DNA of 45,532 nucleotides from an uncultured Bacteroidales bacterium (GTDB lineage Bacteria; Bacteroidota; Bacteroidia; Bacteroidales; JBBRXJ01), in contig CAZSGN010000001.1 of assembly GCA_964606415.1 (NCBI GenBank), positions 1 through 45,532 on the forward strand. The letters run 5' to 3'. Under the pieces are notes generated by a model. That model searched no databases and had not been told where the DNA came from. It was given only the letters and a program-made list of their open reading frames with translations. Shown here piece by piece: positions 1-45,532 of the stretch; the stretch's first letter is position 1, and each line of letters starts with the position of its first letter. The position numbers and the translations under genes are program-made.

Positions 1-35
1 CGTTTTTTGATTGATGCAATATAGTTGCTCATTTT
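1..35 (-). repeat. 35-bp repeat (partner of 40819-40853), truncated by the window edge
   Basis: Exact reverse complement of 40819-40853. Any extension to the left cannot be seen. Confidence 0.9.
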
Positions 36-61
36 TGGCAAACAATCTCCATTAATGAGCT

Positions 62-90
62 ATAACCCAAATTGAGCGATTCCACTCAAT
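62..90 (+). repeat. ATAACCCAAATTGAGCGATTCCACTCAAT motif with internal palindrome (attgagcg/cactcaat)
   Basis: Related copies at 1568-1595, 18240-18264(-), 24404-24424(-), 17218-17236 and 8370-8392. It abuts the cobU-remnant stop codon. Confidence 0.7.
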
Positions 91-434
91 TATTTTATTT
101 GCTGAGCTATGCCGGAAACCATAAAGAAAACTTCATCAGCCAGAGAAGCAATATATTGGTTCATGCTCCCTTGTAAATCAGTAAATTTTCTTGATATATC
201 GTTATCAGGATGTCCTCCCATACCAATTTCGTTGGTCACAACAATTATATGAGTCTCCTGTTTCATTATATCTTGCCATTCATTCCTGGCCAAAGTCAAT
301 ACTTTTTCAATATCCTGATCATAATCCATAAAAAGATTAGTCAACCATAAGGTCAGGCAATCAAACACCACTATTCTACCTGCCAAATCAATCTGCCCGC
401 TAGAGGCGTGCTTTTCAATAAAAAAAACAGGCAT
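90..434 (-). pseudogene. cobU: 5'-truncated adenosylcobinamide kinase/guanylyltransferase (CobU/CobP) remnant
   Basis: The 114-aa ORF matches the C-terminal two thirds of CobU (VVFDCLTLWLTNL, VTNEIGMGGHP, RKFTDLQGSMNQ, FMVSGI..K). The N-terminal P-loop is absent. Only 59 nt separate it from the dfx stop on the same strand, so the missing part cannot be encoded here. Confidence 0.6.
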
Positions 435-493
435 TCCTATTAATGAATACCTGCTTTTTTTTTAATAATCTTACAAAAAATATTATTGAAAAG

Positions 494-880
494 CTAATTC
501 TTTTTACTCCACTGCCCATGTAAGTTACAATATTCCCTTGCGGCAAGCACCTTTTCTTCAGTTGAAAAGAAAGCCTCAGGTTTATCTCCGGGCTGGAGGA
601 AACGAGTGAGCAGTTCTCGCTCAGTAATAAGCTCAATCCATTGGATGTAATGCTTTTCCTCCATCGGATGAGCAACTTCCCCAACAGTAACCTTATAACC
701 GCCGTCTACTTTCTCGATGACAGGAACATGTTTCTCTGTAGCAGCATCAACAGTGTTTTCTTCCAATAATTCCATTTTTTGCCCGCAGCACACAAGATTC
801 TGTGCACCAGGATTATAAATAACAACAATATTACCACAAAGGTTACAGCGGTATAATTCAAATTTCTTGGTATTCGCCAT
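494..880 (-). CDS. dfx: desulfoferrodoxin (superoxide reductase, 2Fe class)
   Basis: N-terminal CxxC...CC desulforedoxin-like site ([10 protein letters not shown]...VCCGQKM) plus a neelaredoxin-type C-terminal domain ([22 protein letters not shown]). Start moved to the ATG at 880 ([10 protein letters not shown]), giving 128 aa. Confidence 0.85.
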
Positions 881-933
881 AAGTATAGGTTTTAAATTAA
901 ACAATCAGGTTCTTAAATAACAATAAAAGAGCA

Positions 934-1455
934 TTATTCCCCATTAGCCTCAGCAGCGGGTTCATTAAATTGACGCTGGCGAAGTTCCCTGTCCATCATT
1001 AAAAGCCCATGCCCTTTTGCTCCGATAATTTTCAAATCTTGCAAGATCTGATCCGCAGAAGCTTCTTCTTCCACCTGCTCCTCGACAAACCATTGTAACA
1101 TTGCATTACTGGCATGATCCTTCTCTTCAATAGCAACATTAACAAGATTATTAATTAAAGAAGTTACGTGCTGTTCGTGTTTAAAAACCTGTTCAAAAAC
1201 CTCAATAGCATCCTTCCATTCGGTTTGCGGTCCTTCAATAGGCATTAATTTGACTTCTCCTCCTCTTTCATGCAGATAATCAAAGAATTTCATAGCATGA
1301 AAATTTTCCTCCTGATACTGAACCCTCATCCAGTTAGCAAAACCGGGCAAACTTTGTGATTCGAAATATGCTGACATCGATAAATACAAATAAGCAGAAT
1401 ACATTTCAGCATTAATTTGCTTATTGATTTCCTCTTCCATTCTTTTTGAGATCAT
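934..1455 (-). CDS. ftnA: non-heme ferritin
   Basis: Ferritin-like four-helix signature (INAEMYSAYLYLSMSAYF, QEENFHAMKFFDYL, EQHVTSLIN, QWFVEEQVEEE); 173 aa. Confidence 0.9.
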   Translation of the reverse strand: MISKRMEEEINKQINAEMYSAYLYLSMSAYFESQSLPGFANWMRVQYQEENFHAMKFFDYLHERGGEVKLMPIEGPQTEWKDAIEVFEQVFKHEQHVTSLINNLVNVAIEEKDHASNAMLQWFVEEQVEEEASADQILQDLKIIGAKGHGLLMMDRELRQRQFNEPAAEANGE

Positions 1456-1567
1456 AAATACTAGCTTTAATTAATTAATAATGATTGACAAGGTAAAATT
1501 AAGAAAATTTAACTTCTTTACTAAATAAAATTACTATTCTATTCATTATATCTGGCCAATTTGAATA

Positions 1568-1595
1568 ATACCCAAATTGAACGATTTCGCTCAAT
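1568..1595 (+). repeat. ATACCCAAATTGAACGATTTCGCTCAAT motif copy with 8-bp palindromic arms
   Basis: attgaacg-attt-cgctcaat hairpin. Lies in the divergent ftnA/ugd spacer. Confidence 0.7.
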
Positions 1596-1735
1596 CAATT
1601 CTAAGAAAAGATGAGTTTTTCATCTCCCTCAACCAGTAAAAAGAAATGCCAAATATTGGGACAGGCAATTTTATAAATCAGAATTATACCTTAATAAAAA
1701 TAGACCTATAGGCAAGGTAATCATCAAAATATTCC

Positions 1736-1743
1736 TATTTTTG
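1736..1743 (+). promoter_or_regulatory. candidate Bacteroidota -7 promoter box (TATTTTTG) for the ugd operon
   Basis: Exact match to TAnnTTTG, 41 nt upstream of the ugd ATG. No clear -33 TTTG seen. Confidence 0.35.
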
Positions 1744-1783
1744 TTGGTTGCATCACAATCATTTATTATAAAAGATTATTAAC

Positions 1784-3100
1784 ATGAAAATAGCTGTTGT
1801 TGGCACAGGATATGTAGGTTTGGTCACAGGAACATGCTTTTCCGAAACAGGCGTACACGTCACGTGCGTGGATATTAACGAGGAAAAAATCAACAATTTA
1901 AACCAGGGCATTATCCCGATCTATGAACCCGGACTGGAGACGATGATCGAGCATAATGTCAAAAAACAACGCCTGCATTTTTCAACAAGCCTTGGTGAGA
2001 GTATGCAAGACAGCCAGGCCATATTTATCTCTGTTGGCACCCCTCCTGATGAAGATGGTAGTGCAGATCTCAAACATGTGTTGAATGTTGCTGCCGAAAT
2101 AGGCCGTAACCTTGATCATTATATGGTTGTGGTAACCAAAAGCACAGTGCCAATAGGAACCGCCCGCAAAGTAAAACAAACAATCCAGGCAGAACTTGAT
2201 CATCGCGGTGCATCCGAAATCACCTTTGATGTAGCCTCAAACCCTGAGTTTCTAAAAGAAGGAAGTGCTATCGATGACTTTCTTAAACCAGATCGCATTG
2301 TAATAGGCGTAGAAACACCACGATCAGAAGAAACCTTGCGCAAACTATACAAACCCTTTTTGCTTAACAACCATCCCATTATATTCATGGATATTCCCTC
2401 CGCTGAAATGACTAAATACGCAGCTAACTCCATGCTCGCGACCAAAATTAGCTTTATGAATGAGATGGCCAATTTATGTGAAATCGTAGGAGCCAACATT
2501 AATTCTGTCCGAAAGGGAATAGGAAGCGATCCACGGATAGGCAATAAATTTATATATGCGGGAGCTGGTTATGGAGGCTCGTGCTTTCCAAAAGATGTGA
2601 AAGCATTAATCAATACCGCATGTGAGAATCAATACGATATGAAAATCCTAAAATCTGTTGAGGATGTCAATAATCGCCAGAAGGAAATAATCTTCAACAA
2701 ATTATACAATCATTTCGAAGGAAATATCAAAGGAAAACATTTTGCACTCTGGGGCCTTTCTTTCAAGCCAAACACGGACGATATGCGCGAAGCACCTTCC
2801 TTAACTATTATCGAAAAACTTTTAGAAGAAGGGGCTACAGTATGTGCTTACGACCCAATCGCGATGGAAGAAGCCAAAAAAATGATTGATGATAAAATTA
2901 CTTACAAAGAAAGCCAGTACGAAACCCTTAATAATGCTGATGCACTGATCGTTATAACCGAGTGGTCAGAATTCAGATTACCCGATTTTAATGAGATTGG
3001 TCAGAAACTCAATAACAAAGTCATCTTTGATGGCAGAAATATTTATGAGCCAAGGGATCTCGAGCCTCTTGGATTTAAATATTACGGTATCGGCCGATAA
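1784..3100 (+). CDS. ugd: UDP-glucose 6-dehydrogenase
   Basis: N-terminal Rossmann motif VVGTGYVGLVTG, catalytic GGSCFPKD motif, 438 aa. Confidence 0.93.
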   Translation: MKIAVVGTGYVGLVTGTCFSETGVHVTCVDINEEKINNLNQGIIPIYEPGLETMIEHNVKKQRLHFSTSLGESMQDSQAIFISVGTPPDEDGSADLKHVLNVAAEIGRNLDHYMVVVTKSTVPIGTARKVKQTIQAELDHRGASEITFDVASNPEFLKEGSAIDDFLKPDRIVIGVETPRSEETLRKLYKPFLLNNHPIIFMDIPSAEMTKYAANSMLATKISFMNEMANLCEIVGANINSVRKGIGSDPRIGNKFIYAGAGYGGSCFPKDVKALINTACENQYDMKILKSVEDVNNRQKEIIFNKLYNHFEGNIKGKHFALWGLSFKPNTDDMREAPSLTIIEKLLEEGATVCAYDPIAMEEAKKMIDDKITYKESQYETLNNADALIVITEWSEFRLPDFNEIGQKLNNKVIFDGRNIYEPRDLEPLGFKYYGIGR

Positions 3101-3217
3101 AATAACATTTGTCAATTAAGCCTTATTTGTTATATTAGAAACTTTCAATCGTGCGCAGATCTTTATGAAGAAATATATTAAAAAAATCGGCTTTATTGAC
3201 AGTATCAAAATAATATT

Positions 3218-4162
3218 ATGACAAAAAGAATTCTCGTGACAGGCGGCGCAGGCTTTATTGGCTCTCATCTTTGCGAAAAACTATTGGAAGAAGAAAATGA
3301 AGTGATATGCCTTGACAATTACTTCACAGGCAGTAAAGATAATATCCGTCATTTAATGGATAATAAATTTTTTGAAGCCATCAGGCATGATGTTACGATG
3401 CCTTATTACATTGAAGCAGACGAAATATATAACCTCGCATGCCCGGCTTCACCTGTCCATTACCAGTTCAATGCGATCAAAACCATAAAAACGTCCGTAA
3501 TGGGGGCTATCAATATGCTTGGACTAGCAAAAAGAGTAAAAGCAAAAATATTACAGGCCAGCACCAGTGAGGTTTATGGAGATCCGGAAGTCCATCCACA
3601 GGATGAATCTTATTGGGGTCACGTTAACCCAATTGGTAACCGCTCCTGTTATGATGAAGGAAAACGCTGTGCCGAATCTTTATTTATCAACTATCATAAA
3701 CAAAACCAGGTAAGAATTAAACTTGTTAGAATTTTTAACACCTATGGGCCGCGCATGTCTGTAAACGACGGAAGGGTCATATCCAATTTCATTGTACAGG
3801 CACTGAACAATGAAAACATCACCGTTTATGGTGACGGAAATCAAACACGGAGTTTCCAATTTGTAGATGATCTTGTTAAAGGACTAATGAAAAGCATGGA
3901 AACAAATGACGCATTCACCGGTCCGGTAAATTTAGGTAACCCAGGAGAATACAGCATTCTTGAGCTGGCAGAAAAAATCATCAAAATGACCCGTTCCCGT
4001 TCAAAAATTATTTATGAACCTTTACCCGAAGACGATCCGATTAAACGAAAACCTGACATTACTATTGCAAAAGAAAATCTGGATGATTGGCAACCAGTTG
4101 TGCCATTGGATGAAGGATTAGAAAAAACCATTTATTATTTTAAAAAGACACTGGCAAAATAA
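3218..4162 (+). CDS. uxs: UDP-glucuronate decarboxylase (UDP-xylose synthase)
   Basis: SDR fold [33 protein letters not shown]; typical UXS length of 314 aa. Confidence 0.88.
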
Positions 4163-4194
4163 AAACATCATTTTATTCCATTTAAAACGGCATT

Positions 4195-5073
4195 ATGAAA
4201 GGTATTATTCTGGCCGGCGGGTCCGGTACAAGACTTTATCCGCTAACAAAAAGCATTTCTAAACAAATCATCCCCATTTATGATAAGCCGATGATCTATT
4301 ACCCACTTTCCATCCTAATGCTCTCAGGGATCAAAGAGGTGCTGATTATTAGCACCCCGGAAGACCTTCCTCTTTTTAAAAAATTATTTGGTGATGGACA
4401 ACAACTGGGCATTTCAATTGAGTACGCAGAGCAACCAAAGCCGGAAGGGCTTGCTCAGGCTTTCCTGATCGGTGAAAATTTTATTCAGAATGAACCCACA
4501 TGCCTGATCCTTGGAGATAATATTTTTTATGGGCACGGATTAGGCGGCATATTAGAAAGAACAGCCCGATTAGATCAAGGAGCAACAGTTTTCGGATACT
4601 ATGTCAATGACCCTCATCGCTACGGAGTTGTAGCATTTGATAAAGAAGGTTCTGTTCTCAGCATTGAAGAAAAACCAGCAACGCCAAAATCAAATTACGC
4701 AGTAACCGGCTTATATTTTTATGATAACACGGTAGTCGAAAAAGCTAAAAAGCTAAAGCCTTCAGCCCGGGGAGAACTAGAGATCACAGATTTGAACAAA
4801 AAATATCTCGAAGAAGGATCATTACAAGTTGAACTTCTGGGAAGAGGAATGGCCTGGCTGGATACAGGGACACATGAGAGCCTCCTGGATGCTTCAAACT
4901 TTATCGAAACAATTGAAAAAAGACAGGGATTAAAAATATCATGTCTCGAAGAAATTGCTTATAAAAAAGGATTTATCAACAAAGAACAACTTTTGAAGTT
5001 GGCGGAACCGCTCAGAAAAAATCAATACGGGGAATACCTCCTTAAAGTAGCAGATTCCAAAAACTATTATTAA
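4195..5073 (+). CDS. rfbA: glucose-1-phosphate thymidylyltransferase
   Basis: [49 protein letters not shown]; 292 aa. Confidence 0.95.
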
Positions 5074-5153
5074 TCATGGTGCTTTGATGAAAAATACTTA
5101 AAAACACATTTAATTCTAATCGGACCAAGTAGAACTCTTTTAAACATATCTCT

Positions 5154-5705
5154 ATGAAAATTGAACCTACTTCTTTAAATAATGTTTACGTGCTATCGCC
5201 AAGAATATTTGAGGACGAACGGGGATATTTCTTCGAAAGCTACAATAAACGGGCACTGCATGAGGCTGGCATTGATTATGACTTTTTACAGGATAATCAA
5301 TCAAAGTCGGAGTATGGAGTCATAAGAGGGCTTCATTACCAGCAAAACCCAAATGCCCAAACAAAACTGGTAAGGGTTTTAGAAGGAGAGATTTTTGATG
5401 TCGCAGTAGATTTAAGGCCTTCTTCTTCCACTTTTGGCAAATGGTTCGGTATTAAACTCTCTGCAAAAAACAAAAAACAACTTTTGATTCCACAAGGGTT
5501 TGCCCATGGTTTTTCTGTCCTTTCAGCGAAAGCTATTGTTTTTTATAAATGTGATAATTACTATAGTCCTGAATCAGAACGTGGAATCATTCATAATGAT
5601 GCTGATTTGAATATTGACTGGTTAATACCAGAAGATAAAAGAATACTTTCAGATAAAGATCTAAATTACCCTGTTTTTAAAAAAGCAGATATTAATTATG
5701 AATAA
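5154..5705 (+). CDS. rfbC: dTDP-4-dehydrorhamnose 3,5-epimerase
   Basis: FEDERGYFFESY, GVIRGLHYQ, KLVRV..GEIFDVAVDLR, GFAHGF; 183 aa. Confidence 0.93.
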   Translation: MKIEPTSLNNVYVLSPRIFEDERGYFFESYNKRALHEAGIDYDFLQDNQSKSEYGVIRGLHYQQNPNAQTKLVRVLEGEIFDVAVDLRPSSSTFGKWFGIKLSAKNKKQLLIPQGFAHGFSVLSAKAIVFYKCDNYYSPESERGIIHNDADLNIDWLIPEDKRILSDKDLNYPVFKKADINYE

Positions 5706-5714
5706 AAATCAGCT

Positions 5715-6572
5715 ATGAAAATTCTGGTTACAGGAAGTAAAGGACAATTAGGAAGCGAAATGCGCCAACAAAGTTCAGATTCTTCCTATCATTTCATTTT
5801 TCACGATATAGACACCCTTGATATCACAGATATCAACCAATTGGATCAGGTGCTTGAAAATGAAAAACCGGATGTGATTATTAATTGTGCAGCTTATACC
5901 GCTGTTGACTTAGCAGAGCAAGAGAAAGAGAAAGCAGACCTGATCAATCACCTCGCCGTCAGGGATCTCAGTTTTCTTGCACGGGAACATAACATTAAAC
6001 TCATCCATATTTCCACAGATTATGTTTTTGACGGCAAACATTACTTGCCATACAAAGAAAATGATGCCCCCAAACCACAGTCAACTTATGGTTTTAGTAA
6101 GTTAAAAGGAGAATATGAGGTGCTAAATTACAAGCAAGGAATGATCATCCGCACTTCATGGCTTTATTCTTCTTTTGGGAATAACTTTGTTAAGACCATA
6201 CTCCGTCTCGCTGCTGAAAAAAATACACTGGATGTGGTTTTTGACCAGACAGGAAACCCAACTTATGCCAGGGATCTTGCTAACGCTCTTTTTACCATTA
6301 TACAAATGATTGAGAAAGGCAATTTTTTCAGAGGGATTTATCATTTTGCAAATGAAGGCGTTTGCAGTTGGTATGATTTTGCCCGGTCAATTATTGATCT
6401 AAAAGGTTATTCCACAAAAATCAACCCCGTTGATAGCAGTGCTTTTCCAAGACCAGCACCCCGCCCCCCTTACAGTGTTTTAGATAAATCCCATATCAAA
6501 AAGCAATTTAATATCTCTATTCCTTACTGGCGCGATAGCTTAAAAGAATGTATTAACAAAATTATGGATTGA
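5715..6572 (+). CDS. rfbD: dTDP-4-dehydrorhamnose reductase
   Basis: MKILVTGSKGQLG, INCAAYTAVD.AE, STDYVFDG, YG.SKL.GE; 285 aa. Confidence 0.9.
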   Translation: MKILVTGSKGQLGSEMRQQSSDSSYHFIFHDIDTLDITDINQLDQVLENEKPDVIINCAAYTAVDLAEQEKEKADLINHLAVRDLSFLAREHNIKLIHISTDYVFDGKHYLPYKENDAPKPQSTYGFSKLKGEYEVLNYKQGMIIRTSWLYSSFGNNFVKTILRLAAEKNTLDVVFDQTGNPTYARDLANALFTIIQMIEKGNFFRGIYHFANEGVCSWYDFARSIIDLKGYSTKINPVDSSAFPRPAPRPPYSVLDKSHIKKQFNISIPYWRDSLKECINKIMD

Positions 6573-6627
6573 TTTTTGTATAAATCATTTATTTTAGTCC
6601 TCAAAAAACAACTAAATACAAACAATT

Positions 6628-8364
6628 ATGTCTGAAGATTTGATGCTGGCTGTGCAGGAAAAAGCCCGGGAATGGCTCCACAGCAATCTGGAAGAAAAAG
6701 AGAAAGAGGAGATTAAAAACCTTATCGAGAATGACGAGAAAGCGTTAATAGAAGCCTTTTATAAAGATTTGGAATTTGGCACAGGCGGTTTAAGAGGCAT
6801 TATGGGCCTTGGCTCTAACAGAATCAATAAATATACCATTGGCATGGCCACCCAGGGCCTGGCTAATTATCTTATCAAACAATTTCCCGGAGAACCAGTG
6901 CATGTCGCTATTGCTTATGATTCCAGAATTAATAGCAGAACTTTTTCAGAAACGGCAGCAAAAATCCTCTCCGCAAATAACATCCATGTTTACCTCTTTG
7001 ATGATCTGCGCCCTACACCGGAACTTTCTTTTGCAATTCGTGAACTTAGCTGTAAAAGCGGCATTGTCATAACAGCGTCCCATAACCCAAAAGAATACAA
7101 TGGCTATAAGGTTTATTGGGAAGACGGTGGACAAATCATTGCTCCTCATGATAAAAATATCATTGCTGAAGTACAAGCCATCAAATCAATCAACGAAATC
7201 AAATTTAACGGTAATCCGGAAAAAATAAAATCAATCGGGGAAAATATAGATCAAATTTATCTTAACAAAATAAAATCATTATCTCTTTCTCCTGATATTA
7301 TAAAAAAGAACAAAGACCTGGGTATTGTTTTTACACCCATCCATGGAACAGGTGTTAAACTGGTTCCCGCTGCACTAAAACAAATTGGTTTTGAAAATAT
7401 TTATCATGTTCCCGAACAAGATCATCCGGACGGCAATTTTCCGACAGTACATTCTCCTAATCCGGAAGAAAATGCTGCACTTGACATGGCTATTGAAAAA
7501 GCCAAAAAAGAAGATGCTGACCTGGTAATGGCAACAGATCCGGATGGTGACAGGGTAGGTATTGCTGTCAAAAATAAAAAAGGAACATTCGTTTTACTAA
7601 ACGGCAACCAAATTGCCTCACTGTTGATTTATTACCTTCTCTCTCAATGGAGCAGGAAGGGGATGATCAAAGGAAAAGAATATATTGTTAAAACAATTGT
7701 AACTACTGAATTATTATCTGAAATAGCCAAAGACTTTAATGTCGAAATTCATGATGTACTGACTGGTTTTAAATATATCGCCGACAAAATTAAAACCCTC
7801 GAAGGCCAAAAGCATTTTATTGGAGGAGGAGAAGAGAGTTACGGTTATCTGATTGGTGATTTTGTAAGAGACAAAGATGCAGTCATCTCCTGTGCTTTTA
7901 TTGCTGAAACTGCTGCATGGGCAAAAGAACAAGATAAAACGCTTTACGAGCTTTTACTGGATATCTATCAAAAATATGGCCTTTTTGTTGAGGATTTGGT
8001 TTCTGTTGTAAAAAAAGGGAAAGCAGGCGAGGAAGAAATCCGGGAAATGATGAACAAATTCAGAAATACTCCACCCTCAACCCTTGCAGGATCGGATGTG
8101 GTACTTATTCACGATTACCAGAAAAGTAAAACAGTTGATATGATCAGTGATTTAAGGTATGATATCAATCTACCAAAGTCAAATGTTTTACAATTTGTCA
8201 CAAAAGACGGGGCTATTATTTCAGTTCGCCCATCAGGTACAGAACCAAAAATAAAATTTTATTTTAGTGTTCGTGGTGAATTAAATAATACCGAAGATTA
8301 TCTATCAGAAAGAGAAAACCGACTAAAACAAATCGAAAACATAAAAAAAGACCTGGGCATATAA
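6628..8364 (+). CDS. phosphoglucomutase/phosphomannomutase family phospho-sugar mutase
   Basis: Active-site TASHNP, metal loop DPDGDR, sugar loop GEESYG; 578 aa PgcA-like size. Confidence 0.88.
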   Translation: MSEDLMLAVQEKAREWLHSNLEEKEKEEIKNLIENDEKALIEAFYKDLEFGTGGLRGIMGLGSNRINKYTIGMATQGLANYLIKQFPGEPVHVAIAYDSRINSRTFSETAAKILSANNIHVYLFDDLRPTPELSFAIRELSCKSGIVITASHNPKEYNGYKVYWEDGGQIIAPHDKNIIAEVQAIKSINEIKFNGNPEKIKSIGENIDQIYLNKIKSLSLSPDIIKKNKDLGIVFTPIHGTGVKLVPAALKQIGFENIYHVPEQDHPDGNFPTVHSPNPEENAALDMAIEKAKKEDADLVMATDPDGDRVGIAVKNKKGTFVLLNGNQIASLLIYYLLSQWSRKGMIKGKEYIVKTIVTTELLSEIAKDFNVEIHDVLTGFKYIADKIKTLEGQKHFIGGGEESYGYLIGDFVRDKDAVISCAFIAETAAWAKEQDKTLYELLLDIYQKYGLFVEDLVSVVKKGKAGEEEIREMMNKFRNTPPSTLAGSDVVLIHDYQKSKTVDMISDLRYDINLPKSNVLQFVTKDGAIISVRPSGTEPKIKFYFSVRGELNNTEDYLSERENRLKQIENIKKDLGI

Positions 8365-8369
8365 TAATT

Positions 8370-8392
8370 AACCCAAGTTTCGCAGTAGATTA
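8370..8392 (+). repeat. diverged copy of the AACCCAARTTGAGCG-type intergenic motif
   Basis: aacccaagtttcgcagtagatt resembles aacccaaattgagcgattccac at 64-85. Confidence 0.35.
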
Positions 8393-8464
8393 ATTAAGGC
8401 TGAGGTTTATTTATACAAAATAAATCTTTTTATGGATTAAGACGATTTTGATTAGATGTTTTAT

Positions 8465-8491
8465 TTTAATGTGTCAAAATAGAACTAAATA
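8465..8491 (+). repeat. 27-nt intergenic repeat TTTAATGTGTCAAARTAGAACTAMATA (copy 1)
   Basis: 25 of 27 nt identical to 17518-17544. Both copies lie just upstream of a start codon. Confidence 0.7.
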
Positions 8492-8529
8492 CTTCGGAGA
8501 TTGTATTAAGAAATATAAAAAATAAAAAT

Positions 8530-8946
8530 ATGAAGTCTTACAGGAAAGAACTTTGGTTTAATGCACCAAAACGTAGACAGATTATTCGCATTACAGAACA
8601 ACTCGAAGAATGTCTGCAAGAAAGCAACATCAAAGAAGGTTTACTGCTCTGTAATGCCATGCACATTACCGCCAGTGTATTTATTAATGATGATGAATCC
8701 GGTTTACACTCCGATTATGAACGGTGGTTGGAAAATCTTGCTCCGGAAAAACCTTACGATCAGTATGCACACAATGGCTTTGAAGATAATGCCGATGCAC
8801 ACCTGAAAAGAACCATCATGGGACGGGAAGTTGTGATTGCTGTTACAGATGGGAAAATGGATTTTGGCCCATGGGAACAAGTATTTTACTATGAACTAGA
8901 TGGCAAAAGAAGAAAACGGGTGCTTGTTAAAATCATTGGAGAATAA
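8530..8946 (+). CDS. yjbQ: YjbQ/UPF0047 family protein (secondary thiamine-phosphate synthase family)
   Basis: 138 aa with [22 protein letters not shown], and the [16 protein letters not shown] ending typical of YjbQ. Confidence 0.8.
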
Positions 8947-8947
8947 A

Positions 8948-8977
8948 AAGAGGTTCCCAAAACAATGAGAACCTCTT
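8948..8977. terminator. 9-bp stem hairpin after yjbQ
   Basis: aagaggttc / gaacctctt with a 12-nt loop, directly after the yjbQ stop. The T-run is only on the minus-strand reading, so plus-strand termination efficiency is uncertain. Confidence 0.4.
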
Positions 8978-9354
8978 GTCCAGAAAAAGTTGGATTAACC
9001 TACGATCCAATTTTCAGGCAACAGCACATTTAATAAGTTAAGGTAATCAGAACAAAATATGTTCTATTCCTATAATGCAATGTTTTAATCAATACGATAT
9101 AATTATAAGAGCTTAACATTTTGAATCGTATTTGTTTGTTTATACTTTACTACATTTAATACAATAATAAGTAACCGTTGTCTGATAAAAACAATTCCAA
9201 AATAACCAATAAAAACATAAGGAATATTTGGCAGCTATACATCATAACAATAAGCGGGACTAAATATTAGAAATTCTTCCTTCCCGAAAACAGCCGAAAA
9301 AAGCAGGAAATATTATTGATACACCAGGAATTAATTCAGCAAAAAAGCTTTTTG

Positions 9355-10932
9355 TTAACGAAGAATGGTAATATTAATATGCTTTCCATCATCAAATATA
9401 GCCATATAACTACCCGTGGGCAATTTCTCTCCTCCCATGCCTGATCCATCCCAGTATAGTGGCCCCTCGAAAGGGCCGGCTACCTGTTGCCCATAGCGAT
9501 TATAAATTTTGACAGTGCCCTTCTTTTTAAAGAAATACTGATCTGCACCATCATCTGAATCGGGTGTAATAACAGGATGCTGACAACCATGATCTGGTTC
9601 TTTTATCTGGATAATGGTATCCAGCGGGAATTCACAACCCAGCTTATCAAGAATAGAAACAGCATATTTTCCTGCCGGAAGGCCTTTGTCATAGCCTGTA
9701 AATAAACGATCGCTTTCCGCTTCAATAAATTCAACAGAAAACGGAGGAATGCCCCCACTAATAGATGAAGTATCCAAAACAATTTGCCCATGCTCATTAC
9801 ATGTTACACCACGAACCGTTAATTCTATCTCAGACATATCCATAATACGGGGGTCAACTGATATGGTATCATAGAACTGACATCCTTGATTATCAATAAC
9901 ATCAACGAAAACTTCTCCCTTTTCCAAAACCTCCAGGCTATTATCATTTGCCATAGAATCATTATAAAAAAAATATTCATAAGGCCCTTCACCATGGATA
10001 ATAACAGAATGACAAGTATACTCCTTATCATAAGTAAAGGGTTCAATATCCGGGAAAGATAAGTGCAAAGTATCAAAATAATGACATCCAGCAATATCCC
10101 ATATTTCAACCCAATACATTCCTTCTTCTGTAAGAGTCCGGACCTGCCCGGCACCATTATCCCACCATCGGTAACTCTCAATGAAAGGCTGATCTACACT
10201 AACTGTTAACGTATCTGAAGGACATAATACCTGCTCATCTAACAAAAAAACATCATGTATTTTTTGCACATTAACATGGAATGAATCCTGTCTTAAGCAA
10301 AAATGATTATTATTAATAGAGATGGTATAATTTCCTGGCTTACTTTCGTAAAGATTCACCTTGCCAGTAAGAGAATCGATTTCCAGTCCGGGTTCTGCAA
10401 TAAACTCAAACGCACCTTCATAAAACTTTTCAAAATTAGCCAATGAATACTTCCCGTTATTTTCGCAAAATACAGAAGGATAATTAAAATTAACAGGGCT
10501 GGCTCTCAGCTCATTAATATATGTTTTATCGCCCGGGGCAAAATCAATACCTTCTGTGTCAAACTCATTAGCAAAAACATTTATCTCTGCCATCACGCAC
10601 TTCTCACTTTGATCATATACCAAAAAGATAACAGAATCCTGTTCCTGTAAACCACCATACACCCCCTCTGCTCCATAAGCATTAAGGCGAAGGGTGTCTT
10701 GCCCACGAAAGACAACTTTCCCAGCACATTGCAATTGAAAATTACTAAAATCAAAATAAAATACGCCTATCTTATCATTTTCCTGGATATATTCCACTCC
10801 GACCTGTACAGCCTCCGAGGGAATTAAGAGTGTATTGGTAATAGACGTAGAATCATAATCCCAGTTAATCTCTTGCCCATAAGAACCAAGAAACACAATA
10901 AAAAAAGATGATATGTAAAATAAAATTCTCAT
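9355..10932 (-). CDS. secreted Cys-rich repeat protein with T9SS type-B (gliding-motility CHU_C-like) C-terminal sorting domain
   Basis: Signal peptide MRILFYISSFFIVFLGSYGQ. SprB-repeat-like module (VTCNEHGQIVLD..GGIPPFSVEF..LPAGKYAVSILDKLGCE). C-terminus ITPDSDDGADQYFF..VKIYNRYGQQV..WDGSG..KLPTGSYMAIF..INITILR. Confidence 0.75.
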   Translation of the reverse strand: MRILFYISSFFIVFLGSYGQEINWDYDSTSITNTLLIPSEAVQVGVEYIQENDKIGVFYFDFSNFQLQCAGKVVFRGQDTLRLNAYGAEGVYGGLQEQDSVIFLVYDQSEKCVMAEINVFANEFDTEGIDFAPGDKTYINELRASPVNFNYPSVFCENNGKYSLANFEKFYEGAFEFIAEPGLEIDSLTGKVNLYESKPGNYTISINNNHFCLRQDSFHVNVQKIHDVFLLDEQVLCPSDTLTVSVDQPFIESYRWWDNGAGQVRTLTEEGMYWVEIWDIAGCHYFDTLHLSFPDIEPFTYDKEYTCHSVIIHGEGPYEYFFYNDSMANDNSLEVLEKGEVFVDVIDNQGCQFYDTISVDPRIMDMSEIELTVRGVTCNEHGQIVLDTSSISGGIPPFSVEFIEAESDRLFTGYDKGLPAGKYAVSILDKLGCEFPLDTIIQIKEPDHGCQHPVITPDSDDGADQYFFKKKGTVKIYNRYGQQVAGPFEGPLYWDGSGMGGEKLPTGSYMAIFDDGKHINITILR

Positions 10933-10978
10933 TGTATCATAAAATCTACATTCATTTAAAAAAAAAGTAACTATTTAA

Positions 10979-11866
10979 TCATCTTAAAGTATATCCTAAG
11001 GTAAATTCATAAGTGTTAATATTTAACTGCGAATTAGCCAGTGGAGTATGATAAGAAAAAGCCACCCGGCTCCTGCCGGACAAGAAATTAAAGTTCTCAA
11101 TTCCTGCAAAGAATAAAAATCCTGTTAAACGATGATAACCAGCCCCTGCCATAATTAATCCGTCAATACTGCTAATAATATCAAAATCAACATGCGCAGG
11201 TTGATCAATAAAATAACGATAAACCAATACAGGTTTAACCACAAACTCTTCAGAAACAAAAAACTTCCGGATTAAACTAAAGGTATAAAAACGTTTTAAT
11301 GCCATAGGTTCTAAAAAAGGGGTGAAGTCGGAATTCAAAAGTTGGTTGCCCGCAATACCTAAATGCCACAAGTCACTATAAAGCCAAATTCCCACATTTG
11401 CATCCATGCCGAAAACAGACCGATCTCCCGTTGTATAAGTCCCTTTCGCATGGAAATTAAAACCACCTGCTTCAATAGCACCTGCAAAAAACCACTCCGA
11501 AGAGACTTTTGTTCGCCACAAATACTTTCCATAAAACCGCGATGTACCAATATATACCCCTTCCTGATCTCCATAAAACCGAAATCCCAAACGATTTGAA
11601 GCGATTGTTTTTTCTTTTGGCCGTAATGGTATATCCATATTGATATTCAAAAAATAAGTGGTGAAATCTTTCCAATCCCCCCCATGCCGTTGATTACCAA
11701 TATCAACCCCCATGCCGGCGCCAGGAGCAGAACCTGCAGGATTAAATAAATCATAACAATTTGCCTGCTGATGAAAGAATACAGGATACCTGCTCATCTG
11801 AACCCCTTGCCCCATCACAGGCGACATCAGAAGAAAAAAGCATAGCAAAATCCATATATTCCTCAT
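10979..11866 (-). CDS. PorP/SprF family T9SS outer-membrane protein
   Basis: Signal peptide, QMSRY..FF....NPAGSA start, alternating beta-strand pattern, terminal YEFTLGYTLR. 295 aa, immediately upstream of a type-B cargo gene as in the sprB/sprF paradigm. Confidence 0.65.
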   Translation of the reverse strand: MRNIWILLCFFLLMSPVMGQGVQMSRYPVFFHQQANCYDLFNPAGSAPGAGMGVDIGNQRHGGDWKDFTTYFLNINMDIPLRPKEKTIASNRLGFRFYGDQEGVYIGTSRFYGKYLWRTKVSSEWFFAGAIEAGGFNFHAKGTYTTGDRSVFGMDANVGIWLYSDLWHLGIAGNQLLNSDFTPFLEPMALKRFYTFSLIRKFFVSEEFVVKPVLVYRYFIDQPAHVDFDIISSIDGLIMAGAGYHRLTGFLFFAGIENFNFLSGRSRVAFSYHTPLANSQLNINTYEFTLGYTLR

Positions 11867-11975
11867 CCAAAAAACAATTTCGTAGTAAAAGTATTAACTT
11901 CTTCCAGAATTTAAAAATATTTAATATTTCTTAGATATTAGTTACTTTTACACTTCTCTTTTGTATAAATAAAAA

Positions 11976-12569
11976 ATGAAACACCCTTTTAAAAAACAAC
12001 CTGCAGACAAGGAAATTCTGGAAAAGATCAGAAAAGGAGAGGATAATGAAGTATTGAATTATTTATATAAACAATCACTGCCAAAAATTAAACGATATAT
12101 TTTGGCTAACTCCGGACAGGAAGATGATGCATACGATGTTTTTCAGGAAGCGCTTATGGCCTTTTACCGCTATGTGAAGCAAAATAAATTCAAAGAACAA
12201 TATGATGTTGATGGTTTCCTATACTCAGTCAGCAGAAATCTTTGGATCAACAAAGCAAAAAAAGAAAAAAAAATGGTGCATCCTGAACATCCTAAAGAAG
12301 AAAATGACCCTGCTGATTCGGCAGAAGAAATGATGATTAGTGAAGAAAGAAGAAAAACGCTTCTGCAATTATTAGAAAAAACCGGGAGCAGATGCAAACA
12401 ATTGCTTCAATTATCATTTTTTTATGGTATGTCTCCTTCTGAAATATGTGAAAAAATGGGTTTTGCCAATGAAAATGCTGTTAAAACAAAAAAATACAAA
12501 TGCAAAGAAAAACTTGCGGAAATTATTCGAAGCAATGCCTCATACAGCCAATTATTAAAAAATGATTAA
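11976..12569 (+). CDS. RNA polymerase sigma-70 family (ECF-type) sigma factor
   Basis: Region 2 (DDAYDVFQEALMAFYRYV...DGFLYSVSRNLWINKAKK) and region 4 HTH (CKQLLQLSFFYGMSPSEICEKMGFANENAVKTKKYKCKEKL); 197 aa. Confidence 0.8.
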   Translation: MKHPFKKQPADKEILEKIRKGEDNEVLNYLYKQSLPKIKRYILANSGQEDDAYDVFQEALMAFYRYVKQNKFKEQYDVDGFLYSVSRNLWINKAKKEKKMVHPEHPKEENDPADSAEEMMISEERRKTLLQLLEKTGSRCKQLLQLSFFYGMSPSEICEKMGFANENAVKTKKYKCKEKLAEIIRSNASYSQLLKND

Positions 12570-13677
12570 TAAAGAACTGGACATATTCATTGAAAAATAT
12601 CTTTCAGGAGAACTCTCCCGCGAAGAGATAACCCATTTTGAACAGCTTCTTGAAAAAGATCCGGAATTCAAACAAGCGCTGGCAGAACAAAAACTGATCA
12701 AAGAAGCATCAATTGAACATGGCTTACAAGATATTAAAGAAAAACTGCAACAAATTCATCAAAAACATCAAAATAAAAAAAGTTCCCGGTTATTAAAAAA
12801 AATAATTGCCGTAAGTCTTATTGCCGGATTAGCAATTGGCAGTTATATCATATTTAACAGTCCACAAAAAAACAAAGAAAACACTTTTATCTACAAACAA
12901 ACCCAACCAGATACCCTCATCAACCAAAACAACCATACAGGTAAAGAAGAGCCAAATAAAACTAAAAATAATTCAGAGCCCCAAATTCAAGATGAAGATA
13001 TTAATAAAACACAAAAAAATGACCCGGTTAAAAATGAGCTTGACTCCCCCAAACCAAAGCAAAGAAATAAAGAGAGATTGCCTGTTCAATTAAACACCAA
13101 AGACCAGAAACAAATCAAAGAATTTAACAGCTCATTAAATACAAAAGATCTTGCTCTTAAATTGACTAACCCATGTAACAAGGCATTTAATATTGAATTA
13201 ATAACAAGCCCTTCGTGCTATGAAAATGCAAATGGCAAAATTATTTTAGTCAATAAAAATGAGACAGAAGTCCCCTACAAGATATTCAGGCAAGAAAAAA
13301 AATTCATTTTAGATGACAGTCTCATATATAATAATTTGAACCATGGAACCTATCACTTCAAAATCGAATCCATCAATAAATGTGACACAACAATCATAGT
13401 GCATGTTAATGGAAAAGACTGCCGTCCTTCTTTAAAATTCGCACCTGCCTATGGTGAAACAATAGATATTCCCTTAAAAAATGGTGCAAATGGTATTATT
13501 GTGATCAAAAGTAAAGGGGGAGAAATAATGGTGCAAGAATCGGTTAACAACGCTCCATTTTTTACATGGGATGGACGAGCAAGCTCGGGTGGTTATGTGC
13601 CTATGGGGGTTTATTTATATACCATCTCCTATGCAGACGGATCGAAGGAAAATGGTTTTATTACCGTTTTGCGCTAA
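12562..13677 (+). CDS. single-pass anti-sigma-like protein with extracytoplasmic SprB-like repeat and T9SS type-B C-terminal domain
   Basis: Its ATG overlaps the sigma gene stop by 8 nt. Residues 1-76 form a helical anti-sigma-like head (FIEKYLSGELSREEITHFEQLLEKDPEF). The only hydrophobic segment is residues 77-98, preceded by KKSSRLLKK. Residues 99-202 are a K/N/Q/P-rich linker. Residues 203-287 match a SprB-repeat pattern (SPSCYENANGKIILV..PYKIF..LNHGTYHFKIESINKCD). Residues 288-371 are CTD-like (FTWDGRASSGGYVPMGVYLYTI...GFITVLR). Confidence 0.6.
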   Translation: MINKELDIFIEKYLSGELSREEITHFEQLLEKDPEFKQALAEQKLIKEASIEHGLQDIKEKLQQIHQKHQNKKSSRLLKKIIAVSLIAGLAIGSYIIFNSPQKNKENTFIYKQTQPDTLINQNNHTGKEEPNKTKNNSEPQIQDEDINKTQKNDPVKNELDSPKPKQRNKERLPVQLNTKDQKQIKEFNSSLNTKDLALKLTNPCNKAFNIELITSPSCYENANGKIILVNKNETEVPYKIFRQEKKFILDDSLIYNNLNHGTYHFKIESINKCDTTIIVHVNGKDCRPSLKFAPAYGETIDIPLKNGANGIIVIKSKGGEIMVQESVNNAPFFTWDGRASSGGYVPMGVYLYTISYADGSKENGFITVLR

Positions 13678-13678
13678 A

Positions 13679-14368
13679 TTATTCACGATTAGGCGTAGAC
13701 GTAAACTCATAAGTATCCATGTTAAAAGCAAAAAGTCGCCCCAACTCTTTCCTTTGATTATAAACACAACCCCCGTCAATACGAATAACCTTATTATTTC
13801 CCTCAACTTTTTGATTAATAATAAACGATGCTGATTGCGGTGTATGCCCAACCAGGATATTACGCCCCTTTGTCCATGAAGGATCCGGTTGAAAATCACG
13901 AGTCCACAACATGGCATGCTTATCCTTCAAAGGATTATTCCTGTTGAACTCCAAACCTGCATGTACCAGGATATAATCATCCAGAATCCGGTAAAAATCC
14001 ATATCACGAATATAATCCAGATATTCCTGGGGAAATCGAGCAAGAATCTCTGTTCGGGAATAACTACCTGAAAGACCAAAACTTTGTAATGTTTTATCCC
14101 CTCCATTGGCCAACCATAAATCAAGTGAAGCATTGCCTGCCATCACATCAAGAAAAATCCCTTCATGATTTCCAAGCAATAACACCTGGATTATGCCTTC
14201 GCTGTCCAGCTTAAACAAATAATCAAGCACCCCCTTAACATCAGGCCCCCTGTCAAGATAATCACCCAGAAAGAACAACTGATCACCGGCACCAATTTTC
14301 AATTCCTCTTCTACCAAAAACTTTAGCGTTTTCAGACAACCATGAATATCACTAATCGCATACCTCAT
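13679..14368 (-). CDS. PPP-family metallophosphoesterase (Ser/Thr phosphatase / ApaH-like)
   Basis: Motifs ISDIHGC, GDYLDRGP, GNHE, VHAG, GHTP. Start moved to the ATG at 14368 (MRYAISDIHG). Confidence 0.8.
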   Translation of the reverse strand: MRYAISDIHGCLKTLKFLVEEELKIGAGDQLFFLGDYLDRGPDVKGVLDYLFKLDSEGIIQVLLLGNHEGIFLDVMAGNASLDLWLANGGDKTLQSFGLSGSYSRTEILARFPQEYLDYIRDMDFYRILDDYILVHAGLEFNRNNPLKDKHAMLWTRDFQPDPSWTKGRNILVGHTPQSASFIINQKVEGNNKVIRIDGGCVYNQRKELGRLFAFNMDTYEFTSTPNRE

Positions 14369-14462
14369 AAGCCACTCTGTCAATTTGACGCATTCACAAA
14401 TTTGGCAAGCAATTTGCATACCAAAACACACAATTTTTCAAGTTAATTAAAATTTTGATACA

Positions 14463-15086
14463 ATGGGAAAACAAAAGAAAGCGGAGGACAAAGAAAAAAC
14501 AAACAAAGACCAGGCAGAAACTAAAAATAACACAGCATCAAAAAAAGATTTAACTGATCAGGAAACAGATGACCAGGCTAAAATGGATCAGGAAGAGAAA
14601 GGGAATCCAGAAGAACCCAACAACGAAGAAAATACAAGCGAAGATCAAATAAAAAAGCTGGAAAAAGAACTTGAAAAATCAAAAGATCAGTATCTTCGTC
14701 TGGCTGCTGAATTTGATAATTATAAGAGGCGTACCTTAAACGAGAAGATGGAATTAACCAAAACTGCCGCCAGGGATATTCTCTTAGACCTTCTGCCAAT
14801 TATAGATGACTTTGACCGTGCTATTCATGCAATGGAAAAAGCAACAGGAGAGCCCGATGAAGGCCTGGTACTGATTTACAATAAATGCCTGGCGCTTCTT
14901 GAAAAAAACGGCGTTAAAGAAATTGAAGCCCTGCACCAGGACTTTAACACAGATGAACACGAAGCCATGACAAAAATTCCGGCTTCACAAGAAGACCTCA
15001 AAGGAAAAGTCATTGATGTGCTTGAAAAAGGATACTATTTGAATGACAAAATATTACGTTACGCGAAAGTCGTTGTAGGTGAATAA
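14463..15086 (+). CDS. grpE: nucleotide exchange factor GrpE
   Basis: [39 protein letters not shown]; low-complexity acidic N-terminal extension. Confidence 0.93.
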
Positions 15087-15109
15087 ATAAAAAACCGAAA
15101 CAAGTCAAT

Positions 15110-16261
15110 ATGTCTAAAAGAGATTATTACGAGATACTTGGTATTTCCCGCGAAGCAACAAAAGACGAGATAAAAAAAGCCTATCGCAAACAAGCCATCA
15201 AATACCATCCAGATAAAAATCCAGGCGATAAAGACGCTGAAGGGAAATTTAAAGAAGCCGCTGAAGCTTATGAAGTATTAAGCGATGATAACAAAAAAGC
15301 CCGGTACGATCGTTACGGCCACTCGGGCCTAGGTGGCCAAGGCGGTTTCGGAGGGGGTGGCGGTATGTCAATGGATGATATTTTTAGCCACTTCGGCGAT
15401 ATCTTTGGCGATAGTTTCGGTTTTGGTGGCTTTGGGGGCTTTGGTGGCGGAAGTTCCCGGAAAAGAACAAGGAAAGGATCCAATCTCAGGGTTAAAGTGA
15501 GATTAAACCTCAAAGAAATTGCAGAAGGGTGCCATAAAAAAATCAAAGTCAAAAAATATGTTTCCTGCGGGTCTTGTAATGGCACAGGTGCAGAAGATCA
15601 ATCTTCATTTACAGACTGCCATACCTGCCGGGGAACAGGTCAGGTAACTAAAGTAACAAACACCCTTCTGGGCCAAATGCAAACCTCATCTGTCTGCCCA
15701 AATTGTGGCGGAGAAGGGAAAATTATCCAAAAAAAATGCAAAACCTGTCACGGAGAAGGGATCGAGAAAAAAGACGAAGTGGTGCCTATTGATATCCCTG
15801 CAGGAGTAGCAGAAGGAATGCAATTAAGCGTTTCCGGAAAAGGAAATGCGGCAAGAAGAGGAGGTGTTCCCGGTGATTTAATACTGGTTGTTGAGGAAGA
15901 ACCACACAAAGAACTGATTCGTGATGGCAGTGATCTGGTATATAATTGCTTCCTCACATTCCCCCAGGCAACTTTAGGCGATCAAATTGAAGTACCTACC
16001 ATCGAAAGTAAAGTAAAAATTAAGATAGAACCTGGCACCCAATCAGGGAAAATTCTCAGACTTCGCGGCAAAGGCCTGCCAGACATCAATGGCTACGGGA
16101 AAGGTGACTTGTTGGTTCATATTAATGTCTGGGTGCCTAAAGAACTTAATAAAGAAGAAAAGAAAACCCTGGAAAATCTTAAAAATGCAGATAATTTCCA
16201 ACCAAACCCAACAGAACAAGAGAAAAACCTCTTCGAACGTATGAGGAATTATTTTAAATAA
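15110..16261 (+). CDS. dnaJ: molecular chaperone DnaJ
   Basis: J domain (DYYEILG...[16 protein letters not shown]), G/F-rich region, four CxxCxGxG zinc-finger repeats; 383 aa. Confidence 0.96.
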
Positions 16262-16359
16262 TTTTTTTTTGGAAAAAAATTCCTATATTTATAACTAAAA
16301 TCAAATCATAAAATAAATAAAAACCTTTATAATTTAATATAAAGTTATTCTGATTATAT

Positions 16360-16367
16360 TATTTTTG
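16360..16367 (+). promoter_or_regulatory. candidate -7 box TATTTTTG for the USP gene
   Basis: TAnnTTTG match 33 nt upstream of the GTG start at 16400. Confidence 0.35.
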
Positions 16368-16399
16368 TAAAGGTTATTAACGATAAAAAAACACTTGCC

Positions 16400-17221
16400 G
16401 TGGAAAAAAATCATATTATTCTGGTACCGTGGGACTTCACTGAAGTTGCACAAAACGCATTAGAGCATGCCATTGTGTTTGCCAAAAGGACAAATAATGA
16501 TATTGCATTAGTTCATATCATCAAAAGTGAAAAAGATTCCGAGAAAGCTCAAAAAGACCTGGAAGAGGTAGCCAAAAAAAACCAGGAAAAATACCATGTT
16601 AATACAGAAGCCATTGTGCGCGAAGGCAGCATTTTCAACTCAATCAGCGAGGTTGCCACCGAGCTTGAAGCCAATTTGGTGATCATGGGAACCCACGGAA
16701 TCAGAGGAATGCAAAAACTCACAGGGAGTTGGGCGCTAAAAGTAATCATCAGTTCCGAGGTTCCATTTATCGTGGTTCAGGAAAAACCTCAAAATGTCGT
16801 TGAAAATATTGTTTTCCCTGTTGATTTCCGGAAGGAAACAAGGGAAAAACTAAATTGGGTGCACTATCTTTCCAAATACTACAAATGTAAAATTCATATT
16901 TTCAAAAGATCAGATCCTGCTCTGAGGAAAAGTATTGAAGGAAATATACAATTCGCTAAAAAATATCTCCAAAATCACCATATTGATTATGAGATCACTA
17001 CTGAAAAAGGCAAACAACCTTTTCCAGTTGAAACAATCAATTTCGCAAAACAAATCAACGCCGGGCTTATTCTTATTATGACAAGCAGAAACCTTGGCTT
17101 TGCTGATTATGTAATGGGCCCCGATGAACAATACATTATTGCAAACAGTGCTAAAATACCTGTTATGTGTGTCAACCCCAGACCAGTGAATATTTCCGGA
17201 GGTTTCCGGGCAAGTGGTTGA
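16400..17221 (+). CDS. tandem-domain universal stress protein
   Basis: Two USP-like halves (ILVPWDFTEVAQNALEHA..., LVIMGTHGIRG, second half ending IPVMCV); GTG start; 273 aa. Confidence 0.75.
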   Translation: MEKNHIILVPWDFTEVAQNALEHAIVFAKRTNNDIALVHIIKSEKDSEKAQKDLEEVAKKNQEKYHVNTEAIVREGSIFNSISEVATELEANLVIMGTHGIRGMQKLTGSWALKVIISSEVPFIVVQEKPQNVVENIVFPVDFRKETREKLNWVHYLSKYYKCKIHIFKRSDPALRKSIEGNIQFAKKYLQNHHIDYEITTEKGKQPFPVETINFAKQINAGLILIMTSRNLGFADYVMGPDEQYIIANSAKIPVMCVNPRPVNISGGFRASG

Positions 17222-17236
17222 TTTCACTCAATCAAT
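17218..17236 (+). repeat. partial copy of the palindromic ATTGAGCGATTYCRCTCAAT motif
   Basis: ttgatttcactcaatcaat overlaps the USP stop codon. It shares gatttcRctcaatcaat with 1582-1598. Confidence 0.45.
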
Positions 17237-17252
17237 ATTATTCTCTATAATC

Positions 17253-17290
17253 AAAAAACACAAGAATTGTCTTCAGTTCTTGTGTTTTTT
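17253..17290. terminator. intrinsic terminator after the USP gene
   Basis: acacaagaa / ttcttgtgt 9-bp stem with a 10-nt loop, flanked by an A-run (5') and a T-run (3'). Confidence 0.75.
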
Positions 17291-17415
17291 GATTAATTAC
17301 CTACTTTTACTTTGACAAATTAGAAGTTTATAGAATATTATATCAAAATAATTTATTCAATGATGATTTTTTTTAAACGACACTCCGGCATTCAGGGATC
17401 TTTTGCTTCTTGTAG

Positions 17416-17450
17416 CTAAGTTGAGCGGTATGAGTGAAACGAAATAGCGC
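17416..17450 (+). repeat. intergenic repeat CTAAGTTGARYGGTATGAGTRAARCGAAA (copy 1)
   Basis: About 30 nt shared with 24313-24344, with a few mismatches. Confidence 0.6.
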
Positions 17451-17466
17451 TTTATTTAGCCATAAT

Positions 17467-17483
17467 CCCGCTTTTCAGCGGGG
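17467..17483. other. GC-rich hairpin cccgc-ttttca-gcggg inside the repeat-bearing spacer
   Basis: Stem visible directly. Similar small GC hairpins occur at 23260-23272 and, partially, at 42167-42180. Confidence 0.5.
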
Positions 17484-17517
17484 AAAAAAGAAGAAGATTT
17501 ATTTTGAAATGAAATCA

Positions 17518-17544
17518 TTTAATGTGTCAAAGTAGAACTACATA
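17518..17544 (+). repeat. 27-nt intergenic repeat TTTAATGTGTCAAARTAGAACTAMATA (copy 2)
   Basis: 25 of 27 nt identical to 8465-8491. A weaker third copy (tgacaaattagaagttta) lies near 17313-17330. Confidence 0.7.
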
Positions 17545-17555
17545 CCATTTATTTT

Positions 17556-18155
17556 ATGGAACAAATTGTATTTGCTACCAATAATCAACATAAACTGAAA
17601 GAAATTCGCTCTCTCATCCGGCAAAAAATTGAAATACTCAGCCTGTCTGATATAGGTTTCACTGAATCAATCCCGGAAGAACAGCCAACCATTGAAGGAA
17701 ATTCTTCACAAAAAGCTTTCTATCTCTATCAAAAAACCGGATTCAACTGCTTCGCTGATGACACCGGCCTGGAGGTAGAAGCACTTGAAGGGGAGCCGGG
17801 CGTATACAGTGCGCGATTCGCAGCGTTAAAAAAAAATAAACCGGAATGGGCAGGCAAATCAGATAAAAATATAGATGTCTTGTTGGATCTAATGAGAAAT
17901 GAATCCAATCGGAAAGCCCGATTTAAAACAGTGATTACACTGATAAAAAACGGAATCCCTTTCTCTTTCGAAGGTATAATAAAAGGACAAATAATAACAG
18001 AAAGATCGGGTAAAGAAGGATTTGGCTATGACCCCATATTTATTCCTGAAGGATATAAAGTTACTTTTGCCGAAATGAATACAGAAGAAAAAAACAAAAT
18101 AAGTCACAGAGGAATAGCCATGCAAAAATTGGTTTCTCACCTCTTCAACTATTAA
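17556..18155 (+). CDS. rdgB: non-canonical purine NTP pyrophosphatase (RdgB/HAM1)
   Basis: VFATNNQHKLKE, ADDTGLEVEAL.G.PGVYSAR, GFGYDPIF, SHRG; 199 aa. Confidence 0.9.
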   Translation: MEQIVFATNNQHKLKEIRSLIRQKIEILSLSDIGFTESIPEEQPTIEGNSSQKAFYLYQKTGFNCFADDTGLEVEALEGEPGVYSARFAALKKNKPEWAGKSDKNIDVLLDLMRNESNRKARFKTVITLIKNGIPFSFEGIIKGQIITERSGKEGFGYDPIFIPEGYKVTFAEMNTEEKNKISHRGIAMQKLVSHLFNY

Positions 18156-18239
18156 GCGTTTATCTATAAAATAATGCGTTTGCTCTATAATATGATCCAA
18201 ACTACACACGACCTAAGTAAAAAGCTTGTCCACTGCGTT

Positions 18240-18264
18240 GAAATCGCTCAATTTAGGTGTTATT
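18240..18264 (-). repeat. copy of the AACMCMAAATTGAGCGATT motif
   Basis: The reverse complement reads aataacacctaaattgagcgatttc. Compare ataacccaaattgagcgattc at 62-82. Confidence 0.55.
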
Positions 18265-18337
18265 AGTGATGTCATATAATTAATTTCGTTCTAGTGCGTT
18301 TTGTATAACATATTCACTGTTAACTATTATACACACA

Positions 18338-20644
18338 ATGAATAAACAGCTCTATTTCAAGAACATTTTCTTTTTTTATATTTTTCTTAGTACCTGTATG
18401 ATTTCCAATGGTCAATCAGCAATCGGAGAATGGCAAAACCATCTGCCCTTCAATAATATCAAACAGATTGTTGAAATCAAAGACAAAATATATGCATCCA
18501 CCCATGGCGGAGGCATTTTCTACCACAATAAAAAAGACAACAGCCTGCACCCACTAACCAAAGTAGAAGGATTAAATGATGTAGGAATCAGCACCTACAA
18601 TTATTACGATGACGCAAAAATATTAATGATTGGATACGAGAATGCCAATATTGACCTTATAACGGCAAAAGGGATCTATAATTTCCCGGATATCATGAAT
18701 AAAACATCTCTTCTTAATAAAACGATCTACGACATCTCTTTTTGGGGAGATTATGCTTATCTCTCCTGTGGCTTTGGTATCGTTGTCTTTGATTATGAAA
18801 AAAAAGAATTTAAAGAACAATATTATATTGGCGAAAACGGGCAAAGAATCAGTGTCTATGATCTTACGGCCGATGGAAAACATTTCTATGCAGCAACAGA
18901 AAATGGTCTTTTTAAAGCAGAAAAAAACAACACAAATCTTGTTGACTATCAAAACTGGCATAAAATTGTTTCGGGAATCCCCACAGGCAAATATACATCA
19001 ATAGAGAAAACTGATTCATTGATCATCGCCTGTCATCAAAATGAAAATCTTCCGGACAACATTGTTTTTTTAAAAAATAATAAATGGGATACATTATCCA
19101 CAGAAGAGTACATCAATTGTAAAAATATAACTTACTCACACAACAAAATCATTATTCAGTCCGACACCTTGATTAATATTTATAACCAACAATTGGATCT
19201 AATCACCAGTGACACCAATCACCGGATTAATGATGCAATTTATGATAAGGATGGGCAATTATGGTATGGGCATGAAAGCAAAGGGCTGTCTGTTGCAAAT
19301 GGAACAAAAAATAACATTTTTTTGAACGGTCCGGCTTACAACCAGAATATCGAGATTACTTCAATGGGCAGTACGGTCCTGGTAGCCGGAGACGTCATTC
19401 ATAAAGACAAAAATTATCTGAGAGGATATGGACTCTACCTCTACAGAAACGGAACATGGAAAAACTTCCTGTCACATCAGCCATTTCGGTCAAACTTCAG
19501 AAGTGTCGCTATTGACCCCCGGAATGAAACACATTTCTGGGGAGGTACCAGGGGATATGGTATCTCGGAATATAAAGACAACAAATTTGCTGAACATCAT
19601 GACAATCGAACAAGTGATATAGAATCAATTGCAGGTAATCCCTGGTATTTCAGTCGAGTAGAGGCGCTCAAATATGATCAGAGAAACAACCTGTGGTTTA
19701 CCGTTGACAGGGTTGAGAATCCTTTGTATGTATTTAAAAATAATAAAGAACTAATAAAATTCACATCACTGGATTATACTAAATTCGACAATCAAGAATT
19801 CGGCGATCTTGCCACCCAGGGCAACCATGTATGGTTGTTAATGAACCTAAACGACATTGGCATTTATGCCCTCAACCATAAAGGGACTATTGATGACGAG
19901 AATGATGATGAAGAGAAGTTCTTCAGCGTCTTCAATCAGGATGATAAAAAATTTGATGTATTAAATTGCATGACCACTGACCTGGACGGCAACATATGGA
20001 TAGGCACAGGCGAAGGTCCTGTTGTCTATTATAATCCTGATGATGTACACCATGATGATGATTATAAAGGATACCAAATAAAAATACCCCGTAATGACGG
20101 TTCGGGACTGGCGGATTATATGCTTGGAACAGAATCCATCAACTCAATTGCAGTAGATGGTGCTAACAGGAAATGGTTTGGCACGGAAGGATCGGGGGTA
20201 TACCTGTTTTCTGCAGACGGAAATGAACAACTACATCACTTTGACAAGGAAAACAGCCCTCTCCTTTCAAATCATATCAGAGATATCGGCATCAATGAAG
20301 AAAGCGGGGAAGTATTTTTTGGAACCGATAAAGGAATGGTTTCTTTCCGCGGAGATGCAACCAAAGCATATGATGATTTTGAAAACGTATATGCATATCC
20401 CAATCCTGTAAGATCGGATTACGACGGTTTAATTACTATAACAGGTCTTGCAAATGGCACAAACGTTAAAATTACTGATCTAGCAGGTCAAATTGTCTAC
20501 GAGCAAGATGCGATTGGGGGCCAGGTTAGTTGGGATGCTACCAATCCCGCCAATGAACGCATTCATTCTGGCATTTACCAGGTATATTGTGCAACCAAAA
20601 ACGGAGCCAAACACCTTACAACAAAAATTTTGTTTATCCAATAA
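18338..20644 (+). CDS. PorZ-like double beta-propeller protein with T9SS type-A C-terminal domain
   Basis: Signal peptide; Reg_prop-like repeats (NRKWFGTEGSGVYLF, GNIWIGTGEGPVVYY); C-terminal Por_Secre_tail pattern (YAYPNPV...ITITGL..NVKITDLAGQIVY....SGIYQVY....KILFIQ); 768 aa, the size of PorZ. Confidence 0.6.
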   Translation: MNKQLYFKNIFFFYIFLSTCMISNGQSAIGEWQNHLPFNNIKQIVEIKDKIYASTHGGGIFYHNKKDNSLHPLTKVEGLNDVGISTYNYYDDAKILMIGYENANIDLITAKGIYNFPDIMNKTSLLNKTIYDISFWGDYAYLSCGFGIVVFDYEKKEFKEQYYIGENGQRISVYDLTADGKHFYAATENGLFKAEKNNTNLVDYQNWHKIVSGIPTGKYTSIEKTDSLIIACHQNENLPDNIVFLKNNKWDTLSTEEYINCKNITYSHNKIIIQSDTLINIYNQQLDLITSDTNHRINDAIYDKDGQLWYGHESKGLSVANGTKNNIFLNGPAYNQNIEITSMGSTVLVAGDVIHKDKNYLRGYGLYLYRNGTWKNFLSHQPFRSNFRSVAIDPRNETHFWGGTRGYGISEYKDNKFAEHHDNRTSDIESIAGNPWYFSRVEALKYDQRNNLWFTVDRVENPLYVFKNNKELIKFTSLDYTKFDNQEFGDLATQGNHVWLLMNLNDIGIYALNHKGTIDDENDDEEKFFSVFNQDDKKFDVLNCMTTDLDGNIWIGTGEGPVVYYNPDDVHHDDDYKGYQIKIPRNDGSGLADYMLGTESINSIAVDGANRKWFGTEGSGVYLFSADGNEQLHHFDKENSPLLSNHIRDIGINEESGEVFFGTDKGMVSFRGDATKAYDDFENVYAYPNPVRSDYDGLITITGLANGTNVKITDLAGQIVYEQDAIGGQVSWDATNPANERIHSGIYQVYCATKNGAKHLTTKILFIQ

Positions 20645-20649
20645 CAAAA

Positions 20650-21378
20650 ATGGACCAAAAAACAACAGGTTTTATATTAAGAAAAGTCCAATACAGTGAT
20701 TCCTCTCACATCATTAATGCCTACACATTAGATAAAGGCAGACAAGACTACTTCCTCCGAAAACAAAAATCACGCAGAAACCGGGCCCTCACCCATCTTA
20801 TCAGTCCATTAAATCAACTTGAATTTGACATTGATGCCAGGCCCAAAAGACAAATACAATCTATTAAAGATATACGCCTTAAAAAACATGCGCTTTATAT
20901 GGACCAAAGTCCGGCAAAAAGCGCCATAATCTTTTTTATGTCAGAAGTCTTATATCGATCCCTGAGAGAAGAAGAAGAAAATCCGGACACCTATCGCTTT
21001 ATTGAGCATACCATTTTATTGCTCAACCAGATAGAAAAAGGCTTTCAAATGTTTCCTCTCATTTTTATCACGCTACTGACCCGTTACCTGGGTTTTACTC
21101 CACTGCTTTCTCAAAAAGATAAAAAAGAAACTCCGGGATACTTCAACCTTTATTCAGGCCTGTTTGAAAAAAAAATGTCACCAAATGAATCGATGGGACT
21201 TAAAGAGTCCCAGTTACTTAATGATATTCTTGAAAATGGGTTTCACATTACAAGTACCTATTACCATAAAAAAACACGTGAAAATTTTCTGGATAACATG
21301 CTTCTTTATTATAAGACCCATCTTGAAGGGATTAAACACTTTAAATCAGTTGATGTATTGAGAGAAATATTCGCTTAA
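20650..21378 (+). CDS. recO: DNA repair protein RecO
   Basis: MDQKTTGFILRKVQYSDSSHIINAYT OB-fold start, 242 aa. Start moved from 20587 to the ATG at 20650, which removes the overlap with the upstream gene. Confidence 0.8.
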   Translation: MDQKTTGFILRKVQYSDSSHIINAYTLDKGRQDYFLRKQKSRRNRALTHLISPLNQLEFDIDARPKRQIQSIKDIRLKKHALYMDQSPAKSAIIFFMSEVLYRSLREEEENPDTYRFIEHTILLLNQIEKGFQMFPLIFITLLTRYLGFTPLLSQKDKKETPGYFNLYSGLFEKKMSPNESMGLKESQLLNDILENGFHITSTYYHKKTRENFLDNMLLYYKTHLEGIKHFKSVDVLREIFA

Positions 21379-21422
21379 AAATGAAATATCTATAAATAAT
21401 TGTTGTTTTTTTATTTTTATCT

Positions 21423-21430
21423 TAAATTTG
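21423..21430 (+). promoter_or_regulatory. candidate -7 box TAAATTTG for yceD-rpmF-plsX
   Basis: TAnnTTTG match 22 nt upstream of the ATG at 21452. Followed by the palindrome cctcaattttgagg (21434-21447). Confidence 0.4.
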
Positions 21431-21451
21431 TGTCCTCAATTTTGAGGGGGA

Positions 21452-21976
21452 ATGGCTTTGAATAAAATGGTCGAAAATATAATTCCAATACAAGGCCTTG
21501 GCCTTGGAGAGCATATTTATTATCACAAAATTGACAACAAGTTCTTTGAACAATTTCCAGAATCAGAAATTCAAAAGGGTGATTTATCACTAGAAATAAA
21601 AGTTGTTAAAAACAATAACTTTTATTCTTTTGAAGTTCTAATCGAAGGTACAGTTGAGACGTTTTGTGACAGGTGTCTTGAGTTTTTTAACCTGGCTATT
21701 AAATCGAATAATCAATTTATTGTCAAATACAGCCAGGAAGGAACCCTTGATGAAGATGACATCATCATGATTCCACCGGAGACCAACCATTTTGACCTGT
21801 CTCCTCATATTTATGACTTTATTCATCTGGCTCTTCCTTATAAAAAAGTTCACCCACATCAAAAAGATTGTAACCAGGAAACGCTCCGGAAATTAAATGA
21901 ACATCAAAAGAAAGAAGAATCTGACCCCAGATGGAATCAATTAAAAAGATTATTTAATAACACTAATAATAACTAA
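21452..21976 (+). CDS. yceD: YceD/DUF177 family protein
   Basis: Conserved position immediately upstream of rpmF; CDRCLE..., acidic patch, LALPYKKVHP pattern; 174 aa. Confidence 0.8.
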   Translation: MALNKMVENIIPIQGLGLGEHIYYHKIDNKFFEQFPESEIQKGDLSLEIKVVKNNNFYSFEVLIEGTVETFCDRCLEFFNLAIKSNNQFIVKYSQEGTLDEDDIIMIPPETNHFDLSPHIYDFIHLALPYKKVHPHQKDCNQETLRKLNEHQKKEESDPRWNQLKRLFNNTNNN

Positions 21977-21977
21977 A

Positions 21978-22163
21978 ATGGCACATCCAAAAAGAAAAAC
22001 ATCAAAACAAAGAAAACATAAAAGGCGGACACACATAAAAGCAACTGCGCCTGCTCTTACAACATGTCAAAATTGTAACGCCACAGTTGAATTGCACAGG
22101 GTTTGCCCCGAGTGTGGCCACTACAAAGGCAGGCTTGCTATTGAGAAAAATATGGCTATTTAA
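21978..22163 (+). CDS. rpmF: 50S ribosomal protein L32
   Basis: MAHPKRKTSKQRKHKRR start and C..C...C..CG zinc ribbon; 61 aa. Confidence 0.95.
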   Translation: MAHPKRKTSKQRKHKRRTHIKATAPALTTCQNCNATVELHRVCPECGHYKGRLAIEKNMAI

Positions 22164-22193
22164 TTAAGCAATTCATTAAGGAATAACTGCCTT

Positions 22194-23126
22194 ATGAATA
22201 TTGGCATAGATGTAATGGGCGGCGATCATGCCCCCAAAAGCACAATAGAAGGAGCTTTATTGGCACTTAACGCCCTGCCCCAGGATGTTAGCCTGTCATT
22301 AATTGGCGATGAAAATAAGATCACCCCTCTTCTTAACCAATCGCTTCCCCGCATCAATATTATTCATACCGAAGATATTATTGAGATGGGCGAGAATCCT
22401 GTTAAAGCCATGTCAAATAAACCCCGGTCTAGTATTAGCATAGGATTTAATTTGTTGGAAAAGGGGGAGATTGATGGTTTCGCCAGTGCAGGCAACACAG
22501 GCGCTATGCTTATAGGTGCTATGTATTCGATCAAATCGATCCCGGGCATCATCCGTCCCGTTATAACTGCAACAATCCCTCAGGAGACAGGCCCACCCAA
22601 AATTCTTCTGGACGTTGGTATTAATCCGGATTGTAAACCGGATGTCCTTTACCAATGGGCCATTCTTGGCTCACTATATGCACGGGATGTTCATAACATA
22701 GAAAATCCAGATGTTGGACTACTAAATATTGGCTCAGAGGAAGAAAAAGGAAATTTGCTCACTAAAAACACTTTTCAGCTAATGAAAGGGACAAAAGATT
22801 TTCGCTTTACCGGGAATGTAGAAGGAGATGACATATTTGCACCAGATAAAGCAGATGTAATTGTATGTGACGGATTTGTCGGAAATATTGTTCTTAAACA
22901 AGCAGAAGCCTTTTATGCCTTGATCAAAAGACGTAAAAAATCTGATGACTTTATTGAACGTTTTAATTTTGAAAACTATGGCGGAACACCCGTCTTAGGG
23001 GTCAATAAAAGTGTTATTATAGGTCATGGGATATCAAATGGTATTGCCATTAAAAATATGATCTTATTGACAAAAGAAGTAGCAGAAGCTAACCTTGCAG
23101 AAAAAATAAGAAAAGCTTTTAACTAA
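22194..23126 (+). CDS. plsX: phosphate acyltransferase PlsX
   Basis: IGIDVMGGDHAP, SAGNTGA, CDGFVGN, GHG; 310 aa; rpmF-plsX-fabH synteny. Confidence 0.92.
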   Translation: MNIGIDVMGGDHAPKSTIEGALLALNALPQDVSLSLIGDENKITPLLNQSLPRINIIHTEDIIEMGENPVKAMSNKPRSSISIGFNLLEKGEIDGFASAGNTGAMLIGAMYSIKSIPGIIRPVITATIPQETGPPKILLDVGINPDCKPDVLYQWAILGSLYARDVHNIENPDVGLLNIGSEEEKGNLLTKNTFQLMKGTKDFRFTGNVEGDDIFAPDKADVIVCDGFVGNIVLKQAEAFYALIKRRKKSDDFIERFNFENYGGTPVLGVNKSVIIGHGISNGIAIKNMILLTKEVAEANLAEKIRKAFN

Positions 23127-23242
23127 TTTTTTCAAATATCAACCACAAAATAATCCATGCCAGGTATAACATCCATGAAATAAACACACATTTTGATGAG
23201 CATTTCTGGATTTATAATATGCCGTGAAACTGGTTTTGAGAA

Positions 23243-23285
23243 TCATGACAAGCTCCATTCCGCCTCTGGCGGGGACCGGTCATGA
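23243..23285 (+). other. nested stem-loop in the plsX-fabH spacer
   Basis: Outer arms tcatgac / gtcatga enclose the GC hairpin ccgcc-tct-ggcgg (23260-23272). It ends 26 nt before the fabH ATG. Confidence 0.5.
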
Positions 23286-23310
23286 CCATTAAAAATTAAA
23301 AGATGAAAAG

Positions 23311-24303
23311 ATGAAAAGAGCTGTCATTACAGGCGTTGAGGGATATGTCCCGGATTATATCCTGACAAATGAGGAATTAAGCCGCATGGTAGATACCAGT
23401 GACGAATGGATTATGCAACGCATTGGCATTAAAGAACGCAGGATATTAAAAGAAAAAAATAAAGCCACATCTGATTTGGCTGCTCCTGCTGTAAATAAAT
23501 TACTAAAGAAAAAAAATATTGCTCCCTCCGAGATCGATTTAGTGATCTGTGCAACTGTTACAGCAGATATGCATTTTCCTGCTACCGCAAATATCATCAG
23601 TGATAAAACAGGAATAACAAATGCTTTTAGCTTTGACCTGAACGCTGCATGCTCCGGCTTTGTTTATGCTTTGATAAATGCCGCACAATTTGTGCAATGC
23701 GGAAGATATAAAAAAGTTTTAGTAATTGGAGCCGATAAAATGTCTTCTATTGTTGATTATACAGACCGTTCAACTTGCCCCATTTTTGGAGATGGCGCCG
23801 GTGTTGTTCTGCTGGAACCCACCGAAGAAGATAATATAGGTATTATTGACCATATTTTCGGTGTTGATGGCTCTGGCAGAGAGTATCTTCACCAAAAGGC
23901 CGGTGGTTCATTAAACCCAGCCTCATACGAAACCATTGATGCCAAAGAACATTTCATCTACCAGGAAGGACAACCTGTTTTCCGTTTTGCCACAACCAAA
24001 ATGGCAGACACTTCCGTTGAAATTATGGAACGTAATAATTTAAGTGCCGAAAACCTGAAATATTTGGTTCCTCATCAAGCCAATATCCGCATCATTGAAG
24101 CTACTGCAAAAAGAATGGGACTGGCAAAAGAGAAGGTCATGATTAATATTCAGCGTTACGGTAACACAACTGCTGCGACTATTCCTCTTTGTCTGTGGGA
24201 ATGGGAGAAAGAACTCAATAAAGGAGACAACATTATATTATCCGCATTTGGTGGCGGATTTACCTGGGGGTCAATATACCTTAAATGGGGATATAACTCC
24301 TGA
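23311..24303 (+). CDS. fabH: 3-oxoacyl-ACP synthase III
   Basis: Active-site NAACSGF, HQAN, GNTTAAT; 330 aa. Confidence 0.93.
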   Translation: MKRAVITGVEGYVPDYILTNEELSRMVDTSDEWIMQRIGIKERRILKEKNKATSDLAAPAVNKLLKKKNIAPSEIDLVICATVTADMHFPATANIISDKTGITNAFSFDLNAACSGFVYALINAAQFVQCGRYKKVLVIGADKMSSIVDYTDRSTCPIFGDGAGVVLLEPTEEDNIGIIDHIFGVDGSGREYLHQKAGGSLNPASYETIDAKEHFIYQEGQPVFRFATTKMADTSVEIMERNNLSAENLKYLVPHQANIRIIEATAKRMGLAKEKVMINIQRYGNTTAATIPLCLWEWEKELNKGDNIILSAFGGGFTWGSIYLKWGYNS

Positions 24304-24312
24304 TTATATATT

Positions 24313-24344
24313 CTAAGTTGAATGGTATGAGTAAAGCGAAAGCC
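24313..24344 (+). repeat. intergenic repeat CTAAGTTGARYGGTATGAGTRAARCGAAA (copy 2)
   Basis: Matches 17416-17450 over about 30 nt. Confidence 0.6.
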
Positions 24345-24403
24345 TTACATCTTCGAAGTCCCCTAAAAAAATCGAGGCAGGCTGTTTAAGTAATTCCTGA
24401 TAA

Positions 24404-24424
24404 GAATCTCTCAATTTGGGTTAT
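24404..24424 (-). repeat. copy of the ATAACCCAAATTGAGNGATTC motif
   Basis: The reverse complement ataacccaaattgagagattc differs at one position from 62-82. Confidence 0.7.
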
Positions 24425-24463
24425 TTTATTCGTATCAGTTCCTGCCAAAAGATATTTTTTGGC

Positions 24464-24471
24464 TATATTTG
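24464..24471 (+). promoter_or_regulatory. candidate -7 box TATATTTG for the bactofilin-atp operon
   Basis: TAnnTTTG match 36 nt upstream of the ATG at 24507. Confidence 0.4.
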
Positions 24472-24506
24472 TTAATTATTCAACATAGCAGAAATTTATT
24501 TGAACT

Positions 24507-24926
24507 ATGGCAAAAAACAACAACGAAACAGACACCAATGGCATCAACTTAATTAGCATTGGAACACACATTGAGGGCAATATCAACTCTCAATCGGACA
24601 TCCGTATTGATGGTTCTCTCAAAGGAAACATTAAAACTTCCGGTAAATTAGTCATTGGTGAAAGTGGGTCTGTAAACGGGGAAGTCAGCTGTAAAAACGG
24701 GGATATTTCGGGAAAGCTGGAAGGTAAAATAGAAACATCCGAATTACTACAACTCAAATCAACCGCCAAAGTTTACGGTGATATGCAAATCAAAAAATTA
24801 TCTGTTGAGCCCGGATCAGTCTTTACAGGCCAATGCTCAATGGATAGCAGGAGTTTCGAAAATGCCGGAGCACAAGAATCAGAAAAAAGAACAGAAAGAG
24901 AAGAAAAAAAAGCAAGAGCTATCTGA
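24507..24926 (+). CDS. bactofilin (DUF583 polymer-forming cytoskeletal protein)
   Basis: Beta-helix repeats (IEGNINSQSDIRIDGSLKGNIKTSGKLVIGESGSVNGEVSCKNGDISGKLEGKI...VYGDM...LSVEPGSVFTGQCSM) and a charged tail; 139 aa. Confidence 0.85.
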   Translation: MAKNNNETDTNGINLISIGTHIEGNINSQSDIRIDGSLKGNIKTSGKLVIGESGSVNGEVSCKNGDISGKLEGKIETSELLQLKSTAKVYGDMQIKKLSVEPGSVFTGQCSMDSRSFENAGAQESEKRTEREEKKARAI

Positions 24927-25107
24927 TTATGTCAAATATTCAGGTATCGCTTTTCAAATGATCGCAACAATTCTTCTGGGTGTCTGGGGCGGACAAAAAT
25001 TAGACGCGATGCTGGACAGAGAATTTCCCCTGTTCACAGTGGTTTTGTCCCTGGCAGCAGTATTCCTCTCATTATTTATTAGCATTCGTGATTTTTTAAA
25101 ATTTTAA
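24862..25107 (+). CDS. atpZ: AtpZ/AtpI family small membrane protein
   Basis: K/E-rich N-terminus, then YVKYSGIAFQMIATILLGVWGGQKLD and a second TM (LFTVVLSLAAVFLSLFI). Start set at the ATG at 24862; the next in-frame start would cut TM1. Confidence 0.65.
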   Translation: MPEHKNQKKEQKEKKKKQELSDYVKYSGIAFQMIATILLGVWGGQKLDAMLDREFPLFTVVLSLAAVFLSLFISIRDFLKF

Positions 25108-25126
25108 GCTGATTAATGCAACCCTC

Positions 25127-25522
25127 ATGAAACAAAATGCGTTTAAATATTTTATAGGACAAACCTTAATCATTAGTGCTGTTTTAATTTTACTGGGCGT
25201 CATTGCATTTAACATGTGGGAGGACATGTATCAACCTGTGTTTCCCTTTATGCTCTTAATTATTTTAATCATTACCTGGATTGTGCATTACATGCTATTA
25301 AAAGCGGCAGAAAAAGACAATAAAACCTTTAATTATTATTTTATGTTCTCTATTGTTGGCAAAATGTTTATATACCTCGGGCTTTTGACGCTATATATGC
25401 TCCAAACAAAAGAGCCTCTTTTGCCATTTGTCGCTGTTTTTGGCATTTTATACCTGATTTTCTCTTTTATTGAGATACGTTCTGTTTTATTTTATATAAA
25501 AAAAGGACAAACAATTCGTTAA
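25127..25522 (+). CDS. four-TM membrane protein, ATP synthase protein I-like by position
   Basis: 131 aa, four hydrophobic helices, lies between atpZ and atpB. No motif recognised beyond topology and context. Confidence 0.45.
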   Translation: MKQNAFKYFIGQTLIISAVLILLGVIAFNMWEDMYQPVFPFMLLIILIITWIVHYMLLKAAEKDNKTFNYYFMFSIVGKMFIYLGLLTLYMLQTKEPLLPFVAVFGILYLIFSFIEIRSVLFYIKKGQTIR

Positions 25523-25539
25523 TTTTTTTAGTTTTGTAG

Positions 25540-26694
25540 ATGATTCAAAAAAAGATGATGATGCGAAAGATGATTTCATGCAGGATACCCGGGATGATTC
25601 TACTAAATTTGCTTTTCATTCATTCTTTTCAGGCCACATCATCAACAACTCCAGACACCTTGTCAGATCCGGATCACGCTCCGGAAGCACATGAAGTAAG
25701 CCACCCAAAAAAATCCGAAGACCAATTCAACCCCAGGTCATTTATCTTTCATCATATAAAAGATGCTCATGAATGGCATATAATTACCATAAATGGTAAA
25801 GACATCAGTATTCCCCTGCCTGTAATATTATACAGCAAGCATAGTGGATTTCATATTTTCCTCTCATCAAAATTACAACATGGTCATTCATACAGGGATT
25901 TTGAATTACCTCATCACGGGGAATATTCAGGAAAAATCATCGAACACCTGCCTAACGGAGAAATATATAAACCCATTGATGTCTCTTTCACCAAGGATGT
26001 AGCAACAGCATTTTTTAGTATTCTCCTGATGTTGTGGCTATTCATTTCCATTGCCAATCGTTACAAAGGGAACCCTTTAGCTGTTCCAAAAGGGAAACAA
26101 TCATTTTTTGAACTCTTTATTTTATTTGTGCGTGATGAGATTGCCAAACCATTCATTGGAGATCACAAATACAAGCGGTTTATGCCATATTTGCTGACAC
26201 TCTTCTTTTTTATCTGGATCAACAATATGCTGGGATTAGTTCCTTTTCCTCCCGGTGGTGCAAATTTAACGGGAGATATTTCGGTCACATTAACCTTGGC
26301 AGGCTTTACCTTTGTCATTACAACCATTAATGGGAACAAGAACTACTGGCAACATACTTTTAACACACCCGGGGTACCATGGTGGCTCAAATTCCCTATA
26401 CCAATTATACCTACAATAGAATTTCTTGGGTTATTTATTAAACCAATAACCTTAATGATCAGGTTATTTGCAAATATAACAGCAGGACACATTATAGTAT
26501 TGTCCTTATTTGCAATGATATTTATTTTCGGGGAAATGCAGCCTGTGGCAGGCTACGGGTCAAGTATAGTAATTATCCCTTTTACCATATTCATGACCTT
26601 TTTAGAACTATTGGTTGCCCTTATCCAGGCTTATGTTTTTACAATGTTGTCCGCACTCTATTTTGGCATGGCAACAGAAGAACATCATGATTAA
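25540..26694 (+). CDS. atpB: F0F1 ATP synthase subunit a
   Basis: Conserved LRLFANITAGH arginine motif (MIRLFANITAGHII) and LIQAYVFTML; long N-terminal extension of the kind I recall in Bacteroidota subunit a. Confidence 0.9.
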   Translation: MIQKKMMMRKMISCRIPGMILLNLLFIHSFQATSSTTPDTLSDPDHAPEAHEVSHPKKSEDQFNPRSFIFHHIKDAHEWHIITINGKDISIPLPVILYSKHSGFHIFLSSKLQHGHSYRDFELPHHGEYSGKIIEHLPNGEIYKPIDVSFTKDVATAFFSILLMLWLFISIANRYKGNPLAVPKGKQSFFELFILFVRDEIAKPFIGDHKYKRFMPYLLTLFFFIWINNMLGLVPFPPGGANLTGDISVTLTLAGFTFVITTINGNKNYWQHTFNTPGVPWWLKFPIPIIPTIEFLGLFIKPITLMIRLFANITAGHIIVLSLFAMIFIFGEMQPVAGYGSSIVIIPFTIFMTFLELLVALIQAYVFTMLSALYFGMATEEHHD

Positions 26695-26970
<276 letters not shown>

Positions 26971-26978
26971 AGGATACC

Positions 26979-27010
26979 GCGCAGCGGTTGGCTGCGCAAT
27001 CCTTTTTTTT
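26979..27010 (+). terminator. GC-rich hairpin plus T8 run between atpE and atpF (intra-operon attenuator/terminator)
   Basis: gcgcagc-ggttg-gctgcgc followed by aatccTTTTTTTT, 9 nt after the atpE stop. Confidence 0.7.
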
Positions 27011-27034
27011 AAACATTTTCTCAACTGATTTACT

Positions 27035-27529
27035 ATGGATTTAATTACTCCTGAATTTGGATTAGTCATCTGGATGATCATTTCGTTTGGAATTGTACTT
27101 TTCATTCTCAAAAAACTGGCATGGAAACCCATCCTGAAGGCAATTGAGCAAAGAGAAAACACTATTGAAAACTCACTTCAATCAGCCAAACATGCAAAAG
27201 AAGAAATGAGCAAAGTGAAGGCTGATAACGAGAAAATTCTTGAACAAGCTAAAATTGAGCGAAACAATATCATTAACGAAGGCAGGGAGATTAAAGAAAA
27301 AATAGTCAATGATGCCCGGGATGAAGCTACCAAAGAAACCCAGTCCATTATTGATGATGCCCGCCGGACCATCAATAATGAAAAACTGGCAGCCATAGAA
27401 GAGATGAAAACTCAGATCGTTGAATTATCCGTTAATATAGCTGAAAAAGTCATTAGTAATAATCTCAAAAACGATGAGGCTCAAAGGGATTACATCAAAA
27501 AAACGCTGGATGAACTTAATATCAATTAA
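27035..27529 (+). CDS. atpF: F0F1 ATP synthase subunit b
   Basis: N-terminal TM (GLVIWMIISFGIVLFIL) then a long charged helix; 164 aa; operon position. Confidence 0.88.
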   Translation: MDLITPEFGLVIWMIISFGIVLFILKKLAWKPILKAIEQRENTIENSLQSAKHAKEEMSKVKADNEKILEQAKIERNNIINEGREIKEKIVNDARDEATKETQSIIDDARRTINNEKLAAIEEMKTQIVELSVNIAEKVISNNLKNDEAQRDYIKKTLDELNIN

Positions 27530-27540
27530 GATATTTTTAT

Positions 27541-28092
27541 ATGGAAGATAGCAGAATAGGAGTCAGATACGCAAAAGCTCTTTATCTTCTTGGTAAGGAA
27601 CGAAATACACTAAACAAGCTTTATGAAGATGTGACAGCTATTTATAAGGTTGTCAAAACTTCTAAGGAGTTGCAATCTTTTCTCAATAGTCCTGTCATAA
27701 AAGACAAACAAAAAATTCAAACCATTAAAAAAGTTTTCGACAAACAAATCAATGAAGATCTTGTTAACTTATTTTGCCTAATGATTAAAAATAAACGCGG
27801 GGGGTATATCACATTGGCCCTTTTAAGCTTTACTGATTTATTCCGCGAAGAACATAATATTAAAAAAGCCACTATTACAACAACTTCGCCCATGGGCACG
27901 GATCTTTTTGAGCAAATTAACCAAAAGCTTTCAAAATCGATGGATGCAAAGATTGAAATAGAAGGGAATATTGATCAATCATTGCTGGGCGGCTTTGTGT
28001 TGAAAATTAATAATCAACAATATGACGCCAGTATCAAAAGAAAACTGGCAAACATTAAAAAAGAATTACTTCATTCAACAACATCTAATTAA
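27541..28092 (+). CDS. atpH: F0F1 ATP synthase subunit delta
   Basis: OSCP-like ([29 protein letters not shown]); 183 aa; operon position. Confidence 0.88.
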
Positions 28093-28100
28093 AAGATACT

Positions 28101-29687
28101 ATGGCTGGAATTAACCCTGCTGAGATTTCGGAAATACTTAAGACTCAACTTGAAGGATACCAGACGGAGACCAACATTGAAGAAGTAGGCTCTGTATTAC
28201 AGGTTGGAGATGGTATTGCTGTCATCCATGGACTTAACAATGTACAAGCAAATGAGTTAATCGAATTCGAGGATGGAACCAAAGGAATTGTTCTTAACCT
28301 GGAAGAAAACCATGTTGGGGCTGTCCTTTTAGGTGGAACAGGAAGTATTAATGAAGGTGATACGGTTAAGAGAACAGGCCAGATTGCATCTTTACCAGTT
28401 GGCGAAGGCATGATGGGTCGTATCGTTAATACGCTCGGTGAACCAATTGACAATAAAGGCCCCATCGAAGGTGAATTGTTTGATCTCCCTATGGATCGTA
28501 AGGCTCCCCAGGTTATTTTCAGGCAACCAGTTAAAGAACCCCTTCAAACCGGGATCAAAGCCATTGACTCAATGATTCCCATCGGACGGGGACAAAGGGA
28601 ATTAATTATCGGCGACAGACAAACAGGTAAAACAGCAATCGCCATTGATACAATCATCAACCAAAAAGAGTTCTACGATAAAGGTGAACCTGTTTATTGC
28701 ATATATGTCGCCGTTGGTCAAAAGGGCTCAACTGTTAGAAATATTGCTCGTACACTGGAGCAACACGGGGCCATGAGTTACACCTGCATTGTTTCAGCTA
28801 CTGCTTCAGACCCGGCTGCAATACAATTTTATGCTCCTTATGCAGGCGCATCTATTGGTGAATTTTTTAGAGATACCGGAAGGCATGCTCTTATTATTTA
28901 TGATGACCTCTCCAAACAGGCTGTTGCTTACAGGGAAGTATCACTCCTTCTCAAAAGACCACCAGGACGTGAGGCATACCCCGGGGATGTCTTTTACCTC
29001 CATTCAAGGTTGCTTGAAAGAGCAGCAAAAATCATTGAAGCTGACGAGGTTGCTGCAAATATTAACGATCTTCCTGCTCCACTAAAAGGAAAAATGAAAG
29101 GGGGTGGATCATTAACAGCCCTCCCCATTATCGAGACCCAAGCAGGTGACGTTTCGGCTTATATCCCAACCAATGTTATCTCCATTACTGACGGTCAAAT
29201 ATTCCTGGAATCCAACCTTTTTAACTCCGGAATTCGTCCAGCAATTAATGTTGGTATTTCTGTTTCAAGAGTTGGTGGAAGTGCCCAGATCAAATCCATG
29301 AAAAAAATCGCCGGTACACTTAAATTAGACCAGGCTCAATATCGTGAATTAGAAGCTTTCTCCAAATTCGGCTCAGACCTGGATGATTCCACCAAAGCAA
29401 TTATTGATAAAGGGGCAAAGAACGTTCAATTATTAAAACAAGATCAATACACCCCAATGCCTGTAGAAAAACAAGTGGCTATTATATATTGTGGAACCAA
29501 GGGTTTACTCAAAGAAGTGCCTATTAATAAAGTAAAAGAATTTGAAGAATCATTTCTCGAATTTATCGAAACCAAGTACAATCAGGTTCTTGAAACTTTG
29601 AAAAAGGGTGAGATTAATGACGAGATTACCAAAGTGCTGGAAGATACAGCCGCTGAGATAGCACTGAAATATAAGCATGAAGATTAA
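28101..29687 (+). CDS. atpA: F0F1 ATP synthase subunit alpha
   Basis: Walker [42 protein letters not shown]; 528 aa. Confidence 0.97.
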
Positions 29688-29713
29688 ACAGGAGTCAACA
29701 AAAATAAGGATAG

Positions 29714-30619
29714 ATGGCCAATCTTAAGGAAATCAGAACACGCATCGCATCCGTTAAATCAACACGGCAAATAACCAGTGCCATGAAAATGGTTTCTGCA
29801 GCCAAATTAAAAAGAGCAACAGGTGCATTAGATCGCCTGCGCCCTTACGCGGAAAAATTAACTTCAATATTACAGGGTGTTAATGCTAACATAGATATTG
29901 AGGAAAATATCTATGCAGAAAAACGTGACCCCTATAAGGTACTAATCATTCCTATTACATCTAATAAAGGGTTGTGCGGTGCATTCAATGCTGCTGTCAT
30001 CAAAAAAACAATAGAATTAGCTCATTATACATACGAAGATATTCTTGAAGATAATAATCTTGATTTTCTGCCTATCGGTAAAAAAGCCTGGGAATATCTT
30101 AATAATCATGGCTACCGGATCATTGGCGAAGAAAATGAGCTCCTTGACCACCTGTCTTTTGACGATGTGAAGCCCATAGCAAAATACTTAATGGAATATT
30201 TTGTTAAAAAAGATTATGACAGGATTGAGTTGGTTTACAATCACTTTAAAAATGCAGCTGTTTACATCTTAACCAGCGAAACTTTTCTGCCCCTTGGACA
30301 AAAACATAGGGAAATGATGGAATCAACCGAAAAAAATGATAATGACTGTTTCGAATTTGATTACATTTTTGAACCATCAAAAGAAAACATATTAAAAACC
30401 ATTATTCCCGAATCACTGAAAATACAATTTTACAAAGCCTTACTGGAATCACAGGCAGCAGAACATGGCGCCCGTATGACAGCAATGCACCAGGCCACAG
30501 ATAATGCAACAGATATTGTACAAGACCTGACCCTCCAATACAATAAGGCTCGACAGGCAGCTATTACAAAAGAAATATCAGAAATTGTCAGTGGTGCGGA
30601 AGCACTCAAAAATGAATAA
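29714..30619 (+). CDS. atpG: F0F1 ATP synthase subunit gamma
   Basis: LKEIRTRIASVKSTRQITSAMKMVSAAKL start and NKARQAAITKEISEIVSGAEAL end; 301 aa. Confidence 0.95.
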   Translation: MANLKEIRTRIASVKSTRQITSAMKMVSAAKLKRATGALDRLRPYAEKLTSILQGVNANIDIEENIYAEKRDPYKVLIIPITSNKGLCGAFNAAVIKKTIELAHYTYEDILEDNNLDFLPIGKKAWEYLNNHGYRIIGEENELLDHLSFDDVKPIAKYLMEYFVKKDYDRIELVYNHFKNAAVYILTSETFLPLGQKHREMMESTEKNDNDCFEFDYIFEPSKENILKTIIPESLKIQFYKALLESQAAEHGARMTAMHQATDNATDIVQDLTLQYNKARQAAITKEISEIVSGAEALKNE

Positions 30620-30658
30620 ATAAATGGCTTCATTATATGATAAGTCCAAGGCAAACCA

Positions 30659-31966
30659 CTAATCTATCCTTTTAACAGAAGCACCCAGAAGCGTTAACCG
30701 CTCATCAATCCGTTCATAGCCACGATCGATCTGATCTACATTATGAATAACACTAGTACCATCAGCTGACAAGGCAGCAATGAGTAAGGCCACACCAGCC
30801 CTTATATCCGGAGAAGTCATAACCGTTGGCTGCAATTGGATCTCATGATTTAATCCGATTACTGTTGCCCGGTGCGGATCACACAAGATAATCTGTGCTC
30901 CCATATCAATCAACTTATCGACAAAAAATAAACGGCTTTCAAACATCTTTTGGTGAATCAACACGCTACCCTTTGCCTGGGTGGCAACAACAAGAAAAAC
31001 ACTTAACAAATCAGGAGTTAACCCCGGCCATATTGCATCAGCAATGACCATAATAGAACCATCCATGAAAGTCTCTATTCGATAATGATCTTGCTGAGCG
31101 ATAATAATATCGTCATCTTTTCGATATAGCTCTATGCCTAAACGTCTGAAAGAATCAGGGATGATTCCCAGATTTTCATAAGAAACATTTTTTATCGTTA
31201 TCGAAGAGCGTGTCATAGCTGCCATGCCAATAAAACTACCAACTTCAATCATATCTGGTAAAATATGATGATCACATCCCGATAATTCGTTAACTCCTTT
31301 AATCGTAAGAAGATTAGAGCCAACCCCTTCGATCTGAGCCCCCATCTTATTCAACATTCTGCAAAGTTGCTGCACATAGGGTTCACACGCTGCATTATAG
31401 ATCACTGTTTGGCCTTCTGCCAATACCGCTGCCATGATAATATTGGCGGTGCCAGTAACAGAAGCTTCTTCCAGATGCATATAACAGCCTTTTAACCTAT
31501 GCGCTTCAAATTTATAAAGCCGGTTCTTTTCATCATGAGCCAAGTTTGCACCGAGTTTTTGAAAACCTTCGAAATGCGTATCTAATCGTCTTCGTCCAAT
31601 TTTATCTCCTCCCGGTTTTGGCATATATGCCATGCCAAACCTCGCGAGCAATGGGCCAATCAACATCACCGACCCCCGCAAGGCTCCTGCTCTGTCACGA
31701 AAATCAGATGTCCGCAGATATTCGATATCTATACTACTGGCTTGAAATGTATAATGATGATGATCGTGCCGGGTAATATTAACGCCCAGTTGATGAAGCA
31801 AAGAAATAAGACTGTTAATATCAATAATTGCCGGGAGATTGCGGACAATAACCGGCTCTGAAGTCAAAAGGACCGCACATAATATCTGCAGCGCCTCATT
31901 TTTGGCTCCCTGTGTTTGAATCTCGCCGGAAAGTTGTTTTCCTCCCTGAACTTCAAATGCAGACAT
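30659..31966 (-). CDS. murA: UDP-N-acetylglucosamine 1-carboxyvinyltransferase
   Basis: GAKNEALQILCA, KPGGDKIGRRRLDTH active-site loop (Asp at the position of E. coli Cys115), HRATVIG, DIRAG; 435 aa. Confidence 0.95.
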   Translation of the reverse strand: MSAFEVQGGKQLSGEIQTQGAKNEALQILCAVLLTSEPVIVRNLPAIIDINSLISLLHQLGVNITRHDHHHYTFQASSIDIEYLRTSDFRDRAGALRGSVMLIGPLLARFGMAYMPKPGGDKIGRRRLDTHFEGFQKLGANLAHDEKNRLYKFEAHRLKGCYMHLEEASVTGTANIIMAAVLAEGQTVIYNAACEPYVQQLCRMLNKMGAQIEGVGSNLLTIKGVNELSGCDHHILPDMIEVGSFIGMAAMTRSSITIKNVSYENLGIIPDSFRRLGIELYRKDDDIIIAQQDHYRIETFMDGSIMVIADAIWPGLTPDLLSVFLVVATQAKGSVLIHQKMFESRLFFVDKLIDMGAQIILCDPHRATVIGLNHEIQLQPTVMTSPDIRAGVALLIAALSADGTSVIHNVDQIDRGYERIDERLTLLGASVKRID

Positions 31967-31971
31967 ACGAA

Positions 31972-32598
31972 CTATCTTTTCCGGTAGTTGTTATTACCTG
32001 ATTTCTGTTTACGCTTTGTATTGGCCGGATTGGTATTGGTCTTTAGATTTTTAGCATCCGAGAGTTTCATGTTTCTGTCAACATTTAACTTACCCCCGGA
32101 TAATTCTTCCAAATCCGAAAAAATGACATCATCATTCACCATAGAATCATTATTCCAGGTTAAATAAAGCCTTTTCATATGATTGGCAATAAGATTAACC
32201 AGAATCTCTTTTTCTTCCGGGTTTTGCATTTCAATGGCCTTTTTAATCATCAATTCAACAGTGCGTCCATAATGCTTATACCTTATTCTATTCTGGCAAT
32301 AACCAACCTGATTTGGTTTACTATAAAGAATATCAGGTGTCGGGATTTCATAAGGATAATCGACATCAAGCTTAAAGTCTGAGATAATAGCAAGATGATC
32401 CCACAATTTCCTTTTATACTCGGGATTATCCCGGAAATTAGGATTAATATTAGCCATAACCTGCACAATTGATTGTGCACAACGGTTGCGTTCTTCACGA
32501 TCTTCGAGAGACATCGCGTGAAGAACCATTTTCTGAACATTACGCCCGTATTCAGGCAAAACTAAACCCTTACGCTGGGTATTATATTCATAAATCAT
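31972..32598 (-). CDS. DUF4290 domain protein
   Basis: YNTQRKGLVLPEYGRNVQKMV start, which I recognise as DUF4290, immediately upstream of murA. As I recall, this is the usual Bacteroidota arrangement. 208 aa. Confidence 0.7.
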   Translation of the reverse strand: MIYEYNTQRKGLVLPEYGRNVQKMVLHAMSLEDREERNRCAQSIVQVMANINPNFRDNPEYKRKLWDHLAIISDFKLDVDYPYEIPTPDILYSKPNQVGYCQNRIRYKHYGRTVELMIKKAIEMQNPEEKEILVNLIANHMKRLYLTWNNDSMVNDDVIFSDLEELSGGKLNVDRNMKLSDAKNLKTNTNPANTKRKQKSGNNNYRKR

Positions 32599-32864
32599 CT
32601 GAAAAAAATTAAAATAATATGATGTGAACTAATAAAAATAAAGAAAGTAACCAATAACACTTATAGCCCACTTATTTATTCAGCGCACAAAAAATGTTTG
32701 CTTTTACTTGTTACATTTACTTGAAAATCAAAGCATTTATCAATTTACAATAACTGCCTGGAACTTCATCCAATAAGAAGGTATTTATTATTACAAAGAC
32801 TATTTTGCAAAGTTAACATTTTCAATGCATTTATCAAAGAAGCATTAAAAAAAGACACTATTAA

Positions 32865-35171
32865 TTAATTGTTTTGTATAATTTTTAATTTAGCAAATTT
32901 CAATAATAACTGCTTTTGCCCATGTTCCTTAAAAAAAACAGTCGCTTTTCTATTTGGCATTTTACCTTCAATATTCAACACTTTCCCGCTGCCAAAACGC
33001 TTATGCTTAACATCCATGCCGGATTGTATCTTCTCCGGGTCATCGGGAACAAACTCCTCATCTGAATTCGCAGGAGGTGTCATTTTAGGTTTTACGCCAT
33101 CAAGATATGCTTGTCCTTTATTTTGTTTAGCCCCCATCGCCTGTTTAGCCAACCCACTGGTCATGGTATTCACTTCTTTTTTAACCATACCAACATGCTC
33201 ATCAAAAAGCTCCTCAGGCAAAATAAGGTAATCAGGATCAATATCTTTAATAAAACGACTTGGCGTAACCGATGTTGTATTTCCCCATTTAAACCGCTCA
33301 ATAGCATAAGAAATGGTGATAGATTTTCTGGCCCTCGTGAGTGCAACATAAAATAAACGTCTTTCTTCTTCCAGGTCTTTTTCAGAAAAAGTAGTCATTG
33401 ATGAAGGAAAAAGATTTTCTTCTACACCCACAACATAAATATGATCAAATTCGAGTCCTTTGGCTGAATGGATCGTCATCATCGAGACGCGGTCATCATC
33501 CTCTTCATCATTGTTCTCCTCTCCGGTCAGCAAAGCAACATTCTCCATATAAGCATCCAGTGACAAAATTTGTCCCTCTTCCCGATGATTCTCGGCAAAT
33601 TCACTGATGCTACTCAACAACTCCTGCACATTTTCGTAACGCTGAAGATTCTCAGGATTCTCTTTATAATCCAGTTCTTTAATAATCCCTGTTTGGTTGA
33701 TCACAAAAGAAGCTATTTCATAGACATCGGTATGCTGAGCTTTTTCAGTAAGTACCCGGATCAAATCAACAAACCCCTTTAACTTATTTAAAGTCCCTCC
33801 ATTTAAACCAAGCGGATGCTGATCAGGATGCGTCAATACATCCCAAACAGGCACCATCTTGTCATTTGAATAGTTCATCAATTTATTCAGAGTCGTTGCA
33901 CCTATTCCCCGGGCAGGATAATTGATGATTCTTTTTATTGCTTCTTCATCTTTTTTATTAATAATCAGACGAAAATAAGCAAGAACATCTTTAATTTCTT
34001 TACGCTGATAAAAAGAAAGGCTTCCATAGATCCGATATGGGATTTGTTGATTTCGGAAAACTTCCTCAAAAATTCTTGACTGAGCATTGGTCCGGTATAA
34101 AATGGCATGCTCTTTATATGCTCCGCCACGATCTATTTTATTATTAATCAATGCTGCAACAGTAAACCCCTCCTGATTATCAGTCCTGTTATGCAGGACA
34201 CGAATCTTATCTCCTTTATCATTATCTGAAAAGAGATGTTTCTCTATCTGTTTATCATTCTTTTTAATAACACTATTGGCAGCATTCACAATAACTTTTG
34301 TAGAACGATAATTCTGTTCCAGTTTGTGCATTTTGCATTCAGGATAATCCCGCTTAAAATTCAATATGTTTTCCACCATTGCTCCACGAAAGGAGTAAAT
34401 GCTTTGGGCATCATCACCAACAACGCAAACATTATTAAACTGTGCCGCCAGCTTCTTAACGATCAAGTATTGTGCATAATTGGTATCCTGGTACTCATCC
34501 ACCAAAATATATTTAAAGTATCCCTGATATTTTTCCAAAAGATCCGGATAATCACGGAAAAGGATATTGGTATTCAAAAGCAGATCATCAAAGTCCATGG
34601 CATCTGCCTTTTTACATCGCTGCGCATAAAGCTTATAAATATCAGCTATCCGTGGTCTCTTTGAAGCATTATCGGCAGCAATTAGCTGATTATTCCCATA
34701 ATATGCCTGGGCAGTAATTAAACTGTTTTTCGCGAAAGATATCCGTCCAAAAACCTGGTTCGGTTTATAAGTCTTATCATCAAGGTGTAATTCTTTGATA
34801 ATCGCTTTAATCTGGTTTTTAGAATCGACCGTATCGTAAATCGTGAAATTTTTGGTGTATCCGAGGCACTCAGCTTCACGCCTCAATATCCGGGAAAAAA
34901 CAGAGTGGAAGGTTCCCATCCAGATATCCTTTGCTTTTGCATCACCAACAATAGCAGCAATACGTTCTTTCATCTCTTTAGCTGCTTTGTTTGTAAAAGT
35001 AAGAGCAAGGATTTTAAAAGGTGATACACCTTTATTTAAGAGATGAGCAATACGATAAGTCAGTACACGGGTTTTACCACTTCCGGCTCCTGCGATAACC
35101 ACAGAAGGCCCTTCGGTATCCACAACAGCTTTTTGTTGTGCATCGTTTAGTTGTGTTAAGTATTCAGCCAC
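32865..35171 (-). CDS. uvrD: UvrD/PcrA-type ATP-dependent DNA helicase
   Basis: Motif I AGAGSGKT, LTFTNKAA, DEYQDTN, VGDDAQSIYSFRGA, MTIHSAKGLEF, YVALTRA; GTG start; 768 aa. Confidence 0.93.
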   Translation of the reverse strand: MAEYLTQLNDAQQKAVVDTEGPSVVIAGAGSGKTRVLTYRIAHLLNKGVSPFKILALTFTNKAAKEMKERIAAIVGDAKAKDIWMGTFHSVFSRILRREAECLGYTKNFTIYDTVDSKNQIKAIIKELHLDDKTYKPNQVFGRISFAKNSLITAQAYYGNNQLIAADNASKRPRIADIYKLYAQRCKKADAMDFDDLLLNTNILFRDYPDLLEKYQGYFKYILVDEYQDTNYAQYLIVKKLAAQFNNVCVVGDDAQSIYSFRGAMVENILNFKRDYPECKMHKLEQNYRSTKVIVNAANSVIKKNDKQIEKHLFSDNDKGDKIRVLHNRTDNQEGFTVAALINNKIDRGGAYKEHAILYRTNAQSRIFEEVFRNQQIPYRIYGSLSFYQRKEIKDVLAYFRLIINKKDEEAIKRIINYPARGIGATTLNKLMNYSNDKMVPVWDVLTHPDQHPLGLNGGTLNKLKGFVDLIRVLTEKAQHTDVYEIASFVINQTGIIKELDYKENPENLQRYENVQELLSSISEFAENHREEGQILSLDAYMENVALLTGEENNDEEDDDRVSMMTIHSAKGLEFDHIYVVGVEENLFPSSMTTFSEKDLEEERRLFYVALTRARKSITISYAIERFKWGNTTSVTPSRFIKDIDPDYLILPEELFDEHVGMVKKEVNTMTSGLAKQAMGAKQNKGQAYLDGVKPKMTPPANSDEEFVPDDPEKIQSGMDVKHKRFGSGKVLNIEGKMPNRKATVFFKEHGQKQLLLKFAKLKIIQNN

Positions 35172-35190
35172 GTTTTTTTGCTTTTTACTT

Positions 35191-35198
35191 CAAAAATA
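35191..35198 (-). promoter_or_regulatory. candidate -7 box TATTTTTG for uvrD
   Basis: The reverse complement of caaaaata matches TAnnTTTG, 20 nt upstream of the GTG start at 35171. Confidence 0.35.
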
Positions 35199-35397
35199 AT
35201 GATTTGTTAAAGGGAAATGGAATAATCATTAAAAGAGTTTTCAAACATCCCATTAATTAACTGATTTTTAGATATGTTAGGATTCACATAAATTGATTAA
35301 TAAATGTTCAATGAACAATATAGCCCAACCACTATTCATTTTCTTTGCTTAATAAAATAATAGAAGATAAAAATGTTTAAACAACAATAATTTATTA

Positions 35398-35405
35398 TAT
35401 TTTTG
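35398..35405 (+). promoter_or_regulatory. candidate -7 box TATTTTTG for the 35440 gene
   Basis: TAnnTTTG match 35 nt upstream of the ATG. Confidence 0.4.
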
Positions 35406-35439
35406 CCGTTTATATAGTTGGTTAGAGAAAAGGTTCCTA

Positions 35440-37065
35440 ATGAGATATTTAATTGCACTTCTTTTTTGTTATATGTTGACACCTCATCAGGCTCATTCAC
35501 AAATTTATTCTGTTGAGGCTGATGATGCCATCGCCGCATCCTATTTCATTGACACCACCCTGATAACAGACACTAATTACGCTGATACAGTTTATTTCTT
35601 TAACGATTCTATACATTTTGACAGCCTTACGGCGCCTGGCTACCGGGTCATTACAGACTCCGTCCGGACAAAAGACAGCACATGGTCCTTAAGAGACAAT
35701 AATTATTTTGACAATGATCTTGAAACCATTGTATATTTTTCCATTATCGAGGACACCATATTTTATAACCGTGCCTCCATTATCAAACCAGATTCTATAT
35801 TTATTTTTCATATTCACCCGGATAAAAGCGATACAACAAAAGGGCAGTTAACAGCCCGTCACCCGTTTGATACCAACAATCATAATTTCGAGTGGTTTAA
35901 ATATGATTCTTTAACGGGTGATTTTTCAATTCCCATACAAAATGACACGAATATACGAACATCATCCATTTCGGATCTGGCTTCGGGTGGTTACAAAATA
36001 AACATATCGGGCACACAACCAGACACATCCTTTCATGCATGGGTTTTCAATGATTATCATCATATCTACATAGGTGATGATTTTAAAGATTCCACAGGCA
36101 AGCTATACCCACACCGGCATCCCTGCTCAAAAATAGAGTTGGGCTCAACGAAAGAAGCCAATCAGTTTATATTTTTTGACCATTATGAAGATACATCCAT
36201 TGTTTTAGACAATAAAACCACTTACTCCTGGTTTAAACGTGAAAAAGAGAACCCTTCAAACATTGAACCATTAAAATTTAGTAGCCGTCCCACTGTTATT
36301 CTTCGCGACAACCTGCCTTCCAAAGATCATTATTTTATTGTCAGTGCAAAAGATAATTACGGCAATAAAAGCAGGGACTCGGTGCTATGTGAATCGATCA
36401 TTCCTGAAGCAAAATTTAGTGCCTTTTATAAAGAGAGTAAAGACGATGAAAACAAAGCTTATGAAGAAGCACCTGTAGATGCATTATCATCCGGGAGCTC
36501 ACCCTTGCGAACGATTTTTATTGATGAATCAATCAATGCAGCCCGGACCACTTTTTTCATGGGTGACGATTACCAGGTAAAAAACTTTGAAGAGGATATC
36601 GGATATACCGGACAAGACCCTCATGACTCTTCCCATATTTACCTGATACCTGATAAATATAGTATCGAACTCATTGCTATTAGTAGTGAGAATTGTACAG
36701 ATACTTTGCGCGGGGAAGAAATGATCGAAGTTGTTCCGAGTGAAATACAGGAATTACCTAATGTTTTCTCCCCGAATGGAGATGGGATTAATGATTACTT
36801 CAAAATCAAGAAAGAAAACTTTAACTCCCTTAAATATTTTGAAATCTTAATTTATAATGCCTCAGGCAACCTTGTTTACGAATTCAATGGAGATATTAAC
36901 TCATGGGAAGGCTGGGATGGAAAAATAAGGGAAAGCAACCGAATTGCTCAACCAGGAATCTATTACTACTACATTAAGGCCTCCGGGTGGGAACAACAAC
37001 CAGCCGTCAATTATGACGGAAAGAAATATTCCGGTTTTCTGTACCTGTTTAAAGACAAAAATTAA
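35440..37065 (+). CDS. secreted protein with T9SS type-B (CHU_C-like) C-terminal sorting domain
   Basis: Signal peptide MRYLIALLFCYMLTPHQAHSQ. C-terminus LPNVFSPNGDGINDYFKI...ILIYNASGNLVY....WDGK....AQPGIYYYYI....GFLYLFK. 541 aa. Confidence 0.75.
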   Translation: MRYLIALLFCYMLTPHQAHSQIYSVEADDAIAASYFIDTTLITDTNYADTVYFFNDSIHFDSLTAPGYRVITDSVRTKDSTWSLRDNNYFDNDLETIVYFSIIEDTIFYNRASIIKPDSIFIFHIHPDKSDTTKGQLTARHPFDTNNHNFEWFKYDSLTGDFSIPIQNDTNIRTSSISDLASGGYKINISGTQPDTSFHAWVFNDYHHIYIGDDFKDSTGKLYPHRHPCSKIELGSTKEANQFIFFDHYEDTSIVLDNKTTYSWFKREKENPSNIEPLKFSSRPTVILRDNLPSKDHYFIVSAKDNYGNKSRDSVLCESIIPEAKFSAFYKESKDDENKAYEEAPVDALSSGSSPLRTIFIDESINAARTTFFMGDDYQVKNFEEDIGYTGQDPHDSSHIYLIPDKYSIELIAISSENCTDTLRGEEMIEVVPSEIQELPNVFSPNGDGINDYFKIKKENFNSLKYFEILIYNASGNLVYEFNGDINSWEGWDGKIRESNRIAQPGIYYYYIKASGWEQQPAVNYDGKKYSGFLYLFKDKN

Positions 37066-37216
37066 TAGTGTCCTTTGTGCATATGACCAGTAACAAAAAT
37101 ATACCCATGTTACCAATAAGACCATTACTATGCCATGGATTCATTTGCCATTCAAACATAATGACAATAGCCCGTAATAAGGATTTACGGATATATTCCT
37201 AAAACAAACAACAAAA

Positions 37217-38245
37217 GTGACTAAATTTTTAATTATCCGGTTCAGCTCAATTGGGGATATTGTCCTGACAACTCCTGTTATCAGAAATTTAAAAGAGCAA
37301 TTTGCCGGAGCAGAGCTTCACTACTTAACAAAAAAATCTTTTGCCCCACTCCTGGCGGATAATCCCTACATTGATAAAATCCATCTCCTGGACAAATCAC
37401 TTTCTGATATTATTCCACAGCTAAAAAAAGAATCTTTTGATTATATCATTGACTTGCACCATAACCTGCGCTCATTAATCATCAGGCATAAATTAAAAAT
37501 AAAAACATTCAGCTTCAACAAATTAAACTGGCAAAAATGGTTGATGGTTCATTTTAAGATTAATAAATTACCTGAGCAGCATATTGTCAACAGGTACATG
37601 TCCACCCTACATGAATTTCACATTAAAAATGACCAGAAAGGTCTTGATTTCTTTATCCCGGATAATTCACGGTTCGATCCCCGACAACTGCCCCCTCTCT
37701 TTCACCACGGATTCATTTCATTTGTCATTGGAGCCGGACATTTCACCAAACAAATGCCAGACAAAAAAATCACACAACTGATTAACCGCATTAACTTACC
37801 CGTATTACTTCTGGGAGGCCCCGATGATTTTAAAAAAGGAGAAAAGATCAGGATCAACTGTGGATCAAAAACATACAATCTTTGCGGGAAACTTTCTATC
37901 ATGCAATCAGCTTCTGCCGTTCAGCAATCCACCCTTGTTATAGCGCATGATACAGGTCTAATGCACATTGCCTCAGCCTTCAAAAAAGTGATCTTATCCA
38001 TCTGGGGCAACACCATACCGGCTTTTGGTATGTACCCATATTTACCCAATCCATCCTCAAAAATCTATCAAGTTGAAGGCCTGCAATGCCGGCCTTGTTC
38101 AAAAATAGGGTATCAAAAATGTCCTAAAAAACATTTCCGATGTATGCAAGATATTCCAATACATTCAATGGCCGATCATGCCATTCGGATTTTCAACCAG
38201 CATCAATCCCTTCAATCAAACGAAACGAGTAACCTTCTTCCTTAA
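37217..38245 (+). CDS. glycosyltransferase family 9 (heptosyltransferase-like)
   Basis: KFLIIRFSSIGDIVLTTPVIRNLK start, later HDTGLMHIASA; GTG start; 342 aa. Confidence 0.8.
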   Translation: MTKFLIIRFSSIGDIVLTTPVIRNLKEQFAGAELHYLTKKSFAPLLADNPYIDKIHLLDKSLSDIIPQLKKESFDYIIDLHHNLRSLIIRHKLKIKTFSFNKLNWQKWLMVHFKINKLPEQHIVNRYMSTLHEFHIKNDQKGLDFFIPDNSRFDPRQLPPLFHHGFISFVIGAGHFTKQMPDKKITQLINRINLPVLLLGGPDDFKKGEKIRINCGSKTYNLCGKLSIMQSASAVQQSTLVIAHDTGLMHIASAFKKVILSIWGNTIPAFGMYPYLPNPSSKIYQVEGLQCRPCSKIGYQKCPKKHFRCMQDIPIHSMADHAIRIFNQHQSLQSNETSNLLP

Positions 38246-38822
38246 GATAATTAATTGCTTTAGGTAGTGTATGACGTAAGTTCTTTTCTGCTTTTAAAGA
38301 ATCATGAAAAACAATAATAGAACCTGGCTGTGTGAATTTTCTTACATTTTCCATGCATTGCCAGGGTTCAATAGATTGATCAAAATCTCGCGTTAACACA
38401 TCCCACATCACTATTTTAAAATTTTTCTTAATACGAGCAATTTGTGAAGGTTTTATTCTTCCATGCGGAGGCCTGAATAAAGAGGAACCGATTAAATCAT
38501 CAGCTTTTTGAATGTCCTCATAATATCCCTGGTTAGGTGTGGTCCACCCTTTTAGATGATGAAAGGTATGATTCCCCACCTGATGCCCCTCATCAATGAT
38601 CTGCTGATACAGATCCGGCTGTTTTATCACGTTTTCTCCGACACAAAAAAAAGTAGCCTTCACCTTATGTTTATCCAAAACATCCAATATCCAGGGGGTT
38701 AATTCTAAAGTAGGGCCGTCATCAAAGGACAGAACAACCTCTTTTCTGCCATCAACAGGTATTTTCCATATCAATCCAGGGAATAATACAGGTAATATTA
38801 CGGGAGACTCTATTCTTAACAT
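38193..38822 (-). CDS. polysaccharide deacetylase (NodB homology) family protein
   Basis: LSFDDGP, ATFF..G, GHQVGNHTFHH, FRPPHG. The ATG at 38822 is preferred over the TTG at 38840. Confidence 0.8.
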   Translation of the reverse strand: MLRIESPVILPVLFPGLIWKIPVDGRKEVVLSFDDGPTLELTPWILDVLDKHKVKATFFCVGENVIKQPDLYQQIIDEGHQVGNHTFHHLKGWTTPNQGYYEDIQKADDLIGSSLFRPPHGRIKPSQIARIKKNFKIVMWDVLTRDFDQSIEPWQCMENVRKFTQPGSIIVFHDSLKAEKNLRHTLPKAINYLKEEGYSFRLIEGIDAG

Positions 38823-39162
38823 AATATTTACTTTAAACAAGCTCCTTTACTTTTAAAAGCATTAGCCAGCTCTTTTGTCTCTCTCATTCAAATAATATAA
38901 ACAACCTTCAACAAGCAAAAATACCATTTTAAGATTTGACTCCATCAAAAAAGTGCTGCCAGCTATAAAAAAAAATGTAGATTTGTGTAATAAAAGTGTA
39001 AATTAACGTGCTATACATTTCGCTAAGGGAGCTTCGATACATCATACACTTAACATGTTTAGACCCCCAATAAAGTGATTGGTGTCTTAAATCAAAAATA
39101 AATAAAGAAACAACATACACAATTTATTTTAAAATTATTCATTTAAGTTCTGACGAGCACTT

Positions 39163-40245
39163 ATGAAAATCAAAAGAATCAGTTGTCTTATTGCGCTGTC
39201 AACAATGCTCCATGCTTACACCCAGGCATTTGGAGATGATGCGATCATCAATAAACGAGATTCTCTTCCCCATCGCACAGAATCAATATACTTACATATT
39301 CCAGCTAACTTGTTTTTCAAAAACAATGAATACTTTCAACCCCATTACAAAGGATACACACTTACCGGCTCACGCCTGCGCCCTCAATTCCTTTATTCTG
39401 TCAGCTCAAAAACCACCATGGCAGCAGGCATCCATTTATTACATTTCTCAGGAGAGGCATCATTTAACCAAGTACTGCCCCTTTTTCATATCCGCCATGA
39501 ACTGCTGCCAGGCATGAATCTACAAATGGGAACTTTGAAGGGATCATTAAACCATCAACTAATCGAGCCACTTTACAGAAAAGACAGATACTACTTTGAC
39601 GAAACAGAATATGGCGTTCAATTCCTGATTAATAAAAACTGGGTTGAAAGCGATATCTGGATAGACTGGAAAAATTTTATCGAATGGGGCGACACAGAGC
39701 AAGAACATTTTATTTTCGGTACTTCATCAATATTCCATTTATTTAAGATACATGGATTTCAAATATCTCTGCCTCTGCAAACCATTACAGAACATTATGG
39801 CGGACAAATCAATAGCTCCGATAATCCTGTCAAAACAGAAAGCATTATTAGTCCCGGAATCTCATTTCAATTAATGACAAAAGCACAGAAAAAGATTACC
39901 CTTGAAAATCATTTCCCTTTATCAACAGGTGGTCAGATGCCTTTCCGGGGAGGCGGCACCGGGATTCTATCCAAAATACATGTTCATACACCAACTTACA
40001 GTCTTTCTGCCGGCTATTGGAACAGTCATCGATTCCACTCACCACAAGGAGAACCCTTGTATTTTAACACTAGTAATCAGATTAAAGAAATCATAACAGG
40101 AAAAATAGAACTCCACCAACAAACAGGGCCGGTCAGATTTGGATTGCGCGGTCAGGTCTTTCATCACCTTAAAACAGGTAAGACAGATTACAATTATTTG
40201 CTTTTTTTACTTCTTGACGAGCTTTTTTTCCTGGGTTCTGCCTGA
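39163..40245 (+). CDS. hypothetical secreted, probably outer-membrane beta-barrel protein
   Basis: Signal peptide MKIKRISCLIALSTMLHAYTQA and alternating hydrophobic beta-strand pattern. No family recognised. The last 17 codons overlap the mpg 3' end. Confidence 0.4.
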   Translation: MKIKRISCLIALSTMLHAYTQAFGDDAIINKRDSLPHRTESIYLHIPANLFFKNNEYFQPHYKGYTLTGSRLRPQFLYSVSSKTTMAAGIHLLHFSGEASFNQVLPLFHIRHELLPGMNLQMGTLKGSLNHQLIEPLYRKDRYYFDETEYGVQFLINKNWVESDIWIDWKNFIEWGDTEQEHFIFGTSSIFHLFKIHGFQISLPLQTITEHYGGQINSSDNPVKTESIISPGISFQLMTKAQKKITLENHFPLSTGGQMPFRGGGTGILSKIHVHTPTYSLSAGYWNSHRFHSPQGEPLYFNTSNQIKEIITGKIELHQQTGPVRFGLRGQVFHHLKTGKTDYNYLLFLLLDELFFLGSA

Positions 40246-40766
40246 CCATACTGAGCCAGCATATACCTCCACGGTTTATTTTTCCATTGCTCCCCGGCAT
40301 AATCTATTCCCACACGTGGCTTGGTTAAAATTTCCATAGTAGCCGGAATATCTTTCTTCTCAATCCATAACCTGTCAGACTGGGAAATATCTTCTCCATA
40401 AAAAGATTTATCAATAAGCAAATGCCGGGTTAATTTCCCAGGTCCATTAAACTGACCAGCCCCCCTGATCAAAACCGCCTGAGGGATCTCCATCTTTGCA
40501 GTAACAATATTAAACATCCAATACATGCCATAAATTAAATAAACATAAATAAGTCCGCCCTGATGATACATGACTTCATTCCTGGGTGTCCTGCCCTTAG
40601 ATACATGGCATGCCAGGTCTTCCTCACCCCGATATGCTTCAACTTCGTTGATTGTCAATCTAATTTGCTGCCCATCATCAAATTGACGCACCAAATCACA
40701 TCCAAGTAATGCCGGAGCTACATCCAACACATCTTTTTTATAAAAATAATGATCGAGTATGTTCAT
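40194..40766 (-). CDS. mpg: DNA-3-methyladenine glycosylase (Mpg/AAG family)
   Basis: VAPALLGCDLV, INEVEAYRGEEDLACH, GRTPRNEVMY..GG.IYVYLIYGMYWMFN, AVLIRG, GPGKLT; 190 aa. Confidence 0.88.
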   Translation of the reverse strand: MNILDHYFYKKDVLDVAPALLGCDLVRQFDDGQQIRLTINEVEAYRGEEDLACHVSKGRTPRNEVMYHQGGLIYVYLIYGMYWMFNIVTAKMEIPQAVLIRGAGQFNGPGKLTRHLLIDKSFYGEDISQSDRLWIEKKDIPATMEILTKPRVGIDYAGEQWKNKPWRYMLAQYGQAEPRKKSSSRSKKSK

Positions 40767-40818
40767 AAGAATTTTTTTTGTTTCCGGATTTCAAAATTAT
40801 GCAAAAAAACGGGCTATG

Positions 40819-40853
40819 AAAATGAGCAACTATATTGCATCAATCAAAAAACG
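40819..40853 (+). repeat. 35-bp perfect inverted copy of window positions 1-35
   Basis: aaaatgagcaactatattgcatcaatcaaaaaacg is the exact reverse complement of 1-35, checked base by base. Confidence 0.9.
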
Positions 40854-41121
40854 CAATATTTAAACAATATTTCAACTACATTTACAACAATATTTTAACA
40901 ATGTCTTATATCATTTAAATATTCAACCATTGCCTAAGGGTAGAACCAAATTTTTAAAAGTAAGCAGATCACTCCCGGAGACAAGCCGGATAAAAAACGC
41001 TATCGCCTCTGAATCTAATAAATAGTAATAAACCCTGCTTATCAGTATTGAAAATAATTCTATATCCCAATTCATTATCAAATAATTCCATGAAATATTC
41101 TTTTTTTTATTAAAATAATTT

Positions 41122-41129
41122 TATTTTTG
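41122..41129 (+). promoter_or_regulatory. candidate -7 box TATTTTTG for rplM-rpsI
   Basis: TAnnTTTG match 56 nt upstream of the GTG start at 41185. Confidence 0.4.
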
Positions 41130-41184
41130 CGTTCCATTTTTCATAAGAAAAAGGAAGAATTAACTAAATCAAAAAGGGAATCTC

Positions 41185-41640
41185 GTGGATACATTAAGTT
41201 ACAAAACAGTTTCGGCCAACAAGGAGACAGTGAACAAAGAGTGGGTGGTTGTTGATGCAACAAACCAAAAATTAGGCAGGTTCGCCTCTGCCGTCGCAAA
41301 AATATTACGGGGGAAAAACAAAGTTAATTTTACTCCTCATGTAGATTGCGGAGACAATGTCATTGTTTTAAATGCAGATAAGATTGTCCTGACAGGAGCC
41401 AAATGGACAGACAGGGAATACACAACCTATTCAGGTTACCCTGGAGGACAAAAAAAGTATTCACCACAGGATATTTATGAAAAAGATCCTGCCAGACTAA
41501 TTCACATGGCCGTTAAAGGAATGATCCCCAGAAATAAACTGGGAAACAAAATACTTAAAAACCTGCATGTATATACTGGATCAGAACATGGACATGAAGC
41601 TCAGAAACCAAAAACAATTAATATCAACGAAATCAAATAA
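41185..41640 (+). CDS. rplM: 50S ribosomal protein L13
   Basis: WVVVDATNQKLGRFAS.VAKILRGK, PHVDCGD.VIVLNA, GMIP.NKLG; GTG start; 151 aa. Confidence 0.95.
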   Translation: MDTLSYKTVSANKETVNKEWVVVDATNQKLGRFASAVAKILRGKNKVNFTPHVDCGDNVIVLNADKIVLTGAKWTDREYTTYSGYPGGQKKYSPQDIYEKDPARLIHMAVKGMIPRNKLGNKILKNLHVYTGSEHGHEAQKPKTININEIK

Positions 41641-41646
41641 TAACTT

Positions 41647-42033
41647 ATGGAAATACTAAACGCGTTAGGACGACGCAAAAAAGCTGTAGCACGCGCCTAC
41701 CTTCGCCCCGGCAAAGGAAATATCACTGTTAACAAGAAAGATTACAAGGAATTTTTCCCTGCCATCCAATACCAGGAAATTATCGAACAACCTCTTACTT
41801 TATTGGGCCTGGAAAATAAATATGACATCCATGTTAATGTTGACGGTGGCGGCGTGAATGGTCAGGCTGAGGCCTTGCGTCTGGCTATCTCCAGGGCTCT
41901 GGTCAAAGAAGACCCTGAATACAGGAACACACTAAAGGTGAACAACTGCCTCAGAAGAGATCCACGGCAGGTTGAGCGGAAAAAACCAGGACAACCAAAA
42001 GCAAGGAAGAAATTCCAGTTTAGCAAGCGTTAA
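41647..42033 (+). CDS. rpsI: 30S ribosomal protein S9
   Basis: GRRKKAVARAYL.PGKG.ITVN, VDGGGVNGQAEA.RLAISRAL, C-terminal RKKPGQPKARKKFQFSKR. Confidence 0.96.
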   Translation: MEILNALGRRKKAVARAYLRPGKGNITVNKKDYKEFFPAIQYQEIIEQPLTLLGLENKYDIHVNVDGGGVNGQAEALRLAISRALVKEDPEYRNTLKVNNCLRRDPRQVERKKPGQPKARKKFQFSKR

Positions 42034-42172
42034 TAACGGCGTTGCAAAGTCATACTCCAATTATACTACGGGGCTCATGATGATATCTTTGCTGCATGAT
42101 CCATTACATGATACTTGTTAGAAAGAATTGGTTCAGATTTAATTTGTCATAAATATTGGTTTTAATCCCGTG

Positions 42173-42199
42173 AAAAGCGATCTCAGTGGATCGTTTTTT
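42173..42199 (+). terminator. intrinsic terminator about 140 nt downstream of rpsI
   Basis: aaaagcgatc-tcagtg-gatcgtttttt: stem with a flanking A-run and a T6 run. Confidence 0.65.
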
Positions 42200-42357
42200 C
42201 AAATATGACAAAATAATGTTTATTATTGCTCAAAAATATAATGAACAAACTTTGATATAAAGCAGTTTAGTATCTAAATCATCAGGATTTCCTTTAAGCA
42301 AGAGGAACTACCTTATGATTGCTTTAATTAGAATGTAAACTTTTAAAAAAAAGAAAA

Positions 42358-43314
42358 ATGCCAAGAATTGAAATTAAAGAATTACTCGATGCTGGTGTGC
42401 ATTTCGGCCACCTAAAAAGAAAATGGAATCCCAATATGGCTCCTTATATTTTTATGGAGCGTAACGGAATTCATATTATTGACCTCCAGAAAACACAAGC
42501 AAAAATTGACGAAGCATGTGATGCCCTTCGCCAGATTGCCCGTTCAGGAAGGAAAATACTCTTCGTTGCCACAAAGAAACAAGCAAAAGACATCGTGGCA
42601 GAAAAAGTCAAAGAAGTAAACATGCCTTATGTTACTGAAAGATGGCCAGGTGGGATGTTAACCAACTTTCCCACCATCAGGAAAACCATCAAAAAAATGA
42701 CCACGATTGACAAAATGATGAATGACGGCTCCTTTGATAATTTATCAAAACGAGAGCGTTTACAAATAGAACGTCAGCGTGCAAAACTTGAAAGAAACTT
42801 TGGGAGTATTGCTGATATGAACAGAATTCCCTCTGCAATGTTTATCGTTGACGTGGGTAATGAACATATTGCACTCCGCGAAGCTCAAATATTGAATATC
42901 CCGGTATTCGGAATGGTAGATACCAATTCGGATCCTTCTGATCTTGCATTCCCCATTCCAGCTAATGATGATGCCTCCAAGTCTATTGCCTTAATTATTG
43001 AACATGCCACTAAAGCCATCCAGGAAGGATTAAGCGAGAGGAAATCAGATAAAGAAAAAGATAAAGCAGAAGAAGGTGGGCAAGAAAGCAACCCAAAAGA
43101 GAAAAAAACAAGGAAAAGAACAACTAAGGTAGCAGACACTGAAAATCAGGAAAAAGAAGAGGCTTCTACTAAAAATGAAAACAAAGAAAAGGAAAAAACC
43201 TCTCCGGCTAAAAAAAATATAAAACAAGACAATACTGATAACACTCAGGAAACAAAACAAGATGATAATCGTCAGGAAGTTAACGCTGACAAAGACAAAT
43301 CATCAGATCAATAA
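42358..43314 (+). CDS. rpsB: 30S ribosomal protein S2 with a long charged C-terminal tail
   Basis: LLDAGVHFGH, RWNP.M, ILFV.TK.QA, ERW.GGMLTNF, VDTN.DP; 318 aa. The last approx. 93 residues are K/E/D/N/Q-rich. Confidence 0.95.
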   Translation: MPRIEIKELLDAGVHFGHLKRKWNPNMAPYIFMERNGIHIIDLQKTQAKIDEACDALRQIARSGRKILFVATKKQAKDIVAEKVKEVNMPYVTERWPGGMLTNFPTIRKTIKKMTTIDKMMNDGSFDNLSKRERLQIERQRAKLERNFGSIADMNRIPSAMFIVDVGNEHIALREAQILNIPVFGMVDTNSDPSDLAFPIPANDDASKSIALIIEHATKAIQEGLSERKSDKEKDKAEEGGQESNPKEKKTRKRTTKVADTENQEKEEASTKNENKEKEKTSPAKKNIKQDNTDNTQETKQDDNRQEVNADKDKSSDQ

Positions 43315-43348
43315 TAATATTCATCGATTATAAAAAGAATTTTAAGCT

Positions 43349-44176
43349 ATGGAAATTAAAGCTGCCGATGTCGCAAAACTAAGAAAACTCACAGGTGCTG
43401 GCATGATGGATTGCAAAAAAGCCCTCCAGGAAGCTGAAGGTGATTTTGATAAAGCCACACAGATTATACGTGAAAAAGGAAAAGCAATCGCCAATAAACG
43501 GTCCGACCGTGAAGCCAGCGAAGGCGTTGTTCTTGCCAAAAGTAGTGAGGATAATAAGAAAGGTGCGCTCATCGTTCTTAATTGTGAAACAGATTTTGTT
43601 GCCAAAAACGATGATTTTGTTGCTCTTGCTGAAGAAATTCTCAATGTTGCGCTCAACGAAATGCCTGCTAATAGCGATGAGCTCAAAGAGAAATCATTAG
43701 GGCCTGTTAAAATTTCAGAAAAAATTGCAGAGTCAACAGGCATCATTGGTGAGAAAATTGAATTATCATATTATGATTATATTCAAGCTGAAGCAGTAGT
43801 CTCATACATACACCCTGGCAATAAAATAGCGGCACTTGTTGGAATGAACAAGGATGTTAAAGACATACAGATTGCCAAAGACATTGCCATGCAGGTAGCT
43901 GCCATGAACCCTGTTGCCCTCACCGAAGAAAGCGTCCCCCAGAATATGATTGACCAGGAACTAGAGACTGGGAGACAGCAAGCAAGACAAGAAGGAAAAC
44001 CAGAAGATTTACTCGATAAAATAGCTCAGGGAAAATTGAATAAATTTTTCAAGGAAAGTACACTTCTCAATCAACAATTCATTAAAGAGAACAAAAAGAG
44101 TGTGAAGCAATATCTTCAGGAGCAGGATAAAGAGCTAACTGTTACTGGATTTAAACGGTATTCTTTAGTCGGATAA
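43349..44176 (+). CDS. tsf: translation elongation factor Ts
   Basis: VAKLRKLTGAGMMDCKKAL.EAEGDFDKA UBA-like start, NCETDFVAKN; 275 aa. Confidence 0.95.
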   Translation: MEIKAADVAKLRKLTGAGMMDCKKALQEAEGDFDKATQIIREKGKAIANKRSDREASEGVVLAKSSEDNKKGALIVLNCETDFVAKNDDFVALAEEILNVALNEMPANSDELKEKSLGPVKISEKIAESTGIIGEKIELSYYDYIQAEAVVSYIHPGNKIAALVGMNKDVKDIQIAKDIAMQVAAMNPVALTEESVPQNMIDQELETGRQQARQEGKPEDLLDKIAQGKLNKFFKESTLLNQQFIKENKKSVKQYLQEQDKELTVTGFKRYSLVG

Positions 44177-44194
44177 TATAATAATACTACCTAT

Positions 44195-44224
44195 AAAAAA
44201 GAGAGCTATTTGCTCTCTTTTTTT
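44195..44224 (+). terminator. intrinsic terminator after tsf
   Basis: aaaaaagagagc-tattt-gctctcttttttt. Confidence 0.8.
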
Positions 44225-44241
44225 GCTAAAAACAACCCTGA

Positions 44242-44952
44242 ATGAATCAAAAGTTCAAAAAAATCCTGCTAAAATTAAGTGGCGAATCTCTTTTATCAAA
44301 AGAAGGCAAGCCTATTTCATCCGAACACTTAAACCATTATGTATCTGAAATCAAGGATGCATTATCAATAGGAACACGAATTGGCGTAGTCATTGGAGGA
44401 GGAAATATATTCCGGGGGCTTGGCCATGATGCCAAAATAGACAGGATTTCCGGAGATTACATGGGAATGATGGCCACTGTGATCAATGGTATAGCACTTC
44501 AGGCAGCTTTAAGAAGTAATGGGGTCCAAGCCAGGTTACTAACAGCCATTGAAATGAAGCCGGTAGCTGAACGCTACAGCAAGGATCTTATGGAAAAAGC
44601 TTTTAATGATCATGAAGTGGTTATCTTCGGGTTTGGTACTGGCAACCCTTTCTTTACAACCGACACAGCAGCATCACTCAGGGCCGTAGAAATGAATGCA
44701 GATATTTTAATAAAAGGCACCCGTGTAGATGGTATTTATAATGCTGATCCCGAGAAAGAACCCACAGCAAAAAAATACAAAGAAATTACCTTTCGCGAAG
44801 CCATGGATCAGCATCTAAAAATCATGGATCTTACAGCATTTTCCATGTGCATGGATAATAAATTACCTATTTTTGTTTTTAACATGGCAGAAAAAGGTTC
44901 CCTTAAAAAAATAATTTTAGGTGAAAATATTGGAACTTTGGTTAAAAATTAA
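44242..44952 (+). CDS. pyrH: UMP kinase
   Basis: KKILLKLSGESL, VIGGGNIFRG, GTGNPFFTTDTAA.LRA.E, KGT.VDG.Y..DP; 236 aa. Confidence 0.95.
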   Translation: MNQKFKKILLKLSGESLLSKEGKPISSEHLNHYVSEIKDALSIGTRIGVVIGGGNIFRGLGHDAKIDRISGDYMGMMATVINGIALQAALRSNGVQARLLTAIEMKPVAERYSKDLMEKAFNDHEVVIFGFGTGNPFFTTDTAASLRAVEMNADILIKGTRVDGIYNADPEKEPTAKKYKEITFREAMDQHLKIMDLTAFSMCMDNKLPIFVFNMAEKGSLKKIILGENIGTLVKN

Positions 44953-44989
44953 TATTATTGGATTGTAACCCTTTAAATTTTTCATTATC

Positions 44990-45532
44990 ATGGAAGATGA
45001 AGTACAATTATTTATAGATGATGCAAAAGAAAACATGGAAAAATCCGTGCATCACCTTGAATCATCATTAGCATCAATCCGTGCAGGAAAAGCGGATCCA
45101 AACATTCTCAACGGCATTACCGTCGATTATTATGGCGTTGAAACGCCACTTAACCAGGTTTCCAATATCGGAACCCCTGATGCCGTAACAATTTCAATAC
45201 AACCCTGGGAAAAAAACATGATTGGCCCCATAGAAAAAGCCATCATGAGTTCAAATATTGGTTTGACGCCTGCCAATAATGGTGAACTCATCCGCTTAAA
45301 TATCCCCCCTTTGACTGAAGATCGCCGTAAAGATCTTGTTAAACAAGTTCGGAACGAAGGTGAAAATGCAAAAATCAGTATACGAAATACAAGAAGGGAT
45401 GCCAACGAGGAGTTTAAAAAACTCCAGAAAGAAGGATTATCCGAAGATGAAACCAAAGATGCAGAAGCTAAAGTACAGGAATTGACCGAGCATAATACGA
45501 AACGAGTTGATCAACTCGTTAATAATAAAGAA
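44990..45532 (+). CDS. frr: ribosome recycling factor, 3'-partial (runs off the window)
   Basis: Not in the supplied ORF track because no stop lies in the window. Manual translation from the ATG at 44990 gives MEDEVQLFIDDAKENMEKSVHHLESSLASIRAGKADPNILNGITVDYYG...IRLNIPPLTEDRRKDLVKQV...ISIRNTRRDAN, a full-length match to the Frr pattern. Confidence 0.9.
   Translation, partial: MEDEVQLFIDDAKENMEKSVHHLESSLASIRAGKADPNILNGITVDYYGVETPLNQVSNIGTPDAVTISIQPWEKNMIGPIEKAIMSSNIGLTPANNGELIRLNIPPLTEDRRKDLVKQVRNEGENAKISIRNTRRDANEEFKKLQKEGLSEDETKDAEAKVQELTEHNTKRVDQLVNNKE

Follow-up and report, generated by a model that had tools for sequence, protein, structure and literature searches.

A predicted anti-sigma factor with a type-B-CTD-like head in a four-gene T9SS cassette of Bacteroidota

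In the window, a stretch of 45,532 nucleotides from an uncultured Bacteroidales bacterium, an ECF sigma factor gene is followed by the gene of a 371-aa single-pass membrane protein, and the two belong to a four-gene cassette found across Bacteroidota that consists of an ECF sigma factor, a predicted anti-sigma factor, a PorP/SprF-like protein and a type-B T9SS cargo. The best explanation of this arrangement, which we put forward with moderate confidence, is that the head of the anti-sigma factor probably reads the state of PorP/SprF and of the T9SS, and so would control synthesis of the cargo. The cassette probably lets the cell tie cargo production to the state of the T9SS and anchoring machinery. 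The four-gene unit appears to be undescribed: a literature search found no paper on an arrangement of a sigma factor, a CTD-bearing anti-sigma factor, PorP and a cargo, which agrees with the statement in the original prediction that no T9SS-coupled anti-sigma factor was known. In public annotation, the 371-aa protein is named 'hypothetical protein'.

Results

The sigma factor gene (11976..12569, forward strand) encodes an ECF (group 4) sigma factor of 197 aa, which scored above cut-off with TIGR02937 (76.1 bits, cut-off 42.9), PF04542 (30.1 bits, cut-off 24) and PF07638 (22.5 bits, cut-off 21.1) and under it with PF08281 (18.6 bits, cut-off 25.7). No NCBIfam subfamily or equivalog model came near its cut-off (58 versus 126 for TIGR02985, 45 versus 130 for NF058625). 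A homologue search retrieved 84 proteins at E <= 1e-5, the query included, and at least 504 sigma loci are present in species-representative genomes. The gene of the 371-aa protein (12562-13677, forward strand) is the ORF directly after the sigma gene; its ATG occupies 12562-12564 and the sigma stop codon TAA 12567-12569, so that the two genes overlap by 8 nt, exactly as had been noted before. Such an overlap or abutment of stop and start is kept in the relatives examined, with overlaps of 1-8 nt or short gaps, and translation of the 371-aa gene is coupled to that of the sigma gene.

Residues 1-76 of the second protein (12562..12789, forward strand) make up a cytoplasmic, anti-sigma-domain-like N-terminal module without a zinc motif, modelled by AlphaFold2 with pLDDT > 90 as three helices (residues 3-14, 20-32 and 34-73). 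The closest structures found by Foldseek in the PDB were MucA in the AlgU-MucA complex 8z6g and RsiW in 5wuq, at TM scores of 0.55-0.60 (0.56-0.60 for MucA), rmsd values of 1.5-2.3 A and E-values of 0.9-6, which are not significant because the domain is small. Anti-sigma HMMs matched the 371-aa protein weakly and below cut-off (NF010501, E 0.005; NF052375, E 0.024), and among relatives matches were obtained in 16/100 for NF052375, 11/100 for NF010501 and 2/100 for zf-HC2. A profile search against PDB sequences found no anti-sigma factor, and, with regard to the zinc-binding anti-sigma motif H-x3-C-x2-C, no more than one Cys occurs in the first 60 residues of any of 100 relatives. The domain is followed by a single transmembrane helix with predicted N-in orientation (residues 79-99; 12796..12858, forward strand). 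This is the sole Kyte-Doolittle peak of the protein, whose N-terminus is free of any hydrophobic stretch; the helix is preceded by KKSSRLLKK, with seven Lys/Arg in the 15 residues before it versus three in the 15 after it, and helix 34-97 is unbroken in the AlphaFold2 model. A single hydropathy peak near residue 80 recurs in 127 of 142 relatives. Hydropathy and the K/R count thus bear out the earlier proposal of a membrane anchor, preceded by a Lys/Arg cluster that predicts N-in topology, in place of a cleavable signal peptide.

In 63/77 genome loci, the sigma gene is followed by the N-terminal module and its helix, and the ectodomains behind the module are interchangeable, being CTD-type, trypsin-like protease or TPR-like. 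The pairing of sigma and anti-sigma factor that had been proposed from the overlap is supported by the conservation of that overlap, by the position of the module in these loci and by the MucA and RsiW folds, non-significant as their E-values are. The gene pair is supported as that of an ECF sigma factor and a membrane-anchored anti-sigma factor that would bind it.

On the periplasmic side, residues 100-204 (12859..13173, forward strand) form a low-complexity tether that was modelled without secondary structure at pLDDT ~50. Together with the composition of residues 99-205 (N 17, K 17, Q 11, P 9, T 9), this confirms the K/N/Q/P-rich linker of roughly 100 residues that had been read from the translation. 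Its length is conserved and its sequence is not, with 92-141 aa (median 106) among 100 relatives of ~25% identity, and no conserved cleavage motif was seen in the linker.

The tether leads to a head of two domains. The first is an SprB-repeat-like Ig-like domain (residues 205-288; 13174..13425, forward strand), modelled as a beta-sandwich with pLDDT 85-92 except in the loop 230-250, and holding four conserved cysteines (Cys205, 219, 274 and 287), each of which is kept in 97-100 of 100 relatives. The second is a type-B-CTD-like domain (residues 289-371 plus the stop codon; 13426..13677, forward strand), modelled at pLDDT 95-98, which ends in GFITVLR and represents a divergent subtype without PNGDG. 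Both modules had been named in the original prediction, and each assignment finds more support in the family than in the protein itself. For the Cys-bracketed repeat, the cysteines are conserved and PF13573 (SprB repeat) matches 51/100 relatives with a best E-value of 1.9e-8, but the 371-aa protein has no PF13573 match at E <= 1. For the type-B CTD, PF13585 (CHU_C) matches 94/100 and TIGR04131 68/100 of the full-length relatives at E <= 0.01 (best 7e-11 and 8e-8), whereas the 371-aa protein stays under the PF13585 cut-off of 27 with 21.6 bits (E 2.5e-4), over HMM positions 46-86 only, and has no TIGR04131 match at E <= 1. Since the match in the protein is sub-threshold, the CTD assignment rests on the family. 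Type A CTD models matched 6/100 (Pfam) and 24/100 (NCBIfam) of the same relatives.

An hhalign alignment of the ectodomain profile with the C-termini of 25 co-located CTD-bearing proteins spans 141 columns with a probability of 99.7% and an E-value of 2e-26. It stays collinear up to the final residue and takes in the terminal VTI.R, and the Ig-like domain of the head aligns to the repeats of the cargo proteins. By this profile evidence, the head is homologous to the C-terminal unit of SprB-like repeat plus type-B CTD of secreted cargo. The hallmark of type-B CTDs is that they begin with a conserved (T/S)PNGDGxxD motif, which is present in the co-located cargo here. PNGDG was found, by a strict regular expression, in 0/100 anti-sigma-type members versus 12/25 co-located CTD-bearing proteins, and the anti-sigma-type family carries F.P..GE.W..P where it would stand. 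Judged by its motifs, the head is thus a divergent CTD subtype and not a standard type-B sorting signal. The missing PNGDG and the unmatched first half of the CHU_C model suggest a specialised domain rather than a standard export signal, and as PNGDG is absent, PorP/SprF or the T9SS need not recognise the head.

Directly upstream of the sigma gene and on the opposite strand lie a PorP/SprF gene and a genuine type-B cargo gene, both of which had been missed in the earlier reading. The first (10979..11866, reverse strand), divergent from the sigma gene, encodes a PorP/SprF-family outer-membrane protein of 295 aa that matches PF11751 over its full length (70.7 bits, cut-off 22.3, E 2e-19) and scores 60.2 bits with TIGR03519, under the cut-off of 90.55. 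The second (9355..10932, reverse strand) encodes a T9SS type-B cargo of 525 aa with a PF13585 (CHU_C) score of 29.0 bits, above the cut-off of 27. The N-terminus of this protein resembles a signal peptide, residues 311-356 and 379-445 are SprB-like repeats, and the CTD spans residues 466-523; sub-profiles of the anti-sigma family match it with E-values of 5e-8 (repeat) and 2e-7 (CTD), and a relative that clusters with it at 90% identity carries the name 'gliding motility-associated C-terminal domain-containing protein'. The window also contains a PorZ homologue (18338-20644), from which a T9SS can be taken to be present.

Proximity to PorP/SprF depends on the type of ectodomain. A PorP/SprF gene lies within 7 kb in 22/23 CTD-type loci versus 1/54 sister loci with other ectodomains (p = 5e-17). 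Furthermore, the CTD of the anti-sigma factor is on average closer to the cargo CTD of its own locus than to those of other loci (mean rank 7.0 versus 11 expected, permutation p = 0.0007). For the pair in the window itself, the cis similarity is not raised (rank 15 of 21), and BLASTP gave only E 0.006 over 36 residues.

The arrangement is widespread. At E <= 1e-3, a representative search with the 371-aa protein returned 1162 proteins, of which 544 remain at E <= 1e-10. The majority of the best 150 relatives are 355-418 aa long, and their matches begin near residue 9 and extend to residue 371. All of the three members looked up from the anti-sigma side have the sigma gene directly upstream and a divergent PorP/SprF gene, and a CHU_C cargo is present in two of these loci, the third ending at a contig edge. 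The survey for a sigma-adjacent arrangement in relatives thus found it conserved both when the loci were entered through the sigma factor and when they were entered through the anti-sigma factor. Flanking genes vary between loci, implying that the cassette moves as a unit. A cultured carrier is Cytophaga aurantiaca DSM 3654 (WP_018344358.1).

A promoter-like motif common to the sigma and cargo genes, likewise missed earlier, recurs within the cassette. An ECF-type AGTTAC-N16-TGTATA (11938..11970, forward strand) ends 6 nt before the sigma ATG and is presumed to be the autoregulatory promoter of the sigma gene; its score is 21.2 bits under the full PWM, and under a PWM built without the window sites it ranks second in the window at 14.8 bits. 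On the reverse strand, AGTTAC-N16-TGTAGA (10942..10974) is located 5 nt past the PorP/SprF stop and 10 nt before the cargo ATG and is the top site in the window with the latter PWM (16.9 bits). A third exact GTTAC-N16-TGTA site (9151..9175, reverse strand; 14.4 bits) lies beyond the cargo gene, in a noncoding gap of 408 nt, and is followed only by a 29-aa ORF. The window holds three exact GTTAC-N16-TGTA sites versus 0.11 expected, all three in the cassette, and the sites before the cargo and sigma genes are the two best matches to the PWM without window sites in the 91 kb scanned. Taken singly, scores of 14.8-16.9 bits are within the best-chance range of a random window (95th percentile 17.4), and the motif carries weight because of position, strand and recurrence, not because of single scores. 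The motif occupies the same cargo-side position in other loci (L002, L006, L009, L010, L017, L087 and L089), and a homologous motif is found 5′ of the sigma gene in most relatives, including the out-of-sample locus L087. In L001, L087 and L004/L007 an extra motif follows the cargo gene, ahead of further genes. In loci where the cargo gene comes after the anti-sigma gene, it abuts the latter in the same operon. The GGGTTAC -35-like half of the motif is shared by sister clades.

Discussion

In the circuit that we propose, the three-helix domain would hold the sigma factor at the inner membrane, and the sigma factor, once free, would read GGTTAC-N16-TGTA and drive its own operon and the cargo gene, usually not porP/sprF. 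The tether would let the CTD-like head reach its cognate PorP/SprF and the T9SS at the outer membrane, where a free and working PorP/SprF might engage the head, so that the anti-sigma factor would be inactivated by pulling and/or proteolysis and the sigma factor released. Cargo would then be made, and the genuine CTD of the cargo would fill the PorP/SprF anchor, upon which the signal would fall. Two precedents are relevant here: type-B CTD proteins bind PorP-like proteins (PMC9143113), and PorA, a ligand of PorY, exemplifies a CTD that can act in regulation (PMC12152298). We infer sigma binding, the contact of head and PorP, the sign of the signal and proteolysis alike, and the sequence does not fix the direction of the signal.

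The original prediction had suggested a checkpoint resembling FlgM. On this reading, the head would be a true T9SS substrate that is exported when the T9SS and the cognate PorP/SprF work, either following cleavage of the tether or bringing it about; the anti-sigma factor would be destroyed and the sigma factor freed, and cargo would be made only if secretion is working. The collinearity of the head with real cargo C-termini to the last residue would fit such a role, as would the matches of most relatives to type-B CTD models, the nearly always adjacent cognate PorP/SprF gene and a tether of ~105 aa which, if fully extended, should be long enough to span the periplasm. However, where an exported protein would have a cleavable signal peptide there is a signal anchor, PNGDG is missing throughout the members compared, and the 371-aa protein does not match the CHU_C model over its first half. 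A tethered substrate would moreover block the translocon unless cut, and a conserved cleavage motif was not among the features of the linker. In view of the anchor, the lack of PNGDG and the sub-threshold CTD, coupling to export is not supported as it was stated; it is possible but unlikely, and not the best-supported reading. Docking to, or engagement by, PorP/SprF fits the genomic evidence at least as well.

Less probable still is that the head acts as a periplasmic cargo sensor or decoy, which would recognise or compete with unsecreted cargo or a cargo-handling factor and report a backlog of cargo, with no contact to PorP/SprF. The SprB-like repeat and CTD modules that head and cargo have in common, the greater likeness of cis than of trans CTDs and the role of a CTD as periplasmic ligand in PorA-PorY (PMC12152298) are all compatible with this idea. 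The sigma-type motif, on the other hand, would drive the cargo gene itself, so that a backlog would be amplified unless binding stabilises the anti-sigma factor, and both the near-obligate PorP/SprF neighbour and the conserved length of the tether would be left unexplained.

We regard as equally improbable that the genes form an ordinary ECF/anti-sigma pair, whose Ig-like ectodomain senses an unrelated envelope cue, the CTD-like fold being a reused beta-sandwich and the PorP and cargo genes mere members of the regulon. Foldseek indeed returned only generic tandem Ig-like matches, the CTD match of the 371-aa protein is under cut-off, and sister clades have unrelated ectodomains. Yet the head retains in its sequence the whole C-terminal unit of the cargo, terminal motif included, at the E-value of 2e-26 given above, the association with PorP/SprF is specific to the CTD-type clade, and the CTD of the head tracks that of the cis cargo. 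That the 371-aa protein is no anti-sigma factor at all but a surface- or adhesin-like protein that is tethered to the membrane and simply shares a transcript with the sigma gene would agree with the failure of every anti-sigma model to reach cut-off, but is very improbable given the conserved overlap or abutment with the sigma gene in the relatives examined, the presence of the N-terminal module after sigma genes of this family whatever the ectodomain, the anti-sigma domains found as best PDB folds and the cytoplasmic location of the N-terminal region by topology.

Returning to engagement of the head by PorP/SprF, a wider reading, which we hold more tentatively than the control of cargo synthesis as such, is that the cassette constitutes a trans-envelope route in which the occupancy or activity of PorP/T9SS sites, sensed through a tethered CTD-type head, would set sigma activity and the synthesis of the matching surface protein, with one private circuit per cargo-PorP pair and several per genome. 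If true, Bacteroidota would have a trans-envelope signalling route that had not been recognised before. To our knowledge, little is known outside Porphyromonas, with its PorXY-SigP system, about how cells adjust the expression of T9SS cargo to the machinery. That the numerous PorP/SprF paralogues serve as anchors of type-B cargo is only beginning to be understood (PMC9143113). The cassette offers a concrete, testable circuit in which a sorting-type domain is joined to a PorP/SprF paralogue and to a private sigma factor. It would assign a function to hundreds of 'hypothetical' proteins, and a promoter and a regulon are predicted from it. The head, as a natural CTD variant that lacks PNGDG, may also serve to separate binding from export.

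Comparison with known systems

Class I anti-sigma factors such as RseA/MucA and RsiW resemble the 371-aa protein in having a helical N-terminal domain of ~75 aa followed by one N-in helix, and in being encoded directly 3′ of the sigma gene. It differs from them in that it has no significant sequence similarity to them, no zinc motif and an unrelated periplasmic domain, with no RseA_C or RsiW-type domain. SprB-SprF and PG1035-PorP (PMC9143113) are alike in that the gene adjoins a porP/sprF-like gene and in the SprB-like repeat plus CTD ending in VTI.R. The 525-aa cargo of the cassette is a regular member of this class, whereas the 371-aa protein departs from it by a cytoplasmic domain and an anchor in the place of a signal peptide and by a CTD without PNGDG.

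In the PorA-PorY/PorX-SigP system of Porphyromonas gingivalis (PMC7712824, PMC12152298), too, a T9SS CTD plays a second, regulatory part, and its signal passes to an ECF sigma factor in control of T9SS-related genes. PorA, however, is a soluble cargo with a type-A CTD and has a histidine kinase as its binding partner (PMC7712824, PMC12152298), whereas the CTD-like domain described here is of type-B descent and belongs to the anti-sigma polypeptide; SigP lacks a cognate anti-sigma factor and is controlled through PorX (PMC7712824, PMC12152298). With FlgM and sigma-28 of the flagellar type III system, the likeness is one of concept, namely an anti-sigma factor with a secretion signal, such that competence for secretion could free the sigma factor. 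FlgM is small, soluble and exported whole, whereas the 371-aa protein is modular and anchored in the inner membrane, its export being hypothetical; the two have no homology and would depend on different secretion systems.

The FecI-FecR-FecA system and the ECF/anti-sigma/SusC-like systems of Bacteroidota also combine an ECF sigma factor with a single-pass anti-sigma factor, the periplasmic end of which is presumed to touch an outer-membrane beta-barrel encoded next door; the regulon consists of adjacent transport or surface genes, and several paralogous sets occur per genome, as in the cassette. They are analogues only, because none of the four cassette proteins has a FecR or TonB-dependent receptor match in Pfam or NCBIfam. 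In contrast to Fec, the contact pair of the cassette would be a type-B-CTD-like domain and a PorP/SprF barrel, and the regulated product is a secreted surface protein rather than an uptake system.

A sigma factor gene coupled to a putative anti-sigma factor

The sigma factor gene (11976-12569, + strand, 197 aa) and the ORF that follows it (12562-13677, + strand, 371 aa), encoding the putative anti-sigma factor, overlap by 8 nt, the ATG of the second lying at 12562 and the sigma stop codon at 12567-12569; both ORFs and their overlap lie exactly where the original prediction had placed them. TIGR02937 identifies the product of the first as an ECF sigma factor (76.1 bits; cut-off 42.9), PF04542 and PF07638 also exceed their cut-offs, and none of the named ECF subfamily models comes near its own cut-off for this 197-aa protein. 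Two cysteines in its region 4, C140 and C176 (in GERC..LL and YKCKQRL), are invariant among 28 sigma relatives of 39-57% identity and may mean that the sigma factor is itself sensitive to redox state or metals. Downstream, the convergent metallophosphatase gene (13679-14431, - strand) ends at the base directly after the anti-sigma stop codon, and this junction (13677-13679) has no space for a terminator.

The 371-aa protein has a sole hydropathy peak, at residues 79-99, with a flank before it that is more basic than the one after it, and its hydrophilic N-terminus has no hydrophobic stretch. A cleavable signal peptide is ruled out by this topology, and the proposed membrane anchor is thereby upheld. 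N, K, Q, P and T abound in the stretch that extends to residue 204, and four cysteines are at positions 205, 219, 274 and 287. An AlphaFold2 model, run with a 100-sequence family alignment, has confident helices at residues 2-14, 20-32 and 34-97, an unstructured tether at 100-200 (pLDDT about 50) and two confident beta-sandwich domains at 205-288 and 290-371. Among relatives the length of the tether is kept (92-141 aa, median 106) while its sequence varies; extended, it would suffice to span the periplasm.

The 371-aa protein stays below the cut-off of every curated anti-sigma model. Weak matches to two of them (NF010501, E 0.005; NF052375, E 0.024) recur in 11 and 16 of 100 relatives, respectively. 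A profile of residues 1-76 retrieved no anti-sigma factor among PDB sequences, and no zinc motif was found in this N-terminal domain. When the model of residues 1-76 (pLDDT 86.9) was compared with 350,542 PDB chains, the closest folds were the cytoplasmic domain of MucA from the AlgU-MucA complex (8z6g; ranks 1, 2 and 6, TM 0.56-0.60, rmsd 1.5-2.3 A) and RsiW from the SigW-RsiW complex (5wuq; ranks 9 and 16), with E-values of 0.9-6 that are not significant, the domain being very small. The genomic survey drew sigma relatives from 80 species-representative genomes, of at least 504 matching loci. By HMM annotation, the N-terminal module and its helix directly follow sigma in 63 of the 77 loci that offer sufficient sequence, and 23 loci have the full architecture with a CTD-type head, so the expectation of a conserved sigma-adjacent arrangement held. 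The CTD-type head is restricted to the closest sigma clade. In sister clades the N-terminal module and helix persist: at five of their loci, L035 (7592-8683) and L055 (7559-8653) (Sphingobacterium, Chitinophaga), L049, L058 and L083, the same module and TM helix are joined to an ectodomain that is a trypsin-like serine protease (PF13365, 86-96 bits) or TPR-like, and none of the five has a PorP/SprF gene. Such modularity is the pattern that a cytoplasmic sigma-binding module with interchangeable sensors would give. Taken together, the modelled fold, the coupling to sigma and the modularity support a predicted anti-sigma role for residues 1-76.

A head descended from type-B CTDs

Taken singly, the 371-aa protein gives little sign of the type-B CTD and SprB repeat that had been read from its sequence. 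The PF13585 score of 21.6 bits (E 2.5e-4) is below the cut-off of 27 and comes from the second half of the model only, FlgD_ig, which is also a family of Ig-like beta-sandwiches, gives a similar score, and neither TIGR04131 nor the SprB repeat models match. A word-index homologue search with the protein returned only itself, and with the family alignment, in which no stretch of 7-10 columns is conserved, only five proteins scored. The family was built by exhaustive search of representative proteins, which yielded 1162 of them at E <= 1e-3, with 544 reaching E <= 1e-10. The 150 best matches are mostly 355-418 aa long and align end to end. In an alignment of 100 relatives (~25% identity), CHU_C matches 94, TIGR04131 68 and the SprB repeat 51, the models of type-A CTDs matching fewer (Pfam 6, NCBIfam 24). 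The assignment is thus sub-threshold or absent for the single protein and solid at the level of the family. A profile of the ectodomain also aligned with the last 170 residues of the co-located proteins that bear a CTD (99.7% probability, E 2e-26); the 141 aligned columns take in the SprB-like repeat and the CTD as far as the terminal VTI.R. Foldseek with the full-length model gave generic tandem Ig-like matches only, including PorU, PorZ and GhpA, which are not diagnostic.

The PNGDG motif, as a strict regular expression, occurs in none of 100 anti-sigma family members versus 12 of 25 co-located CTD-bearing proteins, and F.P..GE.W..P replaces it in the anti-sigma family. On these sequence comparisons, the predicted head (residues 205-371) is of type-B CTD descent but of a distinct subtype, not a standard type-B signal. 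Recent duplication within the window locus is ruled out, because BLASTP of the anti-sigma factor against the cargo of the window aligns only the last 36 residues (E 0.006). Across loci, the anti-sigma CTD is closer to the CTD of its own cargo than to those of other loci (mean rank 7.0 versus 11 expected, permutation p = 0.0007 with a composition control); this likeness is uneven among loci and absent in the window itself (rank 15 of 21).

A four-gene cassette with PorP/SprF and a type-B cargo

Directly upstream of sigma, on the opposite strand, lie a PorP/SprF-family gene (10979-11866, - strand; PF11751, 70.7 bits) and a gene for a 525-aa type-B cargo protein (9355-10932, - strand; CHU_C 29.0 bits, above cut-off). 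Loci reached via sigma have all four genes amid differing flanking genes. Since the survey was seeded with a sigma alignment and is therefore biased to loci having a sigma gene, three family members were looked up from the anti-sigma side as well: sigma and PorP/SprF were present in all three and the cargo in two, the third locus ending at a contig end. PorP/SprF lies within 7 kb in 22 of 23 full CTD-type loci, the exception being at a contig end, versus only 1 of 54 sister-clade loci (Fisher p = 5e-17), and another CTD protein is also present in 20 of the 23. Three layouts occur: cargo and PorP/SprF divergent from sigma and anti-sigma, as in the window; PorP/SprF divergent from a sigma, anti-sigma and cargo series; and PorP/SprF, cargo, sigma and anti-sigma in this order on a single strand. 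Cytophaga aurantiaca DSM 3654 is among the carriers, which come from the Cytophagales, Flavobacteriales, Sphingobacteriales, Saprospiraceae and Bacteroidales.

Two or three cassettes are present in some genomes (L020 and L022 in one Cytophagaceae MAG; L033, L047 and L065 in one Cytophagales MAG), each complete one with its own PorP/SprF and cargo, which suggests private, non-crosstalking circuits. The N-terminal parts of the cargos differ (PKD, LRR/Ig and others), suggesting surface adhesin-like proteins. Mirror-tree correlations among sigma, N-terminal domain, CTD and PorP, all 0.33-0.68, show moderate covariation, as for a jointly inherited cassette, and are uninformative on specific contacts.

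In the window, the cassette is flanked by housekeeping genes: upstream (1784-8364) UDP-glucose dehydrogenase, rmlABCD-like dTDP-rhamnose genes and phosphoglucomutase, and downstream (14463-16261) GrpE- and DnaJ-like ORFs, named from translations only. There is no obvious mobile element around it; a relaxase gene adjoins the cassette of a related locus, L089. A PorZ homologue (18338-20644, + strand), matched by the N-terminal beta-propeller model PF21544 at 133.6 bits and carrying a weak CTD-like tail (residues 707-758), shows that the organism has a T9SS. A lone type-B cargo protein of 541 aa (35440-37065, + strand; CHU_C 62.3 bits) is adjoined by neither a PorP/SprF nor a sigma gene, the next gene encoding a family-9 glycosyltransferase.

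A promoter-like motif within the cassette

Common to the regions upstream of the sigma genes is GGTTACTTTTT-N11-TTGTAGTA, in which a -35-like GGTTAC is followed after 16 nt by a -10-like TGTA, an ECF-type layout. Exact GTTAC-N16-TGTA occurs three times in the window versus 0.11 expected, a number reached in 1 of 100 shuffles, and all three sites fall inside the cassette. One lies before sigma (11941-11965, + strand), the full motif stopping 6 nt before the ATG, and one between the PorP stop and the cargo ATG (10947-10971, - strand). With a PWM made without the window sites and 91 kb scanned, the cargo site came first and the sigma site second; singly, neither score stands out from what the best chance hit can reach, and the motif evidence draws its weight from where the sites lie, from their strand and from their recurrence. 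Among relatives, the motif precedes sigma and the gene following PorP, being found at both positions in L087 and after PorP in L089, two loci outside the PWM training. PorP is usually without a motif of its own (exceptions L012 and L014), and a cargo gene downstream of the anti-sigma gene directly adjoins it within one operon. In sister sigma clades the sigma genes are still preceded by the GGGTTAC half, with a different -10-like half, as expected for an autoregulated ECF family. That the motif is the housekeeping Bacteroidota promoter (TAnnTTTG) is ruled out because of its ECF-like -35/-10 layout with a 16-nt spacer, the -35 half being found upstream of sister-clade sigma genes as well. From the distribution of the motif, sigma would drive its own operon and the cargo, with PorP/SprF expressed independently.

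The third site (9151-9175, - strand) is in a noncoding gap (8947-9354), 180 nt after the cargo stop, and faces a convergent UPF0047 gene, with only a 29-aa ORF (9119-9030) following. Since Rfam has no match in the window, it is not accounted for by a known RNA; it could be a remnant, or the promoter of a small or antisense RNA. In L001, L087 and L004/L007, the cargo is followed by an additional motif and then by real genes. In the last (a Cytophagaceae MAG; minus strand, near position 3172 of L004), a 28-bit motif lies past the usual cargo and before a 1203-aa Reelin-repeat CHU_C protein, so that the regulon can include more than one type-B cargo.

Proposed mechanism and comparison with known systems

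PorP-like proteins are bound by type-B CTD proteins in the pairs PG1035-PorP and SprB-SprF (PMC9143113), and the CTD of PorA, which has a double role, is a periplasmic regulatory ligand of PorY (PMC12152298). The architecture of the cassette and its conservation are solid, and the mechanism we put forward is a proposal. The N-terminal domain would sequester sigma, and the tethered head would reach the cognate PorP/SprF protein and the T9SS; engagement of the head would inactivate the anti-sigma factor and sigma would switch on synthesis of the cargo, which, by occupying the PorP/SprF site, would damp the signal. Regulated proteolysis is the usual inactivation route of single-pass anti-sigma factors. 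The signal may have either sign, and the head may be docked or, as in the FlgM-like sigma release originally envisaged, exported; the absence of PNGDG and the presence of a membrane anchor lean to docking.

Members of the family such as WP_018344358.1 and HVD96851.1 are labelled "hypothetical protein" in RefSeq/GenBank. Full-text searches of the literature yielded no anti-sigma factor joined to a type-B CTD, CHU_C, SprF/PorP or the T9SS in this way, in agreement with the original prediction, for which no T9SS-coupled anti-sigma factor was known, although prior mention cannot be fully excluded. Nor was a description of the cassette arrangement found in the literature on ECF sigma factors, PorP and the T9SS, and it is absent from the main text of the ECF re-classification paper. 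In logic, the nearest analogue is the cell-surface signalling of FecA-FecR-FecI, from which the cassette differs in having neither a FecR domain nor a TonB-dependent transducer. With PorA-PorXY-SigP it shares the idea of a regulatory CTD, whereas the parts differ, and with FlgM the concept alone. We rate the cassette as a variant within ECF sigma/anti-sigma trans-envelope signalling.
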